A stretch of DNA of 64,000 nucleotides from an uncultured Gammaproteobacteria bacterium (lineage in GTDB: Bacteria > Patescibacteriota > Microgenomatia > Daviesbacterales > UBA10151): contig CAZYBP010000001.1 of the NCBI GenBank assembly GCA_964645555.1, positions 759-64,758 on the forward strand. Direction: 5' to 3'. The position numbers and the translations under genes are program-made. The notes beneath the pieces were generated by a model that had not been told where the DNA came from, did no database searches, and saw only the letters and a list, made by a program, of their open reading frames with translations. This document shows, piece by piece, positions 1-64,000 of the stretch (the first letter of the stretch is position 1; every line of letters begins with the position of its first letter).

Positions 1-717
1 TTAGTTAAAAAAGCGGTACCAAAAAATAGTCCAGACAGCTTCTACCCCGTCAGCAAAACCGATCTTTTTACCCTCCCCGTAAGTCCTTGGTTGAACTTTA
101 ATTGGGACTTCAAAAACATCATATCCTAATTTTAAGATTTTAATTGTGACTTCCGGCTCAATATTGAATCTATTTGATTTAAGATTAATTTTATCCAAAA
201 CCTCTTTACTGAATAGTTTATAACATGTTTCCATATCTGTCAGGTTTGATCCATACAAGATATTAACCAGCGTAGTTAAAAAACGGTTAGCTAAAAGGTG
301 TAAGGGTAAAACCGTTTTACTTTGACCCCAAAGCTTGAAGGGATAATTAACAAGCCTTGAGCCATATACGACCTTAGTTTTCTTTTGTAGTATTGGGTCC
401 AGTAACTTAACGTAATCTTTTGGATCATATTCCAAATCCGCATCCTGGATAATAATCATATCTCCTGTGATATTTTTTAAAGCGGTTTTCACTGCTGCTC
501 CTTTGCCTTCATTTTTTTCATGCCTTAAAATTTTCAATTTTAAATTTTCAATTTTAAATTCCGATAAAACTTTGGGAGTTTTATCGGTAGATCCGTCATC
601 CACTATAATAATTTCCTTTTTAACTTTTTTAGGAAGCTTGATCAGGGCAACTTTTTCTAAAATAAGTCCGATGGTTTTCTCTTCATTAAAAACAGGAATT
701 ATGATAGATAAAATCAT
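1..717 (-). CDS. Glycosyltransferase family 2 (DPM1/GtrB-like soluble GT-A domain)
   Basis: N-terminal IIIPVFNEE...IIVDDGSTDKT motif and a downstream DAD(L/E) segment typical of GT2. TAA stop at 1-3, ATG at 715-717 overlapping the upstream gene's stop (ATGA). Confidence 0.75.
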   Translation of the reverse strand: MILSIIIPVFNEEKTIGLILEKVALIKLPKKVKKEIIIVDDGSTDKTPKVLSEFKIENLKLKILRHEKNEGKGAAVKTALKNITGDMIIIQDADLEYDPKDYVKLLDPILQKKTKVVYGSRLVNYPFKLWGQSKTVLPLHLLANRFLTTLVNILYGSNLTDMETCYKLFSKEVLDKINLKSNRFNIEPEVTIKILKLGYDVFEVPIKVQPRTYGEGKKIGFADGVEAVWTIFWYRFFN

Positions 718-1406
718 GTTGTCCTTTTTGCAACTACCAGAATTGATGTACCAAAGGGCGGTTTAAAAATATCCTCAAAGGGCAAAATGAAAGGAGCGAC
801 AAAATTAAATATTTTTACTTTCTTTTCATCAACAATTTTTTCCGAGAAGAATTTTGAGGATATCAGCCAACCTAATGCTCCCAAGACATTTAGTATTCTC
901 TCCTTTTCAATTTTAAATCCTGTCTGCTCAAGCAATTTAATTAATTCTTTTTTTTCATATCTTCTGAAATGGCCTATCGATTTGTCAATTGCCCCATATA
1001 GAAACTTATGGGCGGGCACCAGAAGAATCAGGTAGCCTCCTTTTTTTAAAAGAGAGTGCATATTGTTAAGACTTTTTTTATCATCTTTTATATGTTCTAA
1101 AACATTGATGCATAAAATAGTGTCAAATCTTTTTTTAAAAAATAATGATCCGCTCTCAATATCCCCTAAACCAACCTCGGCCCTCTCTCCCAAAAGCCTC
1201 TGTGTCTGACTAATATGTTCTTTATCTATATCAATTGCAAACACTTTGCCAAAGGGAATCAATGCTTGGGTAAAATTACCTATCCCGCAACCTACTTCTA
1301 AAATATCTCCCTTTAGATATTGAACAAATTTTTTTAGGGTCCACTGGTTATACCATACTGCCTGGCTCATTGATTCTAAAGTTTTGGCCCCCAGTTTAGT
1401 GCTCAA
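714..1406 (-). CDS. Class I SAM-dependent methyltransferase
   Basis: Motif I LEVGCGIGNF plus an acidic residue after beta-2 (AIDID). 230 aa. Ends with TGA overlapping the next gene's ATG. Confidence 0.75.
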   Translation of the reverse strand: MSTKLGAKTLESMSQAVWYNQWTLKKFVQYLKGDILEVGCGIGNFTQALIPFGKVFAIDIDKEHISQTQRLLGERAEVGLGDIESGSLFFKKRFDTILCINVLEHIKDDKKSLNNMHSLLKKGGYLILLVPAHKFLYGAIDKSIGHFRRYEKKELIKLLEQTGFKIEKERILNVLGALGWLISSKFFSEKIVDEKKVKIFNFVAPFILPFEDIFKPPFGTSILVVAKRTT

Positions 1407-2215
1407 ATTAATCTCCTTTTCAATTTTCGAAGCGGAGTAAGCAACCGGGCTTTTGCTTTTTCCAATCCTTGCATCCTAAGCCATGGGGAAGGAATAAAAC
1501 TTGGGGTTTTTTGATAAAAAACTTCGGGGAATTTGAATCCGTCTTCTATCTTTTTTCCTATTTCATATTTAAATTTCTCATATTTTCTTTTCAAGGAAGA
1601 TCTTTTCAAATGAGTAACATGCAAAAATGGTGCATTAAGGAAAATTATTTTTTCTCTATCCTGCACAAAACGGTTGTCTTGATCCAAAAAACCTTCTTTT
1701 CCATAAGGAAAATCAACATGAAGACCGGGAATATGTTTACTAAAAGCCTTTAAACTAAGATGTCCTGTTTTCCCTAAAATTTTATATCTTCCTGCTTCCT
1801 GTTGCTGTAAATGATAAATATCTCCCACCGGTACAATCATCGGTACGGCAATTCCTTCAGTATTTCCTTGGTGAATTTTTGAAACTACCTTTTTAATTGA
1901 ATCTTTCCACCAAATTTCATCACCATCTAAAATTAAAATCCAATCACAATCAGACTGTTCAAGCAATTTCTGCCGCATTTTAGTAAATTCGTATCTATCA
2001 ACTGCCCCAACTTCCCTAAAATCCACCTTATCTCCGCAAATTTCCTTTATTTCCCTGATTATATCTACTGTTTTATCTGTTGAACCCGTATCCCAAACTA
2101 AAACCTTATCAACAAAATCCATCACACTCATAATGGAAAACCAAATAAAATTTTCTTCATTGTTTACAATGGTATTTGCCCAAATTTTCATTTTCTTAGT
2201 TTCACTAGCAACCAA
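1403..2215 (-). CDS. GT-A-like glycosyltransferase (GT2-related)
   Basis: VWDTGSTDKT plus LDGDE (DxD-like). Sits in a glycan operon. Confidence 0.55.
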   Translation of the reverse strand: MVASETKKMKIWANTIVNNEENFIWFSIMSVMDFVDKVLVWDTGSTDKTVDIIREIKEICGDKVDFREVGAVDRYEFTKMRQKLLEQSDCDWILILDGDEIWWKDSIKKVVSKIHQGNTEGIAVPMIVPVGDIYHLQQQEAGRYKILGKTGHLSLKAFSKHIPGLHVDFPYGKEGFLDQDNRFVQDREKIIFLNAPFLHVTHLKRSSLKRKYEKFKYEIGKKIEDGFKFPEVFYQKTPSFIPSPWLRMQGLEKAKARLLTPLRKLKRRLI

Positions 2216-3447
2216 ATCAAAGGATAGATAAAGTTAAAAGCCGTACCAACTAGCACAGTAACAGATGCACCTATTATGCCGAAATTTGAAATCATGAAGT
2301 ATCCTACTACTCCTATCACCATTAGATGACCTAAAGCTGCCCAAATAAAAACATCGGGCCTGCTAAAATAAAAAATGATGCTGTGATGTACCGGTATAGA
2401 AAAGAGAAAAACCAGGTTTGCCAGGAATAAAAAAATAAAGGGTATGACTGCCTCAGAGTAGGTGGGACCAAAAAGTATTGGAATAAGATAAGTTGAGACA
2501 GGAATAGTGAGAATCCCCAAAAGACAAAGTCCCAGGACTAAAAACTGGAATTTTTTAAAATAAGTCAACATCTGGGAATTGTTTTGGAAGGAGGCAAATT
2601 TAGGTGAGGAAACAAGGCCTAAGGCTGAAACCAACTGAGGCATAATTTGAACCAGCTGGTTAGCAGCCCCATATATTCCAACTTCCCGGCTGGAAAGCAA
2701 AGCAGCATTCAGATAGGTATCCAATCTGGCCGAAAAAGCGGCAATCAGGCTAAATACTGCAACGGGGATATTATATTTAAAAAGTTCTGCTGACAGGGAA
2801 AATTCCTCCTTAACTTGCAATAACTGCCTGCTGGGAAGAAAAAATAATGCTACAAAGAAACCAAAAAAAGGCAGGAGTATAAAAACAAATAAACTGCTTT
2901 CTATATTAAGTAAGCTTGAAATACCAAGTAGCACTATTAAAACAAGTCTTAAGGCATTGGTGAAAATATTTAACAGGCTCCAAAGAAAATATTTCTGGAA
3001 AGCTTGCAAGGCAGATGTAGCAAACGTAAAAAGTAATGCCCCTCCTGCTCCAAATGCTACCAATCTAAGTGGTAAAATTAGCTCTTCTGTATGGAAAACC
3101 TGGATTGCTAAAAAAGGCGTCAGCAAATAAACTGACAAGAATGTCACTATCCAAGCTACCAGCTTAATTTCCAGGCTCAATTTCAAAAATCTATATGCTT
3201 TTTCCCTGTCTTTTGAAATGTGGGAAGATACAAAACGGATCAATCCGGTATTTGTTCCAATGTCTGCCATGTCAGCAATCAGGACTAAGGTAGTTAAAGA
3301 AACAGTCAGGATGCCAAACTCCGCAGGACCCAAAATCCTGGCCAGCAGGATATAAAACAGCGCACCCAAAACCCCGTTTATAATTGTCCCAATAACTGTA
3401 ATCTGGGATTGTTTCCAGGTGGCTGTAGAAAAAATTTCTTTTAACAT
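2188..3447 (-). CDS. Polysaccharide flippase (Wzx/MOP superfamily, Polysacc_synt-like)
   Basis: 419 aa, about 12 predicted hydrophobic helices. N-terminal G..Y..LAR.LGP..FG pattern typical of Wzx-like O-unit flippases. Confidence 0.7.
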   Translation of the reverse strand: MLKEIFSTATWKQSQITVIGTIINGVLGALFYILLARILGPAEFGILTVSLTTLVLIADMADIGTNTGLIRFVSSHISKDREKAYRFLKLSLEIKLVAWIVTFLSVYLLTPFLAIQVFHTEELILPLRLVAFGAGGALLFTFATSALQAFQKYFLWSLLNIFTNALRLVLIVLLGISSLLNIESSLFVFILLPFFGFFVALFFLPSRQLLQVKEEFSLSAELFKYNIPVAVFSLIAAFSARLDTYLNAALLSSREVGIYGAANQLVQIMPQLVSALGLVSSPKFASFQNNSQMLTYFKKFQFLVLGLCLLGILTIPVSTYLIPILFGPTYSEAVIPFIFLFLANLVFLFSIPVHHSIIFYFSRPDVFIWAALGHLMVIGVVGYFMISNFGIIGASVTVLVGTAFNFIYPLIWLLVKLRK

Positions 3448-3457
3448 CGCACAAGTC

Positions 3458-3688
3458 TCATTCAGAGTTTCTAATATACTCCCAAACTGCCTGCAATATC
3501 CCTATTAACCAACCGATGAAGCTGACTCTCATTAGAGGTTCAGCCAAATTACGAAGAGTTAAAACTGTCAAGACAGCTGCCAGAACAAAAAAACCTAAAG
3601 CTACTTTCATAGAGAAACTGGCCTTTTTTTTCAAAGTCCAGATCACAATTATCCATACCGCCAAAATTGCCCAATAGATTATCTCCAT
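3458..3688 (-). CDS. Small hydrophobic membrane protein (2-3 TM), function unknown
   Basis: 76-aa ORF composed almost entirely of hydrophobic helices. Lies immediately downstream of a family-A membrane gene. Could be a GtrA-like small flippase subunit or spurious. Confidence 0.3.
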   Translation of the reverse strand: MEIIYWAILAVWIIVIWTLKKKASFSMKVALGFFVLAAVLTVLTLRNLAEPLMRVSFIGWLIGILQAVWEYIRNSE

Positions 3689-6606
3689 AATAATTTCCTA
3701 ACAATAATATACACTAGTCCTGCCGCTAGTGACAAAAATGAAACTATCTTACCTGCCTCAAGCACACGTTGAGGAGCAAACTCTAACGTCAGATTAAAAT
3801 CTCCACTTCTCTCTACTAACCAGCCGTTAGCATAAGTATTAGCTAAGAAATGTTTATTAATTCTGGTACCGTCATCTAATGTAGCCTCCCAACTACTGTT
3901 GAATAATTCCGAAAGTACTAAGATAAACGGTTTGTCTGCTGCTTTAATTTGTATTGAATATTTTGTTGGATTATGTTTTATATATGTAATTTTAGGAAGA
4001 GGGGAATCCAATAGAGAATTTTGACTGATTAGTATAGGTAGGGGGTCTATCAAGCGGTTAACGGATAGATTTTTCAGAATAATTTCGGTTGGCATTACAG
4101 AATTTGCCCAAAACATTGCATTAGCTCCTTCGGATCTTTGTGCGTTAAATCCGCCTTTGGCAAATATAAATGAGGTGGAGTTTTTTCCTTTAGTCAGAAG
4201 ATTAAAGTTCGGTGCCTGGAGAACAAGATTATTATTTCTTACCATGTCATTACTCTGATTAAAAATGAATGTGAAGTCCGATCCTGAAGAAATTATGTAG
4301 TTAAATTGTATAAAGTACTTCCCATAAGGATCAAAATTATTGATTTCATAAGAAATTTTTTTATCTTGATTTGTAGAAATAATAAGATCCCTGGGAACAG
4401 AAAGCAGATTTTCAGTTACGGGTCTTTCTATGATAATCTTGTGCTGACCTGGGCTGAAATTAAACAACCCGTATGAAATTTTATTGTTTTGTATCTGGCC
4501 CTTTTGTAAAGCAATTTTATCATCAACAATAACTTTAATATTTGCAGCAATAGATGCTTCATTTGCCTCCAGAATAACATTATCCAAAATAAGCTCATAA
4601 TCAGCATCTTTTTCGGCATTAATTTTATATTCCTTTTTGTGCTCAAAAGATGGTATTTCATCAATAAGAGTTTCCTTTTTTTCTTCCTCAGGATACAAAA
4701 TAGTTACAACGCTCATGCTGTCAATTTCTTTCCGGGTATCGGTTGAAAGTAATACATCATAATGTTCATTGCCCCACAAAACATCTGATATTTTAGATTG
4801 AGGAAAAGTAAATATTGGTTTATTTGCTGCATAAACGGTTCTGTCTGCCCAACTGGTATTTTCCCACAGTTTCAATTTTTCAAATTGAGCAACTTTCTTG
4901 AAACTACCCTCTTCTTCTCTTTCTGCAAGAAGCTTTTCTATAACTTGTGGATCCCTCAACCTTCTTTCCCTGATATCAATATCTGAGCGTGTCAATAAAA
5001 ATTTAACATTTAACAGATTTGCAACTTTAGAAAAATCAGGCTCCCTGACAAACAACTTTTCTAATCCCTCAACTACTTGTGAATAATAAGGGATAGTCGT
5101 ATTAAAAGAGATATTAGGAGTTGAAAAGAGTATCTCGGAAGGCTCTATACCCTGGTAGCCTTTTTCCCATTTATAAGTCATTCCCTCATCACCCAAAGGG
5201 AGACTGATAAACCTAAAATTCTTCCCCTGCCTTTGCAACCAAGTATCAGCCTCCTTATAATAAGATGGCACTTTTACCTGAAAGCCTACTTTGTAATTAT
5301 TATTTGGTGGAGTAACACTGGTAAAAACAAGGCCCGAAAAGAAAGGAAAACCTAAGACGGCCAAAACTAAAAGGAAAAAAACAGAGAAAATTATTAAAAC
5401 GGCTTTTTTACTGTATTCTCCTAATTGAGATACGCCTGCAGCAAAAAGAGGTGCAGAAACTAAAGCGGTTATAAAACCAATTTTTTCAAAAGGGTCTCTT
5501 AAAATTTGCAGAACAGATAATCTGGTAAAAAAGTATTGGAAGACTTCACCAAATGGTTGATTACTACCTTTTGCTATATATAACCCAAAGAAAAATATTA
5601 TAGTCAAATAAAGCACAGATAGCTTTGATCTTAATTGGTAAATTACCCATAAAATTGTTCCGGTAAAACCAAATAGGATTAAACCGGGTAAAAAAGTATT
5701 AAATGCAGCCGACCAAGCCGGACCTTCTCCCTGATAAAAACCTCTATGCATAAATCTTAAAATATCGATTAAATTTCCCAGTTTCCGGCTAAGAATATTT
5801 AGAGTGTAAAGATTGCCTTCGGTAGTTATAAAAAGAGACAGTTCCTTGGCTGTATTTTCAGATTGAACAAACTGAAAAGTGGGGATAATCCACCATGCAT
5901 GCACCAGGATAAAAAAGCTTAAGGTTAATAAAATATATTTGATGGCAAAAAAGGTGAATTCCTTTTTTCTAAAGGCTAAAATGAAAAAAAGCCAGGTGAA
6001 AGCAAGTAATAACCACATAAGAAAGTTAAAAACATACGAAGTAAAGGCATAGGAAAAAATGTAGGTCGCAATACCAAAAATAATACCGGCAATAAAACTT
6101 CGTTTTTGTAACCCCCAAATAAAAAGAAAAAGTAAAATCGGTAAAGCTGCCCAAAAAACCATATAATTATATAAAAACCTGTTCCAGACATTCACCATGG
6201 AAAGAGGGTTAAACCAGTAGAATAAAACTGCCAATAAAACATATTTTTGGGCAAGATTGGGAAATAAAAGTTTTGTTAATCCATACATTCCCACCCCGGC
6301 CGAAATAAATAGAAACCAGAAGGTGAAAGCTTGAAGTATATAGCCTGGTATCCCCAACTTTTGAATTTCCGAAAGCAACCACCAGCTTGGAGCTGATGCA
6401 ACTGTCAGACTTTAGGTACTACCTAACTGAAAATCAGTCCAGGCCCAAGCTGTTTTATCCTTATATCTTTCCAGGTTATGAAACGGAATTATCGCTTCCG
6501 CTGTTCCTAATATATTGCCCTCACGGAACCATATTGAAACTAAAATGCCGGCAAGTAACGCAATTAATATAAAAAAACTTCGTTGCCCAGCAATAAATAA
6601 TTTCAT
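3679..6606 (-). pseudogene. Family-A large polytopic membrane protein (GT-C-like candidate, YfhO/AftD-like architecture) interrupted by one in-frame TAA
   Basis: ORF 6412..6606 (N-terminus ILVSIWFREGNILGTAEAIIPFHNLERY...) and ORF 3679..6378 are in the same frame, separated only by TAA at 6412-6414. The joined product aligns without gaps to the intact paralog 22488..25316 from its N-terminus onward. The ATG at 6604-6606 overlaps the TGA stop of the upstream gene (ATGA). Confidence 0.55.
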
Positions 6607-9272
6607 AGTTTTGTCTTTAATATTACCATCAAAATCCCTATGCTTAAAACCGTCAGCCCCGTTACCAATAAACCTTCCGAAACAAATTTTTGAGCTTTAA
6701 ATTCCAGAATATATTCCCCATTTTTTTCAACCGGGAAAACATTTAGCAAACTATAGCCGGGAAGCGAAGATTTATCATCCAGTTGCCATAAAGGATCATA
6801 GCTTTCAGAAAAAACCAAAAAGCCTGTTCCTTTAAAATCCCTAATCAACACTTTATATTTAGTAGAATTTATTTTCTGATATTCAACTTTCACTGCAGAA
6901 TCGTCAATGGCATTGCTAAATTTTCCAATACTTTGCTGATAAATTAAGGCTTTGTTTTGATAATCAGACCAATCCTCAGGATGCACAAAAATGAGTGCAT
7001 TTATGATATTTATATCCCCGGATGAGGAAACTGTAATTGGAGAATCAGAACTTATTTTTCCTACTTCAAACCATCTGACGTTAGTATCTTTGTCAATTTT
7101 CGTTGAAATTTCCCCGACTAACTGTTCGTCCTGGTAAAAGCTTACTTTCCCGCTTCTTGAGCTCTCCATAACTCTTGCAAGCAATATTTGTCCATTTTTC
7201 AATTTTTCACTCTCAATTTTCAATTTTCTCTCTCCTTCCCCTACTGCCCAGCCCCCTCCGTAATCAAAATCTGTATTGTCTATACCGTATTTTGTCTTAA
7301 GAAAGTACCGAAACCGGATTAAATCCTTTGTCTGTCTTTTCCACCAACCTGATTCATCAGGATCTAATTTCAGTTTCGATGAAGGAAAAATAAACTTAGA
7401 GGCAGGAATAAAAGAAGCAGCCAAATCCAGATTTGTTTTATTATTTAAGATAATTTTTGCATCACTTATTCCTTCCATCCTCTCTGATAACCCCGGGTAT
7501 TCTTCGGCAAAGACTAAAGCATTATTAGATAAACTCAACTTGCTGCTGGTTGTTGCTTCAGCGTAAATACTGTCTGACCCGACTACCCACCAAAAGTTTG
7601 AAGTTACAAAAAATTTATTCTGATGCTTAGTTGTCTTCCAAAGGGGGATGGGGGAATCAGCAATTCTTGATAGCCAGGGAAGTTTATTCAGTTGATCTGA
7701 AAAGGTATCGTAATATTTAACGTTATCCGGATGCAGATCGTCACGCCTTGGATCAAACGCCGGATAGGCAATATACCCTATACCTGCTACATTAAATAAT
7801 TCACCCATAAAGGATGCTTCTCTTAAAAAATTAAATATTTCATAAGTGCCTTTCGTACCTATAGCAAAAGGTCTTTTCTGGACAAACCTGGCTGCCTCGG
7901 CAGAAGGATGATTATCGTCAATCAAACCTAAGGGCGGGATAGCAGGAATCCAAAATATTCGGGAAAATTCCAGGTCATCTCCAACAATATTATTTAATTT
8001 AGAATATTCCTGCTGGTAAATGGGTAAATAAAACGTACCGGTCATTTGCCCCAACCATACAGGTCTAATCAGGAATAAAAGATAGATTATAACTGCGATA
8101 GGAAATAATATCTTAGCTTTCGTACTCTTTAATTTGTTTATAATTTCATCTACCGAAATAGACAGCAGGATCGTAAAGGATAAAGCAACAAGAAAGAAAA
8201 ATTTTGTTGAATCCCGAAATAGGGAAAAACCGGGTATATTATGGAATAAAAAGGGATAAACTTGACTAAGCGGTTCGGATGCTCCTTTTGCTAAAAAGAC
8301 TGACAGTAAAACAACTATCAGCCAAAAACCCACTGTTTTGTCTTTAGGCCGGAATACCGGTGCCAAAAATACAAAAATCGGGATAAGAATAAATTCAAAA
8401 TTCAAAGGACTAATTTTTCCAAAGATATTTTTAAACCAATGAGGAACAATTAAAAACATTGAATGACCTATTGTTGTAAAACTTTCAAAGTTTGTTTGTG
8501 TCAACATTAAATAGGTAGAGTCAGATAACGGTTTTTTAATTATCGGTACAAGCCAATAAGCATTCATCCCCCCGACTATTAAAAGAGAGACAAAAGCCAT
8601 CTGAAATGAATTTTTGATCCAACTTCCCCATTCCTTCCTATTTAAAAATAAGAATTCATAAATGAAACGCAAAAAAGATAGAATTATCAATATATAGACA
8701 AACCTAAAATCTAAAAAACCTAAAACCCAAACGGAATAAGCTGCAATTATCTTATTTATCCATCCTTTTTTGATTGCTGTTTCTATCGCCAAAAAGCTGA
8801 TTGGAAAAAATGCATATGCCATACCAACCACCATCTGTCCCCCGTCAATGACTGAAAGAATATATGTATTAGTTAAATAAAAAATAATCGCTATAGTTTT
8901 TGCCGGCACAGATAATTTAATATTTTGACCGGTTTTCCATATCCCCCAACTACCGAAAGCAAGGATAAAACCGGTTAAAAGAATCCTTTCCAAAAAGGCA
9001 AAAGTAAAACCAAGATGTATCAGTACTGCAGAAATAAACATCATCGGCCAGGACCAAATAGTATAAACTGAATATTCACCCAAACCCTCCGCTCCGAAGT
9101 CAAGCCAAACCCGGGGAATATCAAAAAAGGATTTAAGGGCAGTCTCGGAAACCAGCGGATAGTCAACAGCCACTCTTGGACCGGGTAAAAACCATGTCCA
9201 AAAGATAAATGAAAAAACACAAGTTAAAAGTAATATTGCCGCCTTTTTACTCATGTATTTTTTATCTCCCAT
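6603..9272 (-). CDS. Family-A large polytopic membrane protein (GT-C-like candidate), 889 aa
   Basis: N-terminal multi-TM domain of roughly 12 helices, a large beta-rich C-terminal ectodomain and a final TM anchor (LLVTGLTVLSIGILMVIL). Paralogous to 10964..14386, 22488..25316 and 3679..6606. Confidence 0.7.
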   Translation of the reverse strand: MGDKKYMSKKAAILLLTCVFSFIFWTWFLPGPRVAVDYPLVSETALKSFFDIPRVWLDFGAEGLGEYSVYTIWSWPMMFISAVLIHLGFTFAFLERILLTGFILAFGSWGIWKTGQNIKLSVPAKTIAIIFYLTNTYILSVIDGGQMVVGMAYAFFPISFLAIETAIKKGWINKIIAAYSVWVLGFLDFRFVYILIILSFLRFIYEFLFLNRKEWGSWIKNSFQMAFVSLLIVGGMNAYWLVPIIKKPLSDSTYLMLTQTNFESFTTIGHSMFLIVPHWFKNIFGKISPLNFEFILIPIFVFLAPVFRPKDKTVGFWLIVVLLSVFLAKGASEPLSQVYPFLFHNIPGFSLFRDSTKFFFLVALSFTILLSISVDEIINKLKSTKAKILFPIAVIIYLLFLIRPVWLGQMTGTFYLPIYQQEYSKLNNIVGDDLEFSRIFWIPAIPPLGLIDDNHPSAEAARFVQKRPFAIGTKGTYEIFNFLREASFMGELFNVAGIGYIAYPAFDPRRDDLHPDNVKYYDTFSDQLNKLPWLSRIADSPIPLWKTTKHQNKFFVTSNFWWVVGSDSIYAEATTSSKLSLSNNALVFAEEYPGLSERMEGISDAKIILNNKTNLDLAASFIPASKFIFPSSKLKLDPDESGWWKRQTKDLIRFRYFLKTKYGIDNTDFDYGGGWAVGEGERKLKIESEKLKNGQILLARVMESSRSGKVSFYQDEQLVGEISTKIDKDTNVRWFEVGKISSDSPITVSSSGDINIINALIFVHPEDWSDYQNKALIYQQSIGKFSNAIDDSAVKVEYQKINSTKYKVLIRDFKGTGFLVFSESYDPLWQLDDKSSLPGYSLLNVFPVEKNGEYILEFKAQKFVSEGLLVTGLTVLSIGILMVILKTKL

Positions 9273-9439
9273 AAATATTTAACTGTCCCTACAAAAAAAA
9301 TAAAAAGGGGTAAAATTAAAAGCCGCCCGGCAAACCCTTGATGATTTGAGGCAATTGCTAAAGCTGCCAAAAAAAGAAACACTAACCCAAAAAGAAAGAA
9401 AGACTTAGCAGATAAGCTCATCTTTAAATTATATCCCAA
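9251..9439 (-). CDS. Possible small membrane protein (62 aa)
   Basis: Hydrophobic two-helix ORF in the 196-nt divergent spacer. May simply be promoter-region noise. Confidence 0.2.
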   Translation of the reverse strand: MGYNLKMSLSAKSFFLFGLVFLFLAALAIASNHQGFAGRLLILPLFIFFVGTVKYLWEIKNT

Positions 9440-9467
9440 AACTTTTGATTTAGTATATTATATAAAC

Positions 9468-10967
9468 ATGAAGAAGTTATTCCCCCTGATTATAATATTT
9501 GTAGTTGTTTTCCTCTTATATTATCAGACTCTTTTTGTTTATTTTTCTCAGGATGATTTCTTTATGTTTAAAATCAGTCAAACTGACAATACATTAGGGG
9601 GATTTTTAAACCTGTTTGCCATACATTCTTTTCCGGAAAGAGGCATTGCGTTTTACAGACCCATCTTCAGAGAAGCCTTGCATAATATCTATTTTTCTGC
9701 CTTTGATTTAAACCATCTCCCTTTTAGGATACTAATGCTGATTGTTCATTTTATTAACATATCTTTGGTCTATTTTTTGGTAAATATTATCTTTGGAAAC
9801 AAAATTCTTGCTACCTTGGCAGCTTTTTTCTTCGGCATTACCGCTGCCAATGTTGCTCTTTTATATTATTTGGCCGGGGGAATAGAGACGGGCGGCGCAA
9901 CAATGTTTGCTCTGTTGACATTGATTTTATATAGAAAATATTTAGTAAATAATAATCCGGCGCTGTATCTGGCAACATTTGTTACCTTTTTAATGGCTAT
10001 TTTTTCTCATGAAATAGTGGGAATGACTGCCGGAGTTATGCTTATAATGCTTATTACATCCAACGTTAAAAAAATCTCAAGCAAAGCAATTGCTCTTTTA
10101 CCATTTCTACTTGCTACGGTTTTTCTTTTTTACATAGATTTAGTCAAGATCGGTCTTTCTTCCGGAGAAAAACAATATCAATTTATTTTCAATATCTCTT
10201 CTGTATTAAATTCCATAGTTTGGTATTCTGTTTGGGCTTTTGGCATCCCTGAAATGCTCATTGATTTTATAGGACCGGGGATAAAACTTAATCCGGTACT
10301 CATGCGCTACTGGGGAAATTATTATACGGTTATCTTTATTGCTTTCGGTATTGCTCTTTCCATCTTCCTTTTCATGTTTTTGTATTTAATACTTAAAAAA
10401 AAGTTTGTGTTTTTTGACCGGCGGTTTTGTTTTTTTCTGCTCTGGCTTATGGTGGGGCTGCTGCCGATAATATTTTTACCAAACCATAAATCCACCCACT
10501 ATTTAGTCTTTGTCCTGCCAGCTTTCTGGACTGTTGTGACTTTCATAGTCTTAAATTTTTACACTAACATGTCAAAATATGCTAAATTTACCGCTAGCAT
10601 ACTGACTGCCCTGGTAATTTTTTCCCTTTTAACCCTATCTGCAGTGTCTATAAAACTAGAAGACACTACATATTGGGCAGCAAGCAGAGGAAGACTGGCA
10701 GAAAGATTAATAAATCAAATCAAAACAACTTATCCTAACTTACCCAAAGAAGCTATTATCTACTTCGAAAATGATCCAAATTATCCCCACCTCACTGCAG
10801 AATGGGGTTCCAGTTCCAAACAGGTAGCTGTTATATTAAACAATCAGGACGCTTTAAGACTTATCTATAATGATTCCAACCTGAGAGTATATTATGAGGA
10901 TCTTGACAAACCAGCGGAAAAGCTTCAAGAGACAAATGTCTATCGAATAAAAGCAAAAATATATTAA
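9468..10967 (+). CDS. Family-B polytopic membrane protein (GT-C-fold, GT39/ArnT-like candidate), 499 aa
   Basis: At least 10 TM helices. Acidic FSQDDFFMF motif in the first extracytoplasmic loop, as in the Dx(D/E) loop-1 motif of GT-C enzymes. Stop overlaps the stop of the convergent gene. Confidence 0.6.
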   Translation: MKKLFPLIIIFVVVFLLYYQTLFVYFSQDDFFMFKISQTDNTLGGFLNLFAIHSFPERGIAFYRPIFREALHNIYFSAFDLNHLPFRILMLIVHFINISLVYFLVNIIFGNKILATLAAFFFGITAANVALLYYLAGGIETGGATMFALLTLILYRKYLVNNNPALYLATFVTFLMAIFSHEIVGMTAGVMLIMLITSNVKKISSKAIALLPFLLATVFLFYIDLVKIGLSSGEKQYQFIFNISSVLNSIVWYSVWAFGIPEMLIDFIGPGIKLNPVLMRYWGNYYTVIFIAFGIALSIFLFMFLYLILKKKFVFFDRRFCFFLLWLMVGLLPIIFLPNHKSTHYLVFVLPAFWTVVTFIVLNFYTNMSKYAKFTASILTALVIFSLLTLSAVSIKLEDTTYWAASRGRLAERLINQIKTTYPNLPKEAIIYFENDPNYPHLTAEWGSSSKQVAVILNNQDALRLIYNDSNLRVYYEDLDKPAEKLQETNVYRIKAKIY

Positions 10968-13900
10968 TTTAGTTGCTTCCGGCGAAATTGTTTACCTAAG
11001 AGTAAAAGTGACAGCAGAAAAAATACAGTTAAACTTATCTTCAAACCTGTATACAAATTATCTTGCGGGGTAAATTTTATCCTGAAAGATAATTCACCGG
11101 TTCTATTAATTAACCATCCATTAGCATATCCATTTGTCAAGTAATGATCTTTTTCAGCAACTTCTCCCATTTTTGGAGAATCCATAATCACTTTCCAGCC
11201 ATTATGGAAGCTTTCATTTAATACTATAAACATATCCTGATTGGGATTATTCACTTGCACTTGGTACTCCACCGGGGAAATTTTTTTAAATTCGGCAGTA
11301 ACAGGACTAAAAGTATTGCCAACTGAGCTACTCAACACGACACTACCATTAAAAGATTCAGCTATACTCAAATCCCTAATTTCCACCTTAGATTGATTAT
11401 CGGTAAATATTTTTATCGTTGGCTTATCTGTGCTTCTGTCTAACCGTACTGAAGCCGTATTATTGGTACTTATTGAGAGGGTTAGATATTTCCAATTAAA
11501 ATCATGTGCATTATCACTAATTTCTTTTCTGAGTTTTGGCACTTTAACACCCGTCAGCTTATCAGAATCCTGCCAAAATTGTATCTGCGGGGGGGGACCT
11601 TGAAGCACTTTATAGTTAAAACTCAAGATATACGTTTTATCAGGATTATAGTCCGAAATTGTGTATTCAGTAATTCCCTCTTTGTTGCTATCAACCTTAT
11701 GAAGCACATTCAAATTGTTTTGTATAGATAAACCTATTTCATGTACCCCCGGAGTTAATTCAATCTCACCTAAAGAAAACCAGTTCTTGCTGTCTTCTTG
11801 CTTTAAAACCATATATTTAGCCGTCCCATCAAGATAAACTTTTATAGTCTTGCCGTCTTCTAGACCGAAATGTTTACTATCAACAGATGTTAAAATAAAC
11901 TCCATCCGTGTATGATTACGGATAAAAAACTGGTATACGTTGATCTTGCTGGAATTTTCTACTTCAGTATCAACAAAAGTATAGTAAACCTCAAGACCGA
12001 TATCTTTTAGAAAAGCTGATATCTTTTCAATATCTTCCTTAATTTTCAAATTAATCTCGTTATTGCCGGCGGCATCTATAAAGCTTGTCAGTTTCTTTTT
12101 TTCTTCATCAAGCACTACCTTTATAATGGACTTAGTTTGCGTATCCAAATCTTCCTCAGATAATTTTTTCAACATCCCAGTTGTTTCATCAAGATAAGCG
12201 GAATATTGTGCAATTGACCGATTAAATTCCTGCTCTTTTTTTGCTTGTCTTAAACGATCTGCTTCAATTATTCTCTTTTGAGTTAGAACAAGCATTTTCA
12301 TAGACTTCTCATAAAAAGGCGTAAAATAAAATTCAATTTTTTCCTTCAGAATTACTGCAGGATAAAATATGGAGTCAGGCAAATATTTTATAAATGGTCG
12401 GGGTATTATTATATCAGGAGGGGTTGAAAAAGATTCCAAAGGAATGACCCTCTGCGGATAAAGAATTTCTTTGTAAAGGATACTTTCATCAATATGCTGG
12501 GTACTAAACTCTTGTAAGAAAATGTTGTTTGTATTGATAACATTACCCATAATATAATCCGTTTGGCTTATATCACGGGGGAGGCCACTACCTGATACCA
12601 ATGATATTCCTCCTGCAATATTGACAGCTGACTTGGTTTCGTCTAAAAATTTGTAAACCTTAAGATGTCCTGTTTCTTTAACAATTGAAAGATCTGAAGA
12701 TGTGTTTAAAAAATGCTCTATCTTCTTTGGATTATCAATTCTTCTTTGGGAATAATCTAAATCTTTATTCAAAACAATATATTTTATTCCCAAATTTTTT
12801 AGAATTGCTTTTTGGGCAATATAGTTTTCTTTATGAAAAGTTCTGGCAATTTCCTCAATAAGCCGGTCAACAAAAGGGATATATAACTGCCTGGAGATGG
12901 ATGCTCCGGGAAATAGATGTGAAGCCAGTTCTACTCCGTTATAAGTATATGTCCAGTTATACGTTGCTGCATCCCCTTCTGAAATTGGCAAAATTAATAT
13001 TTTGCCTGGATTTATTGTAAGCTCCTTCGACAAAAAGGCTGAAACTTCTTTGTAATCTGCAGGCACTGTAAAAAAGGGTGGATATTTATCACTCCCAAAT
13101 AACCTATCTCCAAACATTGGCCAAACATAGACAATCATACCCATTACCAAAATAACCGTAATAATTTTTGGAATTAATGCCTTGAATGGCACATTTAGCT
13201 TTATTTTGAATATCCATAAGTTCCGTACTCCCAATGTTATGAGTATGGATGCTGGCAAAAACACCAGCAAGCCAGTTTTTTCGAAAGGATTTCTGATTGC
13301 ACCTAATAAATAAATATTCGCATAAATCCAGGCTGTGATTTTTCCAAAAGGCTCTGCCGCCCCTTTTGCCATAAATACCCCAAAAAGAAAAAGCGTTATC
13401 ATATACCATACTTTTCCTTCTCTTTTGATAAAACTTAACAGAATAAATAGTACTGAAGTCCAGCTTAAAAGCTGGAAGTACGGACTTAAATATACTTCAC
13501 CCCAATCCTTTTCAAAAAACATTATAAAAGGATTAATCCCTCTGATAACATAATTTATTGTGGATTGTGAGCTTAGAGTAAGAAGGGTATCAACATTCCC
13601 TTTATTTGAAAAAGCCGATACTAAATTTGTAGTACTAAACAAAGGATACAACCACCAAAAATTTGTTAATATCCACAAAACAAAAAGTGTAACAGTTAAA
13701 AAAATATTTCTTGTTATTTTTTTAACTTGTCTGCGGTTTTCAAACACGGAGAAAATAAATATAACCGCCACCGCCAGCCAAATTGCTATAACTGGAGCAA
13801 CTGAGGAGAACATATAACTTGCCAGAAATGATATAACAAGGAACAAGAAAATAAATATCATTCTTCCTTTCTCCAAAAGCTTGATATAAAAGAATACAAA

Positions 13901-14386
13901 ATAAGGCAACGATGCCGAGAGGATAAAATTGGCATAAATAAATCTATGCCAAACAATCATCATAAAAGGATTGAATATATAAAATAACCCAGCCAAAAGC
14001 TGCAATCTACCACCATAAGGAATAATTTGCTTACAAAGCAGGCTTACCCCCAAGCCTTGTAAGTAAATTATGATAAAAAATATGACCTTTTGGATCCCGA
14101 TTGCACCAAAACCTAAACGTTCTAAAATACTCATAAAGTAGTAGAAAGGTATTGATGCGGCAACTGTGGGAATTGAAGTACCGGGGCCTAATGCTTCCCA
14201 CCACAACCATCTAATCTGTTCCAATATTTTTCCCGGGGCGTAAGTCGGAATACCTACCTCAGTTCCTCCAAACAATATATTCTTAGTAAACCAAAGTTGC
14301 ACTAATAAAAAAGCAATCAATAAGAAAAAAACTCTTGGATCCAGTAAAATATCTTTTACTTTTTCCAGAGTTTTCATTTTTTCCAT
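10964..14386 (-). CDS. Family-A large polytopic membrane protein (GT-C-like candidate), 1140 aa, with central coiled-coil insert
   Basis: Carries RNPFEKTG, and the C-terminal YANGWLINRTGE motif followed by a TM anchor. Roughly 100 aa of charged helical sequence (EADRLRQAKKEQEF...) sits between the TM domain and the beta-rich ectodomain. Confidence 0.7.
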   Translation of the reverse strand: MEKMKTLEKVKDILLDPRVFFLLIAFLLVQLWFTKNILFGGTEVGIPTYAPGKILEQIRWLWWEALGPGTSIPTVAASIPFYYFMSILERLGFGAIGIQKVIFFIIIYLQGLGVSLLCKQIIPYGGRLQLLAGLFYIFNPFMMIVWHRFIYANFILSASLPYFVFFYIKLLEKGRMIFIFLFLVISFLASYMFSSVAPVIAIWLAVAVIFIFSVFENRRQVKKITRNIFLTVTLFVLWILTNFWWLYPLFSTTNLVSAFSNKGNVDTLLTLSSQSTINYVIRGINPFIMFFEKDWGEVYLSPYFQLLSWTSVLFILLSFIKREGKVWYMITLFLFGVFMAKGAAEPFGKITAWIYANIYLLGAIRNPFEKTGLLVFLPASILITLGVRNLWIFKIKLNVPFKALIPKIITVILVMGMIVYVWPMFGDRLFGSDKYPPFFTVPADYKEVSAFLSKELTINPGKILILPISEGDAATYNWTYTYNGVELASHLFPGASISRQLYIPFVDRLIEEIARTFHKENYIAQKAILKNLGIKYIVLNKDLDYSQRRIDNPKKIEHFLNTSSDLSIVKETGHLKVYKFLDETKSAVNIAGGISLVSGSGLPRDISQTDYIMGNVINTNNIFLQEFSTQHIDESILYKEILYPQRVIPLESFSTPPDIIIPRPFIKYLPDSIFYPAVILKEKIEFYFTPFYEKSMKMLVLTQKRIIEADRLRQAKKEQEFNRSIAQYSAYLDETTGMLKKLSEEDLDTQTKSIIKVVLDEEKKKLTSFIDAAGNNEINLKIKEDIEKISAFLKDIGLEVYYTFVDTEVENSSKINVYQFFIRNHTRMEFILTSVDSKHFGLEDGKTIKVYLDGTAKYMVLKQEDSKNWFSLGEIELTPGVHEIGLSIQNNLNVLHKVDSNKEGITEYTISDYNPDKTYILSFNYKVLQGPPPQIQFWQDSDKLTGVKVPKLRKEISDNAHDFNWKYLTLSISTNNTASVRLDRSTDKPTIKIFTDNQSKVEIRDLSIAESFNGSVVLSSSVGNTFSPVTAEFKKISPVEYQVQVNNPNQDMFIVLNESFHNGWKVIMDSPKMGEVAEKDHYLTNGYANGWLINRTGELSFRIKFTPQDNLYTGLKISLTVFFLLSLLLLGKQFRRKQLN

Positions 14387-15003
14387 TTGATTGCTATTAC
14401 TTGGGCAGCTATATTGGGATTTATATTAGCAACCGGATTCATCAGAAACGAAATAAAATATAACGGCAGCTGTATTAGCTTAATTTCATTACCTGCATGT
14501 GAGTGGCTGCCGTAGACAAGTTTCAACCCTGTGCCAAATACCCGGAAACCCTTTCCTTTAAAATCTTTGGGTAGCCAGGCGGATAAGTGACGTTGATATT
14601 TATTTGCATCATATTCCTCCTGCAAACAATCACCGTTTGGTGTAGTAAGAAGTATCAATGTTTTAGCAATTCTTTCCATCTCTTTTATTAACAAGAAGCC
14701 ATCCTTTTTATCAAGATGCTCTACTGTTTGTAAAGACACAACCATATCAAAACTTTTGTCATCAAAGGGGAGTTTTTTTATCAAATCCACTTTCATAACT
14801 TTTTTATATTTTCCGCCACTTTTACAAATTTTAAGATAGGGTTGGAAGATATCGGCGCCTGTTATCTGATATTTGCCTTCATTATTGACCAAATCTCCAA
14901 ACGCCCCTTTGCCGCACCCCAAATCCAATATGGTATTAATTTTAAATTTCTTAATATTTCTTTTGATCAACCAAGGGTATGTGAAAGGTAAATTATCAAT
15001 CAT
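14374..15003 (-). CDS. Class I SAM-dependent methyltransferase
   Basis: Motif I ILDLGCGKGAFG, 209 aa. Confidence 0.75.
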   Translation of the reverse strand: MIDNLPFTYPWLIKRNIKKFKINTILDLGCGKGAFGDLVNNEGKYQITGADIFQPYLKICKSGGKYKKVMKVDLIKKLPFDDKSFDMVVSLQTVEHLDKKDGFLLIKEMERIAKTLILLTTPNGDCLQEEYDANKYQRHLSAWLPKDFKGKGFRVFGTGLKLVYGSHSHAGNEIKLIQLPLYFISFLMNPVANINPNIAAQVIAIKWKK

Positions 15004-16019
15004 TTGGTTCTTATAAACGAGTCAAAAGAATTTACGATGGCTTTATCATAAAGTAACTTCGTTATCATTTCCTTCCCTGCCTTTTTGGCTTTGCTCTGCA
15101 CTTTTTTGCGCTTTCCGAAAATATCATTTAGATGCAAAGCTACCCAAAGCAGTGAGGTAAATCTTGTTAAACCTAAGTTTATTTTTCTTTTAATAATTAT
15201 CTCCCATAGTCCTGCAGTAAAATAAATAAAAATAGTAACTGGAAGATTTTTCAACAAAAATGGAACAGGATAATTTTTTATCAAAGTTATAATTCTGTTT
15301 TTATTAAAGTGCCATCTGACTTTAATCCTCACCATATCGGATAAATCAGTCGCACCCCGTCTGTGGAAAGCGGAAACTTTAGGAAAATAAACCACTCTAA
15401 ACCCCTGGCTCCAAGCCCGCAGAGCCAAATCAAGATCTTCATATCCGATTCCAAAATCCTCATCAAATAAACCAACTGATTCAACTGATGCTTTTCTAAG
15501 AATTGAGCATGACCCGCTGACCGATAAAACTTCTTTCTCTGCATTAAAATTATCAGCACTCATTCCTGCTCCAATGGTAATTGGGGTTCCAAAAGGATCT
15601 ATCGTCTCCCCCGCACTATCAATAATTTGATGATCAAAGTAGGAAAGTAGTTTGCCTTGTGATAAAGCAATATCTTTATTATTGTCTAAAAACTTGATAA
15701 ATTCCTGGAAATACCCGTTTTCTACCACTACATCATTATTGAAAAAAGCAATATATTCACCGGTTGAATTTTTTATGCCCAAGTTTAATCCTTGGCTATA
15801 CATATTAACGGGATTTTTAATTATTTTTAGTTTTGGAAATTTTTTCCCGGCAACTTCAACACTTTCATCAGTTGAGGCATTATCAACTAAAATAACCTCA
15901 AGATTAGGGTAATTGTTTTTAAATATCGAAGAAACCGCCTCTGTCAGCAGATTTAACTTAAGCCCGTTATAATTTGATATCACAACCGTTACTTTCGGCC
16001 ATTTTTTAACTTTTTTCAT
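15000..16019 (-). CDS. Glycosyltransferase family 2
   Basis: VTVVISNYNG...ILVDNASTDES followed by NNDV, a classic GT2 signature. Confidence 0.8.
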   Translation of the reverse strand: MKKVKKWPKVTVVISNYNGLKLNLLTEAVSSIFKNNYPNLEVILVDNASTDESVEVAGKKFPKLKIIKNPVNMYSQGLNLGIKNSTGEYIAFFNNDVVVENGYFQEFIKFLDNNKDIALSQGKLLSYFDHQIIDSAGETIDPFGTPITIGAGMSADNFNAEKEVLSVSGSCSILRKASVESVGLFDEDFGIGYEDLDLALRAWSQGFRVVYFPKVSAFHRRGATDLSDMVRIKVRWHFNKNRIITLIKNYPVPFLLKNLPVTIFIYFTAGLWEIIIKRKINLGLTRFTSLLWVALHLNDIFGKRKKVQSKAKKAGKEMITKLLYDKAIVNSFDSFIRTK

Positions 16020-17214
16020 TTTTAATCTCTCCTAACTTTTTTATAAACTGGTCAGTCCTATTTTCCCAGTTCCATTCAGATCCAATTAAAGCAATTGCCT
16101 GATTAGATAATTTATTATAAAGGGACTGATTAGTCAAAAGCCGTATAATTTCCGCGGCAAAATCTTCTAAATTCCCCACTCTTACTTTTAACATACCTTG
16201 TGGATAATAACTCTTCAGGGAAGATAAATCAAAACTCACACCCGGCAATCCGAAAGCCATGGCTTCAGCAGCCGCCATACCGCCGGAATCATAAAATGCA
16301 GGATGCAAAACTATTTTACTTTTGGAAAAAATATTGTATTTCTCCGGCCCGTCGAAAACATAACCTAATAGCTTAACATTATCACCTAAATCTAAACGGT
16401 CAATTTTTGCCTGCACATCTTTCATTAACGGCCCATCACCAATCATGGCCAGTTTCGCCTCAGGTAACTTCTTCGTCACCAACTTCCAAATTTCGATTAA
16501 TTCTACTACTCCTTTTTGCGGATGGAATCTGCCCTGAAAAACTGCGTCGTAATTTTTAGGTTTATTTGTACCATTTTCACGAATCCATTTTTTTATCTTT
16601 GAAACATTAACTGCCCCAAGCAAAATCAAGACCTTATTTTGTTTATTTAATTTTGGAAATTGATTTCTTTCCTCCTCGTTGTTAATAAGAACAAAATCAG
16701 CAAATTTTTCAATCAGGGGTTTTACCGGCAGTTGCATCAAATAGTAGCAAAGGGCAGAAAGACGGTAAGTTGTCTGCCTTTTTCCGTTAGTAAAACCCAA
16801 GATAGGATTCGGTGCTGTTTGAAACCAGGCAGCTGCCCAAATCGCTTTAGGAAAACGGAGTTTAAGAATAAATGCCGGTACAGAATCCATCCAGAACTCC
16901 GAGGCAGAATATAAAACCGTGTTATCTGAATTTTCCATTTTTACAGTCAGTGCAATCCTTATCCCCTCAACTATCCGGGCAAGATAGTTAACAAAAAAAC
17001 CGAAGTGCTTCCAAGGATACATACCTGACACACGGTAGTTAATACTCAATCCCTCAAGCATTTGGCTTTTGCACATTCTTAGTCCGTCCTCCCAAAGATA
17101 AATTGCAATCTGATAACCTCTGCTTTGTAGGTTCCTGGCAAGCTCAATAAAAATCCTGTCACTTCCTGAAAGCCCTTTACCTAAAGCCGCCATTGCTATA
17201 ATATAAAACTTCAT
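16006..17214 (-). CDS. Glycosyltransferase family 4 (GT-B fold)
   Basis: C-terminal ...SGGMAAAEAMAFGLPGVSFD..., the E-x7-E / GLP region typical of GT4. Confidence 0.75.
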   Translation of the reverse strand: MKFYIIAMAALGKGLSGSDRIFIELARNLQSRGYQIAIYLWEDGLRMCKSQMLEGLSINYRVSGMYPWKHFGFFVNYLARIVEGIRIALTVKMENSDNTVLYSASEFWMDSVPAFILKLRFPKAIWAAAWFQTAPNPILGFTNGKRQTTYRLSALCYYLMQLPVKPLIEKFADFVLINNEEERNQFPKLNKQNKVLILLGAVNVSKIKKWIRENGTNKPKNYDAVFQGRFHPQKGVVELIEIWKLVTKKLPEAKLAMIGDGPLMKDVQAKIDRLDLGDNVKLLGYVFDGPEKYNIFSKSKIVLHPAFYDSGGMAAAEAMAFGLPGVSFDLSSLKSYYPQGMLKVRVGNLEDFAAEIIRLLTNQSLYNKLSNQAIALIGSEWNWENRTDQFIKKLGEIKNEKS

Positions 17215-17232
17215 ATAAGGTTGATTATACTT

Positions 17233-19038
17233 ATGAAGCTATCGTTAAAACAACTGCTCTGGATTGTAATTGGCATTCCTCTGGTTTCTTATCTACTGTT
17301 AAAACCTACGTTCAATTTGTCTTTATTTGGTGATGATTGGGAGCAGCTTTATTTTATGTGGCTGGAATTTGAATCCAGACATTCCTTTAGCTGGTTTGAC
17401 ATTAAATCTTATCTAGGACCATATAACTTTTCTTATTCTTATTTGGGGATAATAAATAATTTCTTTGGTCTAAATTCCGCAGCTTATTTTTATGCTTCAT
17501 TTCTTTTTAGGGTTCTATCAATAATCTCGGTATATTTTCTGGTTAATTTTCTGACCAAAGAAAAATTAGCCCCCTTTTTAGCTTCGCTAATATTTATTTT
17601 CTCTGCCGCAGGCTTAGAAACCACCAACTGGGTATTCAATATGAATACCTATATGGCCATATTTTTGTTTAATCTTAGCGTAATATTTTATTTAAAATTC
17701 CGATTAAAGCCAAAAATAAATCTGCCGGACCTCGCTTGGTTTATCCTTCTTTTTGCAGCTGCACTCTTTGTAGCCTCAACCAGGATGCATGGAGCAGCCC
17801 CTTTCATAATATTGATCGATTTGATCCTAATATTCCTGTTTGAAAAGAACAAACCAAGCTTAATTTCATATTCGAGATTAATCATTCCCCCGCTTGTACT
17901 TTTGACTCTGATATATTACGGAGCCTTCGGTCATATTGGAGCCGGCGGGTTTACAGACCGTCTCAAGCTGGGAATGGAAACTGCATTAGCTCTTTTGTCA
18001 AAAGGACAATACTTATTTTTATTTTTTCTTCCGGGTATTATCGGCCATATCAGTTTACCGGATTCTTTAACCCTAAACTATAAAACATCTACCTATTTAA
18101 TTGTTGCTATCTTTTCTTTATCTGCTTTATTGTCACTTATTATATGGTTCATTGTAAGCATTGTTAAATTTGAAAAAGCGCAAAAAGATTTAGGCTTGCA
18201 AAGTTTCTTTGGAGTTACATTTATTTGGGCAATTCTGGTATATATAGTCTCTGTATCAAACACTATTATCCCTATCGGCCAATTTTTCTCAATTTTTGTT
18301 GGGGGCGAAATTCTTTTTCTAATTTTTTGGTTATTTTTCTTTCTTAAACATAAGTTCCCCCTGGTTTCTTTTACCTGCATTTTTTCACTACTATATCTTT
18401 TGGCTTTTACCTTAATTTATTGGTTATTCAGTCCGGCGGTTTTTTCTGAAACTACCAGCAGGTATTTAACAATGGGCGGAGTGGGATTTGCTATTTTCTT
18501 TGGTGTATTTTTAAGTTTCCTATTTAAAACACTTCCCTCTGGATTGCAGGTATTACCTATTACATTTTTGTCAATCTGGCTTTTTGTTAATTTTTGGGCC
18601 GGCAGGGAATATTGGATGTTTATGGAAACAAACCGGAACTCCCAATTGGCAAAATCTATTTGGAATTCCTTAACAGCAGATATTAAAGATCTTGATATAG
18701 AAAACCCGACGGTATTTTTTCTGACAGCCGACAACCCCTCTCTGCTCTATTGGAACGTTGACTTTGGTTTTCCCTCCCATATGGGTTTGACTTATAAAAT
18801 ACCTGATTTAAATAACACTCCTGTTTCCACATCGGATTATTCAACATTACTTGAATACGCAAAAGACGGCTCACCCCTTAAAAAAATCCACGGCAGGCCG
18901 GTTAAAGAAATTCCCTTAGATCATATTTATGCATATCATTTAACTCAGGATAAATTTGTTTCTCAAACTGATTTAGTCAGAAAGAAGCTCAAGGAAGATT
19001 TGGACAAAATTACTTCACAACCAAAAGCCGGTTATTAA
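17233..19038 (+). CDS. Family-B polytopic membrane protein (GT-C-fold candidate)
   Basis: LFGDDWEQLYFMW motif after TM1 and more than 12 TM helices. The ORF track starts at TTG 17221; the ATG at 17233 (MKLSLKQLL) is more plausible. The 3' end overlaps the convergent carbamoyltransferase by 29 nt. Confidence 0.6.
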   Translation: MKLSLKQLLWIVIGIPLVSYLLLKPTFNLSLFGDDWEQLYFMWLEFESRHSFSWFDIKSYLGPYNFSYSYLGIINNFFGLNSAAYFYASFLFRVLSIISVYFLVNFLTKEKLAPFLASLIFIFSAAGLETTNWVFNMNTYMAIFLFNLSVIFYLKFRLKPKINLPDLAWFILLFAAALFVASTRMHGAAPFIILIDLILIFLFEKNKPSLISYSRLIIPPLVLLTLIYYGAFGHIGAGGFTDRLKLGMETALALLSKGQYLFLFFLPGIIGHISLPDSLTLNYKTSTYLIVAIFSLSALLSLIIWFIVSIVKFEKAQKDLGLQSFFGVTFIWAILVYIVSVSNTIIPIGQFFSIFVGGEILFLIFWLFFFLKHKFPLVSFTCIFSLLYLLAFTLIYWLFSPAVFSETTSRYLTMGGVGFAIFFGVFLSFLFKTLPSGLQVLPITFLSIWLFVNFWAGREYWMFMETNRNSQLAKSIWNSLTADIKDLDIENPTVFFLTADNPSLLYWNVDFGFPSHMGLTYKIPDLNNTPVSTSDYSTLLEYAKDGSPLKKIHGRPVKEIPLDHIYAYHLTQDKFVSQTDLVRKKLKEDLDKITSQPKAGY

Positions 19039-20710
19039 AAACCAGCACATCCATCTTAGTCCGCAAATAACAATCAATTGCCTCCTGCGGGGTACAGACA
19101 ATCGGCTCATTTTCATTAAATGAAGTATTGAGCAAAACAGGAACACCGCTAAGCTTCTCAAAACTTTTAAGCAGTGAGTATATATGCGGTGAAATATTCC
19201 GTCTGACAGTCTGAATTCTGGCAGTTCCGTCCGCATGTGTTATGCTGGGCAAAAGTTTTGGATCCTTAACCCTTGCGACTATCGTCATAAATGGACTCTC
19301 GTCAAGAATATCAAAATACTTATTTGCATCCTCGTAGGTCACCATCGGTGCAAACGGACGGAAAAACTCCCTTTTTTTAATCCTCGAGTTAAGTATATCT
19401 TTAATGTCACCTCTACGGGCATCCGCCAAGATCGACCTATGTCCCAAAGCCCGCGGTCCAATCTCCATCCCGCCGTCAAAGTAGCCAACAATTTTACCCT
19501 CAAACAGTAACTTTGCCAAAGCAGATGATTGGTCATTGCTAACATCAGCAACCAGTCCTGACTCAGACAAAGCTTTTTCACATTCTTCCATTGTAAACTT
19601 AGGTCCGAAATCAACCCTGTCAAGGATAAATTCGCGTTTTCCACCAAGTTCCTGATGATGTACTGTTAATGCTGCCCCTAAACTGCAACCCCCGTCATAA
19701 GCCACAGGCGGGACATAAATTTTTTTAAACTTTCCTTTCTCAAGCAATATGGTATTCATGAGGACGTTTTGAGCAACACCACCGGCAATACAAAGATTTG
19801 TACTGCCGGTAGAATCATATAGATAAGTGCCCAGATTTAAAGCAATCTCTTCGAGTCTTTTTTGAGCTGAACAGGCAATATCAAAATGTTTTTGTTTATA
19901 TTTTGTACCGTACTCACGTGCCGGACCTAAAGCTTTTGCTAATTTTTGCGAAAAATGCTTTCCTACTCCTTGTGAATATAAACTAATATAATCAACATTC
20001 AGTTTATAAAATGGACTGCCATCATTTTTGAGAATATCTTCAAATATTTTCTGATACCGGTTATGACCATAGGCTGCCATTCCCATCACTTTATACTCAT
20101 CATTAAGCGGTCTGAACCCCAAATATTGAGTGATTGCTCCGTAAAACACCCCCAAAGAGTCATAATAAGGCAGCGAAGTCAATTTTGTAATACTGTTACC
20201 CCGGCCTTTAAATAGAGTAGTTGCCGTATCTTCCCCAAAACCGTCTACTACTAAAATTGCAGCGTCATTAAATTTACTGACCCAGTAAGTACTATAGGCG
20301 TGAGCTGTGTGATGGGCTACATACCTAACAGGCGGTACTTTACCGGTAAAATACTTACGGAAGACTCTTGTCAGATTTGCCATTTGTAGTTTTGTAGCCA
20401 GAGGTGTATAGCTGGCACCTTTTTTAAGAAGGTTTAAACTGGTGGGCAATTGTCTAATAGCAGACAAAAGTTGCATTTTAAGAAACTCCCATGGAAGCCA
20501 GCAGTAAGCAATATAATCAACTTCACTTAAGTTTATCCCAGCACTGTTAAGACAAAAATTAATTGCATTTACAGGGAACGCGTAGGTGTGTTTTTGGCGG
20601 GTAAAACGTTCTTCCTCTGCCATGGCAATTAATTTGCCATTCTTTAAAATACAGGCAGAGGAATCATGGAAATAACAATTAATACCCAATATATATTTTG
20701 ACTTGCTCAT
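19010..20710 (-). CDS. Carbamoyltransferase (NodU/CmcH/NovN/TobZ family)
   Basis: N-terminal ILGINCYFHDSSACILKNGKLIAMAEEERFTRQKH is the hallmark start of NodU-type O-carbamoyltransferases. 566 aa fits the family size. Confidence 0.85.
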   Translation of the reverse strand: MSKSKYILGINCYFHDSSACILKNGKLIAMAEEERFTRQKHTYAFPVNAINFCLNSAGINLSEVDYIAYCWLPWEFLKMQLLSAIRQLPTSLNLLKKGASYTPLATKLQMANLTRVFRKYFTGKVPPVRYVAHHTAHAYSTYWVSKFNDAAILVVDGFGEDTATTLFKGRGNSITKLTSLPYYDSLGVFYGAITQYLGFRPLNDEYKVMGMAAYGHNRYQKIFEDILKNDGSPFYKLNVDYISLYSQGVGKHFSQKLAKALGPAREYGTKYKQKHFDIACSAQKRLEEIALNLGTYLYDSTGSTNLCIAGGVAQNVLMNTILLEKGKFKKIYVPPVAYDGGCSLGAALTVHHQELGGKREFILDRVDFGPKFTMEECEKALSESGLVADVSNDQSSALAKLLFEGKIVGYFDGGMEIGPRALGHRSILADARRGDIKDILNSRIKKREFFRPFAPMVTYEDANKYFDILDESPFMTIVARVKDPKLLPSITHADGTARIQTVRRNISPHIYSLLKSFEKLSGVPVLLNTSFNENEPIVCTPQEAIDCYLRTKMDVLVFNNRLLVVK

Positions 20711-20786
20711 TTAAATTAAGGTAAACATTAACAAAAAACTTAAAAAAAGTATAGACTTTAAATAATACTCATTATATGATGATCTC

Positions 20787-22541
20787 ATGTCCAAAGGTTT
20801 GATTCAAAGTTTACTTCTTTGCTCCATTATAATAGTTATCAGTCTCTTTACACTTTATCCTTCCTTTAAACTTGCTTTGTTTGGAGACGATTGGCAGCAA
20901 ATCTTTCATTATTTTCTTTATCTTGGGCCAAAGAGCAGCGTTTTCGATCATTTAACTTATTTTGTAGGGGGCTATGGGGCTTTTGGAGTTATTACAGGAA
21001 TATCTTACCTGGCTTTTGGCCATGATTATAAAATGTATTATATATTTTCATATATATATAAGTTACTTTCTGCCTTTGCAATTTTTCCCCTTGCTTTTTA
21101 CTTAACCCGTTCAAAACTTGCAGCCTTTTATGCTTCACTATTTTTATCTGTCACCATCATCGGGCTTGAGAGTACTAATTGGGTAGTCAATTCCCCCGCT
21201 TACCTGGCTGTTGCCAACCTATCGTTATTTCTGTATTTTTTTCTAAAGTCCAGGGAAAATTTAAAACCACTCTATTTTATTGGGGCGGCAATATTTTTTT
21301 ACCTTGCCCATATTTTTGCCCCCGTCAGAATGACCGGTCTGCTGCCGTTTACAATAATTTTGGAGATATTTCTATACATTAAATCTCTCAATATTAAATT
21401 ATCGTTTATACGCTTGGTCATTCTATTTGTTGTATTTGCAATCATTACTGTTACGGGAGCATCTGCAGGCAGAACTGATACATTAGCCGGACAAGCATCA
21501 AAAACACTATTTTCCGGGTTTAGCCAAATTGCTGCTGCATTAGACAAAGGCCGCACAGACTTTTTATTTTATCCGGTCATGACTGTTGGCCGTATTGTTG
21601 TACCGGATACCACAGCTATTAAAATATTTCCCATGCTGATTTATCTGATTGTATTTATGGCAGTTTTTTATGCAAATGCCAACAAAAGTAAAAAAGTAAT
21701 TGCCGGTATAGCAGTGGGGATAGCCGTTTGGTCACTAATCAGTATGCTGATTTATGAATCCAATAAACTCACGTTATCAGCCCGCGATGCTTTATCCCTG
21801 GCTATTGGAGGATATTTTTTAACAACTGCCATTATATTATTGTTTTTTTTAAAAAAGCATTTGCTTTTTTACTCTGTATTTATAGCCAGCTTTTGGTCCG
21901 TATTTTCATTTATATTCCCTTGGATTAGAGCACCGGAGACGCTGAACCCGACTGAACATAGATACTTAGTTGCTTCATCGGTTGGTGTTGCAATTTTCTT
22001 TGCCAGTATTATCGGGCTGGGTAAGCAGTTAAAAAACCGTGTTTATCTTTTTTTGGTAGTAATACCGTTTTTATTAATAAATATTTTGGCCACCCGGAGT
22101 TTTCTTACCGACGCTGTCCAAAATAGCCATGGCAGTGAGGCAATAAATAAAATTTGGCCGCAATTTCCCCGTATTGCTGAAATTGGTAAAACGGAAAAAC
22201 CATTAATGTTCTTCTTCACCTCTTCTCCTGAAAAAGAAAAATTAAAACATCATTCTCTGACATTCGGTTTTCCTTTCAGAATGGCCTTTATCTATAATAT
22301 CGACAATTACTGGAAAATGCCTATTGCTACCAACAGCTGGGAAGATATCGTCTCGGCAGTTTCGGACGGACAATCTTTATTTATGAACAATTTCCCCAAA
22401 GATCCTATCCCTGTTGAAAATATTTATGCATTCTACCTTACTTCTGATAACAATTTATTAAATATAACAGAAGCGACAAGAGAAAAATTAAAGGATTTTC
22501 TTAAACAAAACCCAGAGAGTAATAATCAGACCGGAAATTAG
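20787..22541 (+). CDS. Family-B polytopic membrane protein (GT-C-fold candidate)
   Basis: LFGDDWQQIFHYFLYLGP motif, many TM helices. 3' end overlaps the convergent family-A gene by 54 nt. Confidence 0.6.
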   Translation: MSKGLIQSLLLCSIIIVISLFTLYPSFKLALFGDDWQQIFHYFLYLGPKSSVFDHLTYFVGGYGAFGVITGISYLAFGHDYKMYYIFSYIYKLLSAFAIFPLAFYLTRSKLAAFYASLFLSVTIIGLESTNWVVNSPAYLAVANLSLFLYFFLKSRENLKPLYFIGAAIFFYLAHIFAPVRMTGLLPFTIILEIFLYIKSLNIKLSFIRLVILFVVFAIITVTGASAGRTDTLAGQASKTLFSGFSQIAAALDKGRTDFLFYPVMTVGRIVVPDTTAIKIFPMLIYLIVFMAVFYANANKSKKVIAGIAVGIAVWSLISMLIYESNKLTLSARDALSLAIGGYFLTTAIILLFFLKKHLLFYSVFIASFWSVFSFIFPWIRAPETLNPTEHRYLVASSVGVAIFFASIIGLGKQLKNRVYLFLVVIPFLLINILATRSFLTDAVQNSHGSEAINKIWPQFPRIAEIGKTEKPLMFFFTSSPEKEKLKHHSLTFGFPFRMAFIYNIDNYWKMPIATNSWEDIVSAVSDGQSLFMNNFPKDPIPVENIYAFYLTSDNNLLNITEATREKLKDFLKQNPESNNQTGN

Positions 22542-25316
22542 TGCAAATTGCGATATTAAACTATCTTTGTCTAAATCATTTTGCAGACTATATTCCAAAT
22601 TCAAGTCAAAATCTCCTAGTCTGTCGATTAACCAACCGTTAGCAAAAGAGTTGGTCAGGAAATGTTTCTCAACTTTAGTCCCGTCCGGATAACTCAATTG
22701 CCAGCCACTGTTAAAAATAGAGGAGAAAACAACCACAAACGGATTTAAGGAATTTTCAATACGGATGTTGTATCTTGACGGGCTGATTTTGTCATAAGAA
22801 AGATTAGGTGTTTTATTAATTCTATCTTCTAATTTATTGATTAAAACTAAATCCGGTAGCATTAGTTCTCTTACGTTCATATTTTTAACCTTTAAGTTGT
22901 CTAAGTCAGGCCAAAAGTATATATTTAGCGCACTGGCTGTTGAGCGTGCTTCAAACAAATCATTAAACGACTCAAAACGATCTAAAGTGGTAGTTGTTAA
23001 ATCTTTCATATGATACGGACGAATCTTACCTTTTTCTTTTTGATCATTATCAAAAGAAATAACTAACTTTTTTTCTTGTAGTGTCGAATAATCAAAGGAA
23101 ACCAAATATTTTGAGAAAGGATTGATATTTAAGACAGTAAAACTGTTTTTATCATCAGATAAGGTTGTAAGATTACCTGAATACGAAATATTTATTATTA
23201 CTGTGTGTAATCCTTCTGTTAAGTTGAGTTCGCCATAAGACCACCTGCCGTCTTCTCTTAAAACCGGATTTCCTTGTAGCCTGACACCATCAACTAAAAT
23301 ATCTCCAGGTTCCGATAACTTATCCGAAATTAACTCATATTTGCCGCTATTTTTAATATCAAATTTGTAGTAACCGGGTTTGCGCTCCGGATTTTTCAAA
23401 TCATCAGGATGGATAACCCTTAAGTTAACCAGGTCGTCAAGATAGGATATATTTGAAATAGCAGTTCCGGCTGAAGAAGCCTCAGAAAAAGTAAAGTCTT
23501 TTAATTGAACCGTTGGCGATACATCCATTAAATTACCTGTTACATACAGGCTCTTGTCGGTCCAAAATGGGTTTTCCCAAAATTCAAGTTTGCCGAAAGA
23601 TAAGGTTTTTACCAATTCTCCTTTCTTACTTTTGTCCATGGCGATTTTTTGTATTGTTTGAGGATCCCTCATTTTTCTCTCGTAAATATCTACATCGGAT
23701 CTGATTAGTAGATATTTAGCGTTTAAAACATTCATAACCTCATAAAATTTGGGCTTACTGACAAATAACTCTTCCAGTTGATCAGCAACTTTGTCAAAAT
23801 ATAAAATAGTGGTAGAAGACATAATATGCGGAGTATCGAATAGCCACATTGATGTTTCTATTCCTTGGTAGCCTTTTTCCCAATTATAGGTTACCCCTTG
23901 TCCGCTGAAAGGAAAACCGATAAATCTAAAATTATTACCCTGGAACTTGAGCCAATTGTTGGCCTGCTCATAATACTGCGGCACTTTTACCTTATACCCT
24001 ACCGAATAATTGTCTGTCGGCGGGAAAAAACCGGTAAAAACAAGGCCTGACCAAAAGGGATAGCCGTATAAAGCAACTATAATGAATAAAGTGGCTGTAT
24101 AAACTGCTAAATGTAGCTTCTTTTGAAATTTTGACAATAAACCTTCAAGCCCCGCAGCCAATAAGGGTACTGCAGCAAGTAAGGTTATAAAACCAAATTT
24201 TTCAAATGGATTTCTAAAAAATTGCAGAGGAGAAATATTAATAAATAAAAATTGAAATAATTCTCCAAAGGGGGGATTATTTCCTTTGGCAAAGTATAGG
24301 CTTAGAAAAAACAATACGGCCAAAGCTAAAACATTAATATTTTTTCGGGCTTGAAATATAAAAATCAAGATAACTGCGGAAACTAAAAATTCTATTACTA
24401 CCGCTGCCGGCATGGAAAATAACTTCGGCCATTCAATTTGCGGAGTGGTGAAGAATGGCCCATGAAATAATCTAAAAAGGTATGTTAAATCCCCTAATGT
24501 TTTACTTGAGGCGGTCAGCGTCGATAGGCTTACATCGAATTGGAAAAAGGAAGATAATTCTTCAGAATATTTACCTATAAAAAGACTCCTTACAACCTGA
24601 CCAATCCACCATAAATTGACTAAAGAAAAATAAATTAAATTTATAGCAATAAAGCTTAGAGAAAATATTCTTTCCTTGGTTGTCTTAACTGTGATAAATT
24701 TAAATAAGGTAAAGTAAGTAAAAATAAACCATAAAATTATATTAAAGACAGGGTTTGATAATCCTAAAGAAAAAACAGCACAAGTTATCCCCACTACGGA
24801 AACATAATAAAAATTCTGTTTCTGTAAACCTTTGATATAAAAAGCGGAAACCAGAGGCAGAAGTGCCCAAAAAGCTATGTAATTATATAGAAATCGATTC
24901 CAAATATTAACTAAAGAGATAGAATTAAACCAATAAAATATAACTGCTACTACCAAATACTTCCTGCCAATGTGGGGAAAAAATTCCCGGGTAAATAAAG
25001 TAATTCCAACTCCGGATACTACAAGAAAAAACCAAAAAAGTCCGGCTTCAATTATATAATTGGCTACGCCAATTTTCTCAAGTAAAGAAAGCGCAAAAAA
25101 AGTAGGGGAGTATGCAGTCACAATACCGTTGGCAAATCCCAATCCGGAATTTGTGTCGGACCAGGCGCCCTTAACCTGACTATGAAATCTGGATAAATTA
25201 TAAAAGCTAATCTGGCTTTCGGCAGTACCTAATAATAAACCATCTTTAAACCAAGTAAATACCAAAATTGAACTGGCAATGGCTAAAACAGCTAAAAGTA
25301 GAAGGATGCTCCGCAT
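22488..25316 (-). CDS. Family-A large polytopic membrane protein (GT-C-like candidate), 942 aa
   Basis: Carries RNPFEKFGF, and the C-terminal FANGWLIDRLGDF motif with a TM anchor. Serves as the intact reference paralog. Confidence 0.7.
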   Translation of the reverse strand: MRSILLLLAVLAIASSILVFTWFKDGLLLGTAESQISFYNLSRFHSQVKGAWSDTNSGLGFANGIVTAYSPTFFALSLLEKIGVANYIIEAGLFWFFLVVSGVGITLFTREFFPHIGRKYLVVAVIFYWFNSISLVNIWNRFLYNYIAFWALLPLVSAFYIKGLQKQNFYYVSVVGITCAVFSLGLSNPVFNIILWFIFTYFTLFKFITVKTTKERIFSLSFIAINLIYFSLVNLWWIGQVVRSLFIGKYSEELSSFFQFDVSLSTLTASSKTLGDLTYLFRLFHGPFFTTPQIEWPKLFSMPAAVVIEFLVSAVILIFIFQARKNINVLALAVLFFLSLYFAKGNNPPFGELFQFLFINISPLQFFRNPFEKFGFITLLAAVPLLAAGLEGLLSKFQKKLHLAVYTATLFIIVALYGYPFWSGLVFTGFFPPTDNYSVGYKVKVPQYYEQANNWLKFQGNNFRFIGFPFSGQGVTYNWEKGYQGIETSMWLFDTPHIMSSTTILYFDKVADQLEELFVSKPKFYEVMNVLNAKYLLIRSDVDIYERKMRDPQTIQKIAMDKSKKGELVKTLSFGKLEFWENPFWTDKSLYVTGNLMDVSPTVQLKDFTFSEASSAGTAISNISYLDDLVNLRVIHPDDLKNPERKPGYYKFDIKNSGKYELISDKLSEPGDILVDGVRLQGNPVLREDGRWSYGELNLTEGLHTVIINISYSGNLTTLSDDKNSFTVLNINPFSKYLVSFDYSTLQEKKLVISFDNDQKEKGKIRPYHMKDLTTTTLDRFESFNDLFEARSTASALNIYFWPDLDNLKVKNMNVRELMLPDLVLINKLEDRINKTPNLSYDKISPSRYNIRIENSLNPFVVVFSSIFNSGWQLSYPDGTKVEKHFLTNSFANGWLIDRLGDFDLNLEYSLQNDLDKDSLISQFALISGLIITLWVLFKKIL

Positions 25317-25362
25317 AACTTACTAGTTATTATACCAATTAATTTTAAGGTATAATCGAACA
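25317..25362. promoter_or_regulatory. Compact divergent promoter region with back-to-back TATAAT boxes
   Basis: The 46-nt spacer between divergent starts holds ggTATAAT on the + strand at 25347-25352, 10 nt before ATG 25363. The complementary TATAAT on the - strand (from ...ggtataataactagtaagttATG) sits 13 nt before the - gene ATG. This suggests very short leaders. Confidence 0.35.
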
Positions 25363-26229
25363 ATGTCTAATCCTGTTTGTCCTAATTGCAAAAACAATAA
25401 GGATATTTCAAAATTGATTTTTGCCAAAAATCTTTATATATGTAACCTCTGCAATAACGGTTTTTTATTTCCTATTGAAAAAAATTTATCCAGATTCTAC
25501 CCTGCCTCTTACTGGAAATACCCCGGCCAACTATCTTTTATTAGATCCGGATTACATAATTTGCTTCAGTACAGAAGAAAAAAATGGCTAATAAAATATC
25601 TTAAAAGAGGTGCCATTCTGGATGTTGGAGCTGGGGAAGGGGTATTTGGGAAAATATTAGGCTCAGATTATCAAATTACAAATTTAGAATCACCTTTTGC
25701 TGAAATTAGTAATAAAAATACTATCAAAGTTGACTTTCTGGCTTGGAAAACCAACCAAAGATTTGATGGAATCGTATTCCTGGAAAGCTTAGAACACGTA
25801 CCCGGTCCGCAAGAGTATTTAAAAAAAGCACAAAGTCTGCTGAAAAAAGGAGGATATATTTTTGTGGAATGTCCGCGTTTTGACTCATGGGAAGCAAAGT
25901 TTTTCAAAGATAAATGGCTGCATTTAGACTTACCAAGACATCTTGTACATTTAACCAGAGGTGGTTTAGCCACTTTAGCTTCAAGAAGCAAACTTAAAGT
26001 GGTCAGCCAAAAAGGTATGCTTGTATATGAATTTTCATCTTACTGCTTCACGGTCAGTTTAATGCATCTGTTAAAAATAAAGCCCCTAAATTTACGGGAA
26101 AAATCTATTAGTAATTTTACTTCCATTTTACTTGCTTTAGTTCTCCTGCCGGTTGGCTTTATATTTGAAACAATCCTTCATTTATTTGACCAGGATCCTG
26201 TCCAATTATCAGTTTTCCAAAAACAATAG
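25363..26229 (+). CDS. SAM-dependent methyltransferase with N-terminal zinc-ribbon
   Basis: CPNC...CNLC pair followed by motif I ILDVGAGEGVFG. Confidence 0.7.
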   Translation: MSNPVCPNCKNNKDISKLIFAKNLYICNLCNNGFLFPIEKNLSRFYPASYWKYPGQLSFIRSGLHNLLQYRRKKWLIKYLKRGAILDVGAGEGVFGKILGSDYQITNLESPFAEISNKNTIKVDFLAWKTNQRFDGIVFLESLEHVPGPQEYLKKAQSLLKKGGYIFVECPRFDSWEAKFFKDKWLHLDLPRHLVHLTRGGLATLASRSKLKVVSQKGMLVYEFSSYCFTVSLMHLLKIKPLNLREKSISNFTSILLALVLLPVGFIFETILHLFDQDPVQLSVFQKQ

Positions 26230-26238
26230 CTTAAATAT

Positions 26239-26943
26239 ATGTCTTATAAATTCAAAATAAAGAACAAAAAACTATTTCAACATGGTTTAGAAACTTTTGA
26301 CAGACAATATTTTAATCACTTTTTTAAAAAATACAACGAACATGAAATTATGCTTTACTATAGTTTTTTTAGAGGCTGGATAAGGTTTTTGGATAAATTT
26401 CTTCCACTTAAAAACGGGCAGGGAAAAAAGGTACTGGAAATAGGTTGCGGTATAGGAGCTTTTGCCAAAATTCTTGCCGAGAGAGGCTTTGAGGTGGTAG
26501 CTACAGATATTTCTTCCTTTATTATTAATAAGGCAAAGAGGAATATTACAGGCGTTAACTTTCGAGTATTAGATATTGAAAAGGGTACAAATCATGAAGA
26601 GAAATTTGACTATATTTTCGCTTTTGAAGTTTTGGAGCACTTATCAAACCCAATAAAGGCTTTGGAAAATATGAAAAAGAAATTGGGCAAGAAAGGAGTA
26701 TTGATTTTTTCGACCCCTTACCCTACCAAAGAAACTTTAGCAGACCCTATGCATATTAACGTCCATCCGCCGGAATTCTGGTTATCAAATGGCAAAAAAA
26801 TAGGTTTTAACCACGTAACTGTAAAAAATGCATCTTTTATTCCTTATCTTTATAGAATCAATTCATTCTTTAGTAGAGCTATTCCTATAAGGATAAATTC
26901 CCATTTTGTAAACAGTACTTGTTTTTATATTTTTAATATGTAA
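26239..26943 (+). CDS. Class I SAM-dependent methyltransferase
   Basis: VLEIGCGIGAFAKIL...VVATDIS and FAFEVLEHL motifs. Confidence 0.75.
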   Translation: MSYKFKIKNKKLFQHGLETFDRQYFNHFFKKYNEHEIMLYYSFFRGWIRFLDKFLPLKNGQGKKVLEIGCGIGAFAKILAERGFEVVATDISSFIINKAKRNITGVNFRVLDIEKGTNHEEKFDYIFAFEVLEHLSNPIKALENMKKKLGKKGVLIFSTPYPTKETLADPMHINVHPPEFWLSNGKKIGFNHVTVKNASFIPYLYRINSFFSRAIPIRINSHFVNSTCFYIFNM

Positions 26944-26959
26944 TTTTGTATACAAGACA

Positions 26960-27808
26960 ATGAATAATCAAAAACTTAAGTTTTTATACACTGATATTAA
27001 AGATTCGTACCTGGAATTATTGAAAGACACTTTAACTCATATAATTTATGGTAATTATGAGGTAGGTGCAACGCTCTCATCCCGTTTCCTGATCGAGAAA
27101 ATAATATCAAAGATATTGGGTCTAGTACATTTAAAATTAGTATTTAATAAACCTTTTAATCTCAAAGACAGAGAATATGGAAATGACTGGCCGCTAAGCG
27201 CTCACACAATGATTGGAAAAAGACGTCTAAATAATATTCAGTTCTGCATTGAGAATATCTTAAAGGAAAAAATCCCAGGAGATTTGATTGAAGCGGGCGT
27301 GTGGAGAGGAGGAGCCAGCATTTTTATGAAAGGAGTTTTAAAAGCATGCGGAGATAACAAACGGTGTGTTTGGTTAGCGGACTCGTTCCGGGGATTACCG
27401 CCTCCGGATATTAAAATGTACCCCCAGGATAAGGGAGATATTTTTTATCAAGTTGGTTACTTAGCTGTACCGGTTGAGGAGGTAAAAAATAATTTCAAAG
27501 CATACAACCTATTGGATGATAGGGTAAAATTTTTGATTGGATGGTTTAAAGATACATTGCCAAAAGCGCCTATAGGCAAACTTGCCCTTATCAGATGTGA
27601 TGGCGATATGTACGAATCAACTATGGATATATTAGTAAATTTATATCACAAACTTTCTACTGGCGGTTATGTAATTATTGATGACTATTATTATATTCCT
27701 GCATGCAAACAAGCAGTCGATGATTTTAGGAAAAAAAACAATATAAAAGACAAAATATTTGATATTACAGATATCAAAGGGGGAATATATTGGAAAAAAT
27801 TACAATGA
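26960..27808 (+). CDS. Macrocin-O-methyltransferase (TylF/MycF) family sugar O-methyltransferase
   Basis: GDLIEAGVWRGGASIF...WLADSFRGLP...CDGDMYEST...GGYVIIDDY reproduces the conserved blocks of TylF-family MTs. Confidence 0.8.
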   Translation: MNNQKLKFLYTDIKDSYLELLKDTLTHIIYGNYEVGATLSSRFLIEKIISKILGLVHLKLVFNKPFNLKDREYGNDWPLSAHTMIGKRRLNNIQFCIENILKEKIPGDLIEAGVWRGGASIFMKGVLKACGDNKRCVWLADSFRGLPPPDIKMYPQDKGDIFYQVGYLAVPVEEVKNNFKAYNLLDDRVKFLIGWFKDTLPKAPIGKLALIRCDGDMYESTMDILVNLYHKLSTGGYVIIDDYYYIPACKQAVDDFRKKNNIKDKIFDITDIKGGIYWKKLQ

Positions 27809-27827
27809 AAAGCCCAACATTAGAAAA

Positions 27828-29930
27828 CTATTCCCATGGCCAAATTTTAAATAATATATCAATTGTATAATCTCCCTTATTGTCTATCAACCAACCATTG
27901 GCAAACCCATTAACTAAAAAATGTTTGTCTACTACCTGGTTATCGATCCGTGCTTGCCAAAAACCATTGTATGTATCATTTAAAACTAATACAAAAGGTG
28001 TCCTTGCCCCTACTTGGACCTTGAAACGGGTGGGAGATTTCTTTTCAAACACCAAATCAACTGAAGAATCTGAATTTTGGCTAAGCTCGCCTGAAGAGCC
28101 GATAGACTGGTAATTTTCTGTATCGACAAAAGCAGCCTCAGTTGTATCAAACCCGCCGCTGCTTATACTATTTAATGCCTGATCAATGGAATCAAATTCT
28201 GCCAAAGATGTCACTGCGAAGATTTCCGGCTTAACAATGCTTTTTTCTAAAGTGTAAACAGTTAAAGGCCCGAACTCTGCATCCTTAGTAATTTCCCGCC
28301 ACTGGTCTATTTTGACTGTATTTAAATCCAACTGAGGATAAATCATATCACGGTGCAAAATAATATGATCAACTCCCAAAAGTCCTAATGTCCTTGGTAA
28401 GAAATTCTGGGAGAGGTATTTGGGGATTAATATATAGTAGTTGTTAAAAGTAGGTACTGTTGAGCGGGAGACGTTTTGTGAGTCAAACAGATTTTCAGCA
28501 GGGTCCTGTCCAATATAACCCCATGAATATTTTAATAATTCTGCCTGTACTGAAACAGGCAGATGAAAAATTCTTTGGCTTGAATTTGAGTTCAAATAAT
28601 CATTAGCCTGGGTATAATACGGAGGAATTGTCAGCCTGTCTTTAGAAGGGAATATTCTACCATTCCACATCGGATAAACTAAAATGCCATATAATAAGAC
28701 TATCAAAAAAACTCTTAATACCCGGCCGCTTTTTCCGGTAAATTTCTTAAAAATGTAATTCAAACCAAGTGCAAAAAAGACTGAGTAAGGCAAAAGGAAA
28801 ACTAATCAAAATTTCTCATAGGGGTTTCTCAAAGCTGCGCTGAATGGGAATGTTGAAAAGATCACAGAAAAAAATTGGTATCCCAAAGGAAAGTTTGAAC
28901 CCTTACTGACAAACCAGCCAATCAGTAATAAACTAATTAAATATTTAAAATTTTTTTGGGTCTTTTCCTTTACAATACCCAGTATAACAATAGCCAAAAC
29001 AACTAAACTTATTAAGTAACTAAAGAAATTATTATAGAACTCAAACCATCCGGTACTTAAAGAGCTTCCCTTTTCAAAAAAAGCTTTCTGGCGCAGCATT
29101 AAAATATCGGTAGTTCCAAAGTATTTACTTACACCTATTAGTGACTCACGGTGTATTCTCCATTCCTCTGAAAACTTAGCTAAGGTAGCTCCCTGTGCAG
29201 TTGACTTGTGAATTAAAGGATAAATCCACCAGGTGTTGACTAAAACTGTCACAATAACCGTGAATATACACTTTAATAAAAGTTTTAATAAATAAGTTTT
29301 ATTTTTTCTATTTTGAATAAATTTAATAAGGGCATAAATACCTGCCACTGTTAGGTAAACAAACAAATATGCAGGATGGGAAAAAGCATGCGAGAATACT
29401 GTCATGCTTGCAGCAATAAAAATTAGCCAATAAATTTTACCCTCGTCCAACCATTTTATCCAAAGAAAGATAAACAGTGGCAGGTAAGCCCAGGGAAACA
29501 TGCCTTGATAAATGTTCCTTTTCCAAACCTGGGTCATGGAGTATAGATTAAGTAAGTAAAAAAAACTTCCTAGTATAGATATTAGCTTACTTTGTCCAAA
29601 ACCTTTGTAAAGCAAAAGGTACATAAAGACTACACCTGAAAACATGATTATCCAATATGAAAGTGCCTGAATCAAAAAGGGCGCAAATCCGGCCTTTTGA
29701 AACAAGCTCAAAAATGTCAGATAGGGAAATCTTACAAATTCAAAAATATTTACGCTACCTGTACCAGAAGGATACCAACTGCTAGAAAAATATTTTGCAG
29801 TTCTTTCAAAGTTAACAAAAGATAAATTCTCCTCACTATTGTTTGAAACAAAAGTTTTTGTCGAGAACCAGGAAAATATGATTATGAAAGTCACAAAAAA
29901 TGCAAGCAGTAAGAATGATCTGGTCTTCAT
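27828..29930 (-). pseudogene. Family-A membrane protein paralog (shortened) interrupted by in-frame TGA at a conserved Gly codon
   Basis: ORFs 28806..29930 and 27828..28793 are in the same frame. Sequence reads ...RNPYEKF-TGA-LVFLLPYS..., where intact paralogs have RNPFEK(F/I/T)-G-(F/L).... The C-terminal part keeps the FANGWLIDNKGDY motif but lacks the final TM anchor. Confidence 0.55.
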
Positions 29931-31178
29931 TTAAAATTGCAATATTGTACGGGTTGATAAAACTCTTTGTATTTCCTCTTGGCTTCTTTTAATCTCCCTC
30001 AAAATAATCTTGTGCGGTACTAAAACCACCAAAAGGTCTTTACCCAAACAAAGATTCAGTAGAGTCTTCGGATATTTTAAAGCGGAAACTAACGGATCAA
30101 AATGAGAAACAGTAATACCCCTCTTTTTTAATATTTTAACTACCTTAATTGCAGGACTCTCTCGGGTATCAGTAGAATCAACTTTATATGATGCTCCTAA
30201 AACTAGTACTTTAGGCTTTTTAATACCTCTTAGCTTGCTCGCTATGCGTTCTGCAATGTTAGCCGGCACTTGATCGTTAATTTTCCTTGAGGTTGAAATT
30301 AATTTTGAGTTTATCTGATCCACCTCATAAATGAACCAGGGATCTATAGGGATACAGTGTCCTCCGACGCCAATACCAGGATTTAAAATATTGACCCGTG
30401 GATGTTTGTTGGCCAAAGCAATTACTTTTCGGGCTTCTACACCTAAATTTTTCGCGGTTTGGGCAAACTCATTTGCCAAAGCAATATTTACATCTCTAAA
30501 AGAGTTTTCCATCAATTTGCAAAGTTCCGCACTTACTATATCTGTTTTGTATATGTTCCCTTTGACAAAGGACTTGTAAACTTTCTCAGCAAGCTGGCAG
30601 GATTTCTCATCTACACCTCCGATAATCCTGTCATTATGGACAATTTCATAGTAGATATTTCCCGGTAAAATCCGTTCCGGGCAATGCGCTAGGGAAATAT
30701 CTTTACCGGCAATAAGTCCGGTTTTTTCCAGAATTGGTATTGCTAAATTGTTACAAGTATTAGGAGGAATTGTGGATTCAATAATCACCAAATCACCTTT
30801 TTTTAAAAATGGTATGGTTGCCTCTAAGGCTTTTTTCACAAAAGAAAGATCTGCCTTTTTTTTGTTATGAAGCAGCGGGGTTGGAACTGTTATGATAAAA
30901 GTATCTGCTTGAGTCGGAGTCTGCCTTAAAAACAAATTTTTCTTTACTTTAGGGTTTTTTAATAAACGCTGCAGTTGGCTTTCCTGAACTTGAGGCGGCA
31001 ATAAACCATTTTTTAAACCGTCAATTACCTTCCTATTAATATCTACCCCAATAACTTTGTAGCCCGCTTTGGCAAGAAGCAAGGCTGCAGGCAAACCTAC
31101 CACCCCTAAACCCAAAACTACAACATTACTTTTTTCCATATACCTCTCTTTGCCATTCAATTGTTTTCGGTATTCCAA
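29931..31178 (-). CDS. Nucleotide-sugar dehydrogenase (UDP-N-acetyl-D-mannosamine dehydrogenase WecC-like / Ugd family)
   Basis: N-terminal Rossmann motif VVVLGLGVVGLPAALLLA, catalytic GGHCIPIDP, about 415 aa. The start may be the internal Met (MEKSNVVV...). Confidence 0.7.
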   Translation of the reverse strand: MEYRKQLNGKERYMEKSNVVVLGLGVVGLPAALLLAKAGYKVIGVDINRKVIDGLKNGLLPPQVQESQLQRLLKNPKVKKNLFLRQTPTQADTFIITVPTPLLHNKKKADLSFVKKALEATIPFLKKGDLVIIESTIPPNTCNNLAIPILEKTGLIAGKDISLAHCPERILPGNIYYEIVHNDRIIGGVDEKSCQLAEKVYKSFVKGNIYKTDIVSAELCKLMENSFRDVNIALANEFAQTAKNLGVEARKVIALANKHPRVNILNPGIGVGGHCIPIDPWFIYEVDQINSKLISTSRKINDQVPANIAERIASKLRGIKKPKVLVLGASYKVDSTDTRESPAIKVVKILKKRGITVSHFDPLVSALKYPKTLLNLCLGKDLLVVLVPHKIILREIKRSQEEIQRVLSTRTILQF

Positions 31179-32055
31179 CAGACAAGGGTGTCATACTTGC
31201 ATGCTTTAAATCCTTTACCGCCTTTTTTATATTGGATTTTTTGTCTTTTGTGTTGTGTTTTTCAAACTGTACGTATTTAACAAGTTTATCTGTTTTACCC
31301 AAATACGCAAGTATCATATCGGATAAACTTTTAATATCGTGATACTGCGTTCCGGCAATATTATAAACCTCACCGGGTTTGAAATTCTTAACAATGTTTG
31401 CCAAAGTTTGGACTGTATCATCTATATAGGAAGAGGTCCGGTGGTGATTAAGATACACTGTATAGGGCAAATCAAAAAGAGCCTTATAGATAAATTGGCA
31501 TATTACACTACGGTACTCCGAAAAGTATTCCCCCGGGCCATAAGTATTAAAGAGGCGAACTCGGACAGTTTCTGTCCCGAATCTATCTGCAGAGTTTAGA
31601 ATCTGCATCTCATTTACCCATTTCGAAATAGCATAATCGTTCATTTGCCTGATTGGATGCTTACTTATTACATCCTCCCCCATTACATCCGGCCAATCTC
31701 CATACACCTCACTGCTGCTTGCAAAAATCATTTTAAATTTATTTTTCTCCTGAAATCTTAAGATGTTTTTAGTACCTATTGCATTACTTTTCCAAAGCCG
31801 TCCGTAGTAATCTTCACCGTTATGTCTTCCAAATTCAGCAGCCAAATGGTAAACAAAATCAAAGTCCGATCTCTCAAACAAATGTTCAACCTCACGGTAT
31901 TCACTCACATCGCAACGTATATAATTTGGTCCCCCGCTGTGCAAAAGATCACATACCCAAACTTCATGCCCCCCGTCACGCAGTAATTTGACTAAAGGAG
32001 CGCCAACAGCTCCTAATCCTCCGGTTACCAAAATTTTTAGTTTCTTTTTAGACAT
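31126..32055 (-). CDS. NAD-dependent epimerase/dehydratase (extended SDR)
   Basis: ILVTGGLGAVGAPLV glycine-rich NAD motif, 309 aa. Confidence 0.65.
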   Translation of the reverse strand: MSKKKLKILVTGGLGAVGAPLVKLLRDGGHEVWVCDLLHSGGPNYIRCDVSEYREVEHLFERSDFDFVYHLAAEFGRHNGEDYYGRLWKSNAIGTKNILRFQEKNKFKMIFASSSEVYGDWPDVMGEDVISKHPIRQMNDYAISKWVNEMQILNSADRFGTETVRVRLFNTYGPGEYFSEYRSVICQFIYKALFDLPYTVYLNHHRTSSYIDDTVQTLANIVKNFKPGEVYNIAGTQYHDIKSLSDMILAYLGKTDKLVKYVQFEKHNTKDKKSNIKKAVKDLKHASMTPLSVGIPKTIEWQREVYGKK

Positions 32056-33214
32056 AATTTAAAACCCTTGATATATTCTTATCAAATAATTTACCACAAT
32101 CAAACTGACTAACAAAATTTAAAGCATTTTCTCTGTACTCTTTTAATAATTTCCTATCAGATAGAAGTTTAATTACCGCCTTTGTTAAATCCTCTTTTTT
32201 ATAATTAACAACTAATCCTGACCTGGTTTTAATAATCTGTTTACTATAAGAAACAGCACAGGTAGTGATAACCGGCATACCCATTAACATATAATCTTTT
32301 ATTTTACCGGGATCGCCGTTTTTTACCCTGTCGTCGGTAATTTTAGTATTGAAAGTGGCAATACCTAAGGCTCCGTCAGACATGCACTCTTCAAGTATTT
32401 TTCTGTCTTTTACCCAACCATAAAATTTTACGCAACCGCCAACCTTAAGTCTTTGTACTTCACTTTCCAAATGCGCTCGATATTGCCCGTCGCCAAAAAT
32501 TTCTAAAACTGCTCCGGGGATTTTTTTAACTATTTGGGGCATGGCATTGATTATCAAATCAACTCCCATCCAATCAAAAAGAGACCCCCTATAAACAATT
32601 TTTTTTGTGTTTATTTTATTAAATGGTAATCTTTTAGTTTTATTAACCCAGACACAGATGGGAAAAACATACTGTTTGGCATCTCTTTTTAATCCCATCC
32701 TTTTTTCTCTTGCATCAATCATATATTCTGAAACATTCCAGGTTTCATCCGCATACTGGACACAAATCTTATCAAATTGGAAATAAAGCCAATTTAAAAA
32801 TTTATTATCAAATCTGGTAGGCTCATAATCAACCGGGTGATAAATAACTTTCCTTATTTTTCCCATTTTTTTCAGAAGCAATGCTACTAATACATTAATA
32901 TTATTTATTCCAAAAAAAGCATCCCAAATACCTTCATACTTTAAACACCAAAGAAATGTATATACCATATCTTTTAAATGAAGTAGCGGTCTCGGCATAA
33001 CCCAATGAAATGCATTTTTCTTTATGATTAATTTACTGTTTTTAAAATATTCAAACCGCGAACTTCCTTTATAGCTTTCTTTATTCTCAAGTAACGGATG
33101 ACCTATTAGGAGTAATTCCGTGGAGTATTTCTCCAGCAGATATTCTTTAATGTGTTCACCGATGTAACAAGGCAAAGTCTCATGGTAAGCAATAACCACT
33201 CTATATTTTTTCAT
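32048..33214 (-). CDS. Glycosyltransferase, GT-B fold (GT4-like)
   Basis: C-terminal domain of GT4 type (…EIFGDGQYRAHLESEVQRL…GMPVITT). Starts MKKYR with the shared 5' cassette. Confidence 0.6.
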   Translation of the reverse strand: MKKYRVVIAYHETLPCYIGEHIKEYLLEKYSTELLLIGHPLLENKESYKGSSRFEYFKNSKLIIKKNAFHWVMPRPLLHLKDMVYTFLWCLKYEGIWDAFFGINNINVLVALLLKKMGKIRKVIYHPVDYEPTRFDNKFLNWLYFQFDKICVQYADETWNVSEYMIDAREKRMGLKRDAKQYVFPICVWVNKTKRLPFNKINTKKIVYRGSLFDWMGVDLIINAMPQIVKKIPGAVLEIFGDGQYRAHLESEVQRLKVGGCVKFYGWVKDRKILEECMSDGALGIATFNTKITDDRVKNGDPGKIKDYMLMGMPVITTCAVSYSKQIIKTRSGLVVNYKKEDLTKAVIKLLSDRKLLKEYRENALNFVSQFDCGKLFDKNISRVLNYV

Positions 33215-33290
33215 AAAAATTCAAGATACTTCTTCTATTTTTTCATAAAAATTCAAGATTCTTCTTCTATTTTTTCATAAAATTCAACTA
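33206..33290. repeat. Tandem 32-nt repeat (about 2.6 copies) spanning the wecB stop / GT4 start junction
   Basis: The unit ttttttcataaaaattcaagatWcttcttctattt occurs at 33206-33240 and 33238-33272, with a partial third copy to 33290. On the coding strand each unit carries ...TAGAAGAAG.ATCTTGAATTTTTATGAAAAAA. The copies encode both the C-terminal YEKIEEES of the epimerase and the MKK start of the next gene. Confidence 0.6.
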
Positions 33291-34344
33291 ATGTTTTTAC
33301 TATTAGTTGGCCTGAATTACCTTTACCAAAAACGTTTTTCTTCCAGTAAACCTTTCCTTTTCTATATGCATCAATTGCCTTCTTTAATTTATCTTTGTTT
33401 AAACCAACCAAAAAATTGGCAGTTAAAGTCTCTGGCCTTTCGGTAGATTCCCTTAAGGTAATGAGCCATTTTTTCAATATATATGCCTCTTCCTGAATAC
33501 CGCCCGAATCTGTCAAGATAATATGCGAGAAGTTTATCAAAGTAAGCATATCTAAATAATTTATCGGTGGAAATGTTTTTATTTTCTTGTCCAATTTAAT
33601 TTTATTTAATTTCAAACGCTTATATGTATGGGGATGTATCGGCCAAATAATTTCCCTGTTTAAAAAGCTTATTGCATATTCAAACAATAAAATAAGCTGC
33701 TTAAGACGATTTATATCGTCGACATTTTCTGTACGGTGTGCAGTAACCAGAATATAATTATTTTTTTTCAAACCTAACTTTTCTAAAATATCAGACTTTT
33801 CTCCAGCATCAAAGTGTTTTCTCAAAGCATCAACAATAGTATTACCCGTGACAAATATCCGTTCTTTGGCTATACCATCACGCAGTAAGTTTTCTTTTGT
33901 ACCTTTTGTTGGAGCAAATAATATATCACTAATTTTGTCGGTAATAATTCTGTTTATCTCTTCAGGCATTTTATTATCAAAGCTTCTAAGTCCTGCCTCA
34001 ACATGCGCTACTGCTATATGTAGCTTTTTGGCAGCCAGTGACCCTGCCAGCATTGTATTAGTATCCCCATGAACAACTAAAATCTTCGGTCTCTCTTCTT
34101 TTAAAACCCTCTCCACTTCTATCATAATTTTTCCTGTTTGCTCGGCATGGGAGCCTGAACCAATGTTAAGTGTATAGTTAGATTTGGGAAGAATTAAATC
34201 ATCGGTGATATTTTTATTAAGCTCATCAGAATAATGCTGACCGGAATGTATTAAAATATACGGCAATTTTTTTAGCTCTAATTCCTTAATGACAGGAGCC
34301 AGTTTTATAAACTCAGGCCTGGTCCCAAAAAGTACCGCAATCAT
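33253..34344 (-). CDS. wecB: UDP-N-acetylglucosamine 2-epimerase (non-hydrolysing; WecB/MnaA family)
   Basis: MIAVLFGTRPEFIKLAPVI...IHSGQHYS...HVEAGLRSFD, near-diagnostic for the family. Confidence 0.85.
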   Translation of the reverse strand: MIAVLFGTRPEFIKLAPVIKELELKKLPYILIHSGQHYSDELNKNITDDLILPKSNYTLNIGSGSHAEQTGKIMIEVERVLKEERPKILVVHGDTNTMLAGSLAAKKLHIAVAHVEAGLRSFDNKMPEEINRIITDKISDILFAPTKGTKENLLRDGIAKERIFVTGNTIVDALRKHFDAGEKSDILEKLGLKKNNYILVTAHRTENVDDINRLKQLILLFEYAISFLNREIIWPIHPHTYKRLKLNKIKLDKKIKTFPPINYLDMLTLINFSHIILTDSGGIQEEAYILKKWLITLRESTERPETLTANFLVGLNKDKLKKAIDAYRKGKVYWKKNVFGKGNSGQLIVKTLVEFYEKIEEES

Positions 34345-34379
34345 AAATGGTATTATACATTAACAATAGAGGATATAAT

Positions 34380-36716
34380 ATGCTCTCCATGATACCTTTA
34401 CTGTATCTAATTTTATTAACAGTTACTCTCATCGGCACTGTATTATCCCGAAGCCTCATTGATGAAAAAAGACTTTTTATTAATATTCCTGTAGGGATGA
34501 TTTTAGGGACTAGCCTCTATATTTTTTTACTGAATATATTTTCAAAGTTTTTTCCGGGTCAGATGGGCATCATTTTTTCCACAATCAGTCTATTGCTGAT
34601 AGCAATATTTACTTCCTTTTTCCACTATAAAAAAATTATTAATGTTAAATGGCCAAAGCTTCTAAATATATTACTTCTTCTGGTTATAACAATTCCAGTT
34701 ATTTATTTTGCAAGACTCAAGATGACTTCAGTTTTTCCCGTAGCAGATTCTGACATGCAGTGGGCTTATGCTGCCAGTTTCACAAGAGGCAATTATCCGC
34801 TAAAAGTTCCCTGGCAACCTGATTTGACTCCAAATTATCATCTTGGGGCATATTTTTTTGAAGGAGCATTATTGACTCTTACCGGCTTACCTTTAATAAC
34901 TATACACTCTGTGTTAAATGTTTACTTTTTAATAGCGGGAGTTTTATTTGCAATTTTTCTTTTTTGGGAAAAAAACCGATTTCAAAACATTTGGCTTATT
35001 TTGGCTTCCATCGTAACTTATATATCCTTTGGAGTATTAATATTAATATTACCAAGTCAAAATTTTTTTCAGGTTTTAGATATCCACTCTCTCTTTAATG
35101 CAATTACACAACTTCCCTATTTGTGGGCAAAAGGAACTGCAGGGGCAGCTTTAGTTGACCTCAATTCATTGAGTTATCTGCCTGCCCGTTCGCTTGGTAT
35201 TGGGTTGGCTTTTTTAGCTTATTATTTTACTTTCATACCCTTTAGAAACTCAAAAATAAAGATTTTGTCCTTCGTTTTACTTTTTTCTGTTACTGCCTTG
35301 GTTGAGGAATCGGTATTTCTACCGTTATTTTTAACCTTAGTGTCAATATACCTGCTATCCCTTTTACAATTCCTCCCCTCCCTTAATGATTTAAAAAAAC
35401 ATAGCAAAGGTTTATTAATAACAATTTCTGCCATAGCCGTTACCGTCTTACTACAAGGCGGATTTGTCTCGGATTTATTAACTCAAAAAGGCTCGGCTTA
35501 TAATATCCTCCTGCCTCTTTCTAAGTCTTTTTTGGACAGATTCCCTGCAAGTTTTTCTATAATGCCTTCAATCTCAACACCATATAATTTACTGATCCTC
35601 TCCCCATTTATTCTTTCAGTGATAGTTTTGGTTTATTCCATTTTCAAAAAAAGAAGAAACTTGGCCGTTTTCTGCCTTTTTTCTTTAGTTTCTCTTTTCT
35701 CCTATTTGACAATTGAATATAAATATTCTCCTACAAATAATATCAGGTTTTATAATTTTGCCTCCATTAGTTCAGGCCTAGCCTTCGTTTATTTTCTTTA
35801 TGATTTGATGAAGGATAGGTCTTTGTCAAAGAATCTTGTTGTGTTTTCCGTTTTAAGCTTTCTAATGCTTCCCTCATTTATACCGGAGATTATAAACCAG
35901 TCAAAACAACTTCAAACAGCCCGGATGAATGATAACCGCTCCAAAATATTAATATCTTCTCATCCTTTAACCCCTTTTGAAAAAATAAGTGATTGGGCAA
36001 ATAAAAATTTACCCCCGGATAGTAGGCTGGTAAGTATTGATACTGATATACCGTCTCCAAAACGGTCTGTGCAATTTCAATATAAAGGCCTATACACCAC
36101 TCTTGCCCCTCAATATATTCATACTACCCGTCCCGAACCAGGTACGGAGTATTTTGACCTCATATTGACCTTAAACCCTTCAATCCTCAAGCAAACAAAA
36201 ACGCAATATGTGTATATAGAATCAGAATCCGATGCATACAAACAACTGCCTAAATTTAGGAAAGATGAGCTGGAAGACGAAAACTATTTTGAAAAGTTAC
36301 AATCAGTGGATTACCAGGATAATCAAAAAAAGGAGATCTTTTTCAGATTATACAGGGTCCTCCCTCAATACTTAGATCCTCAAAGTGGCGTAAAAGAGAT
36401 TAATGAGGGAACATTAAGGACTTTAAACATTTTAATTCCTAACTTGTCTACTGTTTATATCTCAGATTATGGCGACCCGCCGCATTTTTCTTTTTGGTAT
36501 AGAATGGCCGTAGTCTTACAGTTAAAGGACAAACAAATCAGAAGAAATATCTCACAAACCGATTACCAGGCTATTGAGACTAACCTTATTTATACAACCG
36601 GAAATTCAAACCAAAGGTATGATTATTATATTTCAGCTCCCAATCAGAAGCCCTTCTTACCGGCAACACTTATCTGGTCAAATATTTATGCCTCGGCTTG
36701 GAAAATTGATGGTTGA
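34380..36716 (+). CDS. Family-C polytopic membrane protein with C-terminal soluble domain (GT-C-like candidate)
   Basis: About 12 TM helices. Conserved loop ADSDMQWAYAASFTRGN...WQPDLTPNYHLGAYFFEGAL is shared with 53137..55452. Start chosen at ATG 34380, preceded by AGAGGA. Confidence 0.6.
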   Translation: MLSMIPLLYLILLTVTLIGTVLSRSLIDEKRLFINIPVGMILGTSLYIFLLNIFSKFFPGQMGIIFSTISLLLIAIFTSFFHYKKIINVKWPKLLNILLLLVITIPVIYFARLKMTSVFPVADSDMQWAYAASFTRGNYPLKVPWQPDLTPNYHLGAYFFEGALLTLTGLPLITIHSVLNVYFLIAGVLFAIFLFWEKNRFQNIWLILASIVTYISFGVLILILPSQNFFQVLDIHSLFNAITQLPYLWAKGTAGAALVDLNSLSYLPARSLGIGLAFLAYYFTFIPFRNSKIKILSFVLLFSVTALVEESVFLPLFLTLVSIYLLSLLQFLPSLNDLKKHSKGLLITISAIAVTVLLQGGFVSDLLTQKGSAYNILLPLSKSFLDRFPASFSIMPSISTPYNLLILSPFILSVIVLVYSIFKKRRNLAVFCLFSLVSLFSYLTIEYKYSPTNNIRFYNFASISSGLAFVYFLYDLMKDRSLSKNLVVFSVLSFLMLPSFIPEIINQSKQLQTARMNDNRSKILISSHPLTPFEKISDWANKNLPPDSRLVSIDTDIPSPKRSVQFQYKGLYTTLAPQYIHTTRPEPGTEYFDLILTLNPSILKQTKTQYVYIESESDAYKQLPKFRKDELEDENYFEKLQSVDYQDNQKKEIFFRLYRVLPQYLDPQSGVKEINEGTLRTLNILIPNLSTVYISDYGDPPHFSFWYRMAVVLQLKDKQIRRNISQTDYQAIETNLIYTTGNSNQRYDYYISAPNQKPFLPATLIWSNIYASAWKIDG

Positions 36717-36732
36717 TGATAGTATATATAAA

Positions 36733-38151
36733 ATGAAAACTTATCAATTTGATGTAGTTATAGTTGGATCAGGACCTGCAGGAGTCCATGCTGCATACCC
36801 TTTAATTAAGGCGGGATTAAAAGTTGCTATTATTGACGGTGGTCTGGATAGCAAAAAGCAAGATAAGAAACTTAGCGATTTTTTAGATGTTCATTTCAGA
36901 GAAACAAGCAACGCGTACGATCTGATCAAACAAAGCAGTTATGTATTCAATAAAACCTACCAACTCCTAAAAATAAACAGTAATATCGAAATCATTCAAA
37001 GCTTAGCAAAAGGAGGATTGTCGCAACAATGGCATGGTATCAGTGATTTTTTCTCAAATAAGGAATTAGAAAGAATTGGACTACCATCAAACGAGATACA
37101 AGCTGAATATAAAGAGATAGCTAAACTTATAAAACTTAAATTGGAAGGAAATCTGGACTACCATGCTAAGGCACTTTTAAAAACTGCAGAGAGTAAGCCT
37201 AATCTTAAAGAGAAACTATACCGGGTCCCGCTCGCCTTTCCTTACCGAACCAGTTCTGATATTGAATATTTCAAAAAATTTAAAAACTTTACATATATCC
37301 CCAATCAATTAGTGTTTACAGTAAAGGATATTAAAACTTGTGTGAAAATTGAAAGCCGATCAATTAATAAACAATCTACACTACAAACTAAAGCAGGATA
37401 TGTAATTTTGGCAGCCGGCTCAATTAACACTACCAGAATATTACTAAGAAGCTTAAACCTATTTAACTACAAAACCACATTTTTAACTAAAGCTCATTAT
37501 ATTACCGCCTGTATGCATCCAAGGACTTTCTTACTCCGATCATCTGAAAAATACTTAAAAAAATCAGGATTAGGGCAACTTGTCATCGCTGATAAAAAAA
37601 TAGGTAAAGGAGTCGGTGCTTTTTTTATACAACTATATAGATTTAATCCGCTGGTGATACATAAAGTATTAAAGCATATTCCTTTACCCAAAATAATGGC
37701 ATTACCTCTAATGTCAATTTTTGCTCCCTTTTTAATGATAGCTGACATAAGATTTGCAGCTTCTGAATCGAAAAAGAGATTCTGTAGATTATTAAAAGAT
37801 GCCGATAAAAATGATGTTTTAGAAATTTCATTCCAAGAATCTTTAAAAGAAATGAAAAATCATGAAAGTGAGTTTGTCAAAATTTCCCGTCAGTTAAATT
37901 CCCTCGGGTTATTCCCTCTTAAGACGGTTAAGGACTACACCACCTCCCATTATGCCGGAGGGGTACCTTATATGAAAAATCCGGGTAAAATATCAGTTAA
38001 TTTAAACGGCAGGCTACACCAGGCAAACAGAATTTATGTTGCTGACTCTGCAAGTTGGCGGGCACTACCGGCTAAAGCACCAACCTTGACAATAATGGCC
38101 AACGCTGCCAGAATTGGTAAAAAAGTTTTAGCAAAATTAGCGTTACACTGA
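36733..38151 (+). CDS. FAD-dependent oxidoreductase (GMC-like)
   Basis: FDVVIVGSGPAGV Rossmann FAD motif at the N-terminus. C-terminal YVADSASWRALPAKAPTLTIMANAARIG resembles the GMC C-terminal signature. Confidence 0.5.
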   Translation: MKTYQFDVVIVGSGPAGVHAAYPLIKAGLKVAIIDGGLDSKKQDKKLSDFLDVHFRETSNAYDLIKQSSYVFNKTYQLLKINSNIEIIQSLAKGGLSQQWHGISDFFSNKELERIGLPSNEIQAEYKEIAKLIKLKLEGNLDYHAKALLKTAESKPNLKEKLYRVPLAFPYRTSSDIEYFKKFKNFTYIPNQLVFTVKDIKTCVKIESRSINKQSTLQTKAGYVILAAGSINTTRILLRSLNLFNYKTTFLTKAHYITACMHPRTFLLRSSEKYLKKSGLGQLVIADKKIGKGVGAFFIQLYRFNPLVIHKVLKHIPLPKIMALPLMSIFAPFLMIADIRFAASESKKRFCRLLKDADKNDVLEISFQESLKEMKNHESEFVKISRQLNSLGLFPLKTVKDYTTSHYAGGVPYMKNPGKISVNLNGRLHQANRIYVADSASWRALPAKAPTLTIMANAARIGKKVLAKLALH

Positions 38152-38174
38152 GTAATGTTCGCTATACTCAAATT

Positions 38175-39161
38175 ATGAAAAAAATTATTATTACAGGTGG
38201 CGCAGGTTTCATCGGCAGTAATCTGATTGATTCACTGTTAAAAGATAATCCCAGTATTCAAATCACTTGTATCGACAATTTCGATTCCTTCTATGGCAAG
38301 GATATAAAAATGCGCAATATAAAAAGACATCTAAGAAACCCTAGATTTAAACTGATAGAAGGAGATATACTCGATATTGACACTATAAAAAAACTTTACT
38401 CCGCAATAAAAAATAATCTAGATAAAAAAATTGACGCTATAGTGCATTTGGCGGCCAAAGTAGGAGTCAGGCCAAGTGTAGAAAATCCCGGAATCTATAC
38501 ACAAGTTAATATTGTGGGCACTCAAAACATGTTGGAATTGGCACGTCAGTTGCAATGTGAAAAATTTATTTTTGCTTCGTCAAGCAGCGTATACGGCTTA
38601 AACTCAAATTTCCCCTGGAAGGAAGAAGACCGTCTGCTTTTACCTGCCAGTCCTTATGCCCTTTCCAAAATTTCCGGAGAACTGCTTGGGTCTGTTTACT
38701 CTAGATTGTTCGGCATCCAGTTTATAGCCCTTAGACTATTTACTGTTTACGGTCCCAGACAAAGACCGGATTTAGCAATTCATAAATTCACAAAACTTAT
38801 CCTGCAAGGAAAACCCATTCATCTTTTTGGTAACGGAGAAAGCCTCAGGGATTACACTTATATTGATGATATTGTCAGAGGATTTAAGGCAGCGCTAAAT
38901 TATTCATCCTCAAAATATGAAATTATCAATTTAGGCAATAACAAACCTATCAAACTAATCGAGCTTATATCTCTACTGGAAAAAGTGATAAAAAAGAAAG
39001 CAATCATTAAAAAAAGGCCAAATCAGGCAGGAGACGTACCTCTGACTTTTGCTGATATAAGCAAGGCTCAAAAGCTGCTGGGGTATCTGCCAAAAAATAA
39101 TGTAAAAGCCGGTCTGCAAAGATTTTTCAATTGGTTTAAAAAACAAAATATTCAATTATGA
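38175..39161 (+). CDS. NAD-dependent nucleotide-sugar epimerase (UDP-glucuronate 4-epimerase-like extended SDR)
   Basis: IIITGGAGFIGSNL, catalytic YALSK, and TVYGPRQRPDLA resembling the TVYGPWGRPDMA block of UDP-GlcA 4-epimerases. Confidence 0.6.
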   Translation: MKKIIITGGAGFIGSNLIDSLLKDNPSIQITCIDNFDSFYGKDIKMRNIKRHLRNPRFKLIEGDILDIDTIKKLYSAIKNNLDKKIDAIVHLAAKVGVRPSVENPGIYTQVNIVGTQNMLELARQLQCEKFIFASSSSVYGLNSNFPWKEEDRLLLPASPYALSKISGELLGSVYSRLFGIQFIALRLFTVYGPRQRPDLAIHKFTKLILQGKPIHLFGNGESLRDYTYIDDIVRGFKAALNYSSSKYEIINLGNNKPIKLIELISLLEKVIKKKAIIKKRPNQAGDVPLTFADISKAQKLLGYLPKNNVKAGLQRFFNWFKKQNIQL

Positions 39162-41014
39162 TATTTGTCCATCCAAAGAGCCAATATTAAAAGGGCAAAA
39201 ATATTATTGTCATAACTTAAATTTGTATTAAAATAATTATCCAAATAAACTTTTAAATTCTGTTTTTCAAATATTTTGCCGACCATGCTAGAATTCATAA
39301 TTTTGTTTATAAGATAGTTTTTCAGCTTTCCTTTAAACCACTTATTTTGCGGAATATTGAAACCGTGTTTAGATCTATAAATTATTTCTTGGGGCAAAAG
39401 TTTTTTTCTGAGTGCAATTTCTTTAAGGATTTTCTTTTTTGTTATAAGATTGAATTTCTTATCCGAAGGCATAGCAGCTACTTTCTCCATTAAAGCATGA
39501 TCTAAAAAAGGTGACCGGAGCTCTAATCCGAATGCCATTGAGGCGCTGTCGGTTTTATATAGTAAATCATCCGGCAAGTAGGTATTGATGTCAAATTTCA
39601 ATGCGTTATCCAAAATATCCAGGTTTTTATCATAGAGTTTATGGAAAATTTCAAAAGTATCATTTTTATTTACCGTTTCTTTAAAAAAATTAGTATAAAG
39701 ACTGCTTTTTACTTTATTTGTAAAAAATGAATTATAATTTACATATCTTCTGTAAAATGAATCCTCCAAAGTCACCATAAATCTGGCCATTCTTTCGGTC
39801 TGTTTACTCTCATATAATAAATGAGCAGATTTGGCTGTTAGAAGCAGCGATTTTTTTATAAACTTTGGTAATTTGGAAAACAATTTGGATATACAGGCAA
39901 TTGTATACCTGTCATAGCCGGCAAAATTCTCATCTCCACCGTCTCCGGTTAAAGCTACTTTGACTTTGCTGCTTGCCAGTTTTGAAATTAGCATTGTCGG
40001 AAGTATAGAATTATCACTTATAGGTTCATCATAAATTTCCCCAATTTCATCTATATTAGTTATTAAGTCCTTATCAGTTACATTAAGTTGAGTGTGACTC
40101 GTTTTATAAAGCCTGGATACTAATTTAGCATAGCCACTTTCATCAAATCTCTTATCATTAAAACCTATGCTAAAAGTATTAATCCTTTGAGATGAAAATT
40201 TGGACATTAAACTAACGATAATACTGGAATCAAGTCCTCCGCTTAAAAGGACACCGACCGGGACATCGGAAATTAAATGTGATTTAACACATTTCTCCAA
40301 CTCATCGAATACAAGATCACACCATTGTCCATCTGATAAATTTAATTTTTTGCCAAAATTTAACGACCAATATCTATGTATAGATAATTTATTTTCTTTA
40401 TATAAAAAGAAGTGCCCTGATGGTAATTTATAAATATCCTCAAATCCGGTTTTGGGAGCAGGAACATATTGTAATGTCAAAAAATCATCAATTGCTACAT
40501 TATCTATATCAGGTTTAAAAGCAAGCAAAGACATAATTGCTTTGATTTCGGAAGCAAAAATAAATTTGCCACCATTTATATAGTACTTCAAAGGTTTTTG
40601 ACCTAATCTGTCTCTTGCCCCAAACAATAAATTATTTTTTCTATCAAAGATTACAAAACTAAACATACCGTTTAACTTTTCCAGACATTTCACTCCCCAC
40701 TCTTGATAAGAATACAGAATAACCTCTGTATCTGTTTGTGTTACAAAATGATATTTTTTTTCAAGTAATTTCTTAATTTCATTAAAATTATAAATTTCTC
40801 CATTGAATGTAATACAAAGTGTTTTGTCCTGATTGAACATGGGTTGATGTCCTTTGGAAGAAAGATCTATAATAGAAAGCCGCGTATTTCCTAGCGCCAC
40901 CCCGTCAAAATATTGTCCTCCATGGTCATCCGGACCACGATGGCTAATTGCTTCTATCGCTTTTTTAAGAGAAACTCTTTTTCTAAAACCTGCATAACCC
41001 ACTACTCCGCACAT
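39152..41014 (-). CDS. Asparagine synthetase B-like glutamine amidotransferase (AsnB/WbpS-type)
   Basis: MCGVVGY Cys2 class-II GATase start, SGGLDSS PP-loop, 620 aa. Confidence 0.85.
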   Translation of the reverse strand: MCGVVGYAGFRKRVSLKKAIEAISHRGPDDHGGQYFDGVALGNTRLSIIDLSSKGHQPMFNQDKTLCITFNGEIYNFNEIKKLLEKKYHFVTQTDTEVILYSYQEWGVKCLEKLNGMFSFVIFDRKNNLLFGARDRLGQKPLKYYINGGKFIFASEIKAIMSLLAFKPDIDNVAIDDFLTLQYVPAPKTGFEDIYKLPSGHFFLYKENKLSIHRYWSLNFGKKLNLSDGQWCDLVFDELEKCVKSHLISDVPVGVLLSGGLDSSIIVSLMSKFSSQRINTFSIGFNDKRFDESGYAKLVSRLYKTSHTQLNVTDKDLITNIDEIGEIYDEPISDNSILPTMLISKLASSKVKVALTGDGGDENFAGYDRYTIACISKLFSKLPKFIKKSLLLTAKSAHLLYESKQTERMARFMVTLEDSFYRRYVNYNSFFTNKVKSSLYTNFFKETVNKNDTFEIFHKLYDKNLDILDNALKFDINTYLPDDLLYKTDSASMAFGLELRSPFLDHALMEKVAAMPSDKKFNLITKKKILKEIALRKKLLPQEIIYRSKHGFNIPQNKWFKGKLKNYLINKIMNSSMVGKIFEKQNLKVYLDNYFNTNLSYDNNIFALLILALWMDKYHN

Positions 41015-41075
41015 ATTAATGAATCTCCCCTAACTTATGTCATGGTATCTTCTTGATTCTTGCCTCCGGCAGAAA

Positions 41076-41933
41076 TCAATAAAAATTAAATCTTCTTAAG
41101 AAATCAAAAATTAAAAATCTTAGCCATACAGGAACCAAACCAATACTTAACTCCTGTAAAAAATTATAAAGCTTATCAGATGGTGTCATGTTATATCCAA
41201 GTATTAAAACAGCATTAAGCCGGATAAGGACGGTATTTTTAAGCTGTAAGTCATTTCTGGTTATAGAAACAGACTGTTTATGTATTCGGAGTTTTAATAA
41301 CGGCTTATTTAAGTTCATAAATTTTCCAATTTTACCAACCCGGAAATATAGTTCATAATCCTGACTTACTCTGATCACCTCATTATAGAGCTCTTTTTTT
41401 AAGACTTCAGCCTGCCAGATCGTTGCAGGATGCGCAAAGGGACTATACCTGAATAAATGTTTTCTTATGCTAATATCGTCAATATTGTATTTTCTTATAT
41501 GTTTATATCTTAACTTCGAATCACAGATTTCTATAAAGGATCCGCTCACCACTACATCCGGATTATCCTGCATAAGTTTTACTTGAAGCTTAAATCTCTC
41601 CGGGTAAGACCAGTCATCACCATCCATACGGGCAATATACTCTCCTTTTGAAAGTCTAATTGCCTTATTGAGGCTTTTACTCACTCCTAAATTATTTTTA
41701 TTTCTCCTTAGAACTATTCTTTTATCCTTTTTTTTGAAGGACTTTAAAATTTCAAAGGTACCATCATTACTGTCATCATCAATAATTATGAATTCAAAGT
41801 TGGCGTATGTTTGGTTCAAAATACTTTCTATAGCACTACCAACATATTGTTTAACATTGTATACCGGCATTATTACTGAAACCAAAGGTTTCCTATGATA
41901 TAACAGACTCTTTTTTTTATGCTTTTTTCTCAT
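41076..41933 (-). CDS. Glycosyltransferase family 2
   Basis: VSVIMPVYNVKQYV...IIIDDDSNDGT. Confidence 0.75.
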   Translation of the reverse strand: MRKKHKKKSLLYHRKPLVSVIMPVYNVKQYVGSAIESILNQTYANFEFIIIDDDSNDGTFEILKSFKKKDKRIVLRRNKNNLGVSKSLNKAIRLSKGEYIARMDGDDWSYPERFKLQVKLMQDNPDVVVSGSFIEICDSKLRYKHIRKYNIDDISIRKHLFRYSPFAHPATIWQAEVLKKELYNEVIRVSQDYELYFRVGKIGKFMNLNKPLLKLRIHKQSVSITRNDLQLKNTVLIRLNAVLILGYNMTPSDKLYNFLQELSIGLVPVWLRFLIFDFLRRFNFY

Positions 41934-41950
41934 AATTGATAATTGTGTGA

Positions 41951-42730
41951 CTATGCGTTTTTACATAATAGTTTAAGAAACTCTTGCAAGTATTCTTCAG
42001 ATGTCTTTAGCTTTGGGTATAACTTCTTTATTTTCCTCACACTCATCTCATAAGTTTGTGTTTCAGCATCAGCAGAAATCCGGATTTTTTTCTTAAGAAA
42101 CTTTTGGATTCTTGCAAAATGGAAACTACCATCACCACCGATATTTAAAGTCTGATTTACTACAGACTTTTTTAAAAGTGTTTTTATAATTTGAGCTATA
42201 GCCTGGGTTGTGATAAGTTGTAACCGCGAGCTTAGAGTAATATAGAGAGGCTGATTTTGGATAATATCATAGATTGGACCCTTTCTAAGATTGGACCCTA
42301 AAATCATTGAACAACGCAGTATCAGGAATTTTTCTTTATATTTTTTTACGATAACCTCTGCCAAATGTTTATGAAAGCCGTAGGGAGAAAGATTTGTTGA
42401 AACAGTTGAGTCTCCTTCCTTAGTGTATTTTTTAGCCGTATGATTTTCATAAACATCAGATGAACTAACGTAGATAAAAAATTTAGATGGAAAATCAAAA
42501 ATACTGTTAATTACCGATACTGTTGAAGAAAAAAAATCATCACGGGGGTTTTGATTTGCCCAGTAGCGCCTACTGTTACCATTAGCATTTATCACTATAT
42601 CAAACTCTTTTTGTGTATTTTGGGCATAATTGTCTTTGGTAATTGAGGTAACTGAGTAAGTTGAACTTAAGTACTTAACTAAATCCGAACCTAACATACC
42701 GTTACCTCCGATGACTGCAATTTTTTTCAA
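41951..42730 (-). CDS. SDR-family NAD(P)-dependent sugar reductase/epimerase (RmlD-like size)
   Basis: IAVIGGNGMLGS N-terminal motif and an SPYGFHK (Y-x3-K) catalytic pair. 259 aa. Confidence 0.45.
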   Translation of the reverse strand: MKKIAVIGGNGMLGSDLVKYLSSTYSVTSITKDNYAQNTQKEFDIVINANGNSRRYWANQNPRDDFFSSTVSVINSIFDFPSKFFIYVSSSDVYENHTAKKYTKEGDSTVSTNLSPYGFHKHLAEVIVKKYKEKFLILRCSMILGSNLRKGPIYDIIQNQPLYITLSSRLQLITTQAIAQIIKTLLKKSVVNQTLNIGGDGSFHFARIQKFLKKKIRISADAETQTYEMSVRKIKKLYPKLKTSEEYLQEFLKLLCKNA

Positions 42731-42734
42731 GTGT

Positions 42735-43703
42735 TTAATATGTGATTGCTTTCTTATAATTTTTTGAAAACCATCTAACAGTTTCCTTTATCCCTTTTTC
42801 TATCGATGTTTTTGGCACCCAGCCCAAATGTTTTTTCATTTTGTCAATTCCAAAAATTTTATGCAAAGCTCCGTCAGCTTTAGAGGTGTTATAGACTAAA
42901 ATTCCTTTGTACCCGATTACTTTCTGGATTGTCTCAGCTAATTCTTTCACTGAGATACCTATTCCTGTCGCTATATTCATTGGCTCAATATCGTTGTATC
43001 TTTCTCCTGCACGCAATATTCCTTCAGCCCCATCTTTAACATATAACCAATCTCTTACCGGTTTACCCGTTCCCCATACTTCCACCTGGGGAATTCTATT
43101 TACTTTAGCCTCATATATCTTTTTTATTAATCCGGCAAGAGCTTTACTCTGCTCCGGGTTAAAATGCTCTCCCGGCCCAAACATATTGGCCATAATAAGA
43201 TGAATTGAATTAAAGTTATATTGTTTTTTTAATGCCAAACCGTACACAACTGAGGCCTTCCGTGAAAACCCGTAACTGAAAATGCTTTCATGAATTTGTC
43301 CATTCCAATAATCTTCCTCATTCATTTCACCCTCTTTCAAATATCCCGGATATGAGCATCCTGCCACAATATTAATAAATTTACCAACTCCTACTTTTTG
43401 TGCAACCTGCATAAGGTAAGACCCCATTAGTATATTATCCATAAATAATTCAGCTTGCCTGCCAACATGATAAGCAATCCCTCCCTGATTGGCGGCACAA
43501 TTAATAACAACATCTGGTTTTATTTTCTTAAAATATGACAGGCAAATCCCTTTTTTACGAAAATCTATTCCGTCTTTAGTTTTAGGAATAAATATTTTAC
43601 AAGGTACTTGTTTCAGGGAGTTGATGATATGAGAACCAAAAAAACCTCCTCCCCCGGTAATGACAATTTTTTTATGATCGTAAAACCCTCTATATTTTTT
43701 CAT
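42735..43703 (-). CDS. GDP-L-fucose synthase-like (GDP-4-keto-6-deoxymannose 3,5-epimerase/4-reductase family)
   Basis: The C-terminal half (WGTGKPVRDWLYVKDGAEG...TIQKVIGYKG...SKADG...GWVP) parallels E. coli Fcl blocks. Starts MKKYR with the shared 5' cassette. Confidence 0.55.
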   Translation of the reverse strand: MKKYRGFYDHKKIVITGGGGFFGSHIINSLKQVPCKIFIPKTKDGIDFRKKGICLSYFKKIKPDVVINCAANQGGIAYHVGRQAELFMDNILMGSYLMQVAQKVGVGKFINIVAGCSYPGYLKEGEMNEEDYWNGQIHESIFSYGFSRKASVVYGLALKKQYNFNSIHLIMANMFGPGEHFNPEQSKALAGLIKKIYEAKVNRIPQVEVWGTGKPVRDWLYVKDGAEGILRAGERYNDIEPMNIATGIGISVKELAETIQKVIGYKGILVYNTSKADGALHKIFGIDKMKKHLGWVPKTSIEKGIKETVRWFSKNYKKAITY

Positions 43704-43727
43704 AAAAATTCAAGGTCCTTCTTCTAC
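43688..43727 (-). promoter_or_regulatory. Single copy of the same start-region cassette upstream of the GDP-fucose-synthase-like gene
   Basis: 43691-43727 (tatattttttcataaaaattcaaggtccttcttctac) is identical to 33199-33235 over about 27 nt (ctctatattttttcataaaaattcaag) plus the ttcttcta tail. Both genes therefore begin MKKYR after the same 5' context. Confidence 0.4.
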
Positions 43728-43761
43728 CCCATTATGCACTTAATTTTACTACAAAATATTT

Positions 43762-43790
43762 TTGATACAAGTGAAGATTTTAAATTAATA
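43762..43790 (+). promoter_or_regulatory. Candidate sigma70-type promoter for the GT2 operon starting at 43821
   Basis: TTGATA at 43762-43767, a 17-nt spacer, then TTAATA at 43785-43790, about 30 nt upstream of the ATG. Only a sequence-pattern match. Confidence 0.3.
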
Positions 43791-43820
43791 TATGTTAGAA
43801 TTAATCTTTAACAAAAGCCT

Positions 43821-44525
43821 ATGATTAAATTGGCGCCATCAATTAGTATAATAATACCCACCTATAATGAAGCAAGTAATATCGCCAAGATACTAAAGCG
43901 GACGAAAAAATTAGCTGATATTTACTCAATAGAAATTATAGTAGTTGACGGAGGCTCGAAAGACGGAACACCCGATATAGCAAAAAAAATAGGAGTCAAT
44001 AAACTAATTAAGCTTAAGCAAAGACGGGGAAAAGGAATTGATTTTTGGGAAGGAGTACAAGCTGCAAAAGGCGATTATGTAATCCAAATAGATGCTGATA
44101 TGCAATTTGATCCCCAGCAAATACCTTTATTTATAAAAGCATTTAATAAAGGAGCAGACGTAGTAATAGCCAGGAGGGAAAATTATAAAGAATCTCCTTT
44201 TTGGAGAACGATAGGAAATAAATCACTGTCACTTCTTACATCAATAGTTATAATGTATCGAATTCATGATGTTTTGGCAGGCTTTAAAGGGGCAAGGAGA
44301 GAAGTTATGCTTTCCTTAAAGCTAGAAGAGAAAGGTTTTATGTACGAGTCTGAGCTGGTTATTAAAACAATTAGAATGGGCTATAAATTAGCTCAAATTC
44401 CTGTCCGGTATCATAGGAGGGTGCACGAGAATTCAAAAGTTAATTTAATAAAAGACGGATTAGGATATCTCCGGTCAATCCTTTACTTTGGATTTATTAT
44501 TCCACCGCCACCCAAGCTATCTTAA
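43821..44525 (+). CDS. Glycosyltransferase family 2 (DPM1-like)
   Basis: ISIIIPTYNEASNI...VVDGGSKDGT. Confidence 0.75.
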   Translation: MIKLAPSISIIIPTYNEASNIAKILKRTKKLADIYSIEIIVVDGGSKDGTPDIAKKIGVNKLIKLKQRRGKGIDFWEGVQAAKGDYVIQIDADMQFDPQQIPLFIKAFNKGADVVIARRENYKESPFWRTIGNKSLSLLTSIVIMYRIHDVLAGFKGARREVMLSLKLEEKGFMYESELVIKTIRMGYKLAQIPVRYHRRVHENSKVNLIKDGLGYLRSILYFGFIIPPPPKLS

Positions 44526-44528
44526 ACT

Positions 44529-45242
44529 ATGACAAACATCAAACAAGGTCTTTCTCTTATCATCCCGGTCTTCAATGAGGAAAAAACAATAGAGTTAATA
44601 ATTAAAAGGTGTCACAGTCTACCTCTCGCAAAACAATTAATTGTCGTAAATGACGGATCAAAAGACAAAACTAAATCAGTTTTAGGTAAAATAAGCAAAA
44701 AGTATCCGTCAGTTACCATAATCCACCATCAAACAAATCTTGGTAAAGGAATGGCCATAAAAACAGGACTCAGTCAGGCATTGGGTAAATATGTTTTGGT
44801 TCAGGATGCAGATTTAGAATATTACCCGGAAGAAATTGTTAGATTATATGAAAAAGCCGAAGGAGCGTCGGATGGTATTGTTTTTGGCAATAGATCCGCC
44901 AATAAACAAAAGGGTTATATTCTAGCCCAACTTGGAAATTGGTATTTAAATTTACTCTTTTTTTCGCTTTTTGGATTGCAGTTGCAGGATAGTTATACAT
45001 GTTATAAATTAATACCTAGAAAAATCTGGCAGAGAATCAATTTACAAAGTAATGGCTTTGAAATTGATGCTGAACTGGTTTCTAAGCTCGGTAGAGAAGG
45101 TTATAAAATAATAGAGGTTCCCATCTCCTACCATCCTAGAAAATATTCAGAAGGCAAAAAGATAAATTGGATTGATGTAATTTGGGCAACAAAAGTTGCC
45201 TTTAAAATACGGTTTTTCACCAAGAAGGATTTGTATGAATAG
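44529..45242 (+). CDS. Glycosyltransferase family 2 (DPM1-like)
   Basis: LSLIIPVFNEEKTI...VVNDGSKDKT. Paralogous to the gene at 1..717. Confidence 0.75.
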   Translation: MTNIKQGLSLIIPVFNEEKTIELIIKRCHSLPLAKQLIVVNDGSKDKTKSVLGKISKKYPSVTIIHHQTNLGKGMAIKTGLSQALGKYVLVQDADLEYYPEEIVRLYEKAEGASDGIVFGNRSANKQKGYILAQLGNWYLNLLFFSLFGLQLQDSYTCYKLIPRKIWQRINLQSNGFEIDAELVSKLGREGYKIIEVPISYHPRKYSEGKKINWIDVIWATKVAFKIRFFTKKDLYE

Positions 45243-46380
45243 TTACAGTAAATACACAAAAGGCTTTATCAAATCATATAATGACCCCAATCTGAAAGTA
45301 TTGGAACTAGAAGAAGGAAAAGATGATTTCATAAAATTTTTTAAAAAACTTCATAAAAAATCCAAACGCAAAACAAGAATTGCCCTAATATCAATTAATT
45401 CATTATGGAAACTGATAATTTATATCGCCAGAGTATTAAAGTTAACAACTCTCAAAGTTTCTTATACCTGGATTTCACTCAATCAACTAGAACATATCGC
45501 TACTATTTCTAACTTTAAAGTTTTAGAAAGGGGTTATCGGGTAATCATGCCTAAAGATATACCTCTTGTATCAAACTTCATAAACAAATTATCTGTAAAC
45601 CTTCCCATTTTAAGAAGACTCGGTCTTATTCAATATATAATACTTACTCCTGATAAAATTACTAAACCTTCTCCTTTATCCTGCTCCATTATAGTACCGT
45701 GCTTTAATGAGGAAGATAATGTTGAAAATTGTATAAAAAGATGTCCCAAGATCGGCAAAGGAACAGAAATTATAATTGTTGATGACGGATCAACAGATAA
45801 CACATTAGAAAAGGCCAAAAAAATGGCCAAAAAAAATCCCTTTGTCAAAATCATTTCCTATAAACCAAACCGTGGTAAAGCTTATGCAGTAGAAAAAGGA
45901 TTCAATGCAGCAAAGGGAGAAATCATTATGATTTGGGACGCTGATCGAACAGTACCGGAATCGGAATTACATTTATTTTATGACGTATTAGCCGGAAACA
46001 AAGCAGATTTTGCAAACGGCACAAGACTGATTTATCCGATGGAAAATCAGGCTATGAAATGGTTAAATTTATTTGGTAATAAGATTTGCGGTACGGTATT
46101 TAGTTGGATACTTAGTACACCTATCTCCGATACCTTATGCGGGACAAAAGCTTTGTTTAAAAAAGACTACAAAAAAATCAAAATGGGTAATGAACCGTGG
46201 GGGGATTTTGATCTTTTATTCGGAGCTTCTAAACTAAACCTGAGAATACTTGAAATACCAGTACATTACCGCAAAAGAGTTGCCGGGGAATCTAAAATGA
46301 AAATATTCAAACACGGCCTGGTTTTATCTAAGATGGCTATTATCGGAACGTTAAGATTAAAATTCAATTATAAAAACTAG
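45235..46380 (+). CDS. Glycosyltransferase family 2 with about 150-aa N-terminal extension of unknown function
   Basis: The GT2 core starts at CSIIVPCFNEEDNV...IIVDDGSTDNT. The ATG at 45235 overlaps the upstream stop (ATGAATAG). Confidence 0.65.
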   Translation: MNSYSKYTKGFIKSYNDPNLKVLELEEGKDDFIKFFKKLHKKSKRKTRIALISINSLWKLIIYIARVLKLTTLKVSYTWISLNQLEHIATISNFKVLERGYRVIMPKDIPLVSNFINKLSVNLPILRRLGLIQYIILTPDKITKPSPLSCSIIVPCFNEEDNVENCIKRCPKIGKGTEIIIVDDGSTDNTLEKAKKMAKKNPFVKIISYKPNRGKAYAVEKGFNAAKGEIIMIWDADRTVPESELHLFYDVLAGNKADFANGTRLIYPMENQAMKWLNLFGNKICGTVFSWILSTPISDTLCGTKALFKKDYKKIKMGNEPWGDFDLLFGASKLNLRILEIPVHYRKRVAGESKMKIFKHGLVLSKMAIIGTLRLKFNYKN

Positions 46381-47633
46381 ATAATTTTAGGTTCAGGGAT
46401 GGGAATAATAAATTTACCTCCCCCCTCTCTAAACCACTTTTCTTTCTCCATAATATTTTGTGCATAATTCCATGCTGTAATTACAATATAGTCCGGTGTA
46501 TTACTTTTTAAAATTTCCGGTTTGACAATCAGGATATGATTACCCGGCGTAAACTTTCCTTGCTTGGAAGGGGCACTATCAGTTATATAATCAATCACCT
46601 TAGGACCAATATTGCAATATTGTAGTAAAGTCGTTGCTTTTGCCGATGCTCCATACGCTGCAATTTTTTTACCTTTTTTCTTTAACTCCCCAAGCATCTC
46701 GGTTAATTTCTTTTTTACAAGCGGAGGCCTTTGGGCAAATTTTCTATATGTTGACAATTGATCAAGACCTAATTTTTTTTCGTTTTTCAAAAACTTACTA
46801 ACAGCTTTACCTACTGGTAATGGGGCAAGTGCGTGGGATGCAAAAACCATAATCCCCCCTCCATGAGTATCAGTATGAATAATATCAATTATTTTCATTG
46901 AATGCATATTTAATAAATAGGCTAACGGCCTAACTGCATAAAAACAAATATGTTCATGATAGGTATTATCAAATTCATTATGTGTTAATAAATCTGCCAA
47001 ATACTGTACTTCAAAAACAAAAATACCCTTATCATCCAATAAATCTTTTACACCTTCGAAAATATCATGTAAAACATCCGTATGGGCGAGGGTATTATTT
47101 GATGTAATAATTCCAGCCTTACCGTATTTCTTTATAAGATTTGGTACTTTATCTTTACCAAAAAAATCGGCAATAGTTTCGATACCTTCCTTATTTGCAA
47201 TTTTGGCGATATTTTTTGCCGGGTCTATTCCTAAAACTCTGGCTCCTAATCTTTTAAACGGCTTGAGTAAAACCCCGTCATTGCTTCCTATATCAACAAC
47301 GAGTTTCCTTGATTGATCCGGAAAGCGGCTGAAAACTTCTTTGGCATATTCCTCAAAGTGTTTGACAAGCATCGGTGAGGTTGAAGAAAAATAGGCATAA
47401 TTACTAAAAATGACCGACCTGTCTACTATATGTAAAAGCTGGGCTAACTTACAGTTTCTGCAAAAATAAACTTCAAGAGGGGCTTTAAATTCTTTTTGTC
47501 TAAGTTGCTTTCCAGTCAGATAAGAATTAGCCGGAGCTGCTTTGCCAAGCGATAAATAACAAGTTAATTTCTTCTCTCCGCAGATAAGACACACATTACT
47601 TTTTTTGTATATTTTTTTTATAGATAAAGTCAT
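46377..47633 (-). CDS. NDP-hexose C-methyltransferase (TylCIII/NovU/EvaC family)
   Basis: N-terminal C-x2-C...C-x2-C zinc ribbon, the DIGSNDG motif, about 418 aa with a C-terminal domain, as in sugar C3/C5-methyltransferases. Confidence 0.75.
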   Translation of the reverse strand: MTLSIKKIYKKSNVCLICGEKKLTCYLSLGKAAPANSYLTGKQLRQKEFKAPLEVYFCRNCKLAQLLHIVDRSVIFSNYAYFSSTSPMLVKHFEEYAKEVFSRFPDQSRKLVVDIGSNDGVLLKPFKRLGARVLGIDPAKNIAKIANKEGIETIADFFGKDKVPNLIKKYGKAGIITSNNTLAHTDVLHDIFEGVKDLLDDKGIFVFEVQYLADLLTHNEFDNTYHEHICFYAVRPLAYLLNMHSMKIIDIIHTDTHGGGIMVFASHALAPLPVGKAVSKFLKNEKKLGLDQLSTYRKFAQRPPLVKKKLTEMLGELKKKGKKIAAYGASAKATTLLQYCNIGPKVIDYITDSAPSKQGKFTPGNHILIVKPEILKSNTPDYIVITAWNYAQNIMEKEKWFREGGGKFIIPIPEPKII

Positions 47634-47637
47634 AGTG

Positions 47638-48615
47638 TCAAAACCTTATTGGAGTCTTTTTAATTATAGACTGCTGGGCTAAATCAAGTATTTTACTCAC
47701 CAGTAATGCCTGATTTATATCCGTTTGGTCTTTTTCTCCTTTAATAACTTGAAGAAAGTTTAGTACTTCCGCCCCTAAAGGTAAATCATCGCTGTATGCA
47801 GGGTAACTTATTTTAGGTTCTTTTTGTCTAAATTCACCCTTTAAAAACTCAGGCCCCATATCTTTGAAGTAGGTTAACTTTTTTTCTGCTAAATTATTAT
47901 AGATTATTGTATCCTTCGTACCTACCACAACCAATTCCCTTTTTTTTACAGCAGATAACCAACTCACTTTAATAAATGCAACTGTTCCGTTTGGAAAAAC
48001 CAAGCGGATAAAAGCCATATCATATAATTTACTGTTTGGATACAAACTGCTTACGGCCCAAGCTGTTACTTCCTCAGGTTTTAGTTTTAAGATTTTTAAT
48101 ATCATTGAAACTCCGTGAGGTCCCCATTCCCAGATAACAGACATATCAGAGCGGAACACTCCATTATTTAATCCTTCAAAGCTTATGTAGCGGATCTCAC
48201 CAATGCTGTTAGTGTATTCCTGCAGTTTAATAAAGGGGGGATTATATAAATCTATATATCCTACTAGTACAGCAGGCTTTTTCTTCAGATTGTCATAAAT
48301 ATCTTTTAACTTTAGAGCTTCTTGATAATTTACAGTAAGCGGTTTCTCTACCAGCAGGTTGAAACCATTTTTAAGTAACTCGGATGAAATCTTAAAATGG
48401 GTAGAGCCGGGAGTTGCTATAATCACACCATCGATATCGCTGTATTTAAATAAGCTTTTGTAATTTGTTAGTTTAATATAATCACTGTCAAATGAGTTAA
48501 GTGTCTTTATGCTTGTCGCACAAATATACTTTAGTTTGCAACCCGGAAGAGACTTTATTGTATTTACGTAATTTCTTCCCCACTGACCTGCACCTATCAA
48601 AGCAAGTATCTTCAT
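47638..48615 (-). CDS. Gfo/Idh/MocA-family NAD(P)-dependent oxidoreductase
   Basis: MKILALIGAGQWGRNY N-terminal Rossmann. 325 aa, sits in a sugar-modification operon. Confidence 0.6.
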   Translation of the reverse strand: MKILALIGAGQWGRNYVNTIKSLPGCKLKYICATSIKTLNSFDSDYIKLTNYKSLFKYSDIDGVIIATPGSTHFKISSELLKNGFNLLVEKPLTVNYQEALKLKDIYDNLKKKPAVLVGYIDLYNPPFIKLQEYTNSIGEIRYISFEGLNNGVFRSDMSVIWEWGPHGVSMILKILKLKPEEVTAWAVSSLYPNSKLYDMAFIRLVFPNGTVAFIKVSWLSAVKKRELVVVGTKDTIIYNNLAEKKLTYFKDMGPEFLKGEFRQKEPKISYPAYSDDLPLGAEVLNFLQVIKGEKDQTDINQALLVSKILDLAQQSIIKKTPIRF

Positions 48616-48616
48616 T

Positions 48617-49681
48617 TTAACTGAATTTATATTCCGATTTAAACCAGGTTATAGATTTTTTAAGTCCCGTTTCTAAACCAACTTTTGGATAGTAACCGAC
48701 ATCATTTTTTATTTTAGTTAAATCCGGACAACGTCTGGTAGGCTCACCTGCCGGATAATGTCTTGGGTAACTTTTACGTCTTGGTTTGGCGCCATTTTTC
48801 AGTAAATTGCAAATCGTAGATGCCAGCTCAAACATACTTACTTCCGGCTGATTATTACCAACATTGTAGACCTCCCCATTTTTACCCAAAAGCAAAACTT
48901 TAAAAATAGCAGTAAGGGCATCCGTGATATAACAAAAAGTCCGTGTTTGAATTCCCTTATCATGAACGGGTAAACTTCTACCCCTCAAACCATGATATAA
49001 AAATGTGGGGATAACACGGTAGTCTGTGTGTCTCATGCCCGGGCCATAAATATTGAAAGGTCTAACAATTTTAATAGGTACTTTATAAATGTCATAATAA
49101 ATCATACATAGAGTTTCTGCCAATCTTTTTGATTCATCATAACAAGCCCTAGGTCCAACACTGGAAACACGTCCGGCGTATGTTTCCGGGGTAGGAACGG
49201 CTGTACCTTCGGGATCTCCGTATATTTCACTTGATGAAAAAAATAAAAAACTTTCTACTTTATTAAGGCGTGCCAATTCCAAAAGGTTTTTGGCTCCTAA
49301 AATTGCACTTTCGATTGTTTCCAACGGGTACTTTTTATAATAAAAGGGTGATGCCAGTCCCGCAGCATGGATTATATAATCAATTTTTTCATCAAGATTA
49401 AGTGGCAACCTGACATCTGAATGTAAAAATTTAAATCTTTTATCTTTTATATCGATGATAAAATTTTTTCTTGAGCCGGTTATATAGTTATCTAAAGAAA
49501 TAACTTTGCATTTTTCTTTTAAGACGTTTTTATTGAGAAGATAAAGTACTGCGTTTAAATAAGTACCTATAAAACCTGATCCTCCGGAAATTAGAATAGT
49601 CTTTCCTTCCAGTAATTTGGCCTCTTTTTTTATATCATCCAATACTACCTTTAAATCATTTACAACTGATCTATTGCTCAT
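48617..49681 (-). CDS. UDP-glucuronate decarboxylase / NDP-sugar 4,6-dehydratase family (extended SDR)
   Basis: ILISGGSGFIGTYL and CYDESKRLAE...RPFNIYGPGM resemble the UXS/ArnA-type YDEGKR block. Confidence 0.6.
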   Translation of the reverse strand: MSNRSVVNDLKVVLDDIKKEAKLLEGKTILISGGSGFIGTYLNAVLYLLNKNVLKEKCKVISLDNYITGSRKNFIIDIKDKRFKFLHSDVRLPLNLDEKIDYIIHAAGLASPFYYKKYPLETIESAILGAKNLLELARLNKVESFLFFSSSEIYGDPEGTAVPTPETYAGRVSSVGPRACYDESKRLAETLCMIYYDIYKVPIKIVRPFNIYGPGMRHTDYRVIPTFLYHGLRGRSLPVHDKGIQTRTFCYITDALTAIFKVLLLGKNGEVYNVGNNQPEVSMFELASTICNLLKNGAKPRRKSYPRHYPAGEPTRRCPDLTKIKNDVGYYPKVGLETGLKKSITWFKSEYKFS

Positions 49682-50067
49682 ACCAATTTCAATCTGACAA
49701 GATCCCCTTCATATTTGTCTTGCTCCCTCGGCTCTGTGGTAAATGCCAAAAACACACTGTCTTCTAAAAATTCCATAGCGTGCGCGACCATCGGACGTGA
49801 TAAAACCAAATCCCCCGGTTTTAAGATAACCGATTCTCTCTTTGAATTTTTCTTACTCATATCTTTTTCGCTATAGCGGAATTTACCTGATAAACAATAC
49901 ACAAAATGGGCATCTGTTTTATGATAGTGGTTACCACGGGTACTACCTTTTTTGCTGACAATATATAACACAGCCCTGAGGGGATATTTGTCTTGATCTA
50001 TTAACCGGGTAATGTAACCTCGCTCGTCGGTAAATTCAGGTTTATTTTTTATAACTTTAATTGGCAT
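49678..50067 (-). CDS. Cupin sugar isomerase (FdtA/WxcM-like NDP-4-keto-6-deoxyhexose 3,4-ketoisomerase) candidate
   Basis: 129 aa with ERGYI...RGNHYHK...H motifs typical of WxcM-like cupins. Confidence 0.5.
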   Translation of the reverse strand: MPIKVIKNKPEFTDERGYITRLIDQDKYPLRAVLYIVSKKGSTRGNHYHKTDAHFVYCLSGKFRYSEKDMSKKNSKRESVILKPGDLVLSRPMVAHAMEFLEDSVFLAFTTEPREQDKYEGDLVRLKLV

Positions 50068-50138
50068 CTGAAGTGAAGTTAGTATAGCTTTAGCCTAAAT
50101 TGGTGTCAAGAATTACTTTTTTGATATACTCAACTTTC

Positions 50139-51215
50139 ATGCTTAACAAAAATACATATGATGCGGTAGTAATAGGCGGGGGGTTTTATGGCTGCATTAT
50201 AGCTCTTTTTTTAAAAAGAAAATTTAAAAGGGTACTTCTGATAGAAAAAGGCTCTGACTTGCTACTGAAAGCTTCTTATAATAATCAAGCAAGAATTCAT
50301 AACGGCTATCATTACCCCAGAAGCCATATGACTGCTTTAAGATCACACATAAACTATTCCCGATTTATCTCGGATTTTAAAGATGCAGCTTGTGATAAAT
50401 ACTTAATGATTTATGCCATCGCTGCCAATAATTCAAAAGTTACAGCCGGCCAGTATGTTAAATTTTGTAAATCAATCGGAATCCCCCTTTCGCCTGCAGC
50501 TGATAACATCCGTAAGCTTTTTAACGACAGACTCATTGAGGAAGTATTTGTAGTTGATGAGGCAGTGTTTAATGCCGGAAAGATACGGGATATTCTCAAG
50601 AAAAAACTCTTCTCAGCCGGAGTAAAGGTTATCTATCGAAAAGAAGTTACTAAAGTTACATCAGCAGGACAATTATTAACTTTATATCTTAAAAATGATA
50701 TCACTATAAATAGTAAAAGCGTTTATAACTGCACTTATTCGGCAATTAATCAGATTTTAACTAATTCTTCTTTACCTAAATTACCTTTAAAACACGAGCT
50801 GACAGAAATGCCTCTTATTCAAATGCCCGGAAGATTAAAAAATATGGGTATTACGGTTATGGACGGACCCTTTTTTTCTATAATGCCTTTCCCCGATCTA
50901 AAGATGCATACAATTCACCATGTCCGCTATACACCACACTATTCTACTTTAGATAACTTAGATAACCCCACAAAACCAAACTCTGAATACACTTTTATGA
51001 TTAAAGATGCAATACGTTATATTCCCGAGTTAAGCAAAGTCAAGTATAAAACATCTATTTATGAAACAAAATCTGTCCTTATTGCAGATGAAATAACTGA
51101 CGCCAGACCTATTTTATTTAAAAAAGATTATGTAATAAAAAATTTCCATGTAATTTTGGGTGCAAAGATTGACAATATCTATGACGTTGTTGAAGAAATT
51201 GATAAAAACCTTTAA
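50139..51215 (+). CDS. FAD/NAD(P)-binding oxidoreductase
   Basis: YDAVVIGGGFYGC dinucleotide-binding motif. Start moved to the ATG at 50139 so the Rossmann motif is N-terminal. Confidence 0.45.
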   Translation: MLNKNTYDAVVIGGGFYGCIIALFLKRKFKRVLLIEKGSDLLLKASYNNQARIHNGYHYPRSHMTALRSHINYSRFISDFKDAACDKYLMIYAIAANNSKVTAGQYVKFCKSIGIPLSPAADNIRKLFNDRLIEEVFVVDEAVFNAGKIRDILKKKLFSAGVKVIYRKEVTKVTSAGQLLTLYLKNDITINSKSVYNCTYSAINQILTNSSLPKLPLKHELTEMPLIQMPGRLKNMGITVMDGPFFSIMPFPDLKMHTIHHVRYTPHYSTLDNLDNPTKPNSEYTFMIKDAIRYIPELSKVKYKTSIYETKSVLIADEITDARPILFKKDYVIKNFHVILGAKIDNIYDVVEEIDKNL

Positions 51216-52000
51216 GGATTATATGTACCAAATGCAGTTTTTATAACAGTTACTAGAAAATCCAGATGTCCTGTTACACTTTTAATCTTTGTCGGTATCT
51301 CATGTTTTGGGTACGCTCTTGAAACTGGAAGCTCTGTTACTTTAAACCCCAATTGAGCTGCTTTAACAGGTAAATAAAAAAGCAATTCATATTTAATGAA
51401 TAAATCTCTAAACAGTTTAACTTTTGGACTAAGTAAAACTCTTTTACTGTAAGCACGGAAACCATTGGTTATGTCTGAAAACCAATATCCGGAAGCTATA
51501 CTGAGAAAAGGAGAAATTAAAAACCTTATTCCTAACCACCTAAGAGGCGGTGTATTTATCGCCTTGCCCCCTTTCATAAAACGGGAGCCCTGGATATAAT
51601 CAAATCCCCGGTCCAATTGTTTAATGAATGCTGGTATAGCCTCCACCCCATCTTTACCATTACCATCTATAGTAATAATACCCTCATATCCCTCACGTAA
51701 AGCATATGAAAAACCCATTCTTAATTGTGTACTTTGTCTGCCCGGTGATGTCTTTGTTAATAATGTCCTCACCGCCATTTCTTTCAAGAAGGATTTATCT
51801 AAAGAATCATCAGTACTGCCACCATCTAAAATAAGAATATCTATTAATTTAGCATATTTCTTAGTTTTAAATAATTGTTTCCTGATTCTTTCACCTTCAT
51901 TAATAACAGGTATGCAAAGACAATATTTTGTCTTTCTTTTCCTAAACTCCTCAACAGTAAACTTAGGCAATTGCCAATTTTGATCGTTTAGATTACTCAT
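51212..52000 (-). CDS. Glycosyltransferase family 2
   Basis: CLCIPVINEGERI...ILDGGSTDDS. Confidence 0.65.
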   Translation of the reverse strand: MSNLNDQNWQLPKFTVEEFRKRKTKYCLCIPVINEGERIRKQLFKTKKYAKLIDILILDGGSTDDSLDKSFLKEMAVRTLLTKTSPGRQSTQLRMGFSYALREGYEGIITIDGNGKDGVEAIPAFIKQLDRGFDYIQGSRFMKGGKAINTPPLRWLGIRFLISPFLSIASGYWFSDITNGFRAYSKRVLLSPKVKLFRDLFIKYELLFYLPVKAAQLGFKVTELPVSRAYPKHEIPTKIKSVTGHLDFLVTVIKTAFGTYNP

Positions 52001-52998
52001 ACCACATTAAGCTTATCTTTATTTAAATTAATAACTGATTTGTCCATCTCATCAGCAATAAAATATAACGGTTCATTTCGGGATTCATTTAAGATTCTTA
52101 TTATATATTCTGAGATTAATGTCAGAAGTGAGAATAAAAGAAAAAACATACCTCCAAGCACACTAGCCAAAGTTACCCATCCTTTTGGTGCAAAGTAAGT
52201 TTTGAAAAAAACAGCTGATATGACAACAAAAATAACGTACATCAAAAATACCATACTGATGATCATCCCGGCTGTTGCTAATATTCTGATCGGCTTGAAA
52301 GAGTTTGAGATAACAATATCTGTTACTATCAGTAATATCTCAAAAAAATTTGGAGTCTTAACTTTGATATTGCCCATTAAAGGCTTATATTCCATAATCA
52401 ATCTTCTAAAACCTATTAGATGAGAGATATAACTAAGATTCCTGCTTTTTCTTCTAATTCTGGTTATCGAATTGATAGCCTTTCTATTAACTCCCAGAAG
52501 GTGAATCGGTTCATAACTAAATCCGTGAGTTGACAATTTTTCAATGGTTGATAAAAATAGTCCGCTAAGAGACCATTTCGCTATGGTTCTTTCAACGGAT
52601 TTGGCAATTACAATGTCGTACTTTTCCAAAAGCGGATCTATTAGATAAAGTATTGCACTGGGTGACACTACTTTAATGTCTAAAAGTACAGCATAATCTC
52701 CAATACAATTATCTAATCCCGCTGAAAAAGCTATATCGGTACTTGTTGCTTTTGATAATCTAATAATCTTAATGTGGGGAATTTGACGGTGTAAAGCTCG
52801 GACTTTACTCACTGTATCATCCTTGGAATTATTATCCACTATTAATATTTCGTAATTTTGATAGTTATTTGACAGAACTTCGTTTATTTTCTTGAGTATC
52901 TTTCCAACCACCTGACCATCATTATCAGTTACAATAATGGTAGTAATGATTATTTCTCTGGTAGACGCTATCTCTTTTGGGCTTTTCTTGTTTTTCAT
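51997..52998 (-). CDS. Polyprenyl-phosphate glycosyltransferase (GtrB/ArnC-like GT2 with two C-terminal TM helices)
   Basis: GT2 core (ILIVDNNSKDDT) plus a C-terminal pair of hydrophobic helices (…IISMVFLMYVIFVV… / …GGMFFLLFSLLTLI…), the architecture of lipid-phosphate sugar synthases that feed GT-C enzymes. Confidence 0.7.
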   Translation of the reverse strand: MKNKKSPKEIASTREIIITTIIVTDNDGQVVGKILKKINEVLSNNYQNYEILIVDNNSKDDTVSKVRALHRQIPHIKIIRLSKATSTDIAFSAGLDNCIGDYAVLLDIKVVSPSAILYLIDPLLEKYDIVIAKSVERTIAKWSLSGLFLSTIEKLSTHGFSYEPIHLLGVNRKAINSITRIRRKSRNLSYISHLIGFRRLIMEYKPLMGNIKVKTPNFFEILLIVTDIVISNSFKPIRILATAGMIISMVFLMYVIFVVISAVFFKTYFAPKGWVTLASVLGGMFFLLFSLLTLISEYIIRILNESRNEPLYFIADEMDKSVINLNKDKLNVV

Positions 52999-53014
52999 GA
53001 TTTATTGTCACATA

Positions 53015-53068
53015 ATACCGAGCAGCCCTTCGGTCTGAGCACTCAGTGTCCAAGACCTGCTGCGGGGT
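53015..53068 (+). other. GC-rich (about 65% GC) structured element in a 139-nt divergent spacer; candidate cis-regulatory RNA / small ncRNA
   Basis: accgagcagcccttcggtctgagcactcagtgtccaagacctgctgcgggg. Outer gcagc/gctgc helix (53022-26 with 53059-63), internal C(UUCG)G tetraloop motif at 53028-33, ctga/tcag hairpin at 53035-46 and gtc/gac hairpin at 53048-56. Surrounding DNA is under 35% GC. Confidence 0.3.
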
Positions 53069-53136
53069 AATTCATTAATCTGAATATTAACAGAATATTT
53101 ATCTATGTTACAATATTTTAAAGATCACTAGTTTAA

Positions 53137-55452
53137 ATGTTTTTTTTAATCGCTCTTTTTCTCATTATCATATTATCAGGATTTGTGATTGTCAGAACAA
53201 TCACTAAAGAGACTGATTCATTTATATTACTGCCTGTTTCTCAAATAGTTGGAGCAATTTTTTATATCTTTTTGCTCAATCTAGTTTCCAAGATTTTTCC
53301 CGGGCTAGCAGGCATCAGTATATCTACCATCGGATTAATATTTCTGACGGCTCTTGTTTTTCTAAAATATAAATCCGGTTGGATTAAATTAAGCCCCTTA
53401 TCCTCAAATAATAAATTTTTGGTCCTTCTGATAATTTCTGTAATTTTAATCTTATCAATCCTGAGAATGTTTACTGTACTCCCGGCTGCGGATTCCTCTA
53501 TGCAGTGGGCATATGCAGCAAGCTTTGCCCGGGGAAATCAACCGTTGATGACTTCTTGGCAACCTGATTTGACTCCGAATTATCATCTTGGGGCATATTT
53601 TCTGGAAGGGGCATTATATAGGCTGACAGGAGCAACTTTTCTATTAATTCACACAATATTTAATATTTATTTGCTTCTGGCAGGTAGTTTAATGGTGATA
53701 TTTTTGCTGTGGAAAAAAGGGGGAAACTATACAAAAATTTGGGCAATTGTCTCTGTGATAATATTTTTCATCTCATACGGGGTGATTATTGTAGCTTTAC
53801 CTAATTTTTCCTCTCAACCACAACTGGTTGAAATTTATAAATTGAAGGATTTTGTTTTGGCTAAAGGAGACGCAGGCGCATCTTTGATTGACTTAAATTC
53901 CCTAAGCTATTTACCCGCCAGATCACTAAGTATTGGTTTTGCTTTAACACTTTTATATTTTATGAGCACTCCTTTTAAAAAGAATTTGCTTAAAATTATT
54001 TCCCTTTCAATACTTTTGTCTATATCCGCCCTGGTTGAAGAATCACTGTTTTTACCGCTGATGCTGACTGTCGTTTCTATTTTTATATTGTCGCTTTTTT
54101 CATTCATTCCTAAACTAGAGTATATCGCCAAAATTAGGAAACTGCTGTTTGTCGTCATAATGCTGACAACTGTTATTGTTATTTTCCAGGGAGGTTTTGT
54201 CACCGATAATATGTTCGGCGCCAAAAGAGAGTCGCAAGCTTACAGGATTGTTAACCCGTTGGCTGGTGAGGATGCCTTCATCAGTACTAATATATTCAAA
54301 GATATTTATTTTAAATCCAATCTATGGTTTCCTTTTTCCGGATGGTTTGTACCCTCGCCGCTCTGGTTTATACTGATTTTGGTAATTTATTCGTATATTA
54401 AAAAGGAACCCTTCACCGGTTCAACAGCCCTATTTGCCGCCGTATGTTTTACATTGTTTTTGACTGCTCAATATAAATATTGTACCCAGTGCAATATAAG
54501 ACTGCATAGTTTCGGATACATAGCCTTAGGATTTGGCATTTTTTATCTGATTATCGACCTGCTCAAAAAAACCTCCAAAAAGAAAAACCTAATAAGTTTA
54601 GTCCTATTTATAGTTTTCATACTGATACCAACTATTAGTTCTGATCTTTATTATCAAGATAAAAATATTAATGAGGGTATTCGAGAAAAAAAACCAAGCA
54701 TTATACTTTCCCCGCGGAATTCCATTCCGGATGAGATTGGTATATGGGCCAGAGATAATATTCCCCCCAACGAAAGAATCATTGTGCTTGATGCCGGCTT
54801 CCCCTCTCCCGGAGGCTCTCTTAATTTTCAATATCACGGGTTATATACTATCTTAGGTCCTCAATATGTCAGGGTTAACCGGCAAGAACCGGGTATGGAG
54901 TTTTTTGATCTTGCACTAACTCTAAATCCGTCTTTACTCACCAAAACGAAAACCCGTTATGTTTATATAGAATCGTCATCGCCTGCCTACAAACAACTTC
55001 CTGATTTCAGAAAACAGGAATTAAATAATCCTAATTTCTTTCAGATTCTGAAACGGCTTGAAAGTAATGGTGTCTTTTATGAAATATTACAAGTACTGCC
55101 TCAATATTTAAATGAAAGTATAGGCGGCAAGGAGATAAATGAAGGCAGGTTGGACCAATTAAAAACACTCGTACCAAAAGAGTCCTCAGTTTATCTAAGT
55201 GATTATGGAGACACTCCAGAACTCCTCTCATTCTGGTACAGAATGGCAACAACTTTTAGCCTCGGAGAACACAATCTGGTAATGAATCTTTCACAAACAA
55301 CCTATCAGGTGATCGAAACGGAATTTACCAGAAGACAGGTGCAAGAAGGAGAGGTTTACGATTATTATGTCTTGGGCCCGGGCAAAAAATTGGATTTTAA
55401 CGCGGAACTTATTTGGTCTAATATGTTTGCCTCAGCCTGGAAAAGAATATAA
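53137..55452 (+). CDS. Family-C polytopic membrane protein with C-terminal soluble domain (GT-C-like candidate)
   Basis: AADSSMQWAYAASFARGN...WQPDLTPNYHLGAYFLEGAL. About 50% identical to 34380..36716 along its length. Confidence 0.6.
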   Translation: MFFLIALFLIIILSGFVIVRTITKETDSFILLPVSQIVGAIFYIFLLNLVSKIFPGLAGISISTIGLIFLTALVFLKYKSGWIKLSPLSSNNKFLVLLIISVILILSILRMFTVLPAADSSMQWAYAASFARGNQPLMTSWQPDLTPNYHLGAYFLEGALYRLTGATFLLIHTIFNIYLLLAGSLMVIFLLWKKGGNYTKIWAIVSVIIFFISYGVIIVALPNFSSQPQLVEIYKLKDFVLAKGDAGASLIDLNSLSYLPARSLSIGFALTLLYFMSTPFKKNLLKIISLSILLSISALVEESLFLPLMLTVVSIFILSLFSFIPKLEYIAKIRKLLFVVIMLTTVIVIFQGGFVTDNMFGAKRESQAYRIVNPLAGEDAFISTNIFKDIYFKSNLWFPFSGWFVPSPLWFILILVIYSYIKKEPFTGSTALFAAVCFTLFLTAQYKYCTQCNIRLHSFGYIALGFGIFYLIIDLLKKTSKKKNLISLVLFIVFILIPTISSDLYYQDKNINEGIREKKPSIILSPRNSIPDEIGIWARDNIPPNERIIVLDAGFPSPGGSLNFQYHGLYTILGPQYVRVNRQEPGMEFFDLALTLNPSLLTKTKTRYVYIESSSPAYKQLPDFRKQELNNPNFFQILKRLESNGVFYEILQVLPQYLNESIGGKEINEGRLDQLKTLVPKESSVYLSDYGDTPELLSFWYRMATTFSLGEHNLVMNLSQTTYQVIETEFTRRQVQEGEVYDYYVLGPGKKLDFNAELIWSNMFASAWKRI

Positions 55453-55462
55453 AAAGTTTTAA

Positions 55463-56362
55463 TTATTTGTAGGCTTTAATAAAGATGGTTGTTCCAGTTG
55501 ACGGATGATTACATCCATTAAACCCGTCTGCAAACTCTGCTAGAGCATAATACAACTTAATCAGCGAAGATCTTTTTTTTACATCAAAGTGTTCAAATTT
55601 ATTAGCTTGCCTGGCAAACTGTTTAGATAATTTATTACCGGCTAATAAACGTGCTCCTAAATTAATTAGGTAGTGATTAAAAGGCAAACACCATCTGGTC
55701 TGAACTTCCAATATTTTAATTTTAAATCCTGCCTTTTTTACTACACTGACAATCTCATCTTTGCTATATAATCTAAGATGCTGATTCCAAATACCCGCTA
55801 AAAAACCACTCTTAAAGTGGAAGTTTAACAATCTTTCCGAAACCCAGTTAACCGGATCCCATAAAAAAGGATAGTTTTTGTTTGGGACAGTCAGCAGTAG
55901 TATTCCTTCTTTTTTCATACACCTGTATACTTCTTTTAATCCTGCTAAGTCATCAGGTAAGTGCTCAGCCACCTCGCTCATAACCACCTTGTCAAAAAAA
56001 TTATCTTCAAACGGCATTTTAACAATATCGCCCTCTATTAAGTAGATTCCTTTTTTAATATTTTTTTCCCAGCTGGTAACTTTCTTATATTTAATTTTTA
56101 AATTACTAAAATTCCTTTCAGCCGCAAGTAAGTTTTTTGCATCATACTCTAAACCCACACCGAATATTTTTTCCAGCTGAGAGGCAAGTAAAATATAGTA
56201 CCCATCACCACAACCAACATCCAATATCCTATCGCTCGTTTTGGGATTTAGCTCTGTTAAAATTCTTCTGGCTTTTCTTTTTAGCGAAAGATCAGCTGTA
56301 TTTTCAAGTAGTCTGCTTATTCTTTTATTAAGCTTTGATTTCATATTCATTGACAAAAACAC
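55463..56362 (-). CDS. Class I SAM-dependent methyltransferase
   Basis: ILDVGCGDGYYIL motif I. 299 aa. Confidence 0.75.
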   Translation of the reverse strand: MFLSMNMKSKLNKRISRLLENTADLSLKRKARRILTELNPKTSDRILDVGCGDGYYILLASQLEKIFGVGLEYDAKNLLAAERNFSNLKIKYKKVTSWEKNIKKGIYLIEGDIVKMPFEDNFFDKVVMSEVAEHLPDDLAGLKEVYRCMKKEGILLLTVPNKNYPFLWDPVNWVSERLLNFHFKSGFLAGIWNQHLRLYSKDEIVSVVKKAGFKIKILEVQTRWCLPFNHYLINLGARLLAGNKLSKQFARQANKFEHFDVKKRSSLIKLYYALAEFADGFNGCNHPSTGTTIFIKAYK

Positions 56363-57473
56363 TAGCGTTTTTATTACTATAAAGTTTTTCTATATGACCT
56401 CTGGAGTTTTGCTGTAATCTTTTGTATAAATTCTCATCTTTATACAATTTAATTATTGCATCTGCAATAGCTTTCGCTTCCACATCAACCAATATTCCCA
56501 CCGTCTCGTCAACAACTTCCTTTATCCCGCCGGTACTGGCTGCGACAACAGGTGTCTTACAGGCCAAAGCTTCCATACTGACTCTGCCTAAAGTTTCTTC
56601 AAAGGAAGGCACCACTACTATATCTGCAGCACTGAAAAAAATTGGTGTTAAAGTATTATCAATTTTTCCCAAAAAATGTAAATTAGGATATTTTTTAGCC
56701 ACACCTTCTATCTCTTCTTTTAACGGACCATCACCAATAATATAAAGTTGAATTTGCCCCGGCAGCAAGGATACAGCTTTCAAAAGAGGCCCTATTCCCT
56801 TCTCTTCTATTAATCTTCCGATGAACAGGACAGAGAATTTATCCTCCCAATTTAGTTTATCTTTAGCAACCCTTTTATCCGTAGGTTTAAAAACATCCAA
56901 ATCTATCCAATAAGCACACTTGCCGATTTTACTCTCGGGAATACCTAACTCCCTTACTTCCTGCTCGGATGCCAATGACACACACAAGACCCTATCTGCA
57001 ATATTAAGCATCTGTTTGGAAAACCAGCCAAAGAAATTCTTTTTGAAATGAAAAACAAATTGCATACTGATAAGTACCCTTTTGCCAAAAAGCTTACTTA
57101 AAACTCCTCCTGCCACAATTCCGCTTATACCTTGAACATGTACAACTTCTATTGAGGGGTATTTAATTAAAGCAATCAGTAGGCCGGCAAAAAGAGGCGG
57201 GGTTAAATAGAAAAATTCCAGCAGAGGATAGTTTAATAATCTGTGAAAGAGGTTTTTTCCAAACCAGGGAATTCTCCAGATAGTCAAATTCTCATCATTC
57301 TCAAGCATTGGCGCCGACACCCTCGTTGAAATAGGCGGCAAAGTAACTACCAACAGTTGATACTTTTTTTTGAGCTCATTTGTTAAATCCGTTAAGTGAG
57401 TTTCCAAACCACCAATGTTTGGCCTAAAACCTATTGAAAGTATTACTGCCTTGGGAGAGAAATTATTTTTCAT
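56328..57473 (-). CDS. Glycosyltransferase family 4 (GT-B)
   Basis: N-terminal GG-containing loop (IGGLETH) and C-terminal GT4 block (…EETLGRVSMEALACKTPVVA…). Confidence 0.7.
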   Translation of the reverse strand: MKNNFSPKAVILSIGFRPNIGGLETHLTDLTNELKKKYQLLVVTLPPISTRVSAPMLENDENLTIWRIPWFGKNLFHRLLNYPLLEFFYLTPPLFAGLLIALIKYPSIEVVHVQGISGIVAGGVLSKLFGKRVLISMQFVFHFKKNFFGWFSKQMLNIADRVLCVSLASEQEVRELGIPESKIGKCAYWIDLDVFKPTDKRVAKDKLNWEDKFSVLFIGRLIEEKGIGPLLKAVSLLPGQIQLYIIGDGPLKEEIEGVAKKYPNLHFLGKIDNTLTPIFFSAADIVVVPSFEETLGRVSMEALACKTPVVAASTGGIKEVVDETVGILVDVEAKAIADAIIKLYKDENLYKRLQQNSRGHIEKLYSNKNASVFVNEYEIKA

Positions 57474-58284
57474 TTGCTAATCTGCCTTTTATATAACCTA
57501 AACCGCCGGCTATTTGCTCTAAAGTTAACATAAAAAACATCCCTATTGCTAGTACCGGATGGGAAAATAAAATCCTAAAGTTACGGTAAAAAACAGGCCT
57601 TAGAAAATAAATAGTCTTAGGACTGAAAACGGAAATATTATTCTTCCCTAAATACCGATGGCTTTTTAGAGCATAATAATATTTCTTACTGATTAGTTTA
57701 CGTATCGAAGGAATTCTCTCATAGTGATAGATCTTAGATTTTATTCTCACGAGCTTAAAACCATTTTTTCTAACATTTTCGGGAAAATCCCAATCCTCCG
57801 GGCCGGTAATTGATTCATCATATCCCTCTACTTTATTAAATGCCTCCCTGGTAAAAAATCTGGCAGCATCAGTTGTAATATCGCCTTCAATGTTATAAAA
57901 GGAGCGCTCAAAGGCTTTTACTTTTTCCCAAAAATTTTCACCTATTGATTGTTCCGGTATAACTATTCCGCCTATGCTTGAATCTTTCTCGCATTCCGCA
58001 ACACATTCTGCTACTACATCTTTTTGTAAAACCATATCTGCATCTAAAATCATCAAATATTTACCACTGGATCTTTTTACACCCATATTTCTCTGTGCAC
58101 TTCTTTCGGGACCAAATGTATACACTTTTATCCCCATTTTTTTAGCAATTTGAAAGGTCCCGTCCGTAGAATTGTTATCTACCAGGATTATCTCCAAATT
58201 CTGATAACTTTGATTTCTGATCGAATCAATGAGTCTTTTGATAACATCCTTCTCGTTTTTAGTCGTGATTATAATGGAAACCAT
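57463..58284 (-). CDS. Glycosyltransferase family 2
   Basis: VSIIITTKNEKDVI...ILVDNNSTDGT followed by MILDADM. Confidence 0.8.
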   Translation of the reverse strand: MVSIIITTKNEKDVIKRLIDSIRNQSYQNLEIILVDNNSTDGTFQIAKKMGIKVYTFGPERSAQRNMGVKRSSGKYLMILDADMVLQKDVVAECVAECEKDSSIGGIVIPEQSIGENFWEKVKAFERSFYNIEGDITTDAARFFTREAFNKVEGYDESITGPEDWDFPENVRKNGFKLVRIKSKIYHYERIPSIRKLISKKYYYALKSHRYLGKNNISVFSPKTIYFLRPVFYRNFRILFSHPVLAIGMFFMLTLEQIAGGLGYIKGRLANEK

Positions 58285-58317
58285 TTTTAAATTATATCTT
58301 ACTTTATTGTATATAAT

Positions 58318-58944
58318 ATGTATAATATCGTCATGATTAAAGCTATAATATTTGATTTAGATGGTGTGCTAATTGACGCAACAGAATGGCATTATGAAGC
58401 ATTAAATGATGCACTGAAAATTTTTGGTTATGAATTAGGCCTAGAAGAACACTTAACTACCTATAATGGGTTACCCACAGCCGAAAAGCTCAAGCTACTA
58501 TCGGAGAAAAAAGGGCTTCCTTTGGGTTTACATGAAATTATCAAAGTAATGAAAAGAAAATTAACAGATGAAAGAGTCAGACAACTTTGCAGTCCCAGTC
58601 ACGAAAAACAAATCATGCTCACAAATTTGAAACATAAAGGGTATAAACTTGCCTGTTGTTCCAATGCACAAAAATATTCGGTCATGAATATGTTAGAGTC
58701 TGCAAAGATTGATCATTTTTTTAGTGTTATCATGGGAAATGATGAAGGTTATAAACCTAAACCAGCGCCGGATATATATTTGGCAACATTTAAAGAGCTT
58801 AAAGTTCCTCCAAACGAAGTTATAATTGTTGAGGATGCTTCACACGGCATAGAAGCTGCCAAAAGAAGTGGGGCGAAGGTAATTGCAGTACGTGGTTTCG
58901 AAGATGTAAACTTATCATTGTTTTTGGATTTAAACTTAGTATAG
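58318..58944 (+). CDS. HAD-superfamily hydrolase (beta-phosphoglucomutase/phosphatase subfamily)
   Basis: IIFDLDGVLIDAT motif I (DxDG) and C-terminal EDASHGIEAAKRSG (motif IV region). Confidence 0.7.
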   Translation: MYNIVMIKAIIFDLDGVLIDATEWHYEALNDALKIFGYELGLEEHLTTYNGLPTAEKLKLLSEKKGLPLGLHEIIKVMKRKLTDERVRQLCSPSHEKQIMLTNLKHKGYKLACCSNAQKYSVMNMLESAKIDHFFSVIMGNDEGYKPKPAPDIYLATFKELKVPPNEVIIVEDASHGIEAAKRSGAKVIAVRGFEDVNLSLFLDLNLV

Positions 58945-59703
58945 ATGAAAAACAGCCGTAATTTAAACATTGTTATACCGATGTCTGGAGGTGGCGCCAG
59001 CTTTACTGCTGCCGGTTATACTTTCCCAAAACCCTTAATAGACATTAACGGCAAACCGATGATTCAGTTAATAATTGAAAATTTAACTCCTAAATTTATT
59101 CATCAATTTATATTGATTCCTAAAAAAGAACATTTCGATAAATACTCCCTGCATCAAGTATTTAATAATGTAGCCAAGGGAAATTTTATTACAATTTTGC
59201 AAACTGCACCGACACAGGGAGCAGCGTGCACTGTTTTAAATGCCATCGATTACATCAAGAGTGACACGGAGTTAATCATTGCCAATGCCGACCAAATAAT
59301 TGATGTTGATATCAATAAATTTATTCAGTTTGCCAGAAAATCGAAAGCGGACGGAGTAATCATGACTTTTAATTCTCAACACCCTAAGTGGAGTTATGCC
59401 AGAGTTGATAAAAAAGGGCGGGTCTTAGAGGTAGCGGAAAAAAAGGTTATATCGGATCAGGCAACGGTTGGAATTTATTATTTTAAAAAGGGTTCGGATT
59501 TTGTAACCTCCGCTTTCTCTATGATTGAAAAAAATATCAGGTTTAATAATGATTTTTATGTTTGCCCTACCTTTAATGAAATGATTCTTGCCGGAAAAAA
59601 TATTATCAATTGGGAAATAAAACAATCTCAAATGCATGGCCTGGGTACACCTGAAGATTTAAATAAATATTTGTCTAAGTTAGAACAAAAAACCAAAAGA
59701 TGA
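58945..59703 (+). CDS. Sugar-phosphate nucleotidyltransferase (NTP_transferase fold)
   Basis: VIPMSGGGASF...PKPLIDINGKPMI matches the (I/V)PMAG-G-RF / KPL...GKPMI signature. 252 aa. Confidence 0.6.
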   Translation: MKNSRNLNIVIPMSGGGASFTAAGYTFPKPLIDINGKPMIQLIIENLTPKFIHQFILIPKKEHFDKYSLHQVFNNVAKGNFITILQTAPTQGAACTVLNAIDYIKSDTELIIANADQIIDVDINKFIQFARKSKADGVIMTFNSQHPKWSYARVDKKGRVLEVAEKKVISDQATVGIYYFKKGSDFVTSAFSMIEKNIRFNNDFYVCPTFNEMILAGKNIINWEIKQSQMHGLGTPEDLNKYLSKLEQKTKR

Positions 59704-60470
59704 AAATTATCATTCCGATGGCGGGTAAGGGTTCTAGGTTTTTAGATGCAGCAAACTTAAATCCTGAATATAAAAAGCCAAAACCTTTAATTAAAATACT
59801 GGGTAAACCGATGATCGCCTGGGCAATTGATTCCCTTGCAAAGTTTAAAGTAAAACCCGCCGGTTACATCTTCATTTGCCGTAAGGATCATGAGGATGAA
59901 TTTAAAATCTCTCAATCATTAAAGAATCTATTTGGCAGTCAGATTAAAATAATTTTAATTGATCAAATAACGAGGGGTGCTGCGGAAACTGTCTTGAAGG
60001 CTGAAGAATATATAAATACAGATGAAGATATTTTAATTTCTGACTCAGACCATTATTTTGACGGTAGTTTCCTATATGACAAAATCCGCAGTAAAGATTC
60101 TAAAACGGCGGGCATCATTCCGGTTTTCCAACCCCCTGATCAGGACCCAAAATGGAGTTTTTCTTTAGTTGAGAAAGCTGACGTAATTACAGCAGTAGGA
60201 GAAAAGGATAAAGAGTTAGCTGCCAAGGGAGCACTGGCTAATATTGGTGGTTATTATTTTACTCATGGCAATGTTTTTGTTAAAGAAGTGAAAGAGGCCA
60301 TTTTAAAAAATCATTTAACAGGTGATGAGGGCAAAAAAGAATTTTATGTGGCACCAATTTATCAAAGGCTAATTAATAAAGGAATGAAGATTGTGGCAGC
60401 AATTACCCCCAGGGTTTGGGGTTTAGGTACCCCAAAAGATGTTGAATATTTTGAGAAAAATTTTATCTAA
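59700..60470 (+). CDS. Sugar-phosphate nucleotidyltransferase (paralog of the preceding gene)
   Basis: IIPMAGKGSRF...KPKPLIKILGKPMI. 256 aa. Start overlaps the previous stop (ATGA). Confidence 0.6.
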   Translation: MKIIIPMAGKGSRFLDAANLNPEYKKPKPLIKILGKPMIAWAIDSLAKFKVKPAGYIFICRKDHEDEFKISQSLKNLFGSQIKIILIDQITRGAAETVLKAEEYINTDEDILISDSDHYFDGSFLYDKIRSKDSKTAGIIPVFQPPDQDPKWSFSLVEKADVITAVGEKDKELAAKGALANIGGYYFTHGNVFVKEVKEAILKNHLTGDEGKKEFYVAPIYQRLINKGMKIVAAITPRVWGLGTPKDVEYFEKNFI

Positions 60471-61443
60471 ATCCCTGGTAGCCCTGATAGCAAACTCTTG
60501 CCAATTCCAATACATCATCATGCATAGGACCATTTGTACCTATCGCAACCTGAGTTGATTCATTTACAGAATGTCCATTAACATCTGTAAATTTTCCACC
60601 GGCTTCAATAATTGCCAAACCTCCGGCAGCCAGGTCAAAGAAACCTCCTACTGCATCAGTTAAAGTTAGTCTGGCTGAACCTTTAGCAACCTTTAGCTGC
60701 TGGTCAATATTGCTCCCGCTCATCCTAAAACCTAAATTATTACCAGCTAGATCAACCAAACCCGCCATAAAAGTAAACTTAGAATCTCTGGTTTTTGAAT
60801 TAAACAAAGCATCAATGTAAGCTATACCGCCCACTAAAGTTGGGGCTTTGGAAACCTCTATCTGTCGGCAATCAGTGGTCATAAATAAACCTTCAACTTT
60901 GAGTCCCGAGGGGCTTCCCCAAAGATCTTCTAATTCTTTTTCCCCTGCCAATCTATACAGAAAGGCTCCTTTTCCAGCCACTGCTACAACTAATTCTCTT
61001 TCAAAGGGATGACAAATAACAGCTGCATATGGCCTCTTGCTGCTGTAAACAGCAATGCCAACTGTTGAGTAACGCTGCCCTTCTGCGTAGCTTGATGTTC
61101 CATCCAACGGATCCACATGCCAAGCATTACCTTCACTTGCCGTACCTTTTTCGTCGCCGCTTTCTTCTTCATTAATTCTGTCTTCCGGAAACTGATCGCG
61201 GATCAATCTCTTGATTACAGTACCCGAGTGAGTATCGGCCACCGTTTTAGGAGTGTCTCCATCTTTAGCTTTATACTCAACTTTTAAAACCTCAGGACTG
61301 GCACCATGAATAGCCAATACTTCTCTTGCTCCCTCAATGGCGGCAGCTGCTGCAATAGTAACTCTTGGATCGGAAAGACCTATGGTCTGCAATCTCTCAT
61401 GAGTTTCATTTAGTAAAGATGCACGTTCCGGATTAACTGACAT
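60463..61443 (-). CDS. Inositol-monophosphatase-family phosphatase (IMPase/FBPase fold)
   Basis: WHVDPLDGTSSY, the W-x-(V/I)DP(I/L)DGT metal-binding signature, plus upstream acidic EE residues. Confidence 0.65.
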   Translation of the reverse strand: MSVNPERASLLNETHERLQTIGLSDPRVTIAAAAAIEGAREVLAIHGASPEVLKVEYKAKDGDTPKTVADTHSGTVIKRLIRDQFPEDRINEEESGDEKGTASEGNAWHVDPLDGTSSYAEGQRYSTVGIAVYSSKRPYAAVICHPFERELVVAVAGKGAFLYRLAGEKELEDLWGSPSGLKVEGLFMTTDCRQIEVSKAPTLVGGIAYIDALFNSKTRDSKFTFMAGLVDLAGNNLGFRMSGSNIDQQLKVAKGSARLTLTDAVGGFFDLAAGGLAIIEAGGKFTDVNGHSVNESTQVAIGTNGPMHDDVLELARVCYQGYQGFR

Positions 61444-61540
61444 ACAAAGGGTATGTTAGCATAATATAATACTTGGTACAACTATAAGCTAAACAATTTA
61501 TTGTTGAGTACTATTAAACCTCTATGCTATTATCATTTAA

Positions 61541-62389
61541 GTGAACCAGATAAAAGTTATTTCTCACCGTGGGGGATTCCTACCGGAGGGGCCTATACCT
61601 ACCGTGCAAAATCAATATAAATTGCCGGAGAATACTTTGGAGGCATTTGAAAGAGCTTTCCAAAACGGATGGGGTATTGAGACAGATGTTAGGCTCACAG
61701 GTGATGGAAATTTTATTATCATCCATGACGCAGATATAGTTAGGTTTTCAGGAAATCAGGGTGTAATTGATCAAATGACTGCTTCTCAAATCCAAAAGGT
61801 TGGTTTTAAAACAAATCCCAGTTTTAAAATCCCCGCCTTAGACGAACTCTTTGAACTTACCCAAAAGTATAGTCAAAAAAACCAACTGCCTTTCATTGCC
61901 TTTCAAATTAAACGAGGTAGTAACCCAAAAAGCGGAGTCGAAGTTGGAGAAGCAATCGCAAACGGAATGCAAAAATTTAATTTGCAAACAAGCATTGTCT
62001 TTGATGCAACATTGGAAGAAGCTAAACAATTGCATCGCGAATTTCCCTGGCTTAATTTGTCCGTATCGGTTGGTGAAGAAAATTACAGTCCTACTATTTA
62101 TACACCCTCTCAAGTACTATCAGATGAATTCAGCACCGTTTATACTTCTGTCTGGGCAGATGAATGGAAAAAGCCTTATTCTATATACAAAAAGCGATTA
62201 TTTGAGAACCTACGTAATGTTTACAAGGGCAGGATTGATGTTATCTCACCTGAACTCCATTACAATGAAGATCATCCTACTGCCAGAGATTTAGCCAAAT
62301 TAAAAGCTCTTTGGCAAGAAATTATCAGTTGGGATATTGCAGATGGAATTTGCACTGATTATCCAACAACACTGCAATTGCTTACATAA
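61541..62389 (+). CDS. Glycerophosphodiester phosphodiesterase (GDPD) family protein
   Basis: HRGG...ENTLEAFERAFQNGWGIETDVRLTGDGNFIIIHD, the HR-x-ENT-x-FE-x-D-x-HD pattern of GDPD. Start is GTG in the sequence. Confidence 0.65.
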   Translation: MNQIKVISHRGGFLPEGPIPTVQNQYKLPENTLEAFERAFQNGWGIETDVRLTGDGNFIIIHDADIVRFSGNQGVIDQMTASQIQKVGFKTNPSFKIPALDELFELTQKYSQKNQLPFIAFQIKRGSNPKSGVEVGEAIANGMQKFNLQTSIVFDATLEEAKQLHREFPWLNLSVSVGEENYSPTIYTPSQVLSDEFSTVYTSVWADEWKKPYSIYKKRLFENLRNVYKGRIDVISPELHYNEDHPTARDLAKLKALWQEIISWDIADGICTDYPTTLQLLT

Positions 62390-62413
62390 ATTAGTTATCA
62401 TATAATCCCATTA

Positions 62414-63583
62414 ATGACTGGCTCATTTACTAAAGGTAAGGGACTTACCTTAATCCCTAAAAATATTGATAACCTATTTCGTCTTAGTCCCAAAATTAAG
62501 GAAGAAAGTTTGGATTATGTCCATCTTAAAAAGTTTGTAGAAAAAAGAAAATTTGCACCCATTCTTTTAAAAGAATGCTTCTTTGTAATAAAGCCCAAAG
62601 GGTATTTAACTATTGATTATAAACCTTCAAAACAGATTAATTTTATATCTTTAGAAGAATTACTTTGGTGGTTATTTAGAGGAAACTACACCATTATCTT
62701 ACACAAAGAAGGTGAAATTAACCGTTTGATCATTCAAAAAAAGAAAACTGTTTTTGCAAAAGAAGACAGTATTGATAACTGGTCTTTTGGCATTATCACA
62801 AACGGAGACAGGGATGACTGGATGGAAATGATCATAGAATCAATTAAAAAGCAAAAGATCCCTCATTATGAAATTATCATTTGCGGCAAATACAGAAAAC
62901 GCCCGGAAAAAAATATAACTTACATTCCCTTTAGCGAAAGAGCGGACAGGGGATGGATTACCAAAAAAAAGAATTTAATAGTAGAAAAAGCAAAATATGA
63001 AAATCTTTGTATGATTCATGACCGCCTTGTTTTAAATTCAAACTGGTATCAGGGCATGAAAAAATACGGAAATGCTTTTGAGCTGCTCGGTTGCGTTCAA
63101 AGACAAAGTAACGGAGAACAGGCGGGAGACTGGCTGACTTGGGGAGGTCCATTATATAGCTTTTATAAAATAGCCGGGATGGAATATTCAGACTGGGATT
63201 ATAATACCTATCTGTCAGGGCAGTTAGTAATTATTAAAAAAAGAATATATGAAAAGGTTTTATGGGATGAGACAACTTTTTGGATACCTAAAACCAAACG
63301 CGACCTGGTGGCAGACGGAGATTTTAGTTTTAGGGCCAGAGATTTAGGACATTTAATCAGGTTTAACCCCTACTCTTCCTGCTTGGCGCTTTCCTGGCGC
63401 CACGGACATGTGCCGCTGCGTTATGACCCCACCAAAGGGATTATTCCCGATATGTTAATTCGAAGAACTATCCGGCTTTTCGGAAGAAGGTTTCATAATA
63501 TTCAACCAATCAATTGGCTTGCTCTTAAAATATTAGCTGTTTTAGTAAAAACTGGTGTCTATCAAAAAATAGTCTCCAAATAA
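62414..63583 (+). CDS. Hypothetical protein (possible divergent GT-A-like enzyme)
   Basis: 389-aa ORF with coding-like composition. The internal WSFGIITNGDRDDW...YEIIICG segment weakly resembles a GT-A nucleotide-binding core. No confident family assignment. Confidence 0.4.
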   Translation: MTGSFTKGKGLTLIPKNIDNLFRLSPKIKEESLDYVHLKKFVEKRKFAPILLKECFFVIKPKGYLTIDYKPSKQINFISLEELLWWLFRGNYTIILHKEGEINRLIIQKKKTVFAKEDSIDNWSFGIITNGDRDDWMEMIIESIKKQKIPHYEIIICGKYRKRPEKNITYIPFSERADRGWITKKKNLIVEKAKYENLCMIHDRLVLNSNWYQGMKKYGNAFELLGCVQRQSNGEQAGDWLTWGGPLYSFYKIAGMEYSDWDYNTYLSGQLVIIKKRIYEKVLWDETTFWIPKTKRDLVADGDFSFRARDLGHLIRFNPYSSCLALSWRHGHVPLRYDPTKGIIPDMLIRRTIRLFGRRFHNIQPINWLALKILAVLVKTGVYQKIVSK

Positions 63584-63595
63584 GACCAATATGTC

Positions 63596-64000
63596 ATTTC
63601 TAATTCCAGCTGCCATTATTTTTTTGATTAGCCTCTTTACTTTTTATCCGAGTTTTTCCTTGGGGTTGTTTGGGGATGACTGGCTGGAACTTTGGATGTA
63701 TATGCATTATTTCGGACCGCAAGCAACTCCTGGCATAACCAATCCTTTTAGTTATTTTCTAAGTGGGTATGGCCCTTATGGTACTACTATGGCCTTAATT
63801 TATAAGTTCTTTGGACAAAATCACAGTGTTTATTATCTTTTCTCATACATATTCAGACTGTCTGCCGCTTTTGCCATCTGGCCATTGGTGAACTATTTAA
63901 CCGGCAGTAAATTGGCTGCCTTCTATGGATCATTATTTTTGTCTATCACTTTTATTGGATTGCAGACTACCGATTGGACATTTAATTTAACATCATACCT
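63596..64000 (+). CDS. Family-B polytopic membrane protein (GT-C-fold candidate), 5' partial at window end
   Basis: LGLFGDDWLELWMYMHYFGP matches the LFGDDW motif of 17233.., 20787.. and 9468... Truncated by the window edge. Confidence 0.55.

What the first reader, a model, noticed from the sequence alone, without database searches (positions are those of the whole stretch)
9468..22541. Family B: LFGDDW-motif polytopic membrane proteins paired with family-A genes
Genes at 9468..10967 (FSQDDFFMF), 17233..19038 (LFGDDWEQLYFMW), 20787..22541 (LFGDDWQQIFHYF) and the partial 63596..64000 (LFGDDWLELWMYM) have an acidic DD motif just after the first TM helix followed by 10-14 TM helices. This is the layout of GT-C enzymes (ArnT/PMT/Emb) that use polyprenyl-phosphate sugars. 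Each sits directly next to a family-A gene or the carbamoyltransferase, divergently or convergently. That suggests functional pairing, for example a donor-specific and an acceptor-specific component.
Basis: partly seen in the sequence, partly recalled or inferred. Interest (0 to 1): 0.55.

Follow-up and report, generated by a model that had tools for sequence, protein, structure and literature searches.

The report
Orphan GT-C glycosyltransferase family in Daviesbacteria
Three of the four flagged membrane proteins form an unannotated family of lipid-sugar-dependent (GT-C) glycosyltransferases that decorate the cell surface of tiny candidate-phyla bacteria; the fourth is a distant cousin, and the proposed obligate pairing with the neighbouring 'family A' genes does not hold.

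Summary
The ORFs and DD motifs are real. 17233-19038, 20787-22541 and the partial gene (it starts at 63591, not 63596) are true paralogs. 9468-10967 belongs to a separate, PMT_2-like family and is linked to them only by profile comparison (hhalign 97%).

The near-invariant Asp34 of GDDW sits at the tip of the first juxtamembrane helix, where GT-C_A enzymes carry their catalytic Asp. The positive-inside rule puts it outside the cell (K+R density 0.31 in inner loops against 0.05 in outer loops). So does a natural fusion of an AglJ/DPM1-like GT2, one TM helix and GDDW.

The GT-C reading is therefore supported. The pairing idea is not. Family A proteins are themselves AftD-like GT-Cs. Of 58 B-like genes in 19 other loci, 1 lies next to an A gene, 33 next to another B-like gene and 13 next to a GT2. 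Only the 20787 orthologue group keeps an A neighbour, in 3 of 7 close relatives.

This is a new sequence family of a known enzyme kind, sitting in a 64-kb glycan island.

The parts
20787..22541 (+). Family B paralog (584 aa): orphan GT-C_A-fold glycosyltransferase. GDDW is at residues 33-36 (nt 20883-20894).
17233..19038 (+). Family B paralog (601 aa; an alternative TTG start lies at 17221). GDDW is at nt 17329-17340.
   Evidence: 30% identity, E 4e-46 to the 20787 protein over the full length. It is absent from the syntenic position in L024.
63591..64000 (+). Family B paralog, N-terminal 136 aa only, cut by the window end. GDDW is at nt 63672-63683.
   Evidence: phmmer E 5e-41 to the 20787 protein. 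ATG at 63591. Weak PMT_2 hit, E 0.017, below the cut-off.
9468..10967 (+). Separate GT-C family (499 aa, PMT_2-like, about 11 TM helices), a distant relative of family B. The DD motif is at residues 29-30 (nt 9552-9557).
10964..14386 (-). 'Family A' member: AftD-like GT-C (1140 aa) with a large C-terminal extracytoplasmic region.
   Evidence: PF11847 GT-C_AftD E 5e-14, 51.6 bits against cut-off 26; DUF5667.
22488..25316 (-). 'Family A' member: AftD-like GT-C (942 aa), convergent with the 20787 gene; the 3' ends overlap by 54 bp.
   Evidence: PF11847 E 1.2e-9, 37.1 bits. Orthologues lie next to B orthologues in L016, L023 and L024.
3679..6378 (-). 'Family A' member (899 aa), N-terminally shorter than its paralogs.
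   Evidence: phmmer E 1e-183 to A_22491, aligned from its residue 2 to residue 76 of the paralog. PF11847 E 1.8e-4, below the cut-off.
27828..29930 (-). 'Family A' member split by one in-frame TGA at 28806-28808.
   Evidence: The two halves match the N- and C-terminal parts of the A paralogs. PF11847 E 5e-11 on the downstream half. Junction read.
19010..20710 (-). NodU/CmcH-type carbamoyltransferase lying between two family B genes.
   Evidence: Carbam_trans_N and Carbam_trans_C, E 1e-59 and 1e-63. Adjacent to B orthologues in L022, L024 and L025.
15000..16019 (-). Leloir GT2 (rhamnosyltransferase/EpsD-like), of the type found fused to family B in Woesebacteria.
   Evidence: PF00535. 26% identity, E 2e-16 to the GT2 domain of fusion P0279. 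Fusions.
57463..58284 (-). GT2 of the TIGR04283-like type. Its orthologues lie within 10 kb of family B genes in most Daviesbacteria loci, and this type is fused to family B in P0240.
   Evidence: NCBIfam best hit TIGR04283, 3e-28. Orthologues with E about 1e-110 in 13 loci. P0240 N-terminal domain.
43821..45242 (+). Two tandem AglJ/DPM1/ArnC-like GT2 genes: candidate polyprenyl-phosphate-sugar synthases that would make the donors.
   Evidence: NCBIfam best hits are AglJ, dolichyl-P-hexose transferase, ArnC and PpgS, all below the curated cut-offs.
51212..52998 (-). Two more polyprenyl-P-sugar-synthase-like GT2 genes. The 333-aa one matches PgfS/ArnC over its full length, including the C-terminal TM region.
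1..717 (-). AglJ/PpgS-like GT2, another candidate donor synthase.
2188..3447 (-). Wzx-type (Polysacc_synt) flippase.
   Evidence: PF01943 E 1.5e-21.

Best explanation
The LFGDDW proteins (17233, 20787, 63591) belong to a previously unannotated sequence family of GT-C_A-fold integral-membrane glycosyltransferases found in Microgenomates (Daviesbacteria, Woesebacteria).

Shown:
- The proteins have the GT-C_A fold.
- Asp34 of GDDW lies at the N-terminal tip of the first juxtamembrane helix after TM1.
- Three further conserved motifs, G[IL][EDQ]TT[ND]W, PxRMHG and RY, lie in loops on the same predicted side of the membrane.
- That side is predicted to be the outer face.
- The genes sit in a large glycan-biosynthesis island. 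They recur in tandem arrays next to, or fused with, GT2 genes.

Inferred:
- Each paralog takes a polyprenyl-phosphate-linked sugar made on the cytoplasmic face by the AglJ/DPM1/ArnC-like GT2 enzymes encoded in the island.
- After the donor is flipped, the enzyme transfers that sugar on the outer face onto a cell-surface glycan or glycoprotein.
- Asp34 acts as catalytic base, and the invariant Arg181 and Arg392/Tyr393 hold the donor phosphate.
- The many paralogs differ in linkage or acceptor specificity.

The 9468 protein is a second, PMT_2-like GT-C family. The 'family A' neighbours are a third, AftD-like GT-C family. All three act in the same extracytoplasmic assembly or decoration pathway. 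They are not obligate two-part enzymes.
For: Fold and active site:
- The AF2 model has pLDDT 91 and pTM 0.90.
- Foldseek against PDB returns STT3, AglB, PglB, DPY19 and ArnT at E 3e-5 to 4e-3.
- D34 begins helix 34-45 directly after TM1 (residues 2-28). GT-C_A enzymes carry their essential Asp at the tip of JM helix 1, within a conserved TM1-7 plus JM1/JM2 module (PMC12041299).
- Across 41 sequences down to 17% identity: D34 40/41, G33 40/41, R181, R392 and Y393 41/41.

Topology:
- K+R density is 0.31 in the predicted cytoplasmic loops and 0.053 in the loops on the DD side, over 33 sequences.
- The 826-aa Woesebacteria fusion in L020 has an AglJ/PpgS/ArnC-like GT2, a single hydrophobic segment (233-261), then GDDW at 266.

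Sequence bridge to known GT-C:
- Family B to the 9468 family by hhalign at 97%. The 9468 family to PF13231 in 7 of 25 members.

Context:
- The window holds five AglJ/DPM1/ArnC/PgfS-like GT2 genes, a Wzx flippase, NDP-sugar enzymes, methyltransferases and a carbamoyltransferase.
- In 19 other loci, 13 of 58 B-like genes lie next to a GT2. Eight of those GT2s are AglJ/DPM1-like, in 7 loci. Two B-like genes are fused to a GT2.
- Five more GT2-B fusions occur among the top 150 family representatives.
Against: - No sequence-level match of family B to any Pfam, NCBIfam or PDB entry. The assignment rests on a predicted structure plus one profile-profile bridge.
- Neither the donor type (polyprenyl-P or polyprenyl-PP) nor the acceptor can be read from sequence.
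- The polyprenyl-P-sugar-synthase-like GT2s all score below NCBIfam curated cut-offs.
- No GtrA-like small flippase was found in the window.
- Two of the three GT2-B fusion types (P0240, P0279) have two hydrophobic segments before GDDW. Naive counting would then put GDDW on the GT2 side. I read the extra segment as interfacial or re-entrant, because the loop that follows it is K/R-rich. This is not shown.
- I could not measure distances between the conserved residues in the model.
Confidence: 0.75

Rival explanations
1. Family B proteins are oligosaccharyltransferase- or ligase-like enzymes. They would move a preassembled glycan en bloc from a polyprenyl-diphosphate carrier, flipped by the Wzx at 2188-3447, onto protein or cell-wall acceptors, rather than adding single sugars from polyprenyl-monophosphate donors.
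For: - The best Foldseek hits are STT3, AglB and PglB.
- The layout of 13 TM helices plus a C-terminal extracytoplasmic domain matches PglB/STT3.
- A Wzx flippase is present, and no Wzy or WaaL was recognised in the window.
Against: - No WWDxG motif in 0 of 33 and 0 of 41 family members.
- Arrays of up to seven paralogs (L013), and adjacency or fusion to DPM1/AglJ-like GT2s, fit single-sugar donors better than en bloc transfer.
Confidence: 0.12
2. One reading: family B and family A proteins work as obligate pairs, as a heterocomplex or as donor-specific plus acceptor-specific subunits. This would resemble Pmt1-Pmt2 or EmbA-EmbB.
For: - In the window, 9468 and 20787 each abut an A gene.
- The B_20787/A_22491 convergent pair recurs in L016, L023 and L024.
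- Woesebacteria L017 and L021 keep B, A, X_6606 and Wzx in one block.
Against: - 1 of 58 B-like genes in 19 loci lies next to an A gene, and only 4 loci have any A gene within 10 kb.
- 4 of 7 close orthologue contexts lack an A gene.
- Window adjacency is not significant: P = 0.10 and 0.32.
- The pairs are convergent with overlapping 3' ends, so they are not co-transcribed.
- A proteins carry a full AftD-type GT-C domain of their own.
- There is no profile similarity between A and B (hhalign 9%).
Confidence: 0.07
3. The proteins have a GT-C-like fold but are not glycosyltransferases. They would be scaffolds like PIG-U/GAB1 of the GPI transamidase, or transporters.
For: - MFS, CLC and MATE transporters appear low in the Foldseek list.
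Against: - The transporter hits have TM-scores of 0.08-0.15 and probabilities below 0.5.
- The near-invariant Asp at the catalytic position, together with invariant Arg/Tyr on the same face, argues for catalysis.
- No transporter Pfam family matches any of the 33 members.
Confidence: 0.03

Closest known systems
ArnT / PMT_2 superfamily (GT83, GT39; Pfam PF13231)
   Same: - GT-C_A fold, with an acidic motif at the start of the first outer loop after TM1.
- The window's 9468 family bridges family B to PMT_2.
   Different: - Family B itself does not match PF13231 (0 of 33 members).
- It has no MIR domain.
- Its own motif set is GDDW, GxETTNW, PxRMHG and RY.
- Its genes occur in tandem arrays and as GT2 fusions.
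Oligosaccharyltransferases STT3 / AglB / PglB (GT66)
   Same: Top Foldseek hits. 13 TM helices plus a C-terminal outer domain. Asp in EL1.
   Different: No WWDxG motif. The C-terminal domain is only about 135 aa. No sequence similarity.
Mycobacterial arabinan/mannan GT-C set (AftA, AftB, AftD, Emb, PimE)
   Same: - Several different GT-C families cooperate outside the membrane, using polyprenyl-P-sugars to build one complex envelope glycan.
- Family A in the window matches the AftD Pfam model.
- AftB also uses a DD motif at the tip of JM1 (PMC12041299).
   Different: - Family B has no detectable sequence relation to these enzymes (hhalign to family A 9%).
- The host is a small-genome CPR bacterium.
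- Neither the sugar nor the polymer is known.
Multi-component extracytoplasmic glycosylation systems (GtrB/GtrA/GtrC; CsbB/GtcA/YfhO; PPPRS/MATE/GT136)
   Same: A GT2 makes a polyprenyl-P-sugar, a flippase moves it, and a GT-C transfers it outside (PMC11127046; PMC8035078). Family B genes lie next to, or are fused with, DPM1/AglJ-like GT2 genes.
   Different: - No GtrA-like flippase was recognised in the window.
- Many GT-C paralogs occur per locus instead of one.
- Fusions also involve Leloir-type GT2s: rhamnosyltransferase-like and TIGR04283-like.

Membership tests
GT-C_A structural superfamily | Conserved N-terminal module of TM1-7, with two juxtamembrane helices between TM1 and TM2 (PMC12041299) | tested here: met
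GT-C_A structural superfamily | Conserved, catalytically essential Asp at the tip of JM helix 1 | tested here: met
   D34 is the first residue of helix 34-45. It is invariant in 33 of 33 sequences and in 40 of 41 divergent sequences. D29 and D30 are invariant in the 9468 family. Whether it is catalytically essential cannot be tested here.
GT-C_A structural superfamily | Active-site loop faces the extracytoplasmic or lumenal side | tested here: met
   Positive-inside rule: K+R density 0.31 against 0.053 over 33 sequences. The L020 fusion has a cytoplasmic-type GT2, one TM helix, then GDDW. Two other fusion types are ambiguous. This is a prediction only.
GT-C_A structural superfamily | Uses a polyprenyl-phosphate-linked or polyprenyl-diphosphate-linked sugar donor | not testable with these tools
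   Indirect evidence only: DPM1/AglJ/ArnC-like GT2 genes in the window, and such genes adjacent or fused to B genes elsewhere.
PMT_2 (PF13231; ArnT/PMT-like, GT83/GT39) | Match to the Pfam model at or above the gathering score (26.1 bits) | tested here: not met
   Family B: 0 of 33 members at E<=1. The partial paralog scores 15.7 bits, E 0.017. The window's 9468 protein has no hit, although 7 of 25 of its family members do, best E 5e-6.
Protein O-mannosyltransferase (GT39) | MIR domain in the large lumenal loop | tested here: not met
   No MIR or PMT Pfam hit in any member.
Oligosaccharyltransferase STT3/AglB/PglB (GT66) | WWDxG motif in the C-terminal extracytoplasmic domain | tested here: not met
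   The regex WWD.G matches 0 of 33, 0 of 41 and 0 of 25 sequences.
AftD-like GT-C (PF11847) | Match to the GT-C_AftD Pfam model | tested here: not met
   Family B and the 9468 protein have no hit, and hhalign of B against A gives 9%. The feature is met for family A genes 10964-14386 (51.6 bits) and 22488-25316 (37.1 bits).
Three-component extracytoplasmic glycosylation system | Polyprenyl-P-sugar synthase (GT2) genetically linked to the GT-C | tested here: met
   Eight B-like genes in 7 of 19 loci lie directly next to an AglJ/DPM1-like GT2. The L020 fusion joins such a GT2 to a B domain. The window has five such GT2 genes, though none adjacent to a B gene. All score below NCBIfam cut-offs.
Three-component extracytoplasmic glycosylation system | Dedicated small flippase (GtrA/GtcA type) or MATE flippase in the locus | tested here: inconclusive
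   No unassigned multi-TM ORF of 70-150 aa exists in the window other than a 76-aa 2-TM peptide. A Wzx/MOP-family flippase is present at 2188-3447.

The most novel reading that the evidence does not exclude
Daviesbacteria and Woesebacteria, despite very small genomes, run a mycobacterium-like extracytoplasmic assembly line. At least three unrelated GT-C families take part: orphan family B in arrays of up to seven paralogs, a PMT_2-like family and AftD-like proteins. Two further uncharacterised polytopic families (X_34347/X_53137 and X_6606) may belong too. Fed by several polyprenyl-P-sugar synthases, they would build a highly branched, methylated and carbamoylated envelope polymer not yet described for CPR bacteria. 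Family B would then deserve its own CAZy GT family.
Probability: 0.3. Interest if true: 0.6.

Novelty: new member of a known kind. Interest (0 to 1): 0.4.

Why it matters
Family B is not small. An exhaustive HMM search found 1210 cluster representatives at E<=1e-3. None carries any annotation, and neither Pfam nor NCBIfam covers the family.

Recognising these proteins as GT-C enzymes turns a block of 'hypothetical membrane proteins' in CPR genomes into a readable surface-glycan pathway. It supplies a motif set (GDDW, GxETTNW, PxRMHG, RY) for annotation. It also points to a large investment in extracytoplasmic glycosylation by organisms thought to depend on cell-cell contact with hosts.

The mechanism itself is conventional. 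The value lies in annotation and ecology, not in a new principle.

Tried and rejected
- Pfam, NCBIfam and PDB-sequence profile searches for family B returned nothing useful. The only PDB 'hits' were a spurious myosin VI stretch.
- hhalign of family B against the AftD-like family A (9%) and against the X_53137 family (17%) showed no relation. I therefore do not claim that the X proteins are GT-Cs.
- Literature searches for GT-C together with Candidate Phyla Radiation or Patescibacteria found nothing relevant.
- Using GT2-B fusions as a topology ruler gave a clean answer only for the L020 type. The P0240 and P0279 types have an extra hydrophobic segment, so parity is ambiguous.
- I searched for a GtrA-like small flippase ORF in the window and found none.
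- I considered whether the in-frame TGA at a conserved Gly codon in the AftD-like gene (28806-28808) signals genetic code 25. I rejected this because TGA terminates 17 of 50 window genes.
- I considered OST membership and rejected it because the WWDxG motif is absent.
Full report
**Observation**

The window has about 35% GC. Its closest named relatives are Candidatus Daviesbacteria, in the Microgenomates/CPR group.

The four ORFs and their motif strings are present as described. The partial gene begins with ATG at 63591, not 63596.

The proteins from 17233, 20787 and 63591 are true paralogs (30% identity, E 4e-46; phmmer 1e-19 to 1e-55). The 9468 protein is not detectably similar to them by BLASTP or phmmer. 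It belongs to a larger family of its own, with more than 315 hits in Daviesbacteria, Woesebacteria and other Microgenomates.

A profile-profile comparison does link the two families. hhalign gives 97.1%, E 5e-11, over TM1-TM6, with GDDW aligned to QDDF.

**What family B is**

No Pfam or NCBIfam model matches the full-length proteins or any of 33 homologues at E<=1. A family profile finds nothing in PDB sequences.

An AlphaFold2 model built from 33 sequences is confident (pLDDT 91, pTM 0.90). It shows 13 TM helices, several short helices between TM1 and TM2, and a C-terminal alpha/beta domain of about 135 residues.

- Foldseek against PDB returns STT3, AglB, PglB, DPY19 and ArnT. Transporters appear only at TM-scores of 0.15 or less.

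**Active site and topology**

GT-C_A enzymes share a TM1-7 module with two juxtamembrane helices, and an essential Asp at the tip of JM helix 1. AftB uses a DD motif there (PMC12041299).

In the model, D34 is the first residue of helix 34-45, immediately after TM1.

Across 41 family members down to 17% identity, conservation is as follows:

| Residue | Conserved in |
|---|---|
| D34 | 40/41 |
| G33 | 40/41 |
| D35 | 35/41 |
| W36 | 37/41 |
| G126, R181, P273, R392, Y393 | 41/41 |

These define four motifs, all in loops on the same predicted side: GDDW, G[IL][EDQ]TT[ND]W, PxRMHG and RY.

K+R density is 0.31 in the loops predicted to be cytoplasmic and 0.053 in the loops on the DD side, averaged over 33 sequences.

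A natural Woesebacteria fusion (L020, 826 aa) gives independent support. It joins an AglJ/PpgS/ArnC-like GT2 domain to a single hydrophobic segment (233-261), followed by GDDW at residue 266. The motif therefore lies across the membrane from a domain that needs cytoplasmic nucleotide sugars.

Two other fusion types (P0240, P0279) have a second hydrophobic segment. They are ambiguous on this point.

**Family size and partners**

The word-indexed search found 52 homologues. The exhaustive HMM search found 1210 cluster representatives at E<=1e-3 and 282 at E<=1e-30. Every source name given is 'hypothetical protein'.

Five of the top 150 representatives carry an N-terminal GT2 domain.

I took 18 loci from species-representative genomes plus 2 from contig look-ups and classified their ORFs with phmmer. 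Among 58 B-like genes in 19 independent loci:

| Neighbour of the B-like gene | Count |
|---|---|
| Another B-like gene (arrays of up to seven in about 15 kb, as in L013) | 33 |
| A GT2 gene | 13 |
| of which an AglJ/DPM1-like GT2 | 8, in 7 loci |
| Fused to a GT2 | 2 |
| An AftD-like family A gene | 1 |

**The pairing hypothesis**

Family A proteins match PF11847 GT-C_AftD above the gathering score. They are complete GT-C enzymes, not accessory subunits.

In the window, two of the four flagged genes abut an A gene. This is not significant: P = 0.10 over 51 genes and 0.32 within the 19-gene sub-cluster. The pairs are convergent with overlapping 3' ends.

Among seven contexts of the closest relatives of the 20787 protein (32-60% identity):

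- An A gene is adjacent in L016, L023 and L024, and absent in L022, L025, L026 and L027.
- The carbamoyltransferase is adjacent in L022, L024 and L025.
- L024 lacks a 17233 equivalent between the GT4 and the carbamoyltransferase.

Woesebacteria L017 and L021 keep a block of GT2, B, methyltransferase, A, X_6606 and Wzx that resembles window 2188-19038.

The association is therefore one of pathway and locus. It is partly syntenic in one orthologue group and is not a general two-component arrangement.

**Context**

The whole 64-kb window is a glycan island. It encodes:

- five AglJ/DPM1/ArnC/PgfS-like GT2s, all below the curated cut-offs;
- Leloir GT2 and GT4 enzymes;
- a Wzx flippase;
- NDP-sugar epimerases and dehydratases, a UDP-sugar dehydrogenase and a UDP-GlcNAc 2-epimerase;
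- C- and O-methyltransferases, an AsnB-like amidotransferase and a NodU-like carbamoyltransferase.

**Mechanism proposed (inferred)**

Polyprenyl-P-sugars are made on the inner face by the DPM1/AglJ-like GT2s. After the donor is flipped, each B paralog transfers the sugar on the outer face onto a surface glycan or glycoprotein. Asp34 acts as base, and Arg181 and Arg392/Tyr393 bind the phosphate. Paralogs differ in linkage or acceptor.

The main rival is en bloc, OST-like transfer from a diphosphate carrier. It is disfavoured by the absence of WWDxG, the paralog arrays and the DPM1-like fusion, but it is not excluded.

**Verdict**

Family B is a new, unannotated sequence family of a well-known enzyme kind. 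Its interest is moderate, and lies mainly in annotation and CPR cell-envelope biology.

Noticed in passing
window 27828-29930 (- strand); stop codon at 28806-28808: An AftD-like gene is interrupted by a single in-frame TGA. It falls exactly where the paralogs have Gly in the conserved RNPFEK(F/T)G motif. The L016 homologue is one 699-aa ORF. TGA is a normal stop in 17 of 50 window genes, so this looks like a GGA-to-TGA nonsense mutation or a sequencing error, not recoding.
   Followed up: partly
window 3679-6378 (- strand) and upstream 6379-6620: This AftD-like paralog starts at a TTG and aligns from its residue 2 to residue 76 of paralog 22488-25316, so it lacks the first TM region. The upstream sequence in that frame is full of stops. 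It may be truncated or frameshifted.
   Followed up: partly
window 34347-36716 (+) and 53137-55452 (+): Two polytopic paralogs of 770-790 aa (E 1e-191) with no Pfam hit and no profile link to family B (hhalign 17%). Orthologues sit immediately upstream of family B genes in L005, L006, L010, L014 and L015. They could be another uncharacterised membrane glycosylation component.
   Followed up: partly
window 6603-9272 (- strand): An 889-aa polytopic protein with no Pfam family above threshold (weak NCBIfam MmpA hit, 7e-7, far below cut-off). It is strongly conserved (E 1e-162 to 1e-233) next to an AftD-like gene and Wzx in Woesebacteria L017 and L021.
   Followed up: no
window 62414-63583 (+): A 389-aa protein with no Pfam hit directly precedes the partial family B gene. 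A 389-aa gene precedes a family B gene in the same way in L002.
   Followed up: no
window 3458-3688 (- strand): A 76-aa ORF with two predicted TM helices lies in the gap between Wzx and the AftD-like gene.
   Followed up: no
L020:9284-11764, L021:9029-11743, and proteins P0240, P0279, P0282, P0283, P0289: Natural fusions of three different GT2 types to the N-terminus of family B: AglJ/DPM1-like, rhamnosyltransferase/EpsD-like, and TIGR04283-like.
   Followed up: yes
L024:10332-12906: In one close relative, an ALGX-domain protein and an MBOAT acyltransferase lie beside the AftD-like gene. This suggests O-acylation of the same surface polymer.
   Followed up: no
L005, L007, L009, L011-L013, L016, L018 (record titles): Eight loci that encode family B and have Daviesbacteria-like gene content come from MAGs titled 'uncultured Gammaproteobacteria' (binchicken assemblies). 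The label is probably a placeholder or a misassignment.
   Followed up: no

What the first reader, a model, noticed from the sequence alone, without database searches (positions are those of the whole stretch)
19010..20710. NodU/CmcH-type carbamoyltransferase wedged convergently between two family-B membrane genes, with overlapping 3' ends
This is an unmistakable carbamoyltransferase (ILGINCYFHDSSACIL...AEEERFTRQKH). Carbamoylated glycans are rare outside Nod factors, antibiotics and a few O-antigens and capsules. Its 3' end overlaps the 3' end of 17233..19038 by 29 nt on the opposite strand, leaving no room for terminators. Convergent transcription or antisense interference may therefore couple its expression to the membrane GT.
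Basis: partly seen in the sequence, partly recalled or inferred. Interest (0 to 1): 0.5.

Follow-up and report, generated by a model that had tools for sequence, protein, structure and literature searches.

The report
Ordinary sugar carbamoyltransferase; incidental gene overlap
This is a standard, already-annotated carbamoyl-adding enzyme gene in a large cell-surface sugar-polymer gene island of an uncultured Daviesbacteria bacterium, and its 29-base overlap with the neighbouring gene looks like a by-product of a very tightly packed genome, not a regulatory device.

Summary

An identical protein is already in NCBI as "carbamoyltransferase [Candidatus Daviesbacteria bacterium]", and the family is abundant across many phyla.

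The overlap is not special:
- All nine convergent junctions in this ~98% coding window either overlap or lie 19 nt or less apart.
- The overlapped part of the membrane gene is a non-conserved 9-residue tail, missing from orthologs that do not abut the carbamoyltransferase.
- Related contigs show the two genes convergent, divergent, co-directional or kilobases apart.
- In one relative the carbamoyltransferase directly heads the GT4-GT2-methyltransferase-GT-C gene string. In the window, the membrane gene B1 sits antisense inside that string.

Most likely function: ATP- and carbamoyl-phosphate-dependent O-carbamoylation of a sugar in a heavily decorated surface glycan. Low interest.

The parts
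19010..20710 (-). Class III O-carbamoyltransferase (CT), 566 aa, soluble (0 predicted TM). Kae1-like N domain plus YrdC-like C domain.
   Evidence: Pfam PF02543 at 1.7e-59 and PF16861 at 2.7e-63. PDB matches: NovN 1.7e-96, GdmN 2.7e-88, TobZ 1e-83. H15, H133, H137, D156 and D339 are conserved. 100% identical to the NCBI protein 'carbamoyltransferase [Ca. Daviesbacteria]'.
19010..19038 (.). 29-nt convergent overlap. It covers the CT's conserved last codons (FNNRLLVVK*) on the - strand and the non-conserved tail ...ITSQPKAGY* of B1 on the + strand.
   Evidence: B1 orthologs that are not next to a CT end 8-10 residues earlier. The same 29-nt overlap occurs in L006.
17233..19038 (+). Family-B membrane protein B1 (601 aa from the ATG; the TTG at 17221 is an alternative start). 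About 12 TM segments and a GT-C-type fold by paralogy. It lies antisense between the CT and the GT4-GT2-MT-GT-C gene string.
   Evidence: No Pfam or NCBIfam hit. Paralog of B2, E 2e-50. N-terminal alignment with orthologs favours the ATG at 17233. L087 lacks this gene between the CT and GT1.
20787..22541 (+). Family-B membrane protein B2 (584 aa), GT-C fold, transcribed divergently from the CT.
20711..20786 (.). 76-nt divergent intergenic spacer between the CT and B2. It is the only non-coding DNA near the CT and the presumed site of both promoters (inferred).
   Evidence: Only weak sigma-70-like matches, not above the shuffle expectation.
10964..17214 (-). Translationally coupled string: GT4 (16006..17214), GT2 (15000..16019), methyltransferase (14374..15003) and AftD-like GT-C (10964..14386). 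In relative L087 this string directly follows the CT, 16 nt after its stop.
   Evidence: Pfam. The window genes overlap by 14, 4 and 13 nt. L087 orthologs are 68%, 79%, 68% and 59% identical, in the same order, immediately downstream of the CT.
22488..25316 (-). AftD-like GT-C (942 aa) whose 3' end overlaps the 3' end of B2 by 54 nt.
   Evidence: Pfam GT-C_AftD at 1.2e-09. The overlap is not conserved: a 4-nt overlap in L006 and a 1-nt gap in L087. The B2 tail is 10-15 residues longer than in orthologs.

Best explanation
The gene encodes a soluble cytoplasmic class III (TobZ/NodU/CmcH/NovN-type) O-carbamoyltransferase.

Mechanism, by homology: its YrdC-like C-terminal domain makes carbamoyl-AMP from carbamoyl phosphate and ATP. 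Its Kae1-like N-terminal domain, with an iron centre and a general-base histidine, transfers the carbamoyl group to a hydroxyl.

Acceptor, inferred from context: most likely a sugar hydroxyl on a cytoplasmic intermediate (nucleotide sugar, polyprenyl-phosphate sugar or lipid-linked oligosaccharide) of a heavily decorated cell-surface glycan of a Candidatus Daviesbacteria (CPR/Patescibacteria) bacterium. The enzyme acts as an optional tailoring step alongside the many methyltransferases in the same 64-kb island.

The overlap: the 29-nt 3' overlap with B1 is a passive result of extreme gene packing. The B1 reading frame runs into the antisense of the CT's conserved last codons until it meets the first stop. 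The overlap is not a selected regulatory element.
For: Shown:
- Two-domain architecture.
- Best solved relatives are NovN, GdmN, TobZ and 7xb6, over the full length.
- H15 aligns with the GdmN general base H27. H133, H137, D156 and D339 align with the GdmN Fe ligands H133, H137, D156 and D333. All are invariant or nearly invariant in 29 homologs.
- The YrdC-like motifs GPRALGxRSIL, KKREFFRPFAP, THADGTARIQ and LLNTSFN are conserved.
- No TM segment.

Context: the whole window is glycan genes, including many GT2, three GT4, about eight methyltransferases, a Wzx-like flippase, AftD-like GT-Cs, sugar dehydrogenases and epimerases, and AsnB. Seven related CT loci are all glycan clusters.

The overlap is incidental:
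- All nine convergent junctions in the window are separated by 19 nt or less or overlap, and the window is ~98% coding. The same holds in related contigs.
- The overlapped tail of B1 is absent from six orthologs that are not next to a CT.
- The arrangement varies among relatives.
- There is no significant or conserved RNA structure and there are no flanking repeats.
Against: - The acceptor is not identified. Class III enzymes also carbamoylate non-sugar hydroxyls, such as the GdmN ansamycin C7-OH and phage 5hmC. Homology at roughly 40% identity to all characterised members cannot assign a substrate.
- No carbamoyl phosphate source (carbamoyl phosphate synthetase or carbamate kinase) is encoded in the window, and the rest of the genome could not be examined.
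- No transcript data exist, so some antisense effect of the overlap or of read-through cannot be ruled out.
- The 29-nt overlap is retained in L006, whose CT is 75% identical. That fits inheritance plus constraint on the CT's C-terminal codons, but it is also what a selected feature would look like.
Confidence: 0.75

Rival explanations
1. The convergent overlap, or more broadly the antisense placement of B1 inside the CT-GT4-GT2-MT-GT-C string, is a functional transcriptional-interference or antisense switch (excludon-like). Read-through from the CT promoter would produce RNA antisense to all of B1. B1 transcription would collide with CT and operon transcription. The cell would then express either B1 or the downstream glycosylation genes.
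For: - In L087 the CT is followed 16 nt later by orthologs of GT4, GT2, MT and GT-C on the same strand. In the window, B1 (1.8 kb, opposite strand) occupies exactly that gap.
- The start codons of GT4 and B1 are only 6-18 nt apart, so the GT4 promoter must lie inside B1 or upstream of it.
- No terminator separates the CT from B1.
- The 29-nt overlap is retained in L006.
Against: - Tight or overlapping convergent and divergent junctions occur at every strand switch in the window: convergent -54 to +19 nt, divergent down to 2 nt. The feature is genome-wide, not specific to this pair.
- The arrangement is not conserved. B1 orthologs lie 4-7 kb from the CT in L088 and L003 and are divergent from it in L091.
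- The overlapped B1 codons are a dispensable tail.
- There are no transcript data.
Confidence: 0.1
2. The CT is functionally tied to the family-B GT-C enzymes in an Arn/Gtr-like three-step route. A GT2 makes a polyprenyl-phosphate sugar. The CT O-carbamoylates it on the cytoplasmic face. After flipping, the family-B GT-C transfers the carbamoyl-sugar onto a surface glycan or protein.
For: - In all six distinct CT-containing Daviesbacteria loci (window/L001, L006, L003, L087, L088, L091) a family-B gene (B1- or B2-type) lies within one gene of the CT. The orientation is convergent, divergent or co-directional.
- Family B has a GT-C fold with a conserved GDD after TM1.
- Some family-B relatives are fused to an N-terminal GT2 domain. 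That pairing is typical of a polyprenyl-phosphate-sugar synthase with the GT-C that uses its product.
Against: - B2-type genes occur without any CT nearby in L093 and L094, so the GT-C does not need the CT.
- More distant CT homologs (57-58% identity; L089, L090) have no family-B neighbour.
- All positive loci come from one narrow lineage, so shared ancestry could explain the adjacency.
- No biochemical precedent for carbamoylation of a polyprenyl-phosphate sugar was found here.
Confidence: 0.2
3. The CT tailors a secreted small molecule, such as an aminoglycoside-, macrolide- or Nod-factor-like compound, and not a cell-surface glycan. This would match its closest characterised relatives NovN, GdmN and TobZ.
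For: - The best solved matches are antibiotic-tailoring enzymes.
- The island holds a strong TylF-family O-methyltransferase (2.9e-97), a sugar C-methyltransferase and an FdtA-like isomerase, which are types also found in antibiotic deoxysugar pathways.
Against: - No PKS, NRPS, aminoglycoside-core or NodC-type genes were seen.
- Instead there are about ten large polytopic GT-C-type membrane proteins, a Wzx-like flippase and many GT2 and GT4 genes, which is the signature of surface polysaccharide or glycoconjugate assembly.
- The NodU equivalog model scores 160 bits against a cut-off of 1000.
- CPR bacteria have very small genomes (own knowledge).
Confidence: 0.05

Closest known systems
TobZ (tobramycin 6''-O-carbamoyltransferase, PDB 3VEN) and class III carbamoyltransferases generally (NodU, NolO, CmcH)
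   Same: - Same length class (about 570 aa) and the same Kae1-like plus YrdC-like two-domain architecture.
- Full-length match at E 1e-83.
- Conserved catalytic His and Fe-binding H-H-D-D.
- By inference, the same two-step chemistry through carbamoyl-AMP.
   Different: - Acceptor unknown.
- The context is a surface-glycan island, not an aminoglycoside cluster.
- Only distant identity.
- Fails the NodU equivalog cut-off (160 vs 1000 bits).
NovN (PDB 9S2T) and GdmN (PDB 7VYJ)
   Same: The best-scoring solved relatives, at E 1.7e-96 and 2.7e-88. Active-site residues align one-to-one, and the GdmN numbering H133, H137 and D156 coincides.
   Different: NovN and GdmN are about 680 aa and carry an extra C-terminal dimerisation domain (GdmN D574-L674). 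The 566-aa window protein lacks it. They tailor antibiotics.
WapO (PA5005), the putative LPS-core heptose 7-O-carbamoyltransferase of Pseudomonas
   Same: A carbamoyltransferase-family gene embedded among glycosyltransferase genes, decorating a cell-envelope glycan (PMC8005017). This is the closest functional analogy.
   Different: WapO acts in a Gram-negative LPS core pathway. No sequence comparison with WapO was made here, and Daviesbacteria are not known to make LPS (own knowledge).
GT-C superfamily membrane glycosyltransferases (STT3/AglB/PglB, PMT, ArnT, AftA/B/D), as a reference for the flanking family-B genes
   Same: - About 12 TM helices.
- A conserved acidic GDD motif right after TM1.
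- GT2 fusions in relatives.
   Different: No Pfam or NCBIfam model matches. Sequence identity to solved GT-Cs is 7-12%. Donor and acceptor are unknown.

Membership tests
Class III O-carbamoyltransferase (NodU/CmcH/TobZ; Pfam PF02543 + PF16861) | N-terminal Kae1/ASKHA-like domain followed by a C-terminal YrdC-like domain in one polypeptide | tested here: met
   PF02543 covers residues 7-348 (202.5 bits, cut-off 24). PF16861 covers residues 399-563 (213 bits, cut-off 27).
Class III O-carbamoyltransferase (NodU/CmcH/TobZ; Pfam PF02543 + PF16861) | General-base His plus the His-His-Asp-Asp iron site in the Kae1-like domain | tested here: met
   H15, H133, H137, D156 and D339 align with GdmN H27, H133, H137, D156 and D333. 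They are invariant or at least 90% conserved in 29 homologs.
Class III O-carbamoyltransferase (NodU/CmcH/TobZ; Pfam PF02543 + PF16861) | YrdC-like domain motifs for carbamoyl phosphate/ATP binding and carbamoyl-AMP formation | tested here: inconclusive
   The motifs GPRALGHRSIL, KKREFFRPFAP, THADGTARIQ and LLNTSFN align identically or nearly so with NovN, GdmN and 7xb6 and are invariant among homologs. Residue-by-residue mapping onto the TobZ ligand-contact residues was not obtained.
Class III O-carbamoyltransferase (NodU/CmcH/TobZ; Pfam PF02543 + PF16861) | ATP- and carbamoyl-phosphate-dependent O-carbamoylation activity | not testable with these tools
   Needs an enzyme assay.
NodU proper (NCBIfam NF041651 equivalog) | Score above the equivalog cut-off | tested here: not met
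   160.1 bits against a cut-off of 1000. No nod gene context.
HypF (class II carbamoyltransferase) | Match to TIGR00143 and the four-domain architecture | tested here: not met
   17.6 bits against a cut-off of 466.1, over about 40 residues only. Pfam found only the two class III domains plus a sub-threshold TsaD match, and no additional domain.
TsaD/Kae1 t6A synthase | Score above the Pfam or TIGRFAM cut-offs | tested here: not met
   PF00814 scores 24.6 against 24.8. TIGR03723 scores 18.1 against 296. The resemblance reflects only the shared ASKHA fold.
GT-C fold glycosyltransferase (flanking family B) | Multi-pass GT-C membrane fold | tested here: met
   [not shown]
GT-C fold glycosyltransferase (flanking family B) | Conserved acidic motif in the first extracytoplasmic loop | tested here: inconclusive
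   G33-D34 are invariant and D35 is at least 90% conserved directly after TM1 in 36 sequences. Its topology and structural equivalence to the catalytic Asp of known GT-Cs were not checked by superposition.
GT-C fold glycosyltransferase (flanking family B) | Transfer from a polyprenyl-phosphate-linked sugar donor | not testable with these tools
   Only indirect support: five ~880-aa relatives carry an N-terminal GT2 domain.
Selected regulatory convergent overlap (antisense or excludon-like) | The overlap or arrangement is conserved across relatives beyond what neighbour constraint explains | tested here: not met
   Found only in the window/L001/L002 and L006. Absent from L087, L088, L003 and L091. 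The overlapped B1 tail is non-conserved.
Selected regulatory convergent overlap (antisense or excludon-like) | Overlapping transcripts with reciprocal expression | not testable with these tools
   Needs strand-specific RNA-seq or 3'-end mapping.

The most novel reading that the evidence does not exclude
B1 is an antisense-embedded GT-C gene inside what in a close relative is a contiguous CT-GT4-GT2-MT-GT-C string. With no terminators and start codons 6-18 nt apart, this could form an excludon-like transcriptional-interference switch. The switch would make a CPR bacterium alternate between two surface-glycan decoration states, with the carbamoyltransferase transcript acting as the antisense RNA.
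Probability: 0.08. Interest if true: 0.5.

Novelty: new member of a known kind. Interest (0 to 1): 0.2.

Why it matters
There is little novelty in the enzyme. It is a textbook class III carbamoyltransferase, and the identical protein is already deposited and named.

The modest value lies in the context. Daviesbacteria (CPR) carry very large, rapidly rearranging surface-glycan islands, with carbamoylation as an optional decoration. The island also holds at least two GT-C-like membrane protein families without any Pfam model. Because CPR bacteria are thought to live attached to or dependent on other cells, their surface glycans may matter for host recognition, but this locus does not make that question newly testable.

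The analysis also gives a practical caution. In genomes this compact, overlapping convergent 3' ends are the default and should not be read as regulatory.

Tried and rejected
- **Exact-product look-up.** The look-up with the window ORF found nothing. The same sequence queried as P0001 worked.
- **Terminator in the overlap.** One hairpin lies at 19046..19027(-). I rejected it because the site count is at chance (4 vs 5.6 expected), the fold z-score is -1.4, and it is not conserved in L006. Its U-tract also ends before the CT stop codon, so termination there would yield a non-stop mRNA.
- **Invertible or mobile B1 cassette.** No meaningful direct or inverted repeats flank B1. The best pair is 19 nt at 79%.
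- **tRNA and Rfam elements.** None anywhere in the window.
- **Genome-contig scan for close relatives.** That was useful for breadth but not for synteny, so synteny came from the look-up of encoding contigs.
- **Identity of PDB 7XB6/8HIU.** No paper found.
- **Literature on Daviesbacteria glycans or a CPR carbamoyl phosphate supply.** Nothing specific found.
- **Sigma-70 promoter scan.** 27 sites against 23.2 +/- 5 expected, so uninformative.
- **Phage 5hmC carbamoyltransferase reading.** Rejected. Those enzymes co-occur with thymidylate-synthase-like, dCMP deaminase and phosphoribosyl-ATP pyrophosphohydrolase genes, and none was seen in the window.
Full report

Yes. ORF 19010..20710 on the minus strand encodes 566 aa beginning MSKSKYILGINCYFHDSSACIL. 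The plus-strand ORF ends with TAA at 19036-19038. The minus-strand ORF ends with the complement of 19010-19012. The two coding regions therefore share 19010..19038, which is 29 nt.

Both ends are set by stop codons, so no start-codon choice can remove the overlap. The same junction is present in two independent public assemblies (L001 and L002). The window is 99.84% identical to L001.

The two flanking membrane genes, B1 (17233..19038) and B2 (20787..22541), are paralogs: 30% identity, E 2e-50, about 12 TM segments each.

**2. Source organism and prior annotation**

The protein is 100% identical to an NCBI entry named "carbamoyltransferase [Candidatus Daviesbacteria bacterium]" from MAG GCA_016187055.1. 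The window is about 35% GC and about 98% coding, with no tRNA or Rfam hit.

**3. What the enzyme is**

Pfam gives the two diagnostic domains, Carbam_trans_N (1.7e-59) and Carbam_trans_C (2.7e-63). The best solved relatives are all full-length matches:
- NovN: 1.7e-96
- GdmN: 2.7e-88
- TobZ: 1e-83
- an unnamed carbamoyltransferase, 7xb6: 1.3e-81

Other families are excluded:
- HypF scores 17.6 bits against a cut-off of 466.
- TsaD falls below its cut-offs.
- The NodU equivalog model scores 160 against 1000.

So this is a class III carbamoyltransferase. It is not HypF-like, and it is not an ortholog of NodU.

The GdmN structural paper defines the class III mechanism (PMC9633730). The YrdC-like domain makes carbamoyl-AMP from carbamoyl phosphate and ATP. 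The Kae1-like domain transfers the carbamoyl group, using an iron bound by H133, H137, D156 and D333 and the general base H27.

In the window protein these residues align to H133, H137, D156, D339 and H15. They are invariant or at least 90% conserved in 29 homologs. The YrdC-like motifs are likewise conserved. The protein has no predicted TM segment.

The chemistry is inferred by homology, not shown.

**4. Context**

Every annotatable gene in the 64-kb window belongs to glycan synthesis or decoration:
- about a dozen GT2 genes and three GT4 genes
- about eight SAM methyltransferases, including a strong TylF-type (2.9e-97) and a sugar C-methyltransferase
- UDP-sugar dehydrogenase, epimerases and dehydratases
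- UDP-GlcNAc 2-epimerase
- an AsnB-type amidotransferase
- nucleotidyltransferases
- a Wzx-like flippase
- about ten large polytopic membrane proteins in at least three paralogous families

No PKS/NRPS, nod, or phage DNA-modification genes were seen. No carbamoyl phosphate synthetase or carbamate kinase is present either.

**5. The flanking family B**

Neither paralog hits any Pfam or NCBIfam model, and their homologs carry none.

A profile search finds 1,187 cluster representatives at E<=1e-3 (286 at E<=1e-30). Five ~880-aa members carry an N-terminal GT2 domain, and one carries an epimerase domain.

Donor and acceptor remain unknown.

**6. Is the overlap special?**

No. In the window, the nine convergent junctions measure -4, -29, -54, +19, -10, -4, -4, +10 and -8 nt. 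Divergent start codons can be as close as 2-6 nt. Related Daviesbacteria contigs show the same pattern: convergent junctions of -29, -26, -11, -4 (four cases), 0, +1, +2, +3 and +9 nt, with a single +40. Lack of room for intrinsic terminators is a property of the genome, not of this gene pair.

In a rough mechanical-ORF survey of CT homologs from other phyla, 19 of 68 loci had a convergent ORF downstream. Eight of those ORFs overlapped the CT end (the ORFs were not verified).

The literature reports that overlaps affect about 17% of prokaryotic gene pairs. It also reports that only the convergent orientation tolerates long overlaps, which typically arise by 3' extension (PMC2478687).

**7. How the overlap arose**

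The CT's last residues (FNNxLLVxK) are conserved throughout the family. B1 orthologs that are not adjacent to a CT (P0173-P0177, P0179) end at ...KKDLQ(EP). Only the window B1 and the L006 B1 carry an extra tail, ITSQPKAGY and ATSQPTVGY respectively. That tail is the antisense reading of the CT's terminal codons up to the TAA that lies antisense to the conserved Phe-Asn codons.

The overlap is therefore a non-conserved 3' extension of B1 into a constrained neighbour. The 54-nt overlap between B2 and the GT-C gene is similar. The B2 tail is 10-15 residues longer than in orthologs, and that junction is a 4-nt overlap in L006 and a 1-nt gap in L087.

The single terminator-like hairpin in the overlap is at chance level and is not conserved. 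No repeats flank B1.

**8. Synteny**

| Locus | CT identity | Arrangement around the CT |
|---|---|---|
| L087 | 77% | GT-C -> <- B2, then CT -> GT4 -> GT2 -> MT -> GT-C. GT4 starts 16 nt after the CT stop. No B1. |
| L006 | 75% | Same 29-nt CT/B1 overlap as the window |
| L088 | 67% | B2-type gene co-directional after the CT; B1 ortholog 4 kb away |
| L003 | 73% | B2 divergent from the CT; B1-like gene 7 kb away |
| L091 | 79% | B1-type gene divergent from the CT, in the position B2 holds in the window; a second, distant CT nearby |

In L087 the downstream genes are 68%, 79%, 68% and 59% identical to the window's GT4, GT2, MT and GT-C. In the window, B1 lies on the opposite strand exactly between the CT and GT4. 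The real "wedge" is therefore B1 sitting antisense inside a CT-led gene string, not the CT sitting between two membrane genes.

B2-type genes also occur with no CT nearby (L093, L094). CT homologs at 57-58% identity sit in different sugar-modification clusters without family B (L089, L090).

Two conclusions follow:
- Within this lineage the CT always lies within one gene of a family-B GT-C, in any orientation. That hints at a functional link, but one confined to a narrow clade.
- The CT is an optional module, and the convergent arrangement is evolutionarily labile.

**9. Rivals**

- **Excludon-like interference switch created by the antisense-embedded B1.** It cannot be excluded without RNA data, but it has no positive support beyond the geometry (confidence 0.1).
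- **Arn/Gtr-like route (GT2 -> polyprenyl-phosphate sugar -> CT -> flip -> family-B GT-C).** It is attractive given the adjacency and the GT2 fusions, but it is speculative (confidence 0.2).
- **Small-molecule tailoring role.** Unlikely given the gene content (confidence 0.05).

**10. Verdict**

The overlap is a by-product of genome compaction. Interest is low (0.2).

The uncharacterised GT-C-like families and the shuffling architecture of this CPR glycan island are the more noteworthy by-products of the analysis.

Noticed in passing
window 28806-28808 (genes 27828..28793 and 28806..29930, - strand): A single G->T difference from the near-identical public contig L001 (GGA Gly -> TGA) splits a 700-aa AftD-like GT-C gene into two ORFs. 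This could be a strain-specific nonsense mutation or pseudogene, or a sequencing error.
   Followed up: partly
window 22488-22541: B2 (20787..22541, +) and the AftD-like GT-C gene (22488..25316, -) overlap convergently by 54 nt, the longest convergent overlap in the window. It is not conserved in relatives: a 4-nt overlap in L006 and a 1-nt gap in L087. It corresponds to a longer, non-conserved B2 tail.
   Followed up: yes
window 17214-17233 and 34344-34347: Divergently transcribed genes have start codons only 6-18 nt apart (GT4/B1) and 2 nt apart (UDP-GlcNAc 2-epimerase/789-aa membrane protein). Their promoters must therefore lie inside the neighbouring coding sequence, or the genes are transcribed from further upstream.
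   Followed up: no
window 34347..36716 (+) and 53137..55452 (+): A third paralogous family of large polytopic membrane proteins (789 and 771 aa, 44% identical, 12-13 predicted TM segments) with no Pfam hit. They are possibly further GT-C-like enzymes or polymerases.
   Followed up: no
window 3679..6378, 6603..9272, 9468..10967: Three more large membrane proteins without Pfam hits. 3679..6378 is 36% identical to the AftD-like 22488..25316, 6603..9272 is weakly related to both, and 9468..10967 (499 aa, about 9 TM segments) has no relative in the window.
   Followed up: partly
P0274, P0314, P0316, P0318, P0321, P0351 (relatives of family B): Some family-B proteins are fused to an N-terminal GT2 domain (five representatives of ~880-900 aa), and one to an NAD-dependent epimerase domain. 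This suggests family B uses a polyprenyl-phosphate sugar made by a GT2.
   Followed up: partly
L091 1106..2863 (-): The closest non-identical relative locus carries a second carbamoyltransferase (585 aa, only 29% identical to the window CT). It is divergent from the AftD-like GT-C gene, so some Daviesbacteria glycan islands encode two distinct carbamoyltransferases.
   Followed up: no
window 36574..38151 (+) vs 34347..36716 (+): A 143-nt co-directional overlap with a TTG start. This is probably an over-extended start call for the GMC/FAD oxidoreductase-like ORF and not a real overlap.
   Followed up: no
window 10964..14386 (-), residues about 669-757: The 1140-aa AftD-like GT-C carries a DUF5667 domain (4.5e-07) in its extracytoplasmic part. 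A stand-alone DUF5667 protein also occurs in related locus L094.
   Followed up: no

What the first reader, a model, noticed from the sequence alone, without database searches (positions are those of the whole stretch)
28791..28811. In-frame TGA exactly at an invariant glycine codon of a family-A paralog
The minus-strand ORFs 28806..29930 and 27828..28793 are in one frame. The sequence reads R-N-P-Y-E-K-F-[TGA]-L-V-F-L-L-P-Y-S, whereas every intact paralog has RNPFEK(F/I/T)-G-(F/L)(L/I).... So a single GGA->TGA change sits at the most conserved residue of the family, with no downstream decay. The possibilities are a very recent nonsense mutation, an on/off switch for one glycan variant, a sequencing or assembly error, or UGA read-through or recoding at this site. 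UGA is the leakiest stop, and UGA=Gly is the reassignment used by some candidate-phylum lineages. I do not think this genome uses it globally, because many TGA codons here end genes in tidy ATGA overlaps, but a single site-specific Gly insertion would restore the conserved motif.
Basis: seen in the sequence. Interest (0 to 1): 0.7.

Follow-up and report, generated by a model that had tools for sequence, protein, structure and literature searches.

The report
Private nonsense SNP in a glycosyltransferase gene
One base change (GGA to TGA), seen only in this assembly, cuts a 700-codon membrane glycosyltransferase gene of a groundwater Daviesbacteria genome in two, while two other assemblies of the same population read an ordinary glycine codon there, so it is a very recent knockout or a consensus error, not recoding.

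Summary
A minus-strand TGA at window 28808..28806 is codon 375 of a 700-codon GT-C/AftD-like gene (27828..29930). It replaces a glycine found in 85 of 87 aligned relatives (motif RNPYEKFG).

Comparison with other assemblies explains it. Two independent public assemblies of the same population read GGA and carry an intact 700-aa gene:
- NCBI MAG JACPKN010000096.1
- a Logan contig from SRR12113431

The Logan contig differs from the window at this one base in 3,483 bp. The intact NCBI allele differs from the window gene only at this base. That is why there is no downstream decay.

UGA is an ordinary stop here:
- 18 of 51 ORFs end in TGA, five of them in ATGA overlaps.
- Coding density under table 11 is 97%.
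- One neighbouring gene has TAA in the window and TGA in the sibling MAG.

Nothing at the site suggests recoding or switching. There is no downstream hairpin or SECIS, no repeat tract, and no usable restart codon. None of 43 related genomes has TGA at this position; all four GGN codons occur there.

Verdict: a private G-to-T nonsense substitution. It is either a very recent strain-level knockout of one of several paralogs or an assembly error, and only read mapping can tell which. Ordinary, low interest.

The parts
28806..28808 (-). In-frame TGA, codon 375. It is GGA (Gly) in the sibling assemblies L001 and L002. On the + strand the window has A at 28808 and the others have C.
27828..29930 (-). 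The whole disrupted gene: 700 codons plus a TAG stop, GT-C / AftD-like (PF11847, DUF3367) membrane glycosyltransferase. The intact allele is MBI2600302.1 (P0084).
28806..29930 (-). N-terminal ORF of 374 aa ending at the TGA. It contains most of the transmembrane GT-C core, including the invariant E33-E34 loop.
27828..28805 (-). Orphaned C-terminal 325 codons. By alignment to the P0001 model these comprise a transmembrane helix, two further helical segments and a strand-rich C-terminal domain. There is no credible start codon or ribosome-binding site of its own.
22488..25316 (-). Intact paralog (942 aa, PF11847) with RNPFEKFG.
10964..14386 (-). Intact paralog (1140 aa, PF11847 plus DUF5667) with RNPFEKTG.
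3679..6378 (-). Intact paralog (899 aa, PF11847 hit below the gathering score) with RDPFEKIG.
6603..9272 (-). Distant fifth family member (889 aa) without the Gly motif (FRDSTKFF).
19036..19038 (+). Stop codon of gene 17221..19038: TAA in the window, TGA in the sibling MAG. This shows that UGA terminates translation in this population.

Best explanation
A single G-to-T transversion (C-to-A on the + strand at 28808) converted the GGA glycine codon 375 of a GT-C/AftD-like glycosyltransferase gene into an ordinary UGA stop on this assembly's haplotype. I take it to be a real, very young nonsense allele segregating in a groundwater Candidatus Daviesbacteria population. Translation ends at codon 374. 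The product lacks a transmembrane helix, two further helical segments and the strand-rich C-terminal domain, so this one paralog is most likely inactivated. The loss would be tolerated because the same locus encodes three close paralogs and one distant one. Shown: the variant, its absence from sibling assemblies, the otherwise identical gene, and UGA acting as a stop. Inferred: that the T is present in cells rather than only in the consensus, and that the truncated protein is non-functional.
For: The intact allele exists in the same population. L001 (NCBI GCA_016187055.1, JACPKN010000096.1) calls a 700-aa gene. L002 (Logan assembly of SRR12113431) reads through the site. Both have GGA. L002 differs from the window at this base only in 3,483 bp, and within the 2,103-bp gene L001 differs only at this base, so no time has passed for decay. 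Real strain variation exists between these assemblies: 23 other SNPs, of which about 15 leave the amino acid unchanged. The 374-aa fragment is on record from an NCBI contig of 85,981 bp, so the TGA is in the deposited record. UGA is a normal stop: 18 of 51 ORFs end in TGA and are soon followed by further in-frame stops, there are five ATGA overlaps and 97% coding density under table 11, and there is a TAA/TGA stop polymorphism at 19037. The stop lies in the middle of a single PF11847 domain match, residues 68-567, 72 bits against a cut-off of 26. It sits at the start of a long helix in a confident model of a 68%-identical homolog, pLDDT 89.9. Paralogs are present in the window.
Against: No reads were available, so a consensus or sequencing error cannot be excluded. 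The TGA allele is seen in one assembly only. No Logan contig carrying a TGA-terminated 374-aa ORF, or any of three candidate C-terminal ORFs, is on record. Nonsense alleles are rare among real polymorphisms. G-to-T / C-to-A is also the signature of oxidative-damage artefacts in Illumina libraries (own knowledge).
Confidence: 0.5

Rival explanations
1. Assembly or sequencing artefact: the population has GGA, and the T in this contig is a consensus error. It could come from low coverage, a minor k-mer path chosen by the assembler, or 8-oxoG damage giving G-to-T.
For: Both other assemblies that cover the site read GGA. Across about 14 kb of Logan contigs from four runs this is the only difference from the window. 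The MAGs of this project are per-filter MEGAHIT assemblies, and the sibling MAG is labelled about 8x coverage. The change is an isolated transversion, whereas about 17 of the 23 other differences are transitions.
Against: Illumina consensus substitution errors are rare at normal depth. The rest of the 64-kb window shows no other broken gene. The TGA is in the deposited NCBI record. Neither point is decisive.
Confidence: 0.4
2. Site-specific UGA recoding or read-through (Gly, Trp, Cys or Sec inserted) that yields the full-length enzyme.
For: The stop sits exactly at an almost invariant Gly and the downstream half is intact. UGA=Gly exists in other Patescibacteria lineages such as Gracilibacteria and Absconditabacteria (own knowledge).
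Against: Sibling assemblies simply have GGA, so the TGA is derived and private. 43 of 43 related genomic loci use GGA, GGT, GGG or GGC and none uses TGA, though one of the two search patterns required G. All full-length protein homologs are single ORFs, with no fragments of about 374 or 325 aa. UGA terminates 17 other genes, and TAA and TGA interchange at 19037. The 70 nt downstream of the stop are less structured than shuffles (z = +1.6), and there is no SECIS or other Rfam match. There is no tRNA in the window. The base following the stop is U, which gives efficient termination in E. coli (own knowledge).
Confidence: 0.03
3. A reversible on/off (phase-variation) switch for one glycan variant.
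For: The gene is one of several paralogous surface-glycan transferases, a class that is often phase-variable (own knowledge). Both states occur in the population.
Against: The change is a base substitution, not a slippage or inversion event. There is no repeat tract in or near the site: the only tandem repeat lies at 27733-27757, outside the gene. The local run is only T4.
Confidence: 0.02
4. A functional split gene: the N-terminal 374 aa and a re-initiated C-terminal fragment assemble into an active enzyme.
For: Both halves are intact. A TTG lies five codons after the stop, at 28793.
Against: There is no Shine-Dalgarno-like sequence before any candidate restart; the first ATG is 46 codons downstream. 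The break is at the start of a helix within a single domain. No relative is split here.
Confidence: 0.03

Closest known systems
Nonsense-SNP pseudogene / strain-level loss-of-function allele in a metagenome-assembled genome
   Same: A single base substitution creates a premature standard stop. An intact allele is present in the same population. There is no further decay, and redundant paralogs are present.
   Different: Nothing distinguishes it. Whether it is real or a consensus error is unresolved.
Mycobacterial AftD, alpha-(1->3)-arabinofuranosyltransferase, GT-C fold (PDB 6W98; Pfam PF11847)
   Same: The intact allele matches PF11847 at 72 bits. A model of a 68%-identical homolog has AftD as its best structural match: E about 1e-13, TM-score 0.6 normalised to the query. 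OST STT3/PglB and AftA follow.
   Different: It is only about 700 aa against about 1,400, without AftD's extra carbohydrate-binding modules or bound acyl carrier protein. Identity in the structural alignment is about 13%, and there is no PDB match by sequence. Substrate and product are unknown.
Genetic code 25 (UGA=Gly) of Gracilibacteria and Absconditabacteria
   Same: A UGA sits where relatives have Gly, in a Patescibacteria genome.
   Different: It is one private site only. UGA is used as a terminator throughout the window, and sibling assemblies have GGA.

Membership tests
GT-C_AftD (Pfam PF11847 / DUF3367) glycosyltransferases | Profile HMM match above the gathering score | tested here: met
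   Intact allele P0084: 72.1 bits against a cut-off of 26, one stretch covering residues 68-567 and spanning the stop site. The C-terminal half alone scores 41.6 bits. The N-terminal half alone has no hit.
GT-C_AftD (Pfam PF11847 / DUF3367) glycosyltransferases | GT-C fold: a multi-helix membrane core followed by a soluble C-terminal domain | tested here: met
   AlphaFold model of homolog P0001 (68% identical), pLDDT 89.9, pTM 0.90. Best PDB matches are AftD 6WBY and 6W98 (E about 1e-13), then STT3, PglB and AftA. This was tested on the homolog, not on the window protein itself.
GT-C_AftD (Pfam PF11847 / DUF3367) glycosyltransferases | Arabinofuranosyltransferase activity with a polyprenyl-phosphate sugar donor | not testable with these tools
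   No biochemical data. Neighbouring genes (UDP-glucose dehydrogenase, epimerases, GT1, GT2, methyltransferases) indicate only a glycan-biosynthesis locus.
Genetic code 25 (UGA = Gly) | UGA is not used as a terminator and appears in frame at conserved Gly positions in many genes | tested here: not met
   18 of 51 ORFs end in TGA and are followed by more stops. Five ATGA overlaps and 97% coding density with table 11. TAA/TGA stop polymorphism. Only this one TGA has an open continuation in frame.
Genetic code 25 (UGA = Gly) | tRNA-Gly with a UCA anticodon and loss of release factor 2 | not testable with these tools
   No tRNA gene lies in the 64-kb window. The rest of the genome was not available.
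Selenocysteine recoding | SECIS hairpin just downstream of the UGA, with Cys or Sec at the homologous position | tested here: not met
   The 70 nt downstream fold at -3.2 kcal/mol, weaker than shuffles, z = +1.6. No Rfam SECIS match even at E <= 10. Homologs have Gly, not Cys.
Programmed stop-codon read-through | The stop codon is conserved at the site across relatives | tested here: not met
   0 of 43 related genomic loci have a stop there, with the caveat that one search pattern required G. All full-length homologs are uninterrupted. Sibling assemblies have GGA.
Phase-variable surface-glycan gene | A simple-sequence repeat or invertible element that causes reversible switching | tested here: not met
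   No tandem repeat within the gene. The change is a substitution next to a T3/T4 run.

The most novel reading that the evidence does not exclude
In the strain carrying the TGA allele, low-level natural UGA read-through (near-cognate Trp, Cys or Arg, or a suppressor tRNA elsewhere in the genome) still gives some full-length transferase. The allele would then be a hypomorph kept in the population as a dosage variant of one surface-glycan enzyme, rather than a null.
Probability: 0.03. Interest if true: 0.4.

Novelty: already known. Interest (0 to 1): 0.07.

Why it matters
It matters mainly as a negative result. An in-frame UGA at an invariant glycine in a Patescibacteria genome looks like a lead to code-25-type recoding. 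Here it comes down to a single private base difference from sibling assemblies that carry GGA. For annotation, 27828..29930 should be treated as one gene with an internal stop (a pseudogene, or a site to correct), not as two genes. If the allele is real, it is a small example of strain-level loss among redundant GT-C surface-glycan transferases in an episymbiotic CPR bacterium.

Tried and rejected
- Exact-pattern scans with N at the variable base found nothing in genome contigs or metagenome contigs. The window's own record and its sibling are evidently not searchable there.
- Look-ups of the 374-aa N-terminal ORF and of three candidate C-terminal ORFs (280, 321 and 292 aa) found no contig. 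No second assembly with the TGA allele could be found.
- The upstream UDP-glucose dehydrogenase gene led to one more Logan contig (L008, SRR12113383), but it stops 201 codons into the gene, before the site.
- Sequence searches against PDB found nothing relevant with either the single protein or the profile. The link to AftD needed a fold search.
- NCBIfam gave no hit.
- The Rfam scan at E <= 10 gave only three chance matches to eukaryotic or viral families.
- The supplementary tables of He et al. 2021 identified the sibling MAG but not which run or MAG the window comes from.
- Frameshifting was considered and dropped, because both ORFs are already in the same frame.

Full report
**The observation**

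The minus strand of the window reads AGA AAC CCC TAT GAG AAA TTT TGA TTA GTT TTC CTT TTG, which is R-N-P-Y-E-K-F-stop-L-V-F-L-L. The TGA is at 28808..28806. The two mechanical ORFs, 28806..29930 (374 aa) and 27828..28793, are in one frame. The stretch 27828..29930 translates as 700 codons with this one internal stop.

Three paralogs in the window carry Gly at the equivalent place:
- RNPFEKTG in 10964..14386
- RDPFEKIG in 3679..6378
- RNPFEKFG in 22488..25316

A search of the protein collection returned 83 relatives. The closest is 68% identical. Most of them are single ORFs of about 640-705 aa that cover 97-100% of the joined query. In an 88-sequence alignment the column under the stop is G in 85 of 87 sequences, and the two most distant have T or S (see also A1). 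One refinement: a fifth, distant family member in the window (6603..9272, hhalign probability 99%) has FRDSTKFF instead of the motif.

**What the gene is**

The intact form matches Pfam PF11847 (GT-C_AftD, formerly DUF3367). The match is one stretch, residues 68-567, at 72 bits against a gathering score of 26, so the stop lies in the middle of one domain.

An AlphaFold model of the 68%-identical homolog P0001 is confident (pLDDT 89.9, pTM 0.90). Its best solved-structure matches are mycobacterial AftD (6WBY and 6W98, E about 1e-13). Oligosaccharyltransferases STT3, PglB and AglB, and AftA, follow; all are GT-C enzymes.

In the model the conserved R-N-x-Y-E-K-F-G motif (R356..G363 in P0001) sits at the start of a long helix (358-384). 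Two more helical segments and a strand-rich C-terminal domain (about residues 440-676) follow it. Termination at codon 375 therefore removes those helices and the whole soluble domain.

The neighbourhood is a glycan-biosynthesis locus. It contains UDP-glucose dehydrogenase, UDP-GlcNAc 2-epimerase, NAD-dependent epimerases, GT1 and GT2 transferases, methyltransferases and a carbamoyltransferase.

**The decisive result: other assemblies of the same population**

Looking up the neighbouring methyltransferase protein found three public contigs.
- L001 is JACPKN010000096.1 of NCBI assembly GCA_016187055.1. A gene of 700 aa is called there, where the window has two ORFs.
- L002 is a Logan assembly contig of run SRR12113431. 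It carries a 419-aa partial product that reads through the site.
- L003 (SRR12113424) ends before the site.

At the DNA level both L001 and L002 read TCC on the + strand, which is GGA (Gly), where the window reads TCA, which is TGA.
- L002 is identical to the window over 3,483 bp except for this base.
- L001 differs at 20 of 12,473 positions, but inside the 2,103-bp gene only at this base.

This fully explains the lack of downstream decay: apart from one nucleotide, the disrupted allele is the intact allele.

Exact look-up shows that the intact protein is MBI2600302.1, 'DUF3367 domain-containing protein [Candidatus Daviesbacteria bacterium]'. The 374-aa fragment is on record from an NCBI contig of 85,981 bp, with no protein accession. 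So the TGA is in the deposited record from which the window was cut.

JACPKN is the MAG Genasci_Feb2018_S35_SO-1_Daviesbacteria_37_8, from agricultural groundwater at Modesto, California. Its name indicates about 8x coverage. It comes from He et al. 2021 (PMC7906910, Supplementary file 25). In that study each filter was assembled separately with MEGAHIT.

**Is UGA a stop in this organism?**

Yes.
- Of 51 long ORFs, 25 end in TAA, 18 in TGA and 8 in TAG. After every TGA other than the one at the site, further in-frame stops follow within 0-27 codons.
- Five TGA stops sit in ATGA start/stop overlaps and one in TTGA. ORFs called with table 11 cover 97% of the window.
- Between the window and L001, the stop codon of gene 17221..19038 is TAA in one and TGA in the other (position 19037). 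The two codons are interchangeable as terminators in this population.

**Recoding signals**

None was found.
- The 70 nt from the UGA onward fold at only -3.2 kcal/mol, weaker than 194 of 200 shuffles (z = +1.6).
- An Rfam scan of 27500..30200 at E <= 10 found no SECIS or other relevant family.
- The window has no tRNA gene.
- In 43 related loci from species-representative genomes the codon is GGA (15), GGT (15), GGG (10) or GGC (3), inside long open frames, and never TGA. Caveat: one of the two search patterns required G.
- No protein hit has the length expected of a gene split at this site.
- From my own knowledge, a U after UGA gives comparatively efficient termination in E. coli, and UGA=Gly is confined to Gracilibacteria and Absconditabacteria, not Microgenomates.

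**Switch or split gene?**

The change is a substitution beside a short T run. There is no tandem repeat in the gene, so there is no mechanism for reversible switching.

After the stop, the in-frame candidate restarts are TTG at 28793, 28763 and 28706 and ATG at 28670. None has a convincing ribosome-binding site; 28706 has a weak AAGAG 5 nt upstream. No relative is split here.

**Real mutation or artefact?**

This cannot be settled without reads.

For a real allele:
- The two MAGs show genuine strain variation: 23 other SNPs, most of which leave the amino acid unchanged.
- The rest of the window has no other broken gene.
- The genome has redundant paralogs that could buffer the loss.

For an artefact:
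- The TGA is seen in a single assembly.
- It is the only difference from about 14 kb of Logan contigs from four runs.
- It is an isolated G-to-T transversion, the oxidative-damage signature (own knowledge).
- Look-ups for TGA-type ORFs on other contigs found nothing.

I put a real, recent nonsense allele at about 0.5 and a consensus or sequencing error at about 0.4. Read-through or recoding, a switch, and a functional split gene share the remainder.

**Comparison with what is known, and verdict**

The gene is a member of the PF11847 GT-C family by profile score and by fold. Its substrate is unknown. It is about half the size of AftD and lacks AftD's accessory modules.

The feature itself is a premature UGA caused by one base change, with the wild-type codon present in sibling assemblies. 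That is an ordinary pseudogene or error pattern. It is not a new kind of recoding, and its interest is low.

Noticed in passing
window 19036..19038 (+): The stop codon of gene 17221..19038 is TAA in the window and TGA in the sibling MAG L001. This is a natural TAA/TGA stop polymorphism. The same base is a synonymous TTT/TTC change in the overlapping minus-strand carbamoyltransferase gene.
   Followed up: yes
window 21388..21434 and 22316..22352 (gene 20787..22541, +, 584 aa, no Pfam hit): There are two dense SNP patches between the window and L001, of 7 and 8 differences. Codon 519 is changed at all three positions (GAA against CCT, E to P). The rest of the 12.5 kb has only 5 differences. This looks like a recombination or strain-mosaic patch, or a locally variable surface protein.
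   Followed up: partly
window 3679..6378, 6603..9272, 10964..14386, 22488..25316, 27828..29930 (all -): Five GT-C/AftD-like membrane glycosyltransferase paralogs lie within 27 kb of one glycan-biosynthesis island. One of them (6603..9272) is recognisable only by profile-profile comparison. This is a notable expansion for a small CPR genome.
   Followed up: partly
window 34347..36716 (+, 789 aa) and 53137..55452 (+, 771 aa): Two further large proteins have no Pfam match and no detectable relation to the GT-C family profile (hhalign probability below 3%). Their function is unknown.
   Followed up: partly
window 30779..30818: The sibling NCBI MAG has a contig break here, between JACPKN010000096.1 and JACPKN010000001.1, inside the UDP-glucose dehydrogenase gene. 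The window is contiguous across it.
   Followed up: no
window 34347..36716 / 36574..38151 (+): The mechanical ORFs overlap by 143 nt. The public gene calls on L004 use different start sites (775 and 472 aa), so the overlap comes from the longest-ORF rule.
   Followed up: no
L009, L013, L014 and others: Many genome records that carry this typically Patescibacteria family are titled 'uncultured Gammaproteobacteria bacterium' (TPA binchicken/SRP co-assemblies). These are probably placeholder or wrong taxonomic labels.
   Followed up: no

Follow-up and report, generated by a model that had tools for sequence, protein, structure and literature searches.

A 64-kb stretch of DNA (hereafter, the window) from Candidatus Daviesbacteria, a tiny-genome groundwater bacterium of the CPR, is as a whole a single supercluster of cell-surface sugar genes, and contains an AsnB-like amidotransferase of 620 aa in the vicinity of WecB- and WecC-like genes. 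Which carboxylate does this enzyme amidate, and is it supplied by the neighbouring pathway? The first-pass annotation had predicted an amidated 2-acetamido uronic acid made by both modules together. Our comparisons indicate that the protein most likely amidates a sugar acid, the formation of a uronamide being the best reading of its role, but that it travels with its own glycosyltransferase and not with the ManNAcA pathway, to which its link is weak.

Organization of the locus

Every gene named in the first-pass annotation was recovered in place and with the family identity proposed there (Table 1), including the GT4 and SDR genes lying between the WecB- and WecC-like genes. The amidotransferase gene is, as claimed, near these genes (WecB is 4.8 kb away, WecC 8 kb), but it does not belong to their operon; instead, it is the last gene of its own minus-strand operon, SDR322-SDR259-GT2-AsnB-like, spanning 43703 to 39152. 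This operon converges, with a 10 bp overlap, on the plus-strand operon encoding the membrane protein, the FAD oxidoreductase and SDR328. The WecB-GT4-SDR-WecC block is also present in locus L093 (67-80% identity, with the GT4 ortholog 80% identical), and all three modules, including the same membrane protein-FAD oxidoreductase-SDR328 block, occur in identical order in L172, indicating that these gene blocks are not due to chance.

Table 1. Features of the locus (window positions)
Feature	Coordinates	Strand	Basis and context
Two abutting ORFs, together like one AftD-like GT-C membrane glycosyltransferase	27828..29930	-	Downstream, WecB/WecC operon
WecC/Cap5O-like UDP-N-acetyl-hexosamine 6-dehydrogenase	29931..31139	-	TIGR03026, PDB
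Mth373-like SDR, 309 aa (SDR309), putative UDP-uronate decarboxylase or epimerase	31126..32055	-	PDB 9AR1/8W3U
GT4 glycosyltransferase	32048..33214	-	Pfam Glycos_transf_1; WecB/WecC operon
WecB-type non-hydrolysing UDP-GlcNAc 2-epimerase	33253..34344	-	TIGR00236
Polytopic membrane protein, 775 aa	34389..36716 (ORF from 34347)	+	First gene of operon with FAD oxidoreductase and SDR328
GMC-fold FAD oxidoreductase, 472 aa	36733..38151	+	AF2 model, Foldseek; CPR-restricted family
UDP-glucuronic acid 4-epimerase-like extended SDR, 328 aa (SDR328)	38175..39161	+	PDB matches, conserved residues
AsnB-like (WbpS-like) glutamine-dependent amidotransferase, 620 aa	39152..41014	-	Pfam, NCBIfam, PDB, motifs
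GT2 glycosyltransferase, 285 aa	41076..41933	-	Pfam Glycos_transf_2, 134 bits; upstream of amidotransferase
Short SDR, 259 aa (SDR259)	41951..42730	-	Pfam Epimerase, RmlD_sub_bind; amidotransferase operon
GDP-L-fucose-synthase-like SDR, 322 aa (SDR322)	42735..43703	-	NF047922; first gene of amidotransferase operon

SDR259 has orthologs in L095 (64%) and L172. SDR322 scores 210 bits on NF047922, under the cut-off of 500, and homologs of it with 39-41% identity are found close to the GT2-AsnB pair in the clade whose amidotransferases are 45-59% identical to that of the window. The 775-aa membrane protein contains around 12-14 hydrophobic segments followed by a soluble C-terminal region of ~280 aa, and a Pfam search returned no match to it even at E 5. 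The two abutting ORFs downstream of WecC match the GT-C_AftD profile over positions 376-555 (5.3e-11) and, weakly, 55-305 (E 0.18).

The amidotransferase lies on the glycan-associated side of the AsnB family

The AsnB-like gene is preceded by a GGGGAG ribosome-binding site 9 nt upstream of its ATG, and its product contains intact glutaminase (GATase_7, 146 bits) and PP-loop (Asn_synthase, 277 bits) domains. Cys2, the Gln-binding residues R45/N71/E73/D95 and the PP-loop LSGGLDSS (256-263) are invariant columns across the family. Its top NCBIfam model is TIGR03108, on which it reaches 525 bits (245 for E. coli AsnB), below the curated cut-off of 817 bits, and it is only 37-38% identical to members above that cut-off. 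On the housekeeping AsnB model NF006949 it scores 299 bits, versus a cut-off of 499 and 1050 bits for E. coli AsnB; nine relatives, three of them bona fide TIGR03108 members, score 281-334 bits. The motif GDGGDENFAGY (357-367), also found in bona fide TIGR03108 members, replaces the GEGSDEVFGGY of E. coli AsnB and changes the catalytic Glu348 to Asp, a residue that 169 of 176 family sequences share, TIGR03108 members above 1000 bits among them. Both the scores and the motif thus suggest that this is no housekeeping asparagine synthetase, in agreement with the first-pass annotation. WbuX, which that annotation had put forward together with WbpS for comparison, pertains to a different PP-loop family and is not an AsnB clade. 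Solved structures matching the protein are led by 7YLZ (4.5e-46) and 1CT9 (1.3e-43), with beta-lactam synthetase and CarA also among them.

A GT2 gene is the conserved partner of the amidotransferase

Relatives with at least 45% identity form a clade with 100% NJ bootstrap support, and in 26 of their 27 distinct loci a GT2 ortholog is found directly upstream of the AsnB-like gene, its stop in most cases abutting the start of the latter. Within the close clade, the UDP-GlcA 4-epimerase-like SDR and the GMC-fold FAD enzyme accompany the amidotransferase as well; an SDR328 ortholog lies within 3 kb in nine of the 14 loci with at least 60% identity, and neither the 45-59% clade nor the Levybacteria locus L001 has one. 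Conversely, an NDP-sugar dehydrogenase of any type occurs in only one of the eight GT2-coupled loci whose flanks extend for 9 kb or more in both directions, and none lies near most GT2-coupled loci. The WecB/WecC genes neighbour the amidotransferase only in a Daviesbacteria-like lineage (the window, L093 and L172); they are absent within ~10 kb in L001/L088, L091, L095 and every locus of the 45-59% clade. A specific coupling between ManNAcA pathway and amidotransferase is not conserved.

More distant relatives (36-44% identity) occupy glycan loci of many phyla, where they repeatedly adjoin dehydrogenases that form uronates; three subtypes of these occur, Ugd/TuaD-like, TviB-like and WbpA/WecC-like. 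Such a dehydrogenase lies within 9 kb in 11 of 42 loci with full flanks, and in seven of these 11 within 3 kb (p 0.04), a modest statistic.

No TM helix is predicted for the GT2. In the PDB it matches K4 chondroitin polymerase best, in the C-terminal domain (5.6e-32), and heparosan synthase next. This domain of the polymerase, A2, transfers GlcUA (PMC2889854); the best structural matches of the GT2 are glucuronosyltransferase domains, a likeness from which donor specificity cannot be read. SDR328 matches 5U4Q (1.3e-65) and the B. cereus epimerase UGAepi (6ZL6, 4.9e-64) better than WbpP (1.4e-45), and conserves UGAepi R88, S127, Y149/K153, T178 and R185, thereby keeping the carboxylate-handling residues of UDP-GlcA 4-epimerase and bearing out its initial assignment. 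The AF2 model of the FAD oxidoreductase (pLDDT 81.8) retrieved bacterial pyranose 2-oxidase 7QF8 with Foldseek (E 5.9e-22, TM 0.70), as well as C-glycoside 3-oxidases 7DVE/8QVE and fructose dehydrogenase, consistent with the earlier suggestion of a GMC-like enzyme that may oxidise a sugar. Only 336 homologs of it were found and, among 120 listed, at least 17 stand on a contig of the same length as that of a listed AsnB-like match.

The GT2-coupled reading and its alternatives

By analogy with the family, the Cys2 N-terminal domain would release ammonia from glutamine, the C-terminal PP-loop domain would adenylate a sugar carboxylate with ATP, and attack of ammonia on the acyl-adenylate would yield a uronamide, AMP and PPi. 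The upstream GT2 most likely transfers the uronic acid residue, amidated either as nucleotide sugar or after transfer. The carboxylate is most probably that of a GlcA/GalA-type hexuronic acid supplied through SDR328, the product of WecB/WecC being a less likely source; we thus favour GalA/GlcA over ManNAcA as substrate. This reading, in which a WbpS-like amidotransferase has the GT2 as its functional unit and acts on a hexuronic acid supplied through SDR328, is, taken as a whole, a tentative proposal with slightly less than even prospects. The source of UDP-GlcA is not visible in the window, because no UDP-glucose dehydrogenase was found among its scanned ORFs.

The model of the first-pass annotation, in which WecB converts UDP-GlcNAc to UDP-ManNAc, WecC oxidises it to UDP-ManNAcA and the AsnB-like enzyme amidates this to ManNAcAN, is unlikely, although it is the strongest of the alternatives. 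Its WbpS-like amidotransferase stands, and both pathway enzymes are well supported. The WecB-type epimerase scores 370 bits on TIGR00236 (cut-off 210) and merely 95 on the NeuC model. The dehydrogenase, which likely starts at ATG 31139, in agreement with the NCBI record, rather than at TTG 31178, reaches 376 bits on TIGR03026 (cut-off 190), and matches S. aureus Cap5O (E 1.4e-98) and the P. horikoshii UDP-ManNAcA dehydrogenase (1.9e-86) far better than UDP-glucose dehydrogenases (1e-23 to 1e-34), although neither of the two WecC equivalog cut-offs is reached (324 of 459 and 351 of 750). The amidotransferase does not group with housekeeping enzymes, nor is the dehydrogenase a Ugd, the two outcomes that the annotation had set against its prediction. 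This WecC is also the only uronate-forming enzyme among the 56 window ORFs scanned (excluding 61541-62389 and 62414-63583), which contain no second UDPG_MGDP_dh protein; both modules are neighbours in three genomes, and characterised WbpS-type enzymes use 2-acetamido uronic acids. However, the modules are separate transcription units, WecB/WecC are missing from loci where the GT2 pairing persists, and their operon has its own GT4, all of which weakens the case for ManNAcA as the substrate. Their operon also encodes SDR309, which matches Mth373 over residues 6-306 (E 8e-104, 350 bits) and may decarboxylate or epimerise the uronate; if a decarboxylase, it would remove the carboxylate rather than leave it for amidation.

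Somewhat less probable still is that the enzyme acts on another glycan carboxylate, for instance that of a lactyl, pyruvyl or amino-acid substituent, or that of an acid made by the GMC flavoenzyme, or catalyses a non-amidating reaction of the AsnB-family type. The acyl substrates of the AsnB family are very diverse, as the matches to 7YLZ, beta-lactam synthetase and CarA illustrate. The scarcity of dehydrogenases near GT2-coupled loci and the strong co-localisation of the FAD enzyme also speak for this reading. Yet the intact glutaminase site argues for ammonia transfer, the closest curated family is uronamide-associated, and no substituent gene was identified beside the GT2-AsnB pair.

It is improbable that this is the housekeeping asparagine synthetase of the organism, located in a glycan cluster by chance. 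The protein is accepted by the broad model TIGR01536 (461 bits, cut-off 267), is named asparagine synthase by NCBI, and its D358/D361/E362 correspond to the Asp-binding acidic cluster of human ASNS. Nevertheless, it fails the AsnB equivalog model, has lost Glu348, and retains its GT2 coupling while all other neighbours vary; moreover, its relatives occur as two or three paralogs per glycan locus and also in free-living bacteria, e.g. Methylomicrobium and Desulfospira. Lastly, in Firmicutes and Actinobacteria long paralogs of AsnB (AsnB, AsnB1, LtsA, AsnH) amidate peptidoglycan, which CPR bacteria possess, but amidation of, e.g., meso-DAP or D-Asp is very improbable here despite the similar length (~620-640 aa) and intact glutaminase domain, given that no mur, ddl or pbp gene appeared in any context examined and the partner is always a GT2 within polysaccharide loci.

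Comparison with known systems

We know of no chemical analysis of the glycans of a CPR bacterium. The window WecC resembles S. aureus Cap5O and E. coli WecC in its best PDB and NCBIfam matches and in sharing an operon with a WecB that passes its cut-off, and differs from those systems in the additional Mth373-like SDR. Mth373 of Methanothermobacter thermautotrophicus is a tentative UDP-xylose synthase, assigned without a solution assay from the UDP-xylose seen in the crystal (PMC12820599), whereas SDR309 would likely act on an N-acetylated uronate. SDR328 aligns over its full length with the B. cereus UDP-glucuronic acid 4-epimerase (6ZL6/6ZLA, 220 bits), from which it departs by Val in place of P85 and by an operon that it shares with genes for a membrane protein and a GMC flavoenzyme.

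Like E. coli AsnB (1CT9) and human ASNS (6GQ3), the amidotransferase has the Ntn Cys, the residues that bind Gln, the PP-loop and, of the acidic cluster, the D-E part, but it exceeds them in length by ~65 residues and carries an insertion of ~100 aa ahead of its conserved C-terminal block. TsnB9, the trichostatin hydroxyamidotransferase of 7YLZ, has the same long architecture, although it serves secondary-metabolite chemistry, keeps the Glu (SGEAADE) and resides in an unrelated genomic context.

The closest systems are the uronamide-forming TIGR03108 ('eps_aminotran_1') amidotransferases WbpS of P. aeruginosa O6, WbqG of E. coli O121, PGN_1234 and H. pullorum WbpS. WbpS, WbqG and the experimentally tested PGN_1234 of P. 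gingivalis belong to this family, and deletion of PGN_1234 abolished the uronamide (PMC7468200); likewise, an H. pullorum wbpS mutant installs HexNAcA in place of HexNAcAN (PMC6025236). In the literature on WbpS-type enzymes we found no characterisation of WbpS itself with purified substrates. The window protein has in common with this family the two-domain AsnB architecture of ~620 aa, the GDGGDENFAGY motif and a surface-glycan locus, its likeness to WbpS being judged through the TIGR03108 model and motif and not from the WbpS sequence directly. It differs from TIGR03108 proper in its sub-cut-off score, its separate CPR clade and its abutting GT2 and, unlike in WbpS-type systems, no WbpO/WbpP-type pair is adjacent. 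The chemistry is thus of an ordinary, already known kind, and what is distinctive is its GT2-coupled CPR variant.

Gene content and transcription units

Pfam and NCBIfam scans of 56 ORFs identify all 64 kb of the window as a single predicted glycan-biosynthesis supercluster, with a G+C content of about 35% throughout. It contains at least 12 GT2/GT4 enzymes, at least four AftD-like GT-C membrane proteins, many methyltransferases, a carbamoyltransferase, a Wzx-like flippase and several nucleotide-sugar-modifying enzymes, a gene set that suggests extracytoplasmic glycosylation from lipid-phosphate sugars. An Rfam scan of the window returned zero matches. A recorded Candidatus Daviesbacteria protein matches the AsnB-like protein at 100% identity. 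NCBI contig JACPKN010000001.1 (32,148 bp; assembly GCA_016187055.1) covers only positions ~30867 to ~63004 and breaks within the dehydrogenase gene, the remainder of which lies on a second NCBI contig (P0242) of 12,473 bp. The window derives from a more contiguous assembly, because its dehydrogenase ORF (402–415 aa) reads intact through this break.

The genes named in the first-pass annotation are all present, and their families are as it stated. However, it had placed the amidotransferase just downstream of a sugar-nucleotide pathway, and these genes fall into three separate transcription units; the AsnB-like gene and that for the epimerase-like SDR328 overlap by 10 bp at their 3' ends. A promoter and terminator scan of the 27.5–44.5 kb region gives the operon boundaries no support, because its counts were not above those of shuffled sequence.

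Features and transcription units of the window
Feature	Position	Strand	Description
Flippase	2188-3447		Wzx-like
GT-C protein	3679-6378		AftD-like (weak)
GT-C protein	10964-14386		AftD-like
Carbamoyltransferase	19010-20710		
GT-C protein	22488-25316		AftD-like
O-methyltransferase	26960-27808		TylF
GT-C protein	27828-28793		AftD-like
Dehydrogenase	29931-31139	-	WecC-like; longest ORF to 31178
SDR309	31126-32055	-	SDR
GT4	32048-33214	-	
WecB	33253-34344	-	UDP-GlcNAc 2-epimerase-like
Membrane protein	34389-36716	+	775 aa
FADox	36733-38151	+	GMC-fold flavoenzyme
SDR328	38175-39161	+	UDP-GlcA 4-epimerase-like
AsnB-like protein	39152-41014	-	620 aa
GT2	41076-41933	-	285 aa
SDR259	41951-42730	-	SDR
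SDR322	42735-43703	-	SDR
Polyprenyl-phosphate GT2s	43821-46380		Three; Dpm1/AglJ/PpgS-like
Transcription unit 1	34344 to 27828	-	WecB-GT4-SDR309-WecC-GT-C
Transcription unit 2	34389 to 39161	+	Membrane protein-FADox-SDR328
Transcription unit 3	43703 to 39152	-	SDR322-SDR259-GT2-AsnB-like

The window contains two other gene groups of note. An operon on the reverse strand (46377–50067) encodes an FdtA-like cupin, an extended SDR (4,6-dehydratase-like), a GFO/IDH/MocA oxidoreductase and a sugar C-methyltransferase with a zinc-binding domain, and looks like a pathway for a branched or C-methylated deoxy sugar. The 58318–62389 stretch groups a HAD phosphatase, two nucleotidyltransferases, an inositol-monophosphatase-like protein and a glycerophosphodiester phosphodiesterase, which may form a phospho-alcohol decoration module; in the related locus L005, a comparable HAD-NTP-transferase-GDPD set comes after the amidotransferase. 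Additionally, two reverse-strand ORFs 12 bp apart (27828–29930) match the AftD-like GT-C profile over complementary stretches, positions 55–305 (weak, E 0.18) and 376–555 (5e-11), and look like either a single gene interrupted by a stop or frameshift, or a true two-gene version.

The AsnB-like protein resembles sugar amidotransferases

The N-terminus of the AsnB-like protein reads MCGVVG, with the nucleophile Cys2 directly after the initiator Met; of the 176 family sequences aligned, 171 have this Cys. Its Gln-binding residues R45, N71, E73 and D95 align with R50, N75, E77 and D99 of E. coli AsnB when the initiator Met is counted (R49, N74, E76 and D98 in the literature numbering), and the PP-loop (LSGGLDSS, residues 256–263) is the same as in E. 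coli AsnB. Because Cys2, the Gln-binding residues and the PP-loop are all present, the protein is predicted to be a working Gln- and ATP-dependent amidotransferase.

Family scores set it apart from housekeeping AsnB. On the asparagine synthetase B model NF006949 it obtained 299.4 bits, below the cut-off of 499, versus 1050 for E. coli AsnB. Its top match was TIGR03108 (eps_aminotran_1), with 525.1 bits compared with 245 for E. coli AsnB, yet this is below the curated cut-off of 816.9. Proteobacterial relatives 37–38% identical to it pass this model with 1078–1108 bits, and relatives adjoining uronate dehydrogenases score 604–657 bits. The synthetase motif GDGGDENFAGY is common to the AsnB-like protein, the dehydrogenase-adjacent relatives and the TIGR03108-passing proteins of loci L077, L069 and L084, with its Asp present in 169 of 176 family sequences, whereas the E. 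coli AsnB counterpart is GEGSDEVFGGY. The position of the catalytic Glu348 of AsnB (SGEGSDE) is thus Asp358 here (TGDGGDE), a difference that discriminates only in part, because the equivalents of AsnB D351 and E352 are retained. We also asked whether the Asp-binding residues could argue against Asn synthesis and rejected this criterion, since most of the acidic cluster with which human ASNS binds the Asp amino group is kept (D-x-x-D-E); the Glu-to-Asp replacement is the only informative change.

In place of the sequences of WbpS, WbqG, WbtH, LtsA and AsnB1, placement in the family uses the NCBIfam scores, the shared motif and a neighbor-joining (NJ) tree with E. coli AsnB as its root. P. aeruginosa WbpS, E. 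coli O121 WbqG and P. gingivalis PGN_1234 are eps_aminotran_1 members, and once PGN_1234 is deleted the linking sugar no longer occurs as a glucuronamide (PMC7468200). Likewise, a wbpS mutant of H. pullorum installs HexNAcA instead of HexNAcAN, which its authors read as amidation at the UDP-sugar level (PMC6025236). The closest solved structure to the AsnB-like protein is trichostatin hydroxyamidotransferase, a match that recalls that acyl substrates differ across the AsnB-like family.

A GT2 gene accompanies the amidotransferase

To compare gene neighborhoods, we gathered 166 related loci from metagenome look-ups, a genome collection and metagenome contigs, and compared their ORFs with the window proteins. 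Sequences at least 45% identical to the AsnB-like protein formed an orthologous clade with 100% NJ bootstrap. An ortholog of GT2 lies directly upstream, on the same strand, in 26 of the 27 distinct loci of this clade (the exception is L102), and in most of them its stop abuts the amidotransferase start; the L097 copy is frameshifted, and those of L089 and L092 are contig-edge fragments. All other neighbors vary across the clade. An SDR directly downstream of the amidotransferase was discarded as a conserved partner, the SDRs of L001 and L005 being mutually unrelated and matching no solved structure. In L001 and L004 (Levybacteria, Microgenomates), the 3–6 kb upstream of the GT2-AsnB pair contain two sets of E1-type TPP alpha/beta subunits, with an SDR and a GT10 fucosyltransferase-like gene, which suggests a pathway for a two-carbon branched-chain sugar.

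Among solved structures, GT2 residues 2–242 match best to the K4 chondroitin polymerase C-terminal domain (5.6e-32) and next to heparosan synthase; the former domain is the GlcUA-adding A2 site (PMC2889854). The NCBIfam matches were EpsE, TuaG and the glucuronosyltransferase AglG, each under its cut-off, and prediction of TM helices found none in GT2. This likeness to GlcA transferases may be taken as a lead on the donor, short of proof.

In the wider family (36–44% identity, many phyla), the amidotransferase lies within glycan loci, often as two or three paralogs, and repeatedly adjoins dehydrogenases of three subtypes: Ugd/TuaD-like, TviB-like and WbpA/WecC-like. Of the 42 distant loci whose flanks are complete, 11 have a dehydrogenase within 9 kb, and in seven of those 11 it is within 3 kb (binomial p 0.04). 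Some loci (L033, L063, L083 and L077) contain two or three AsnB-like paralogs side by side.

Candidate substrates of the amidotransferase

The assignment of SDR328 as UDP-GlcA-4-epimerase-like was sound: its PDB matches include the B. cereus UDP-GlcA 4-epimerase at 4.9e-64, versus 1.4e-45 for WbpP, and alignment to 6ZL6 showed conservation of R88, S126–S128, Y149 and K153 (the YxxxK pair), T178 and R185, with Val in place of P85. In UDP-GlcA 4-epimerases, these residues position the substrate and hold its carboxylate (PMC12338863, PMC11519531). In the close sub-clade (at least 60% identity to the AsnB-like protein), nine of 14 loci have an ortholog of SDR328 no more than 3 kb from the amidotransferase, with the genes arranged in four different ways; the 45–59% clade contains no ortholog.

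The first-pass annotation had instead read WecB and WecC as a UDP-ManNAcA pathway coupled to the amidotransferase, to give an amidated 2-acetamido uronic acid. Its enzymes are well matched, WecB passing the TIGR00236 equivalog (370.4 bits, cut-off 210) and the dehydrogenase passing the NDP-sugar dehydrogenase subfamily model. The closest PDB relatives of the latter are the UDP-ManNAc dehydrogenases Cap5O (1.4e-98) and that of P. horikoshii (1.9e-86), with UDP-glucose dehydrogenases at 1e-23 to 1e-34; however, its best specific models, both WecC, gave 351 and 324 bits, under their equivalog cut-offs of 750 and 459. The coupling itself is not conserved: only three loci (the window, L093 and L172) have WecB/WecC near the amidotransferase. 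Moreover, WecC is 8 kb from the amidotransferase and in a different operon; the gene adjacent to the amidotransferase is the UDP-GlcA 4-epimerase-like SDR. No Ugd was found in the 64-kb window by the Pfam and NCBIfam scans of 56 ORFs.

SDR309, beside this dehydrogenase, matches Mth373 of M. thermautotrophicus (350 bits, 8e-104), and the model that gives the dehydrogenase its highest score is the archaeal one for UDP-ManNAc dehydrogenase, which suggests a sugar module shared across domains by CPR bacteria and archaea. Mth373 was crystallized with UDP-GlcA, UDP-xylose was found in the crystal and the protein was tentatively assigned as a UDP-xylose synthase, with radiation-induced decarboxylation not excludable and no solution assay (PMC12820599). 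If SDR309, by analogy, decarboxylated the WecC product, it would open an N-acetyl-pentosamine branch, and nothing would therefore be left to amidate on that branch. Such a decarboxylation reportedly has a precedent in the UDP-XylNAc of B. cereus.

Because the adjacent SDR is UDP-GlcA 4-epimerase-like and GT2 resembles GlcA transferases, a residue of the GalA/GlcA type is the more likely target, with ManNAcA possible in this lineage. Taken jointly, the AsnB-like protein would be a WbpS-like, uronamide-forming amidotransferase working as a unit with its GT2 on such a residue, an explanation that we advance tentatively, at slightly less than an even chance.

The first-pass call of a GMC-like FAD oxidoreductase is upheld by structure: its Pfam match is weak (GMC_oxred_C, 25.3 bits, cut-off 24.6) and PDB matches in a sequence-level search are confined to the FAD-binding N-terminus, with GxGxxG at residues 12–17 (the N-terminal FAD Rossmann motif), but Foldseek with the AlphaFold model (pLDDT 81.8) retrieved bacterial pyranose 2-oxidase 7QF8 (probability 1.00, TM 0.70), and C-glycoside 3-oxidases, fructose dehydrogenase and glucose dehydrogenase (TM-score ~0.7). 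The modeled GMC two-domain fold superposes on sugar oxidoreductases, at only 12–15% sequence identity to any characterized enzyme. Only about 336 members of the family could be detected, and CPR metagenomes are apparently the source of all of them; at least 17 of the best 120 homologs are on contigs of the same length as that of a listed AsnB-like match. The flavoenzyme lies within 3 kb of the amidotransferase in four of the 14 loci at 60% identity or more, and the membrane protein-FADox-SDR328 block (34389–39161) recurs in L172 (4471–9203); a Pfam search at E 5 yielded no match for the polytopic membrane protein. Together with the GT2-coupled AsnB-like clade, these genes could define a CPR-specific pathway to an undescribed amidated surface sugar, possibly keto- or oxidase-derived, in which the flavoenzyme, and not a Ugd-type dehydrogenase, makes the group then modified. 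This would explain why most such loci have no NDP-sugar dehydrogenase (of the eight loci in the clade of at least 45% identity whose flanks each extend 9 kb or more, one contains such a gene, within 9 kb), but we consider it very improbable. In the Peribacteria locus L033 (4560–7976), a second AsnB-like paralog directly adjoins a flavoenzyme homolog, each at 30% identity. Lastly, a DprE1/DprE2-like two-step epimerization by FADox and SDR328 was set aside, because SDR328 keeps all the UDP-GlcA 4-epimerase residues checked except P85.

Significance

CPR bacteria (Patescibacteria) are ultra-small episymbionts whose surface glycans presumably serve host attachment; to our knowledge, none of these glycans has been chemically characterized. 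The conserved GT2-amidotransferase pair, two soluble enzymes expressible in E. coli, offers a concrete and cheap entry point to them, and would provide the first biochemical assignment for many AsnB-like 'asparagine synthases' in genomes otherwise without amino-acid biosynthesis. For the WbpS family, an in vitro system would decide between amidation of the nucleotide sugar and amidation after transfer. Uronamide formation by AsnB paralogs is already known chemistry; what is new is a CPR clade that is tightly coupled to a single GT2 and is defined by this coupling and, in part, by association with a CPR-restricted GMC flavoenzyme.
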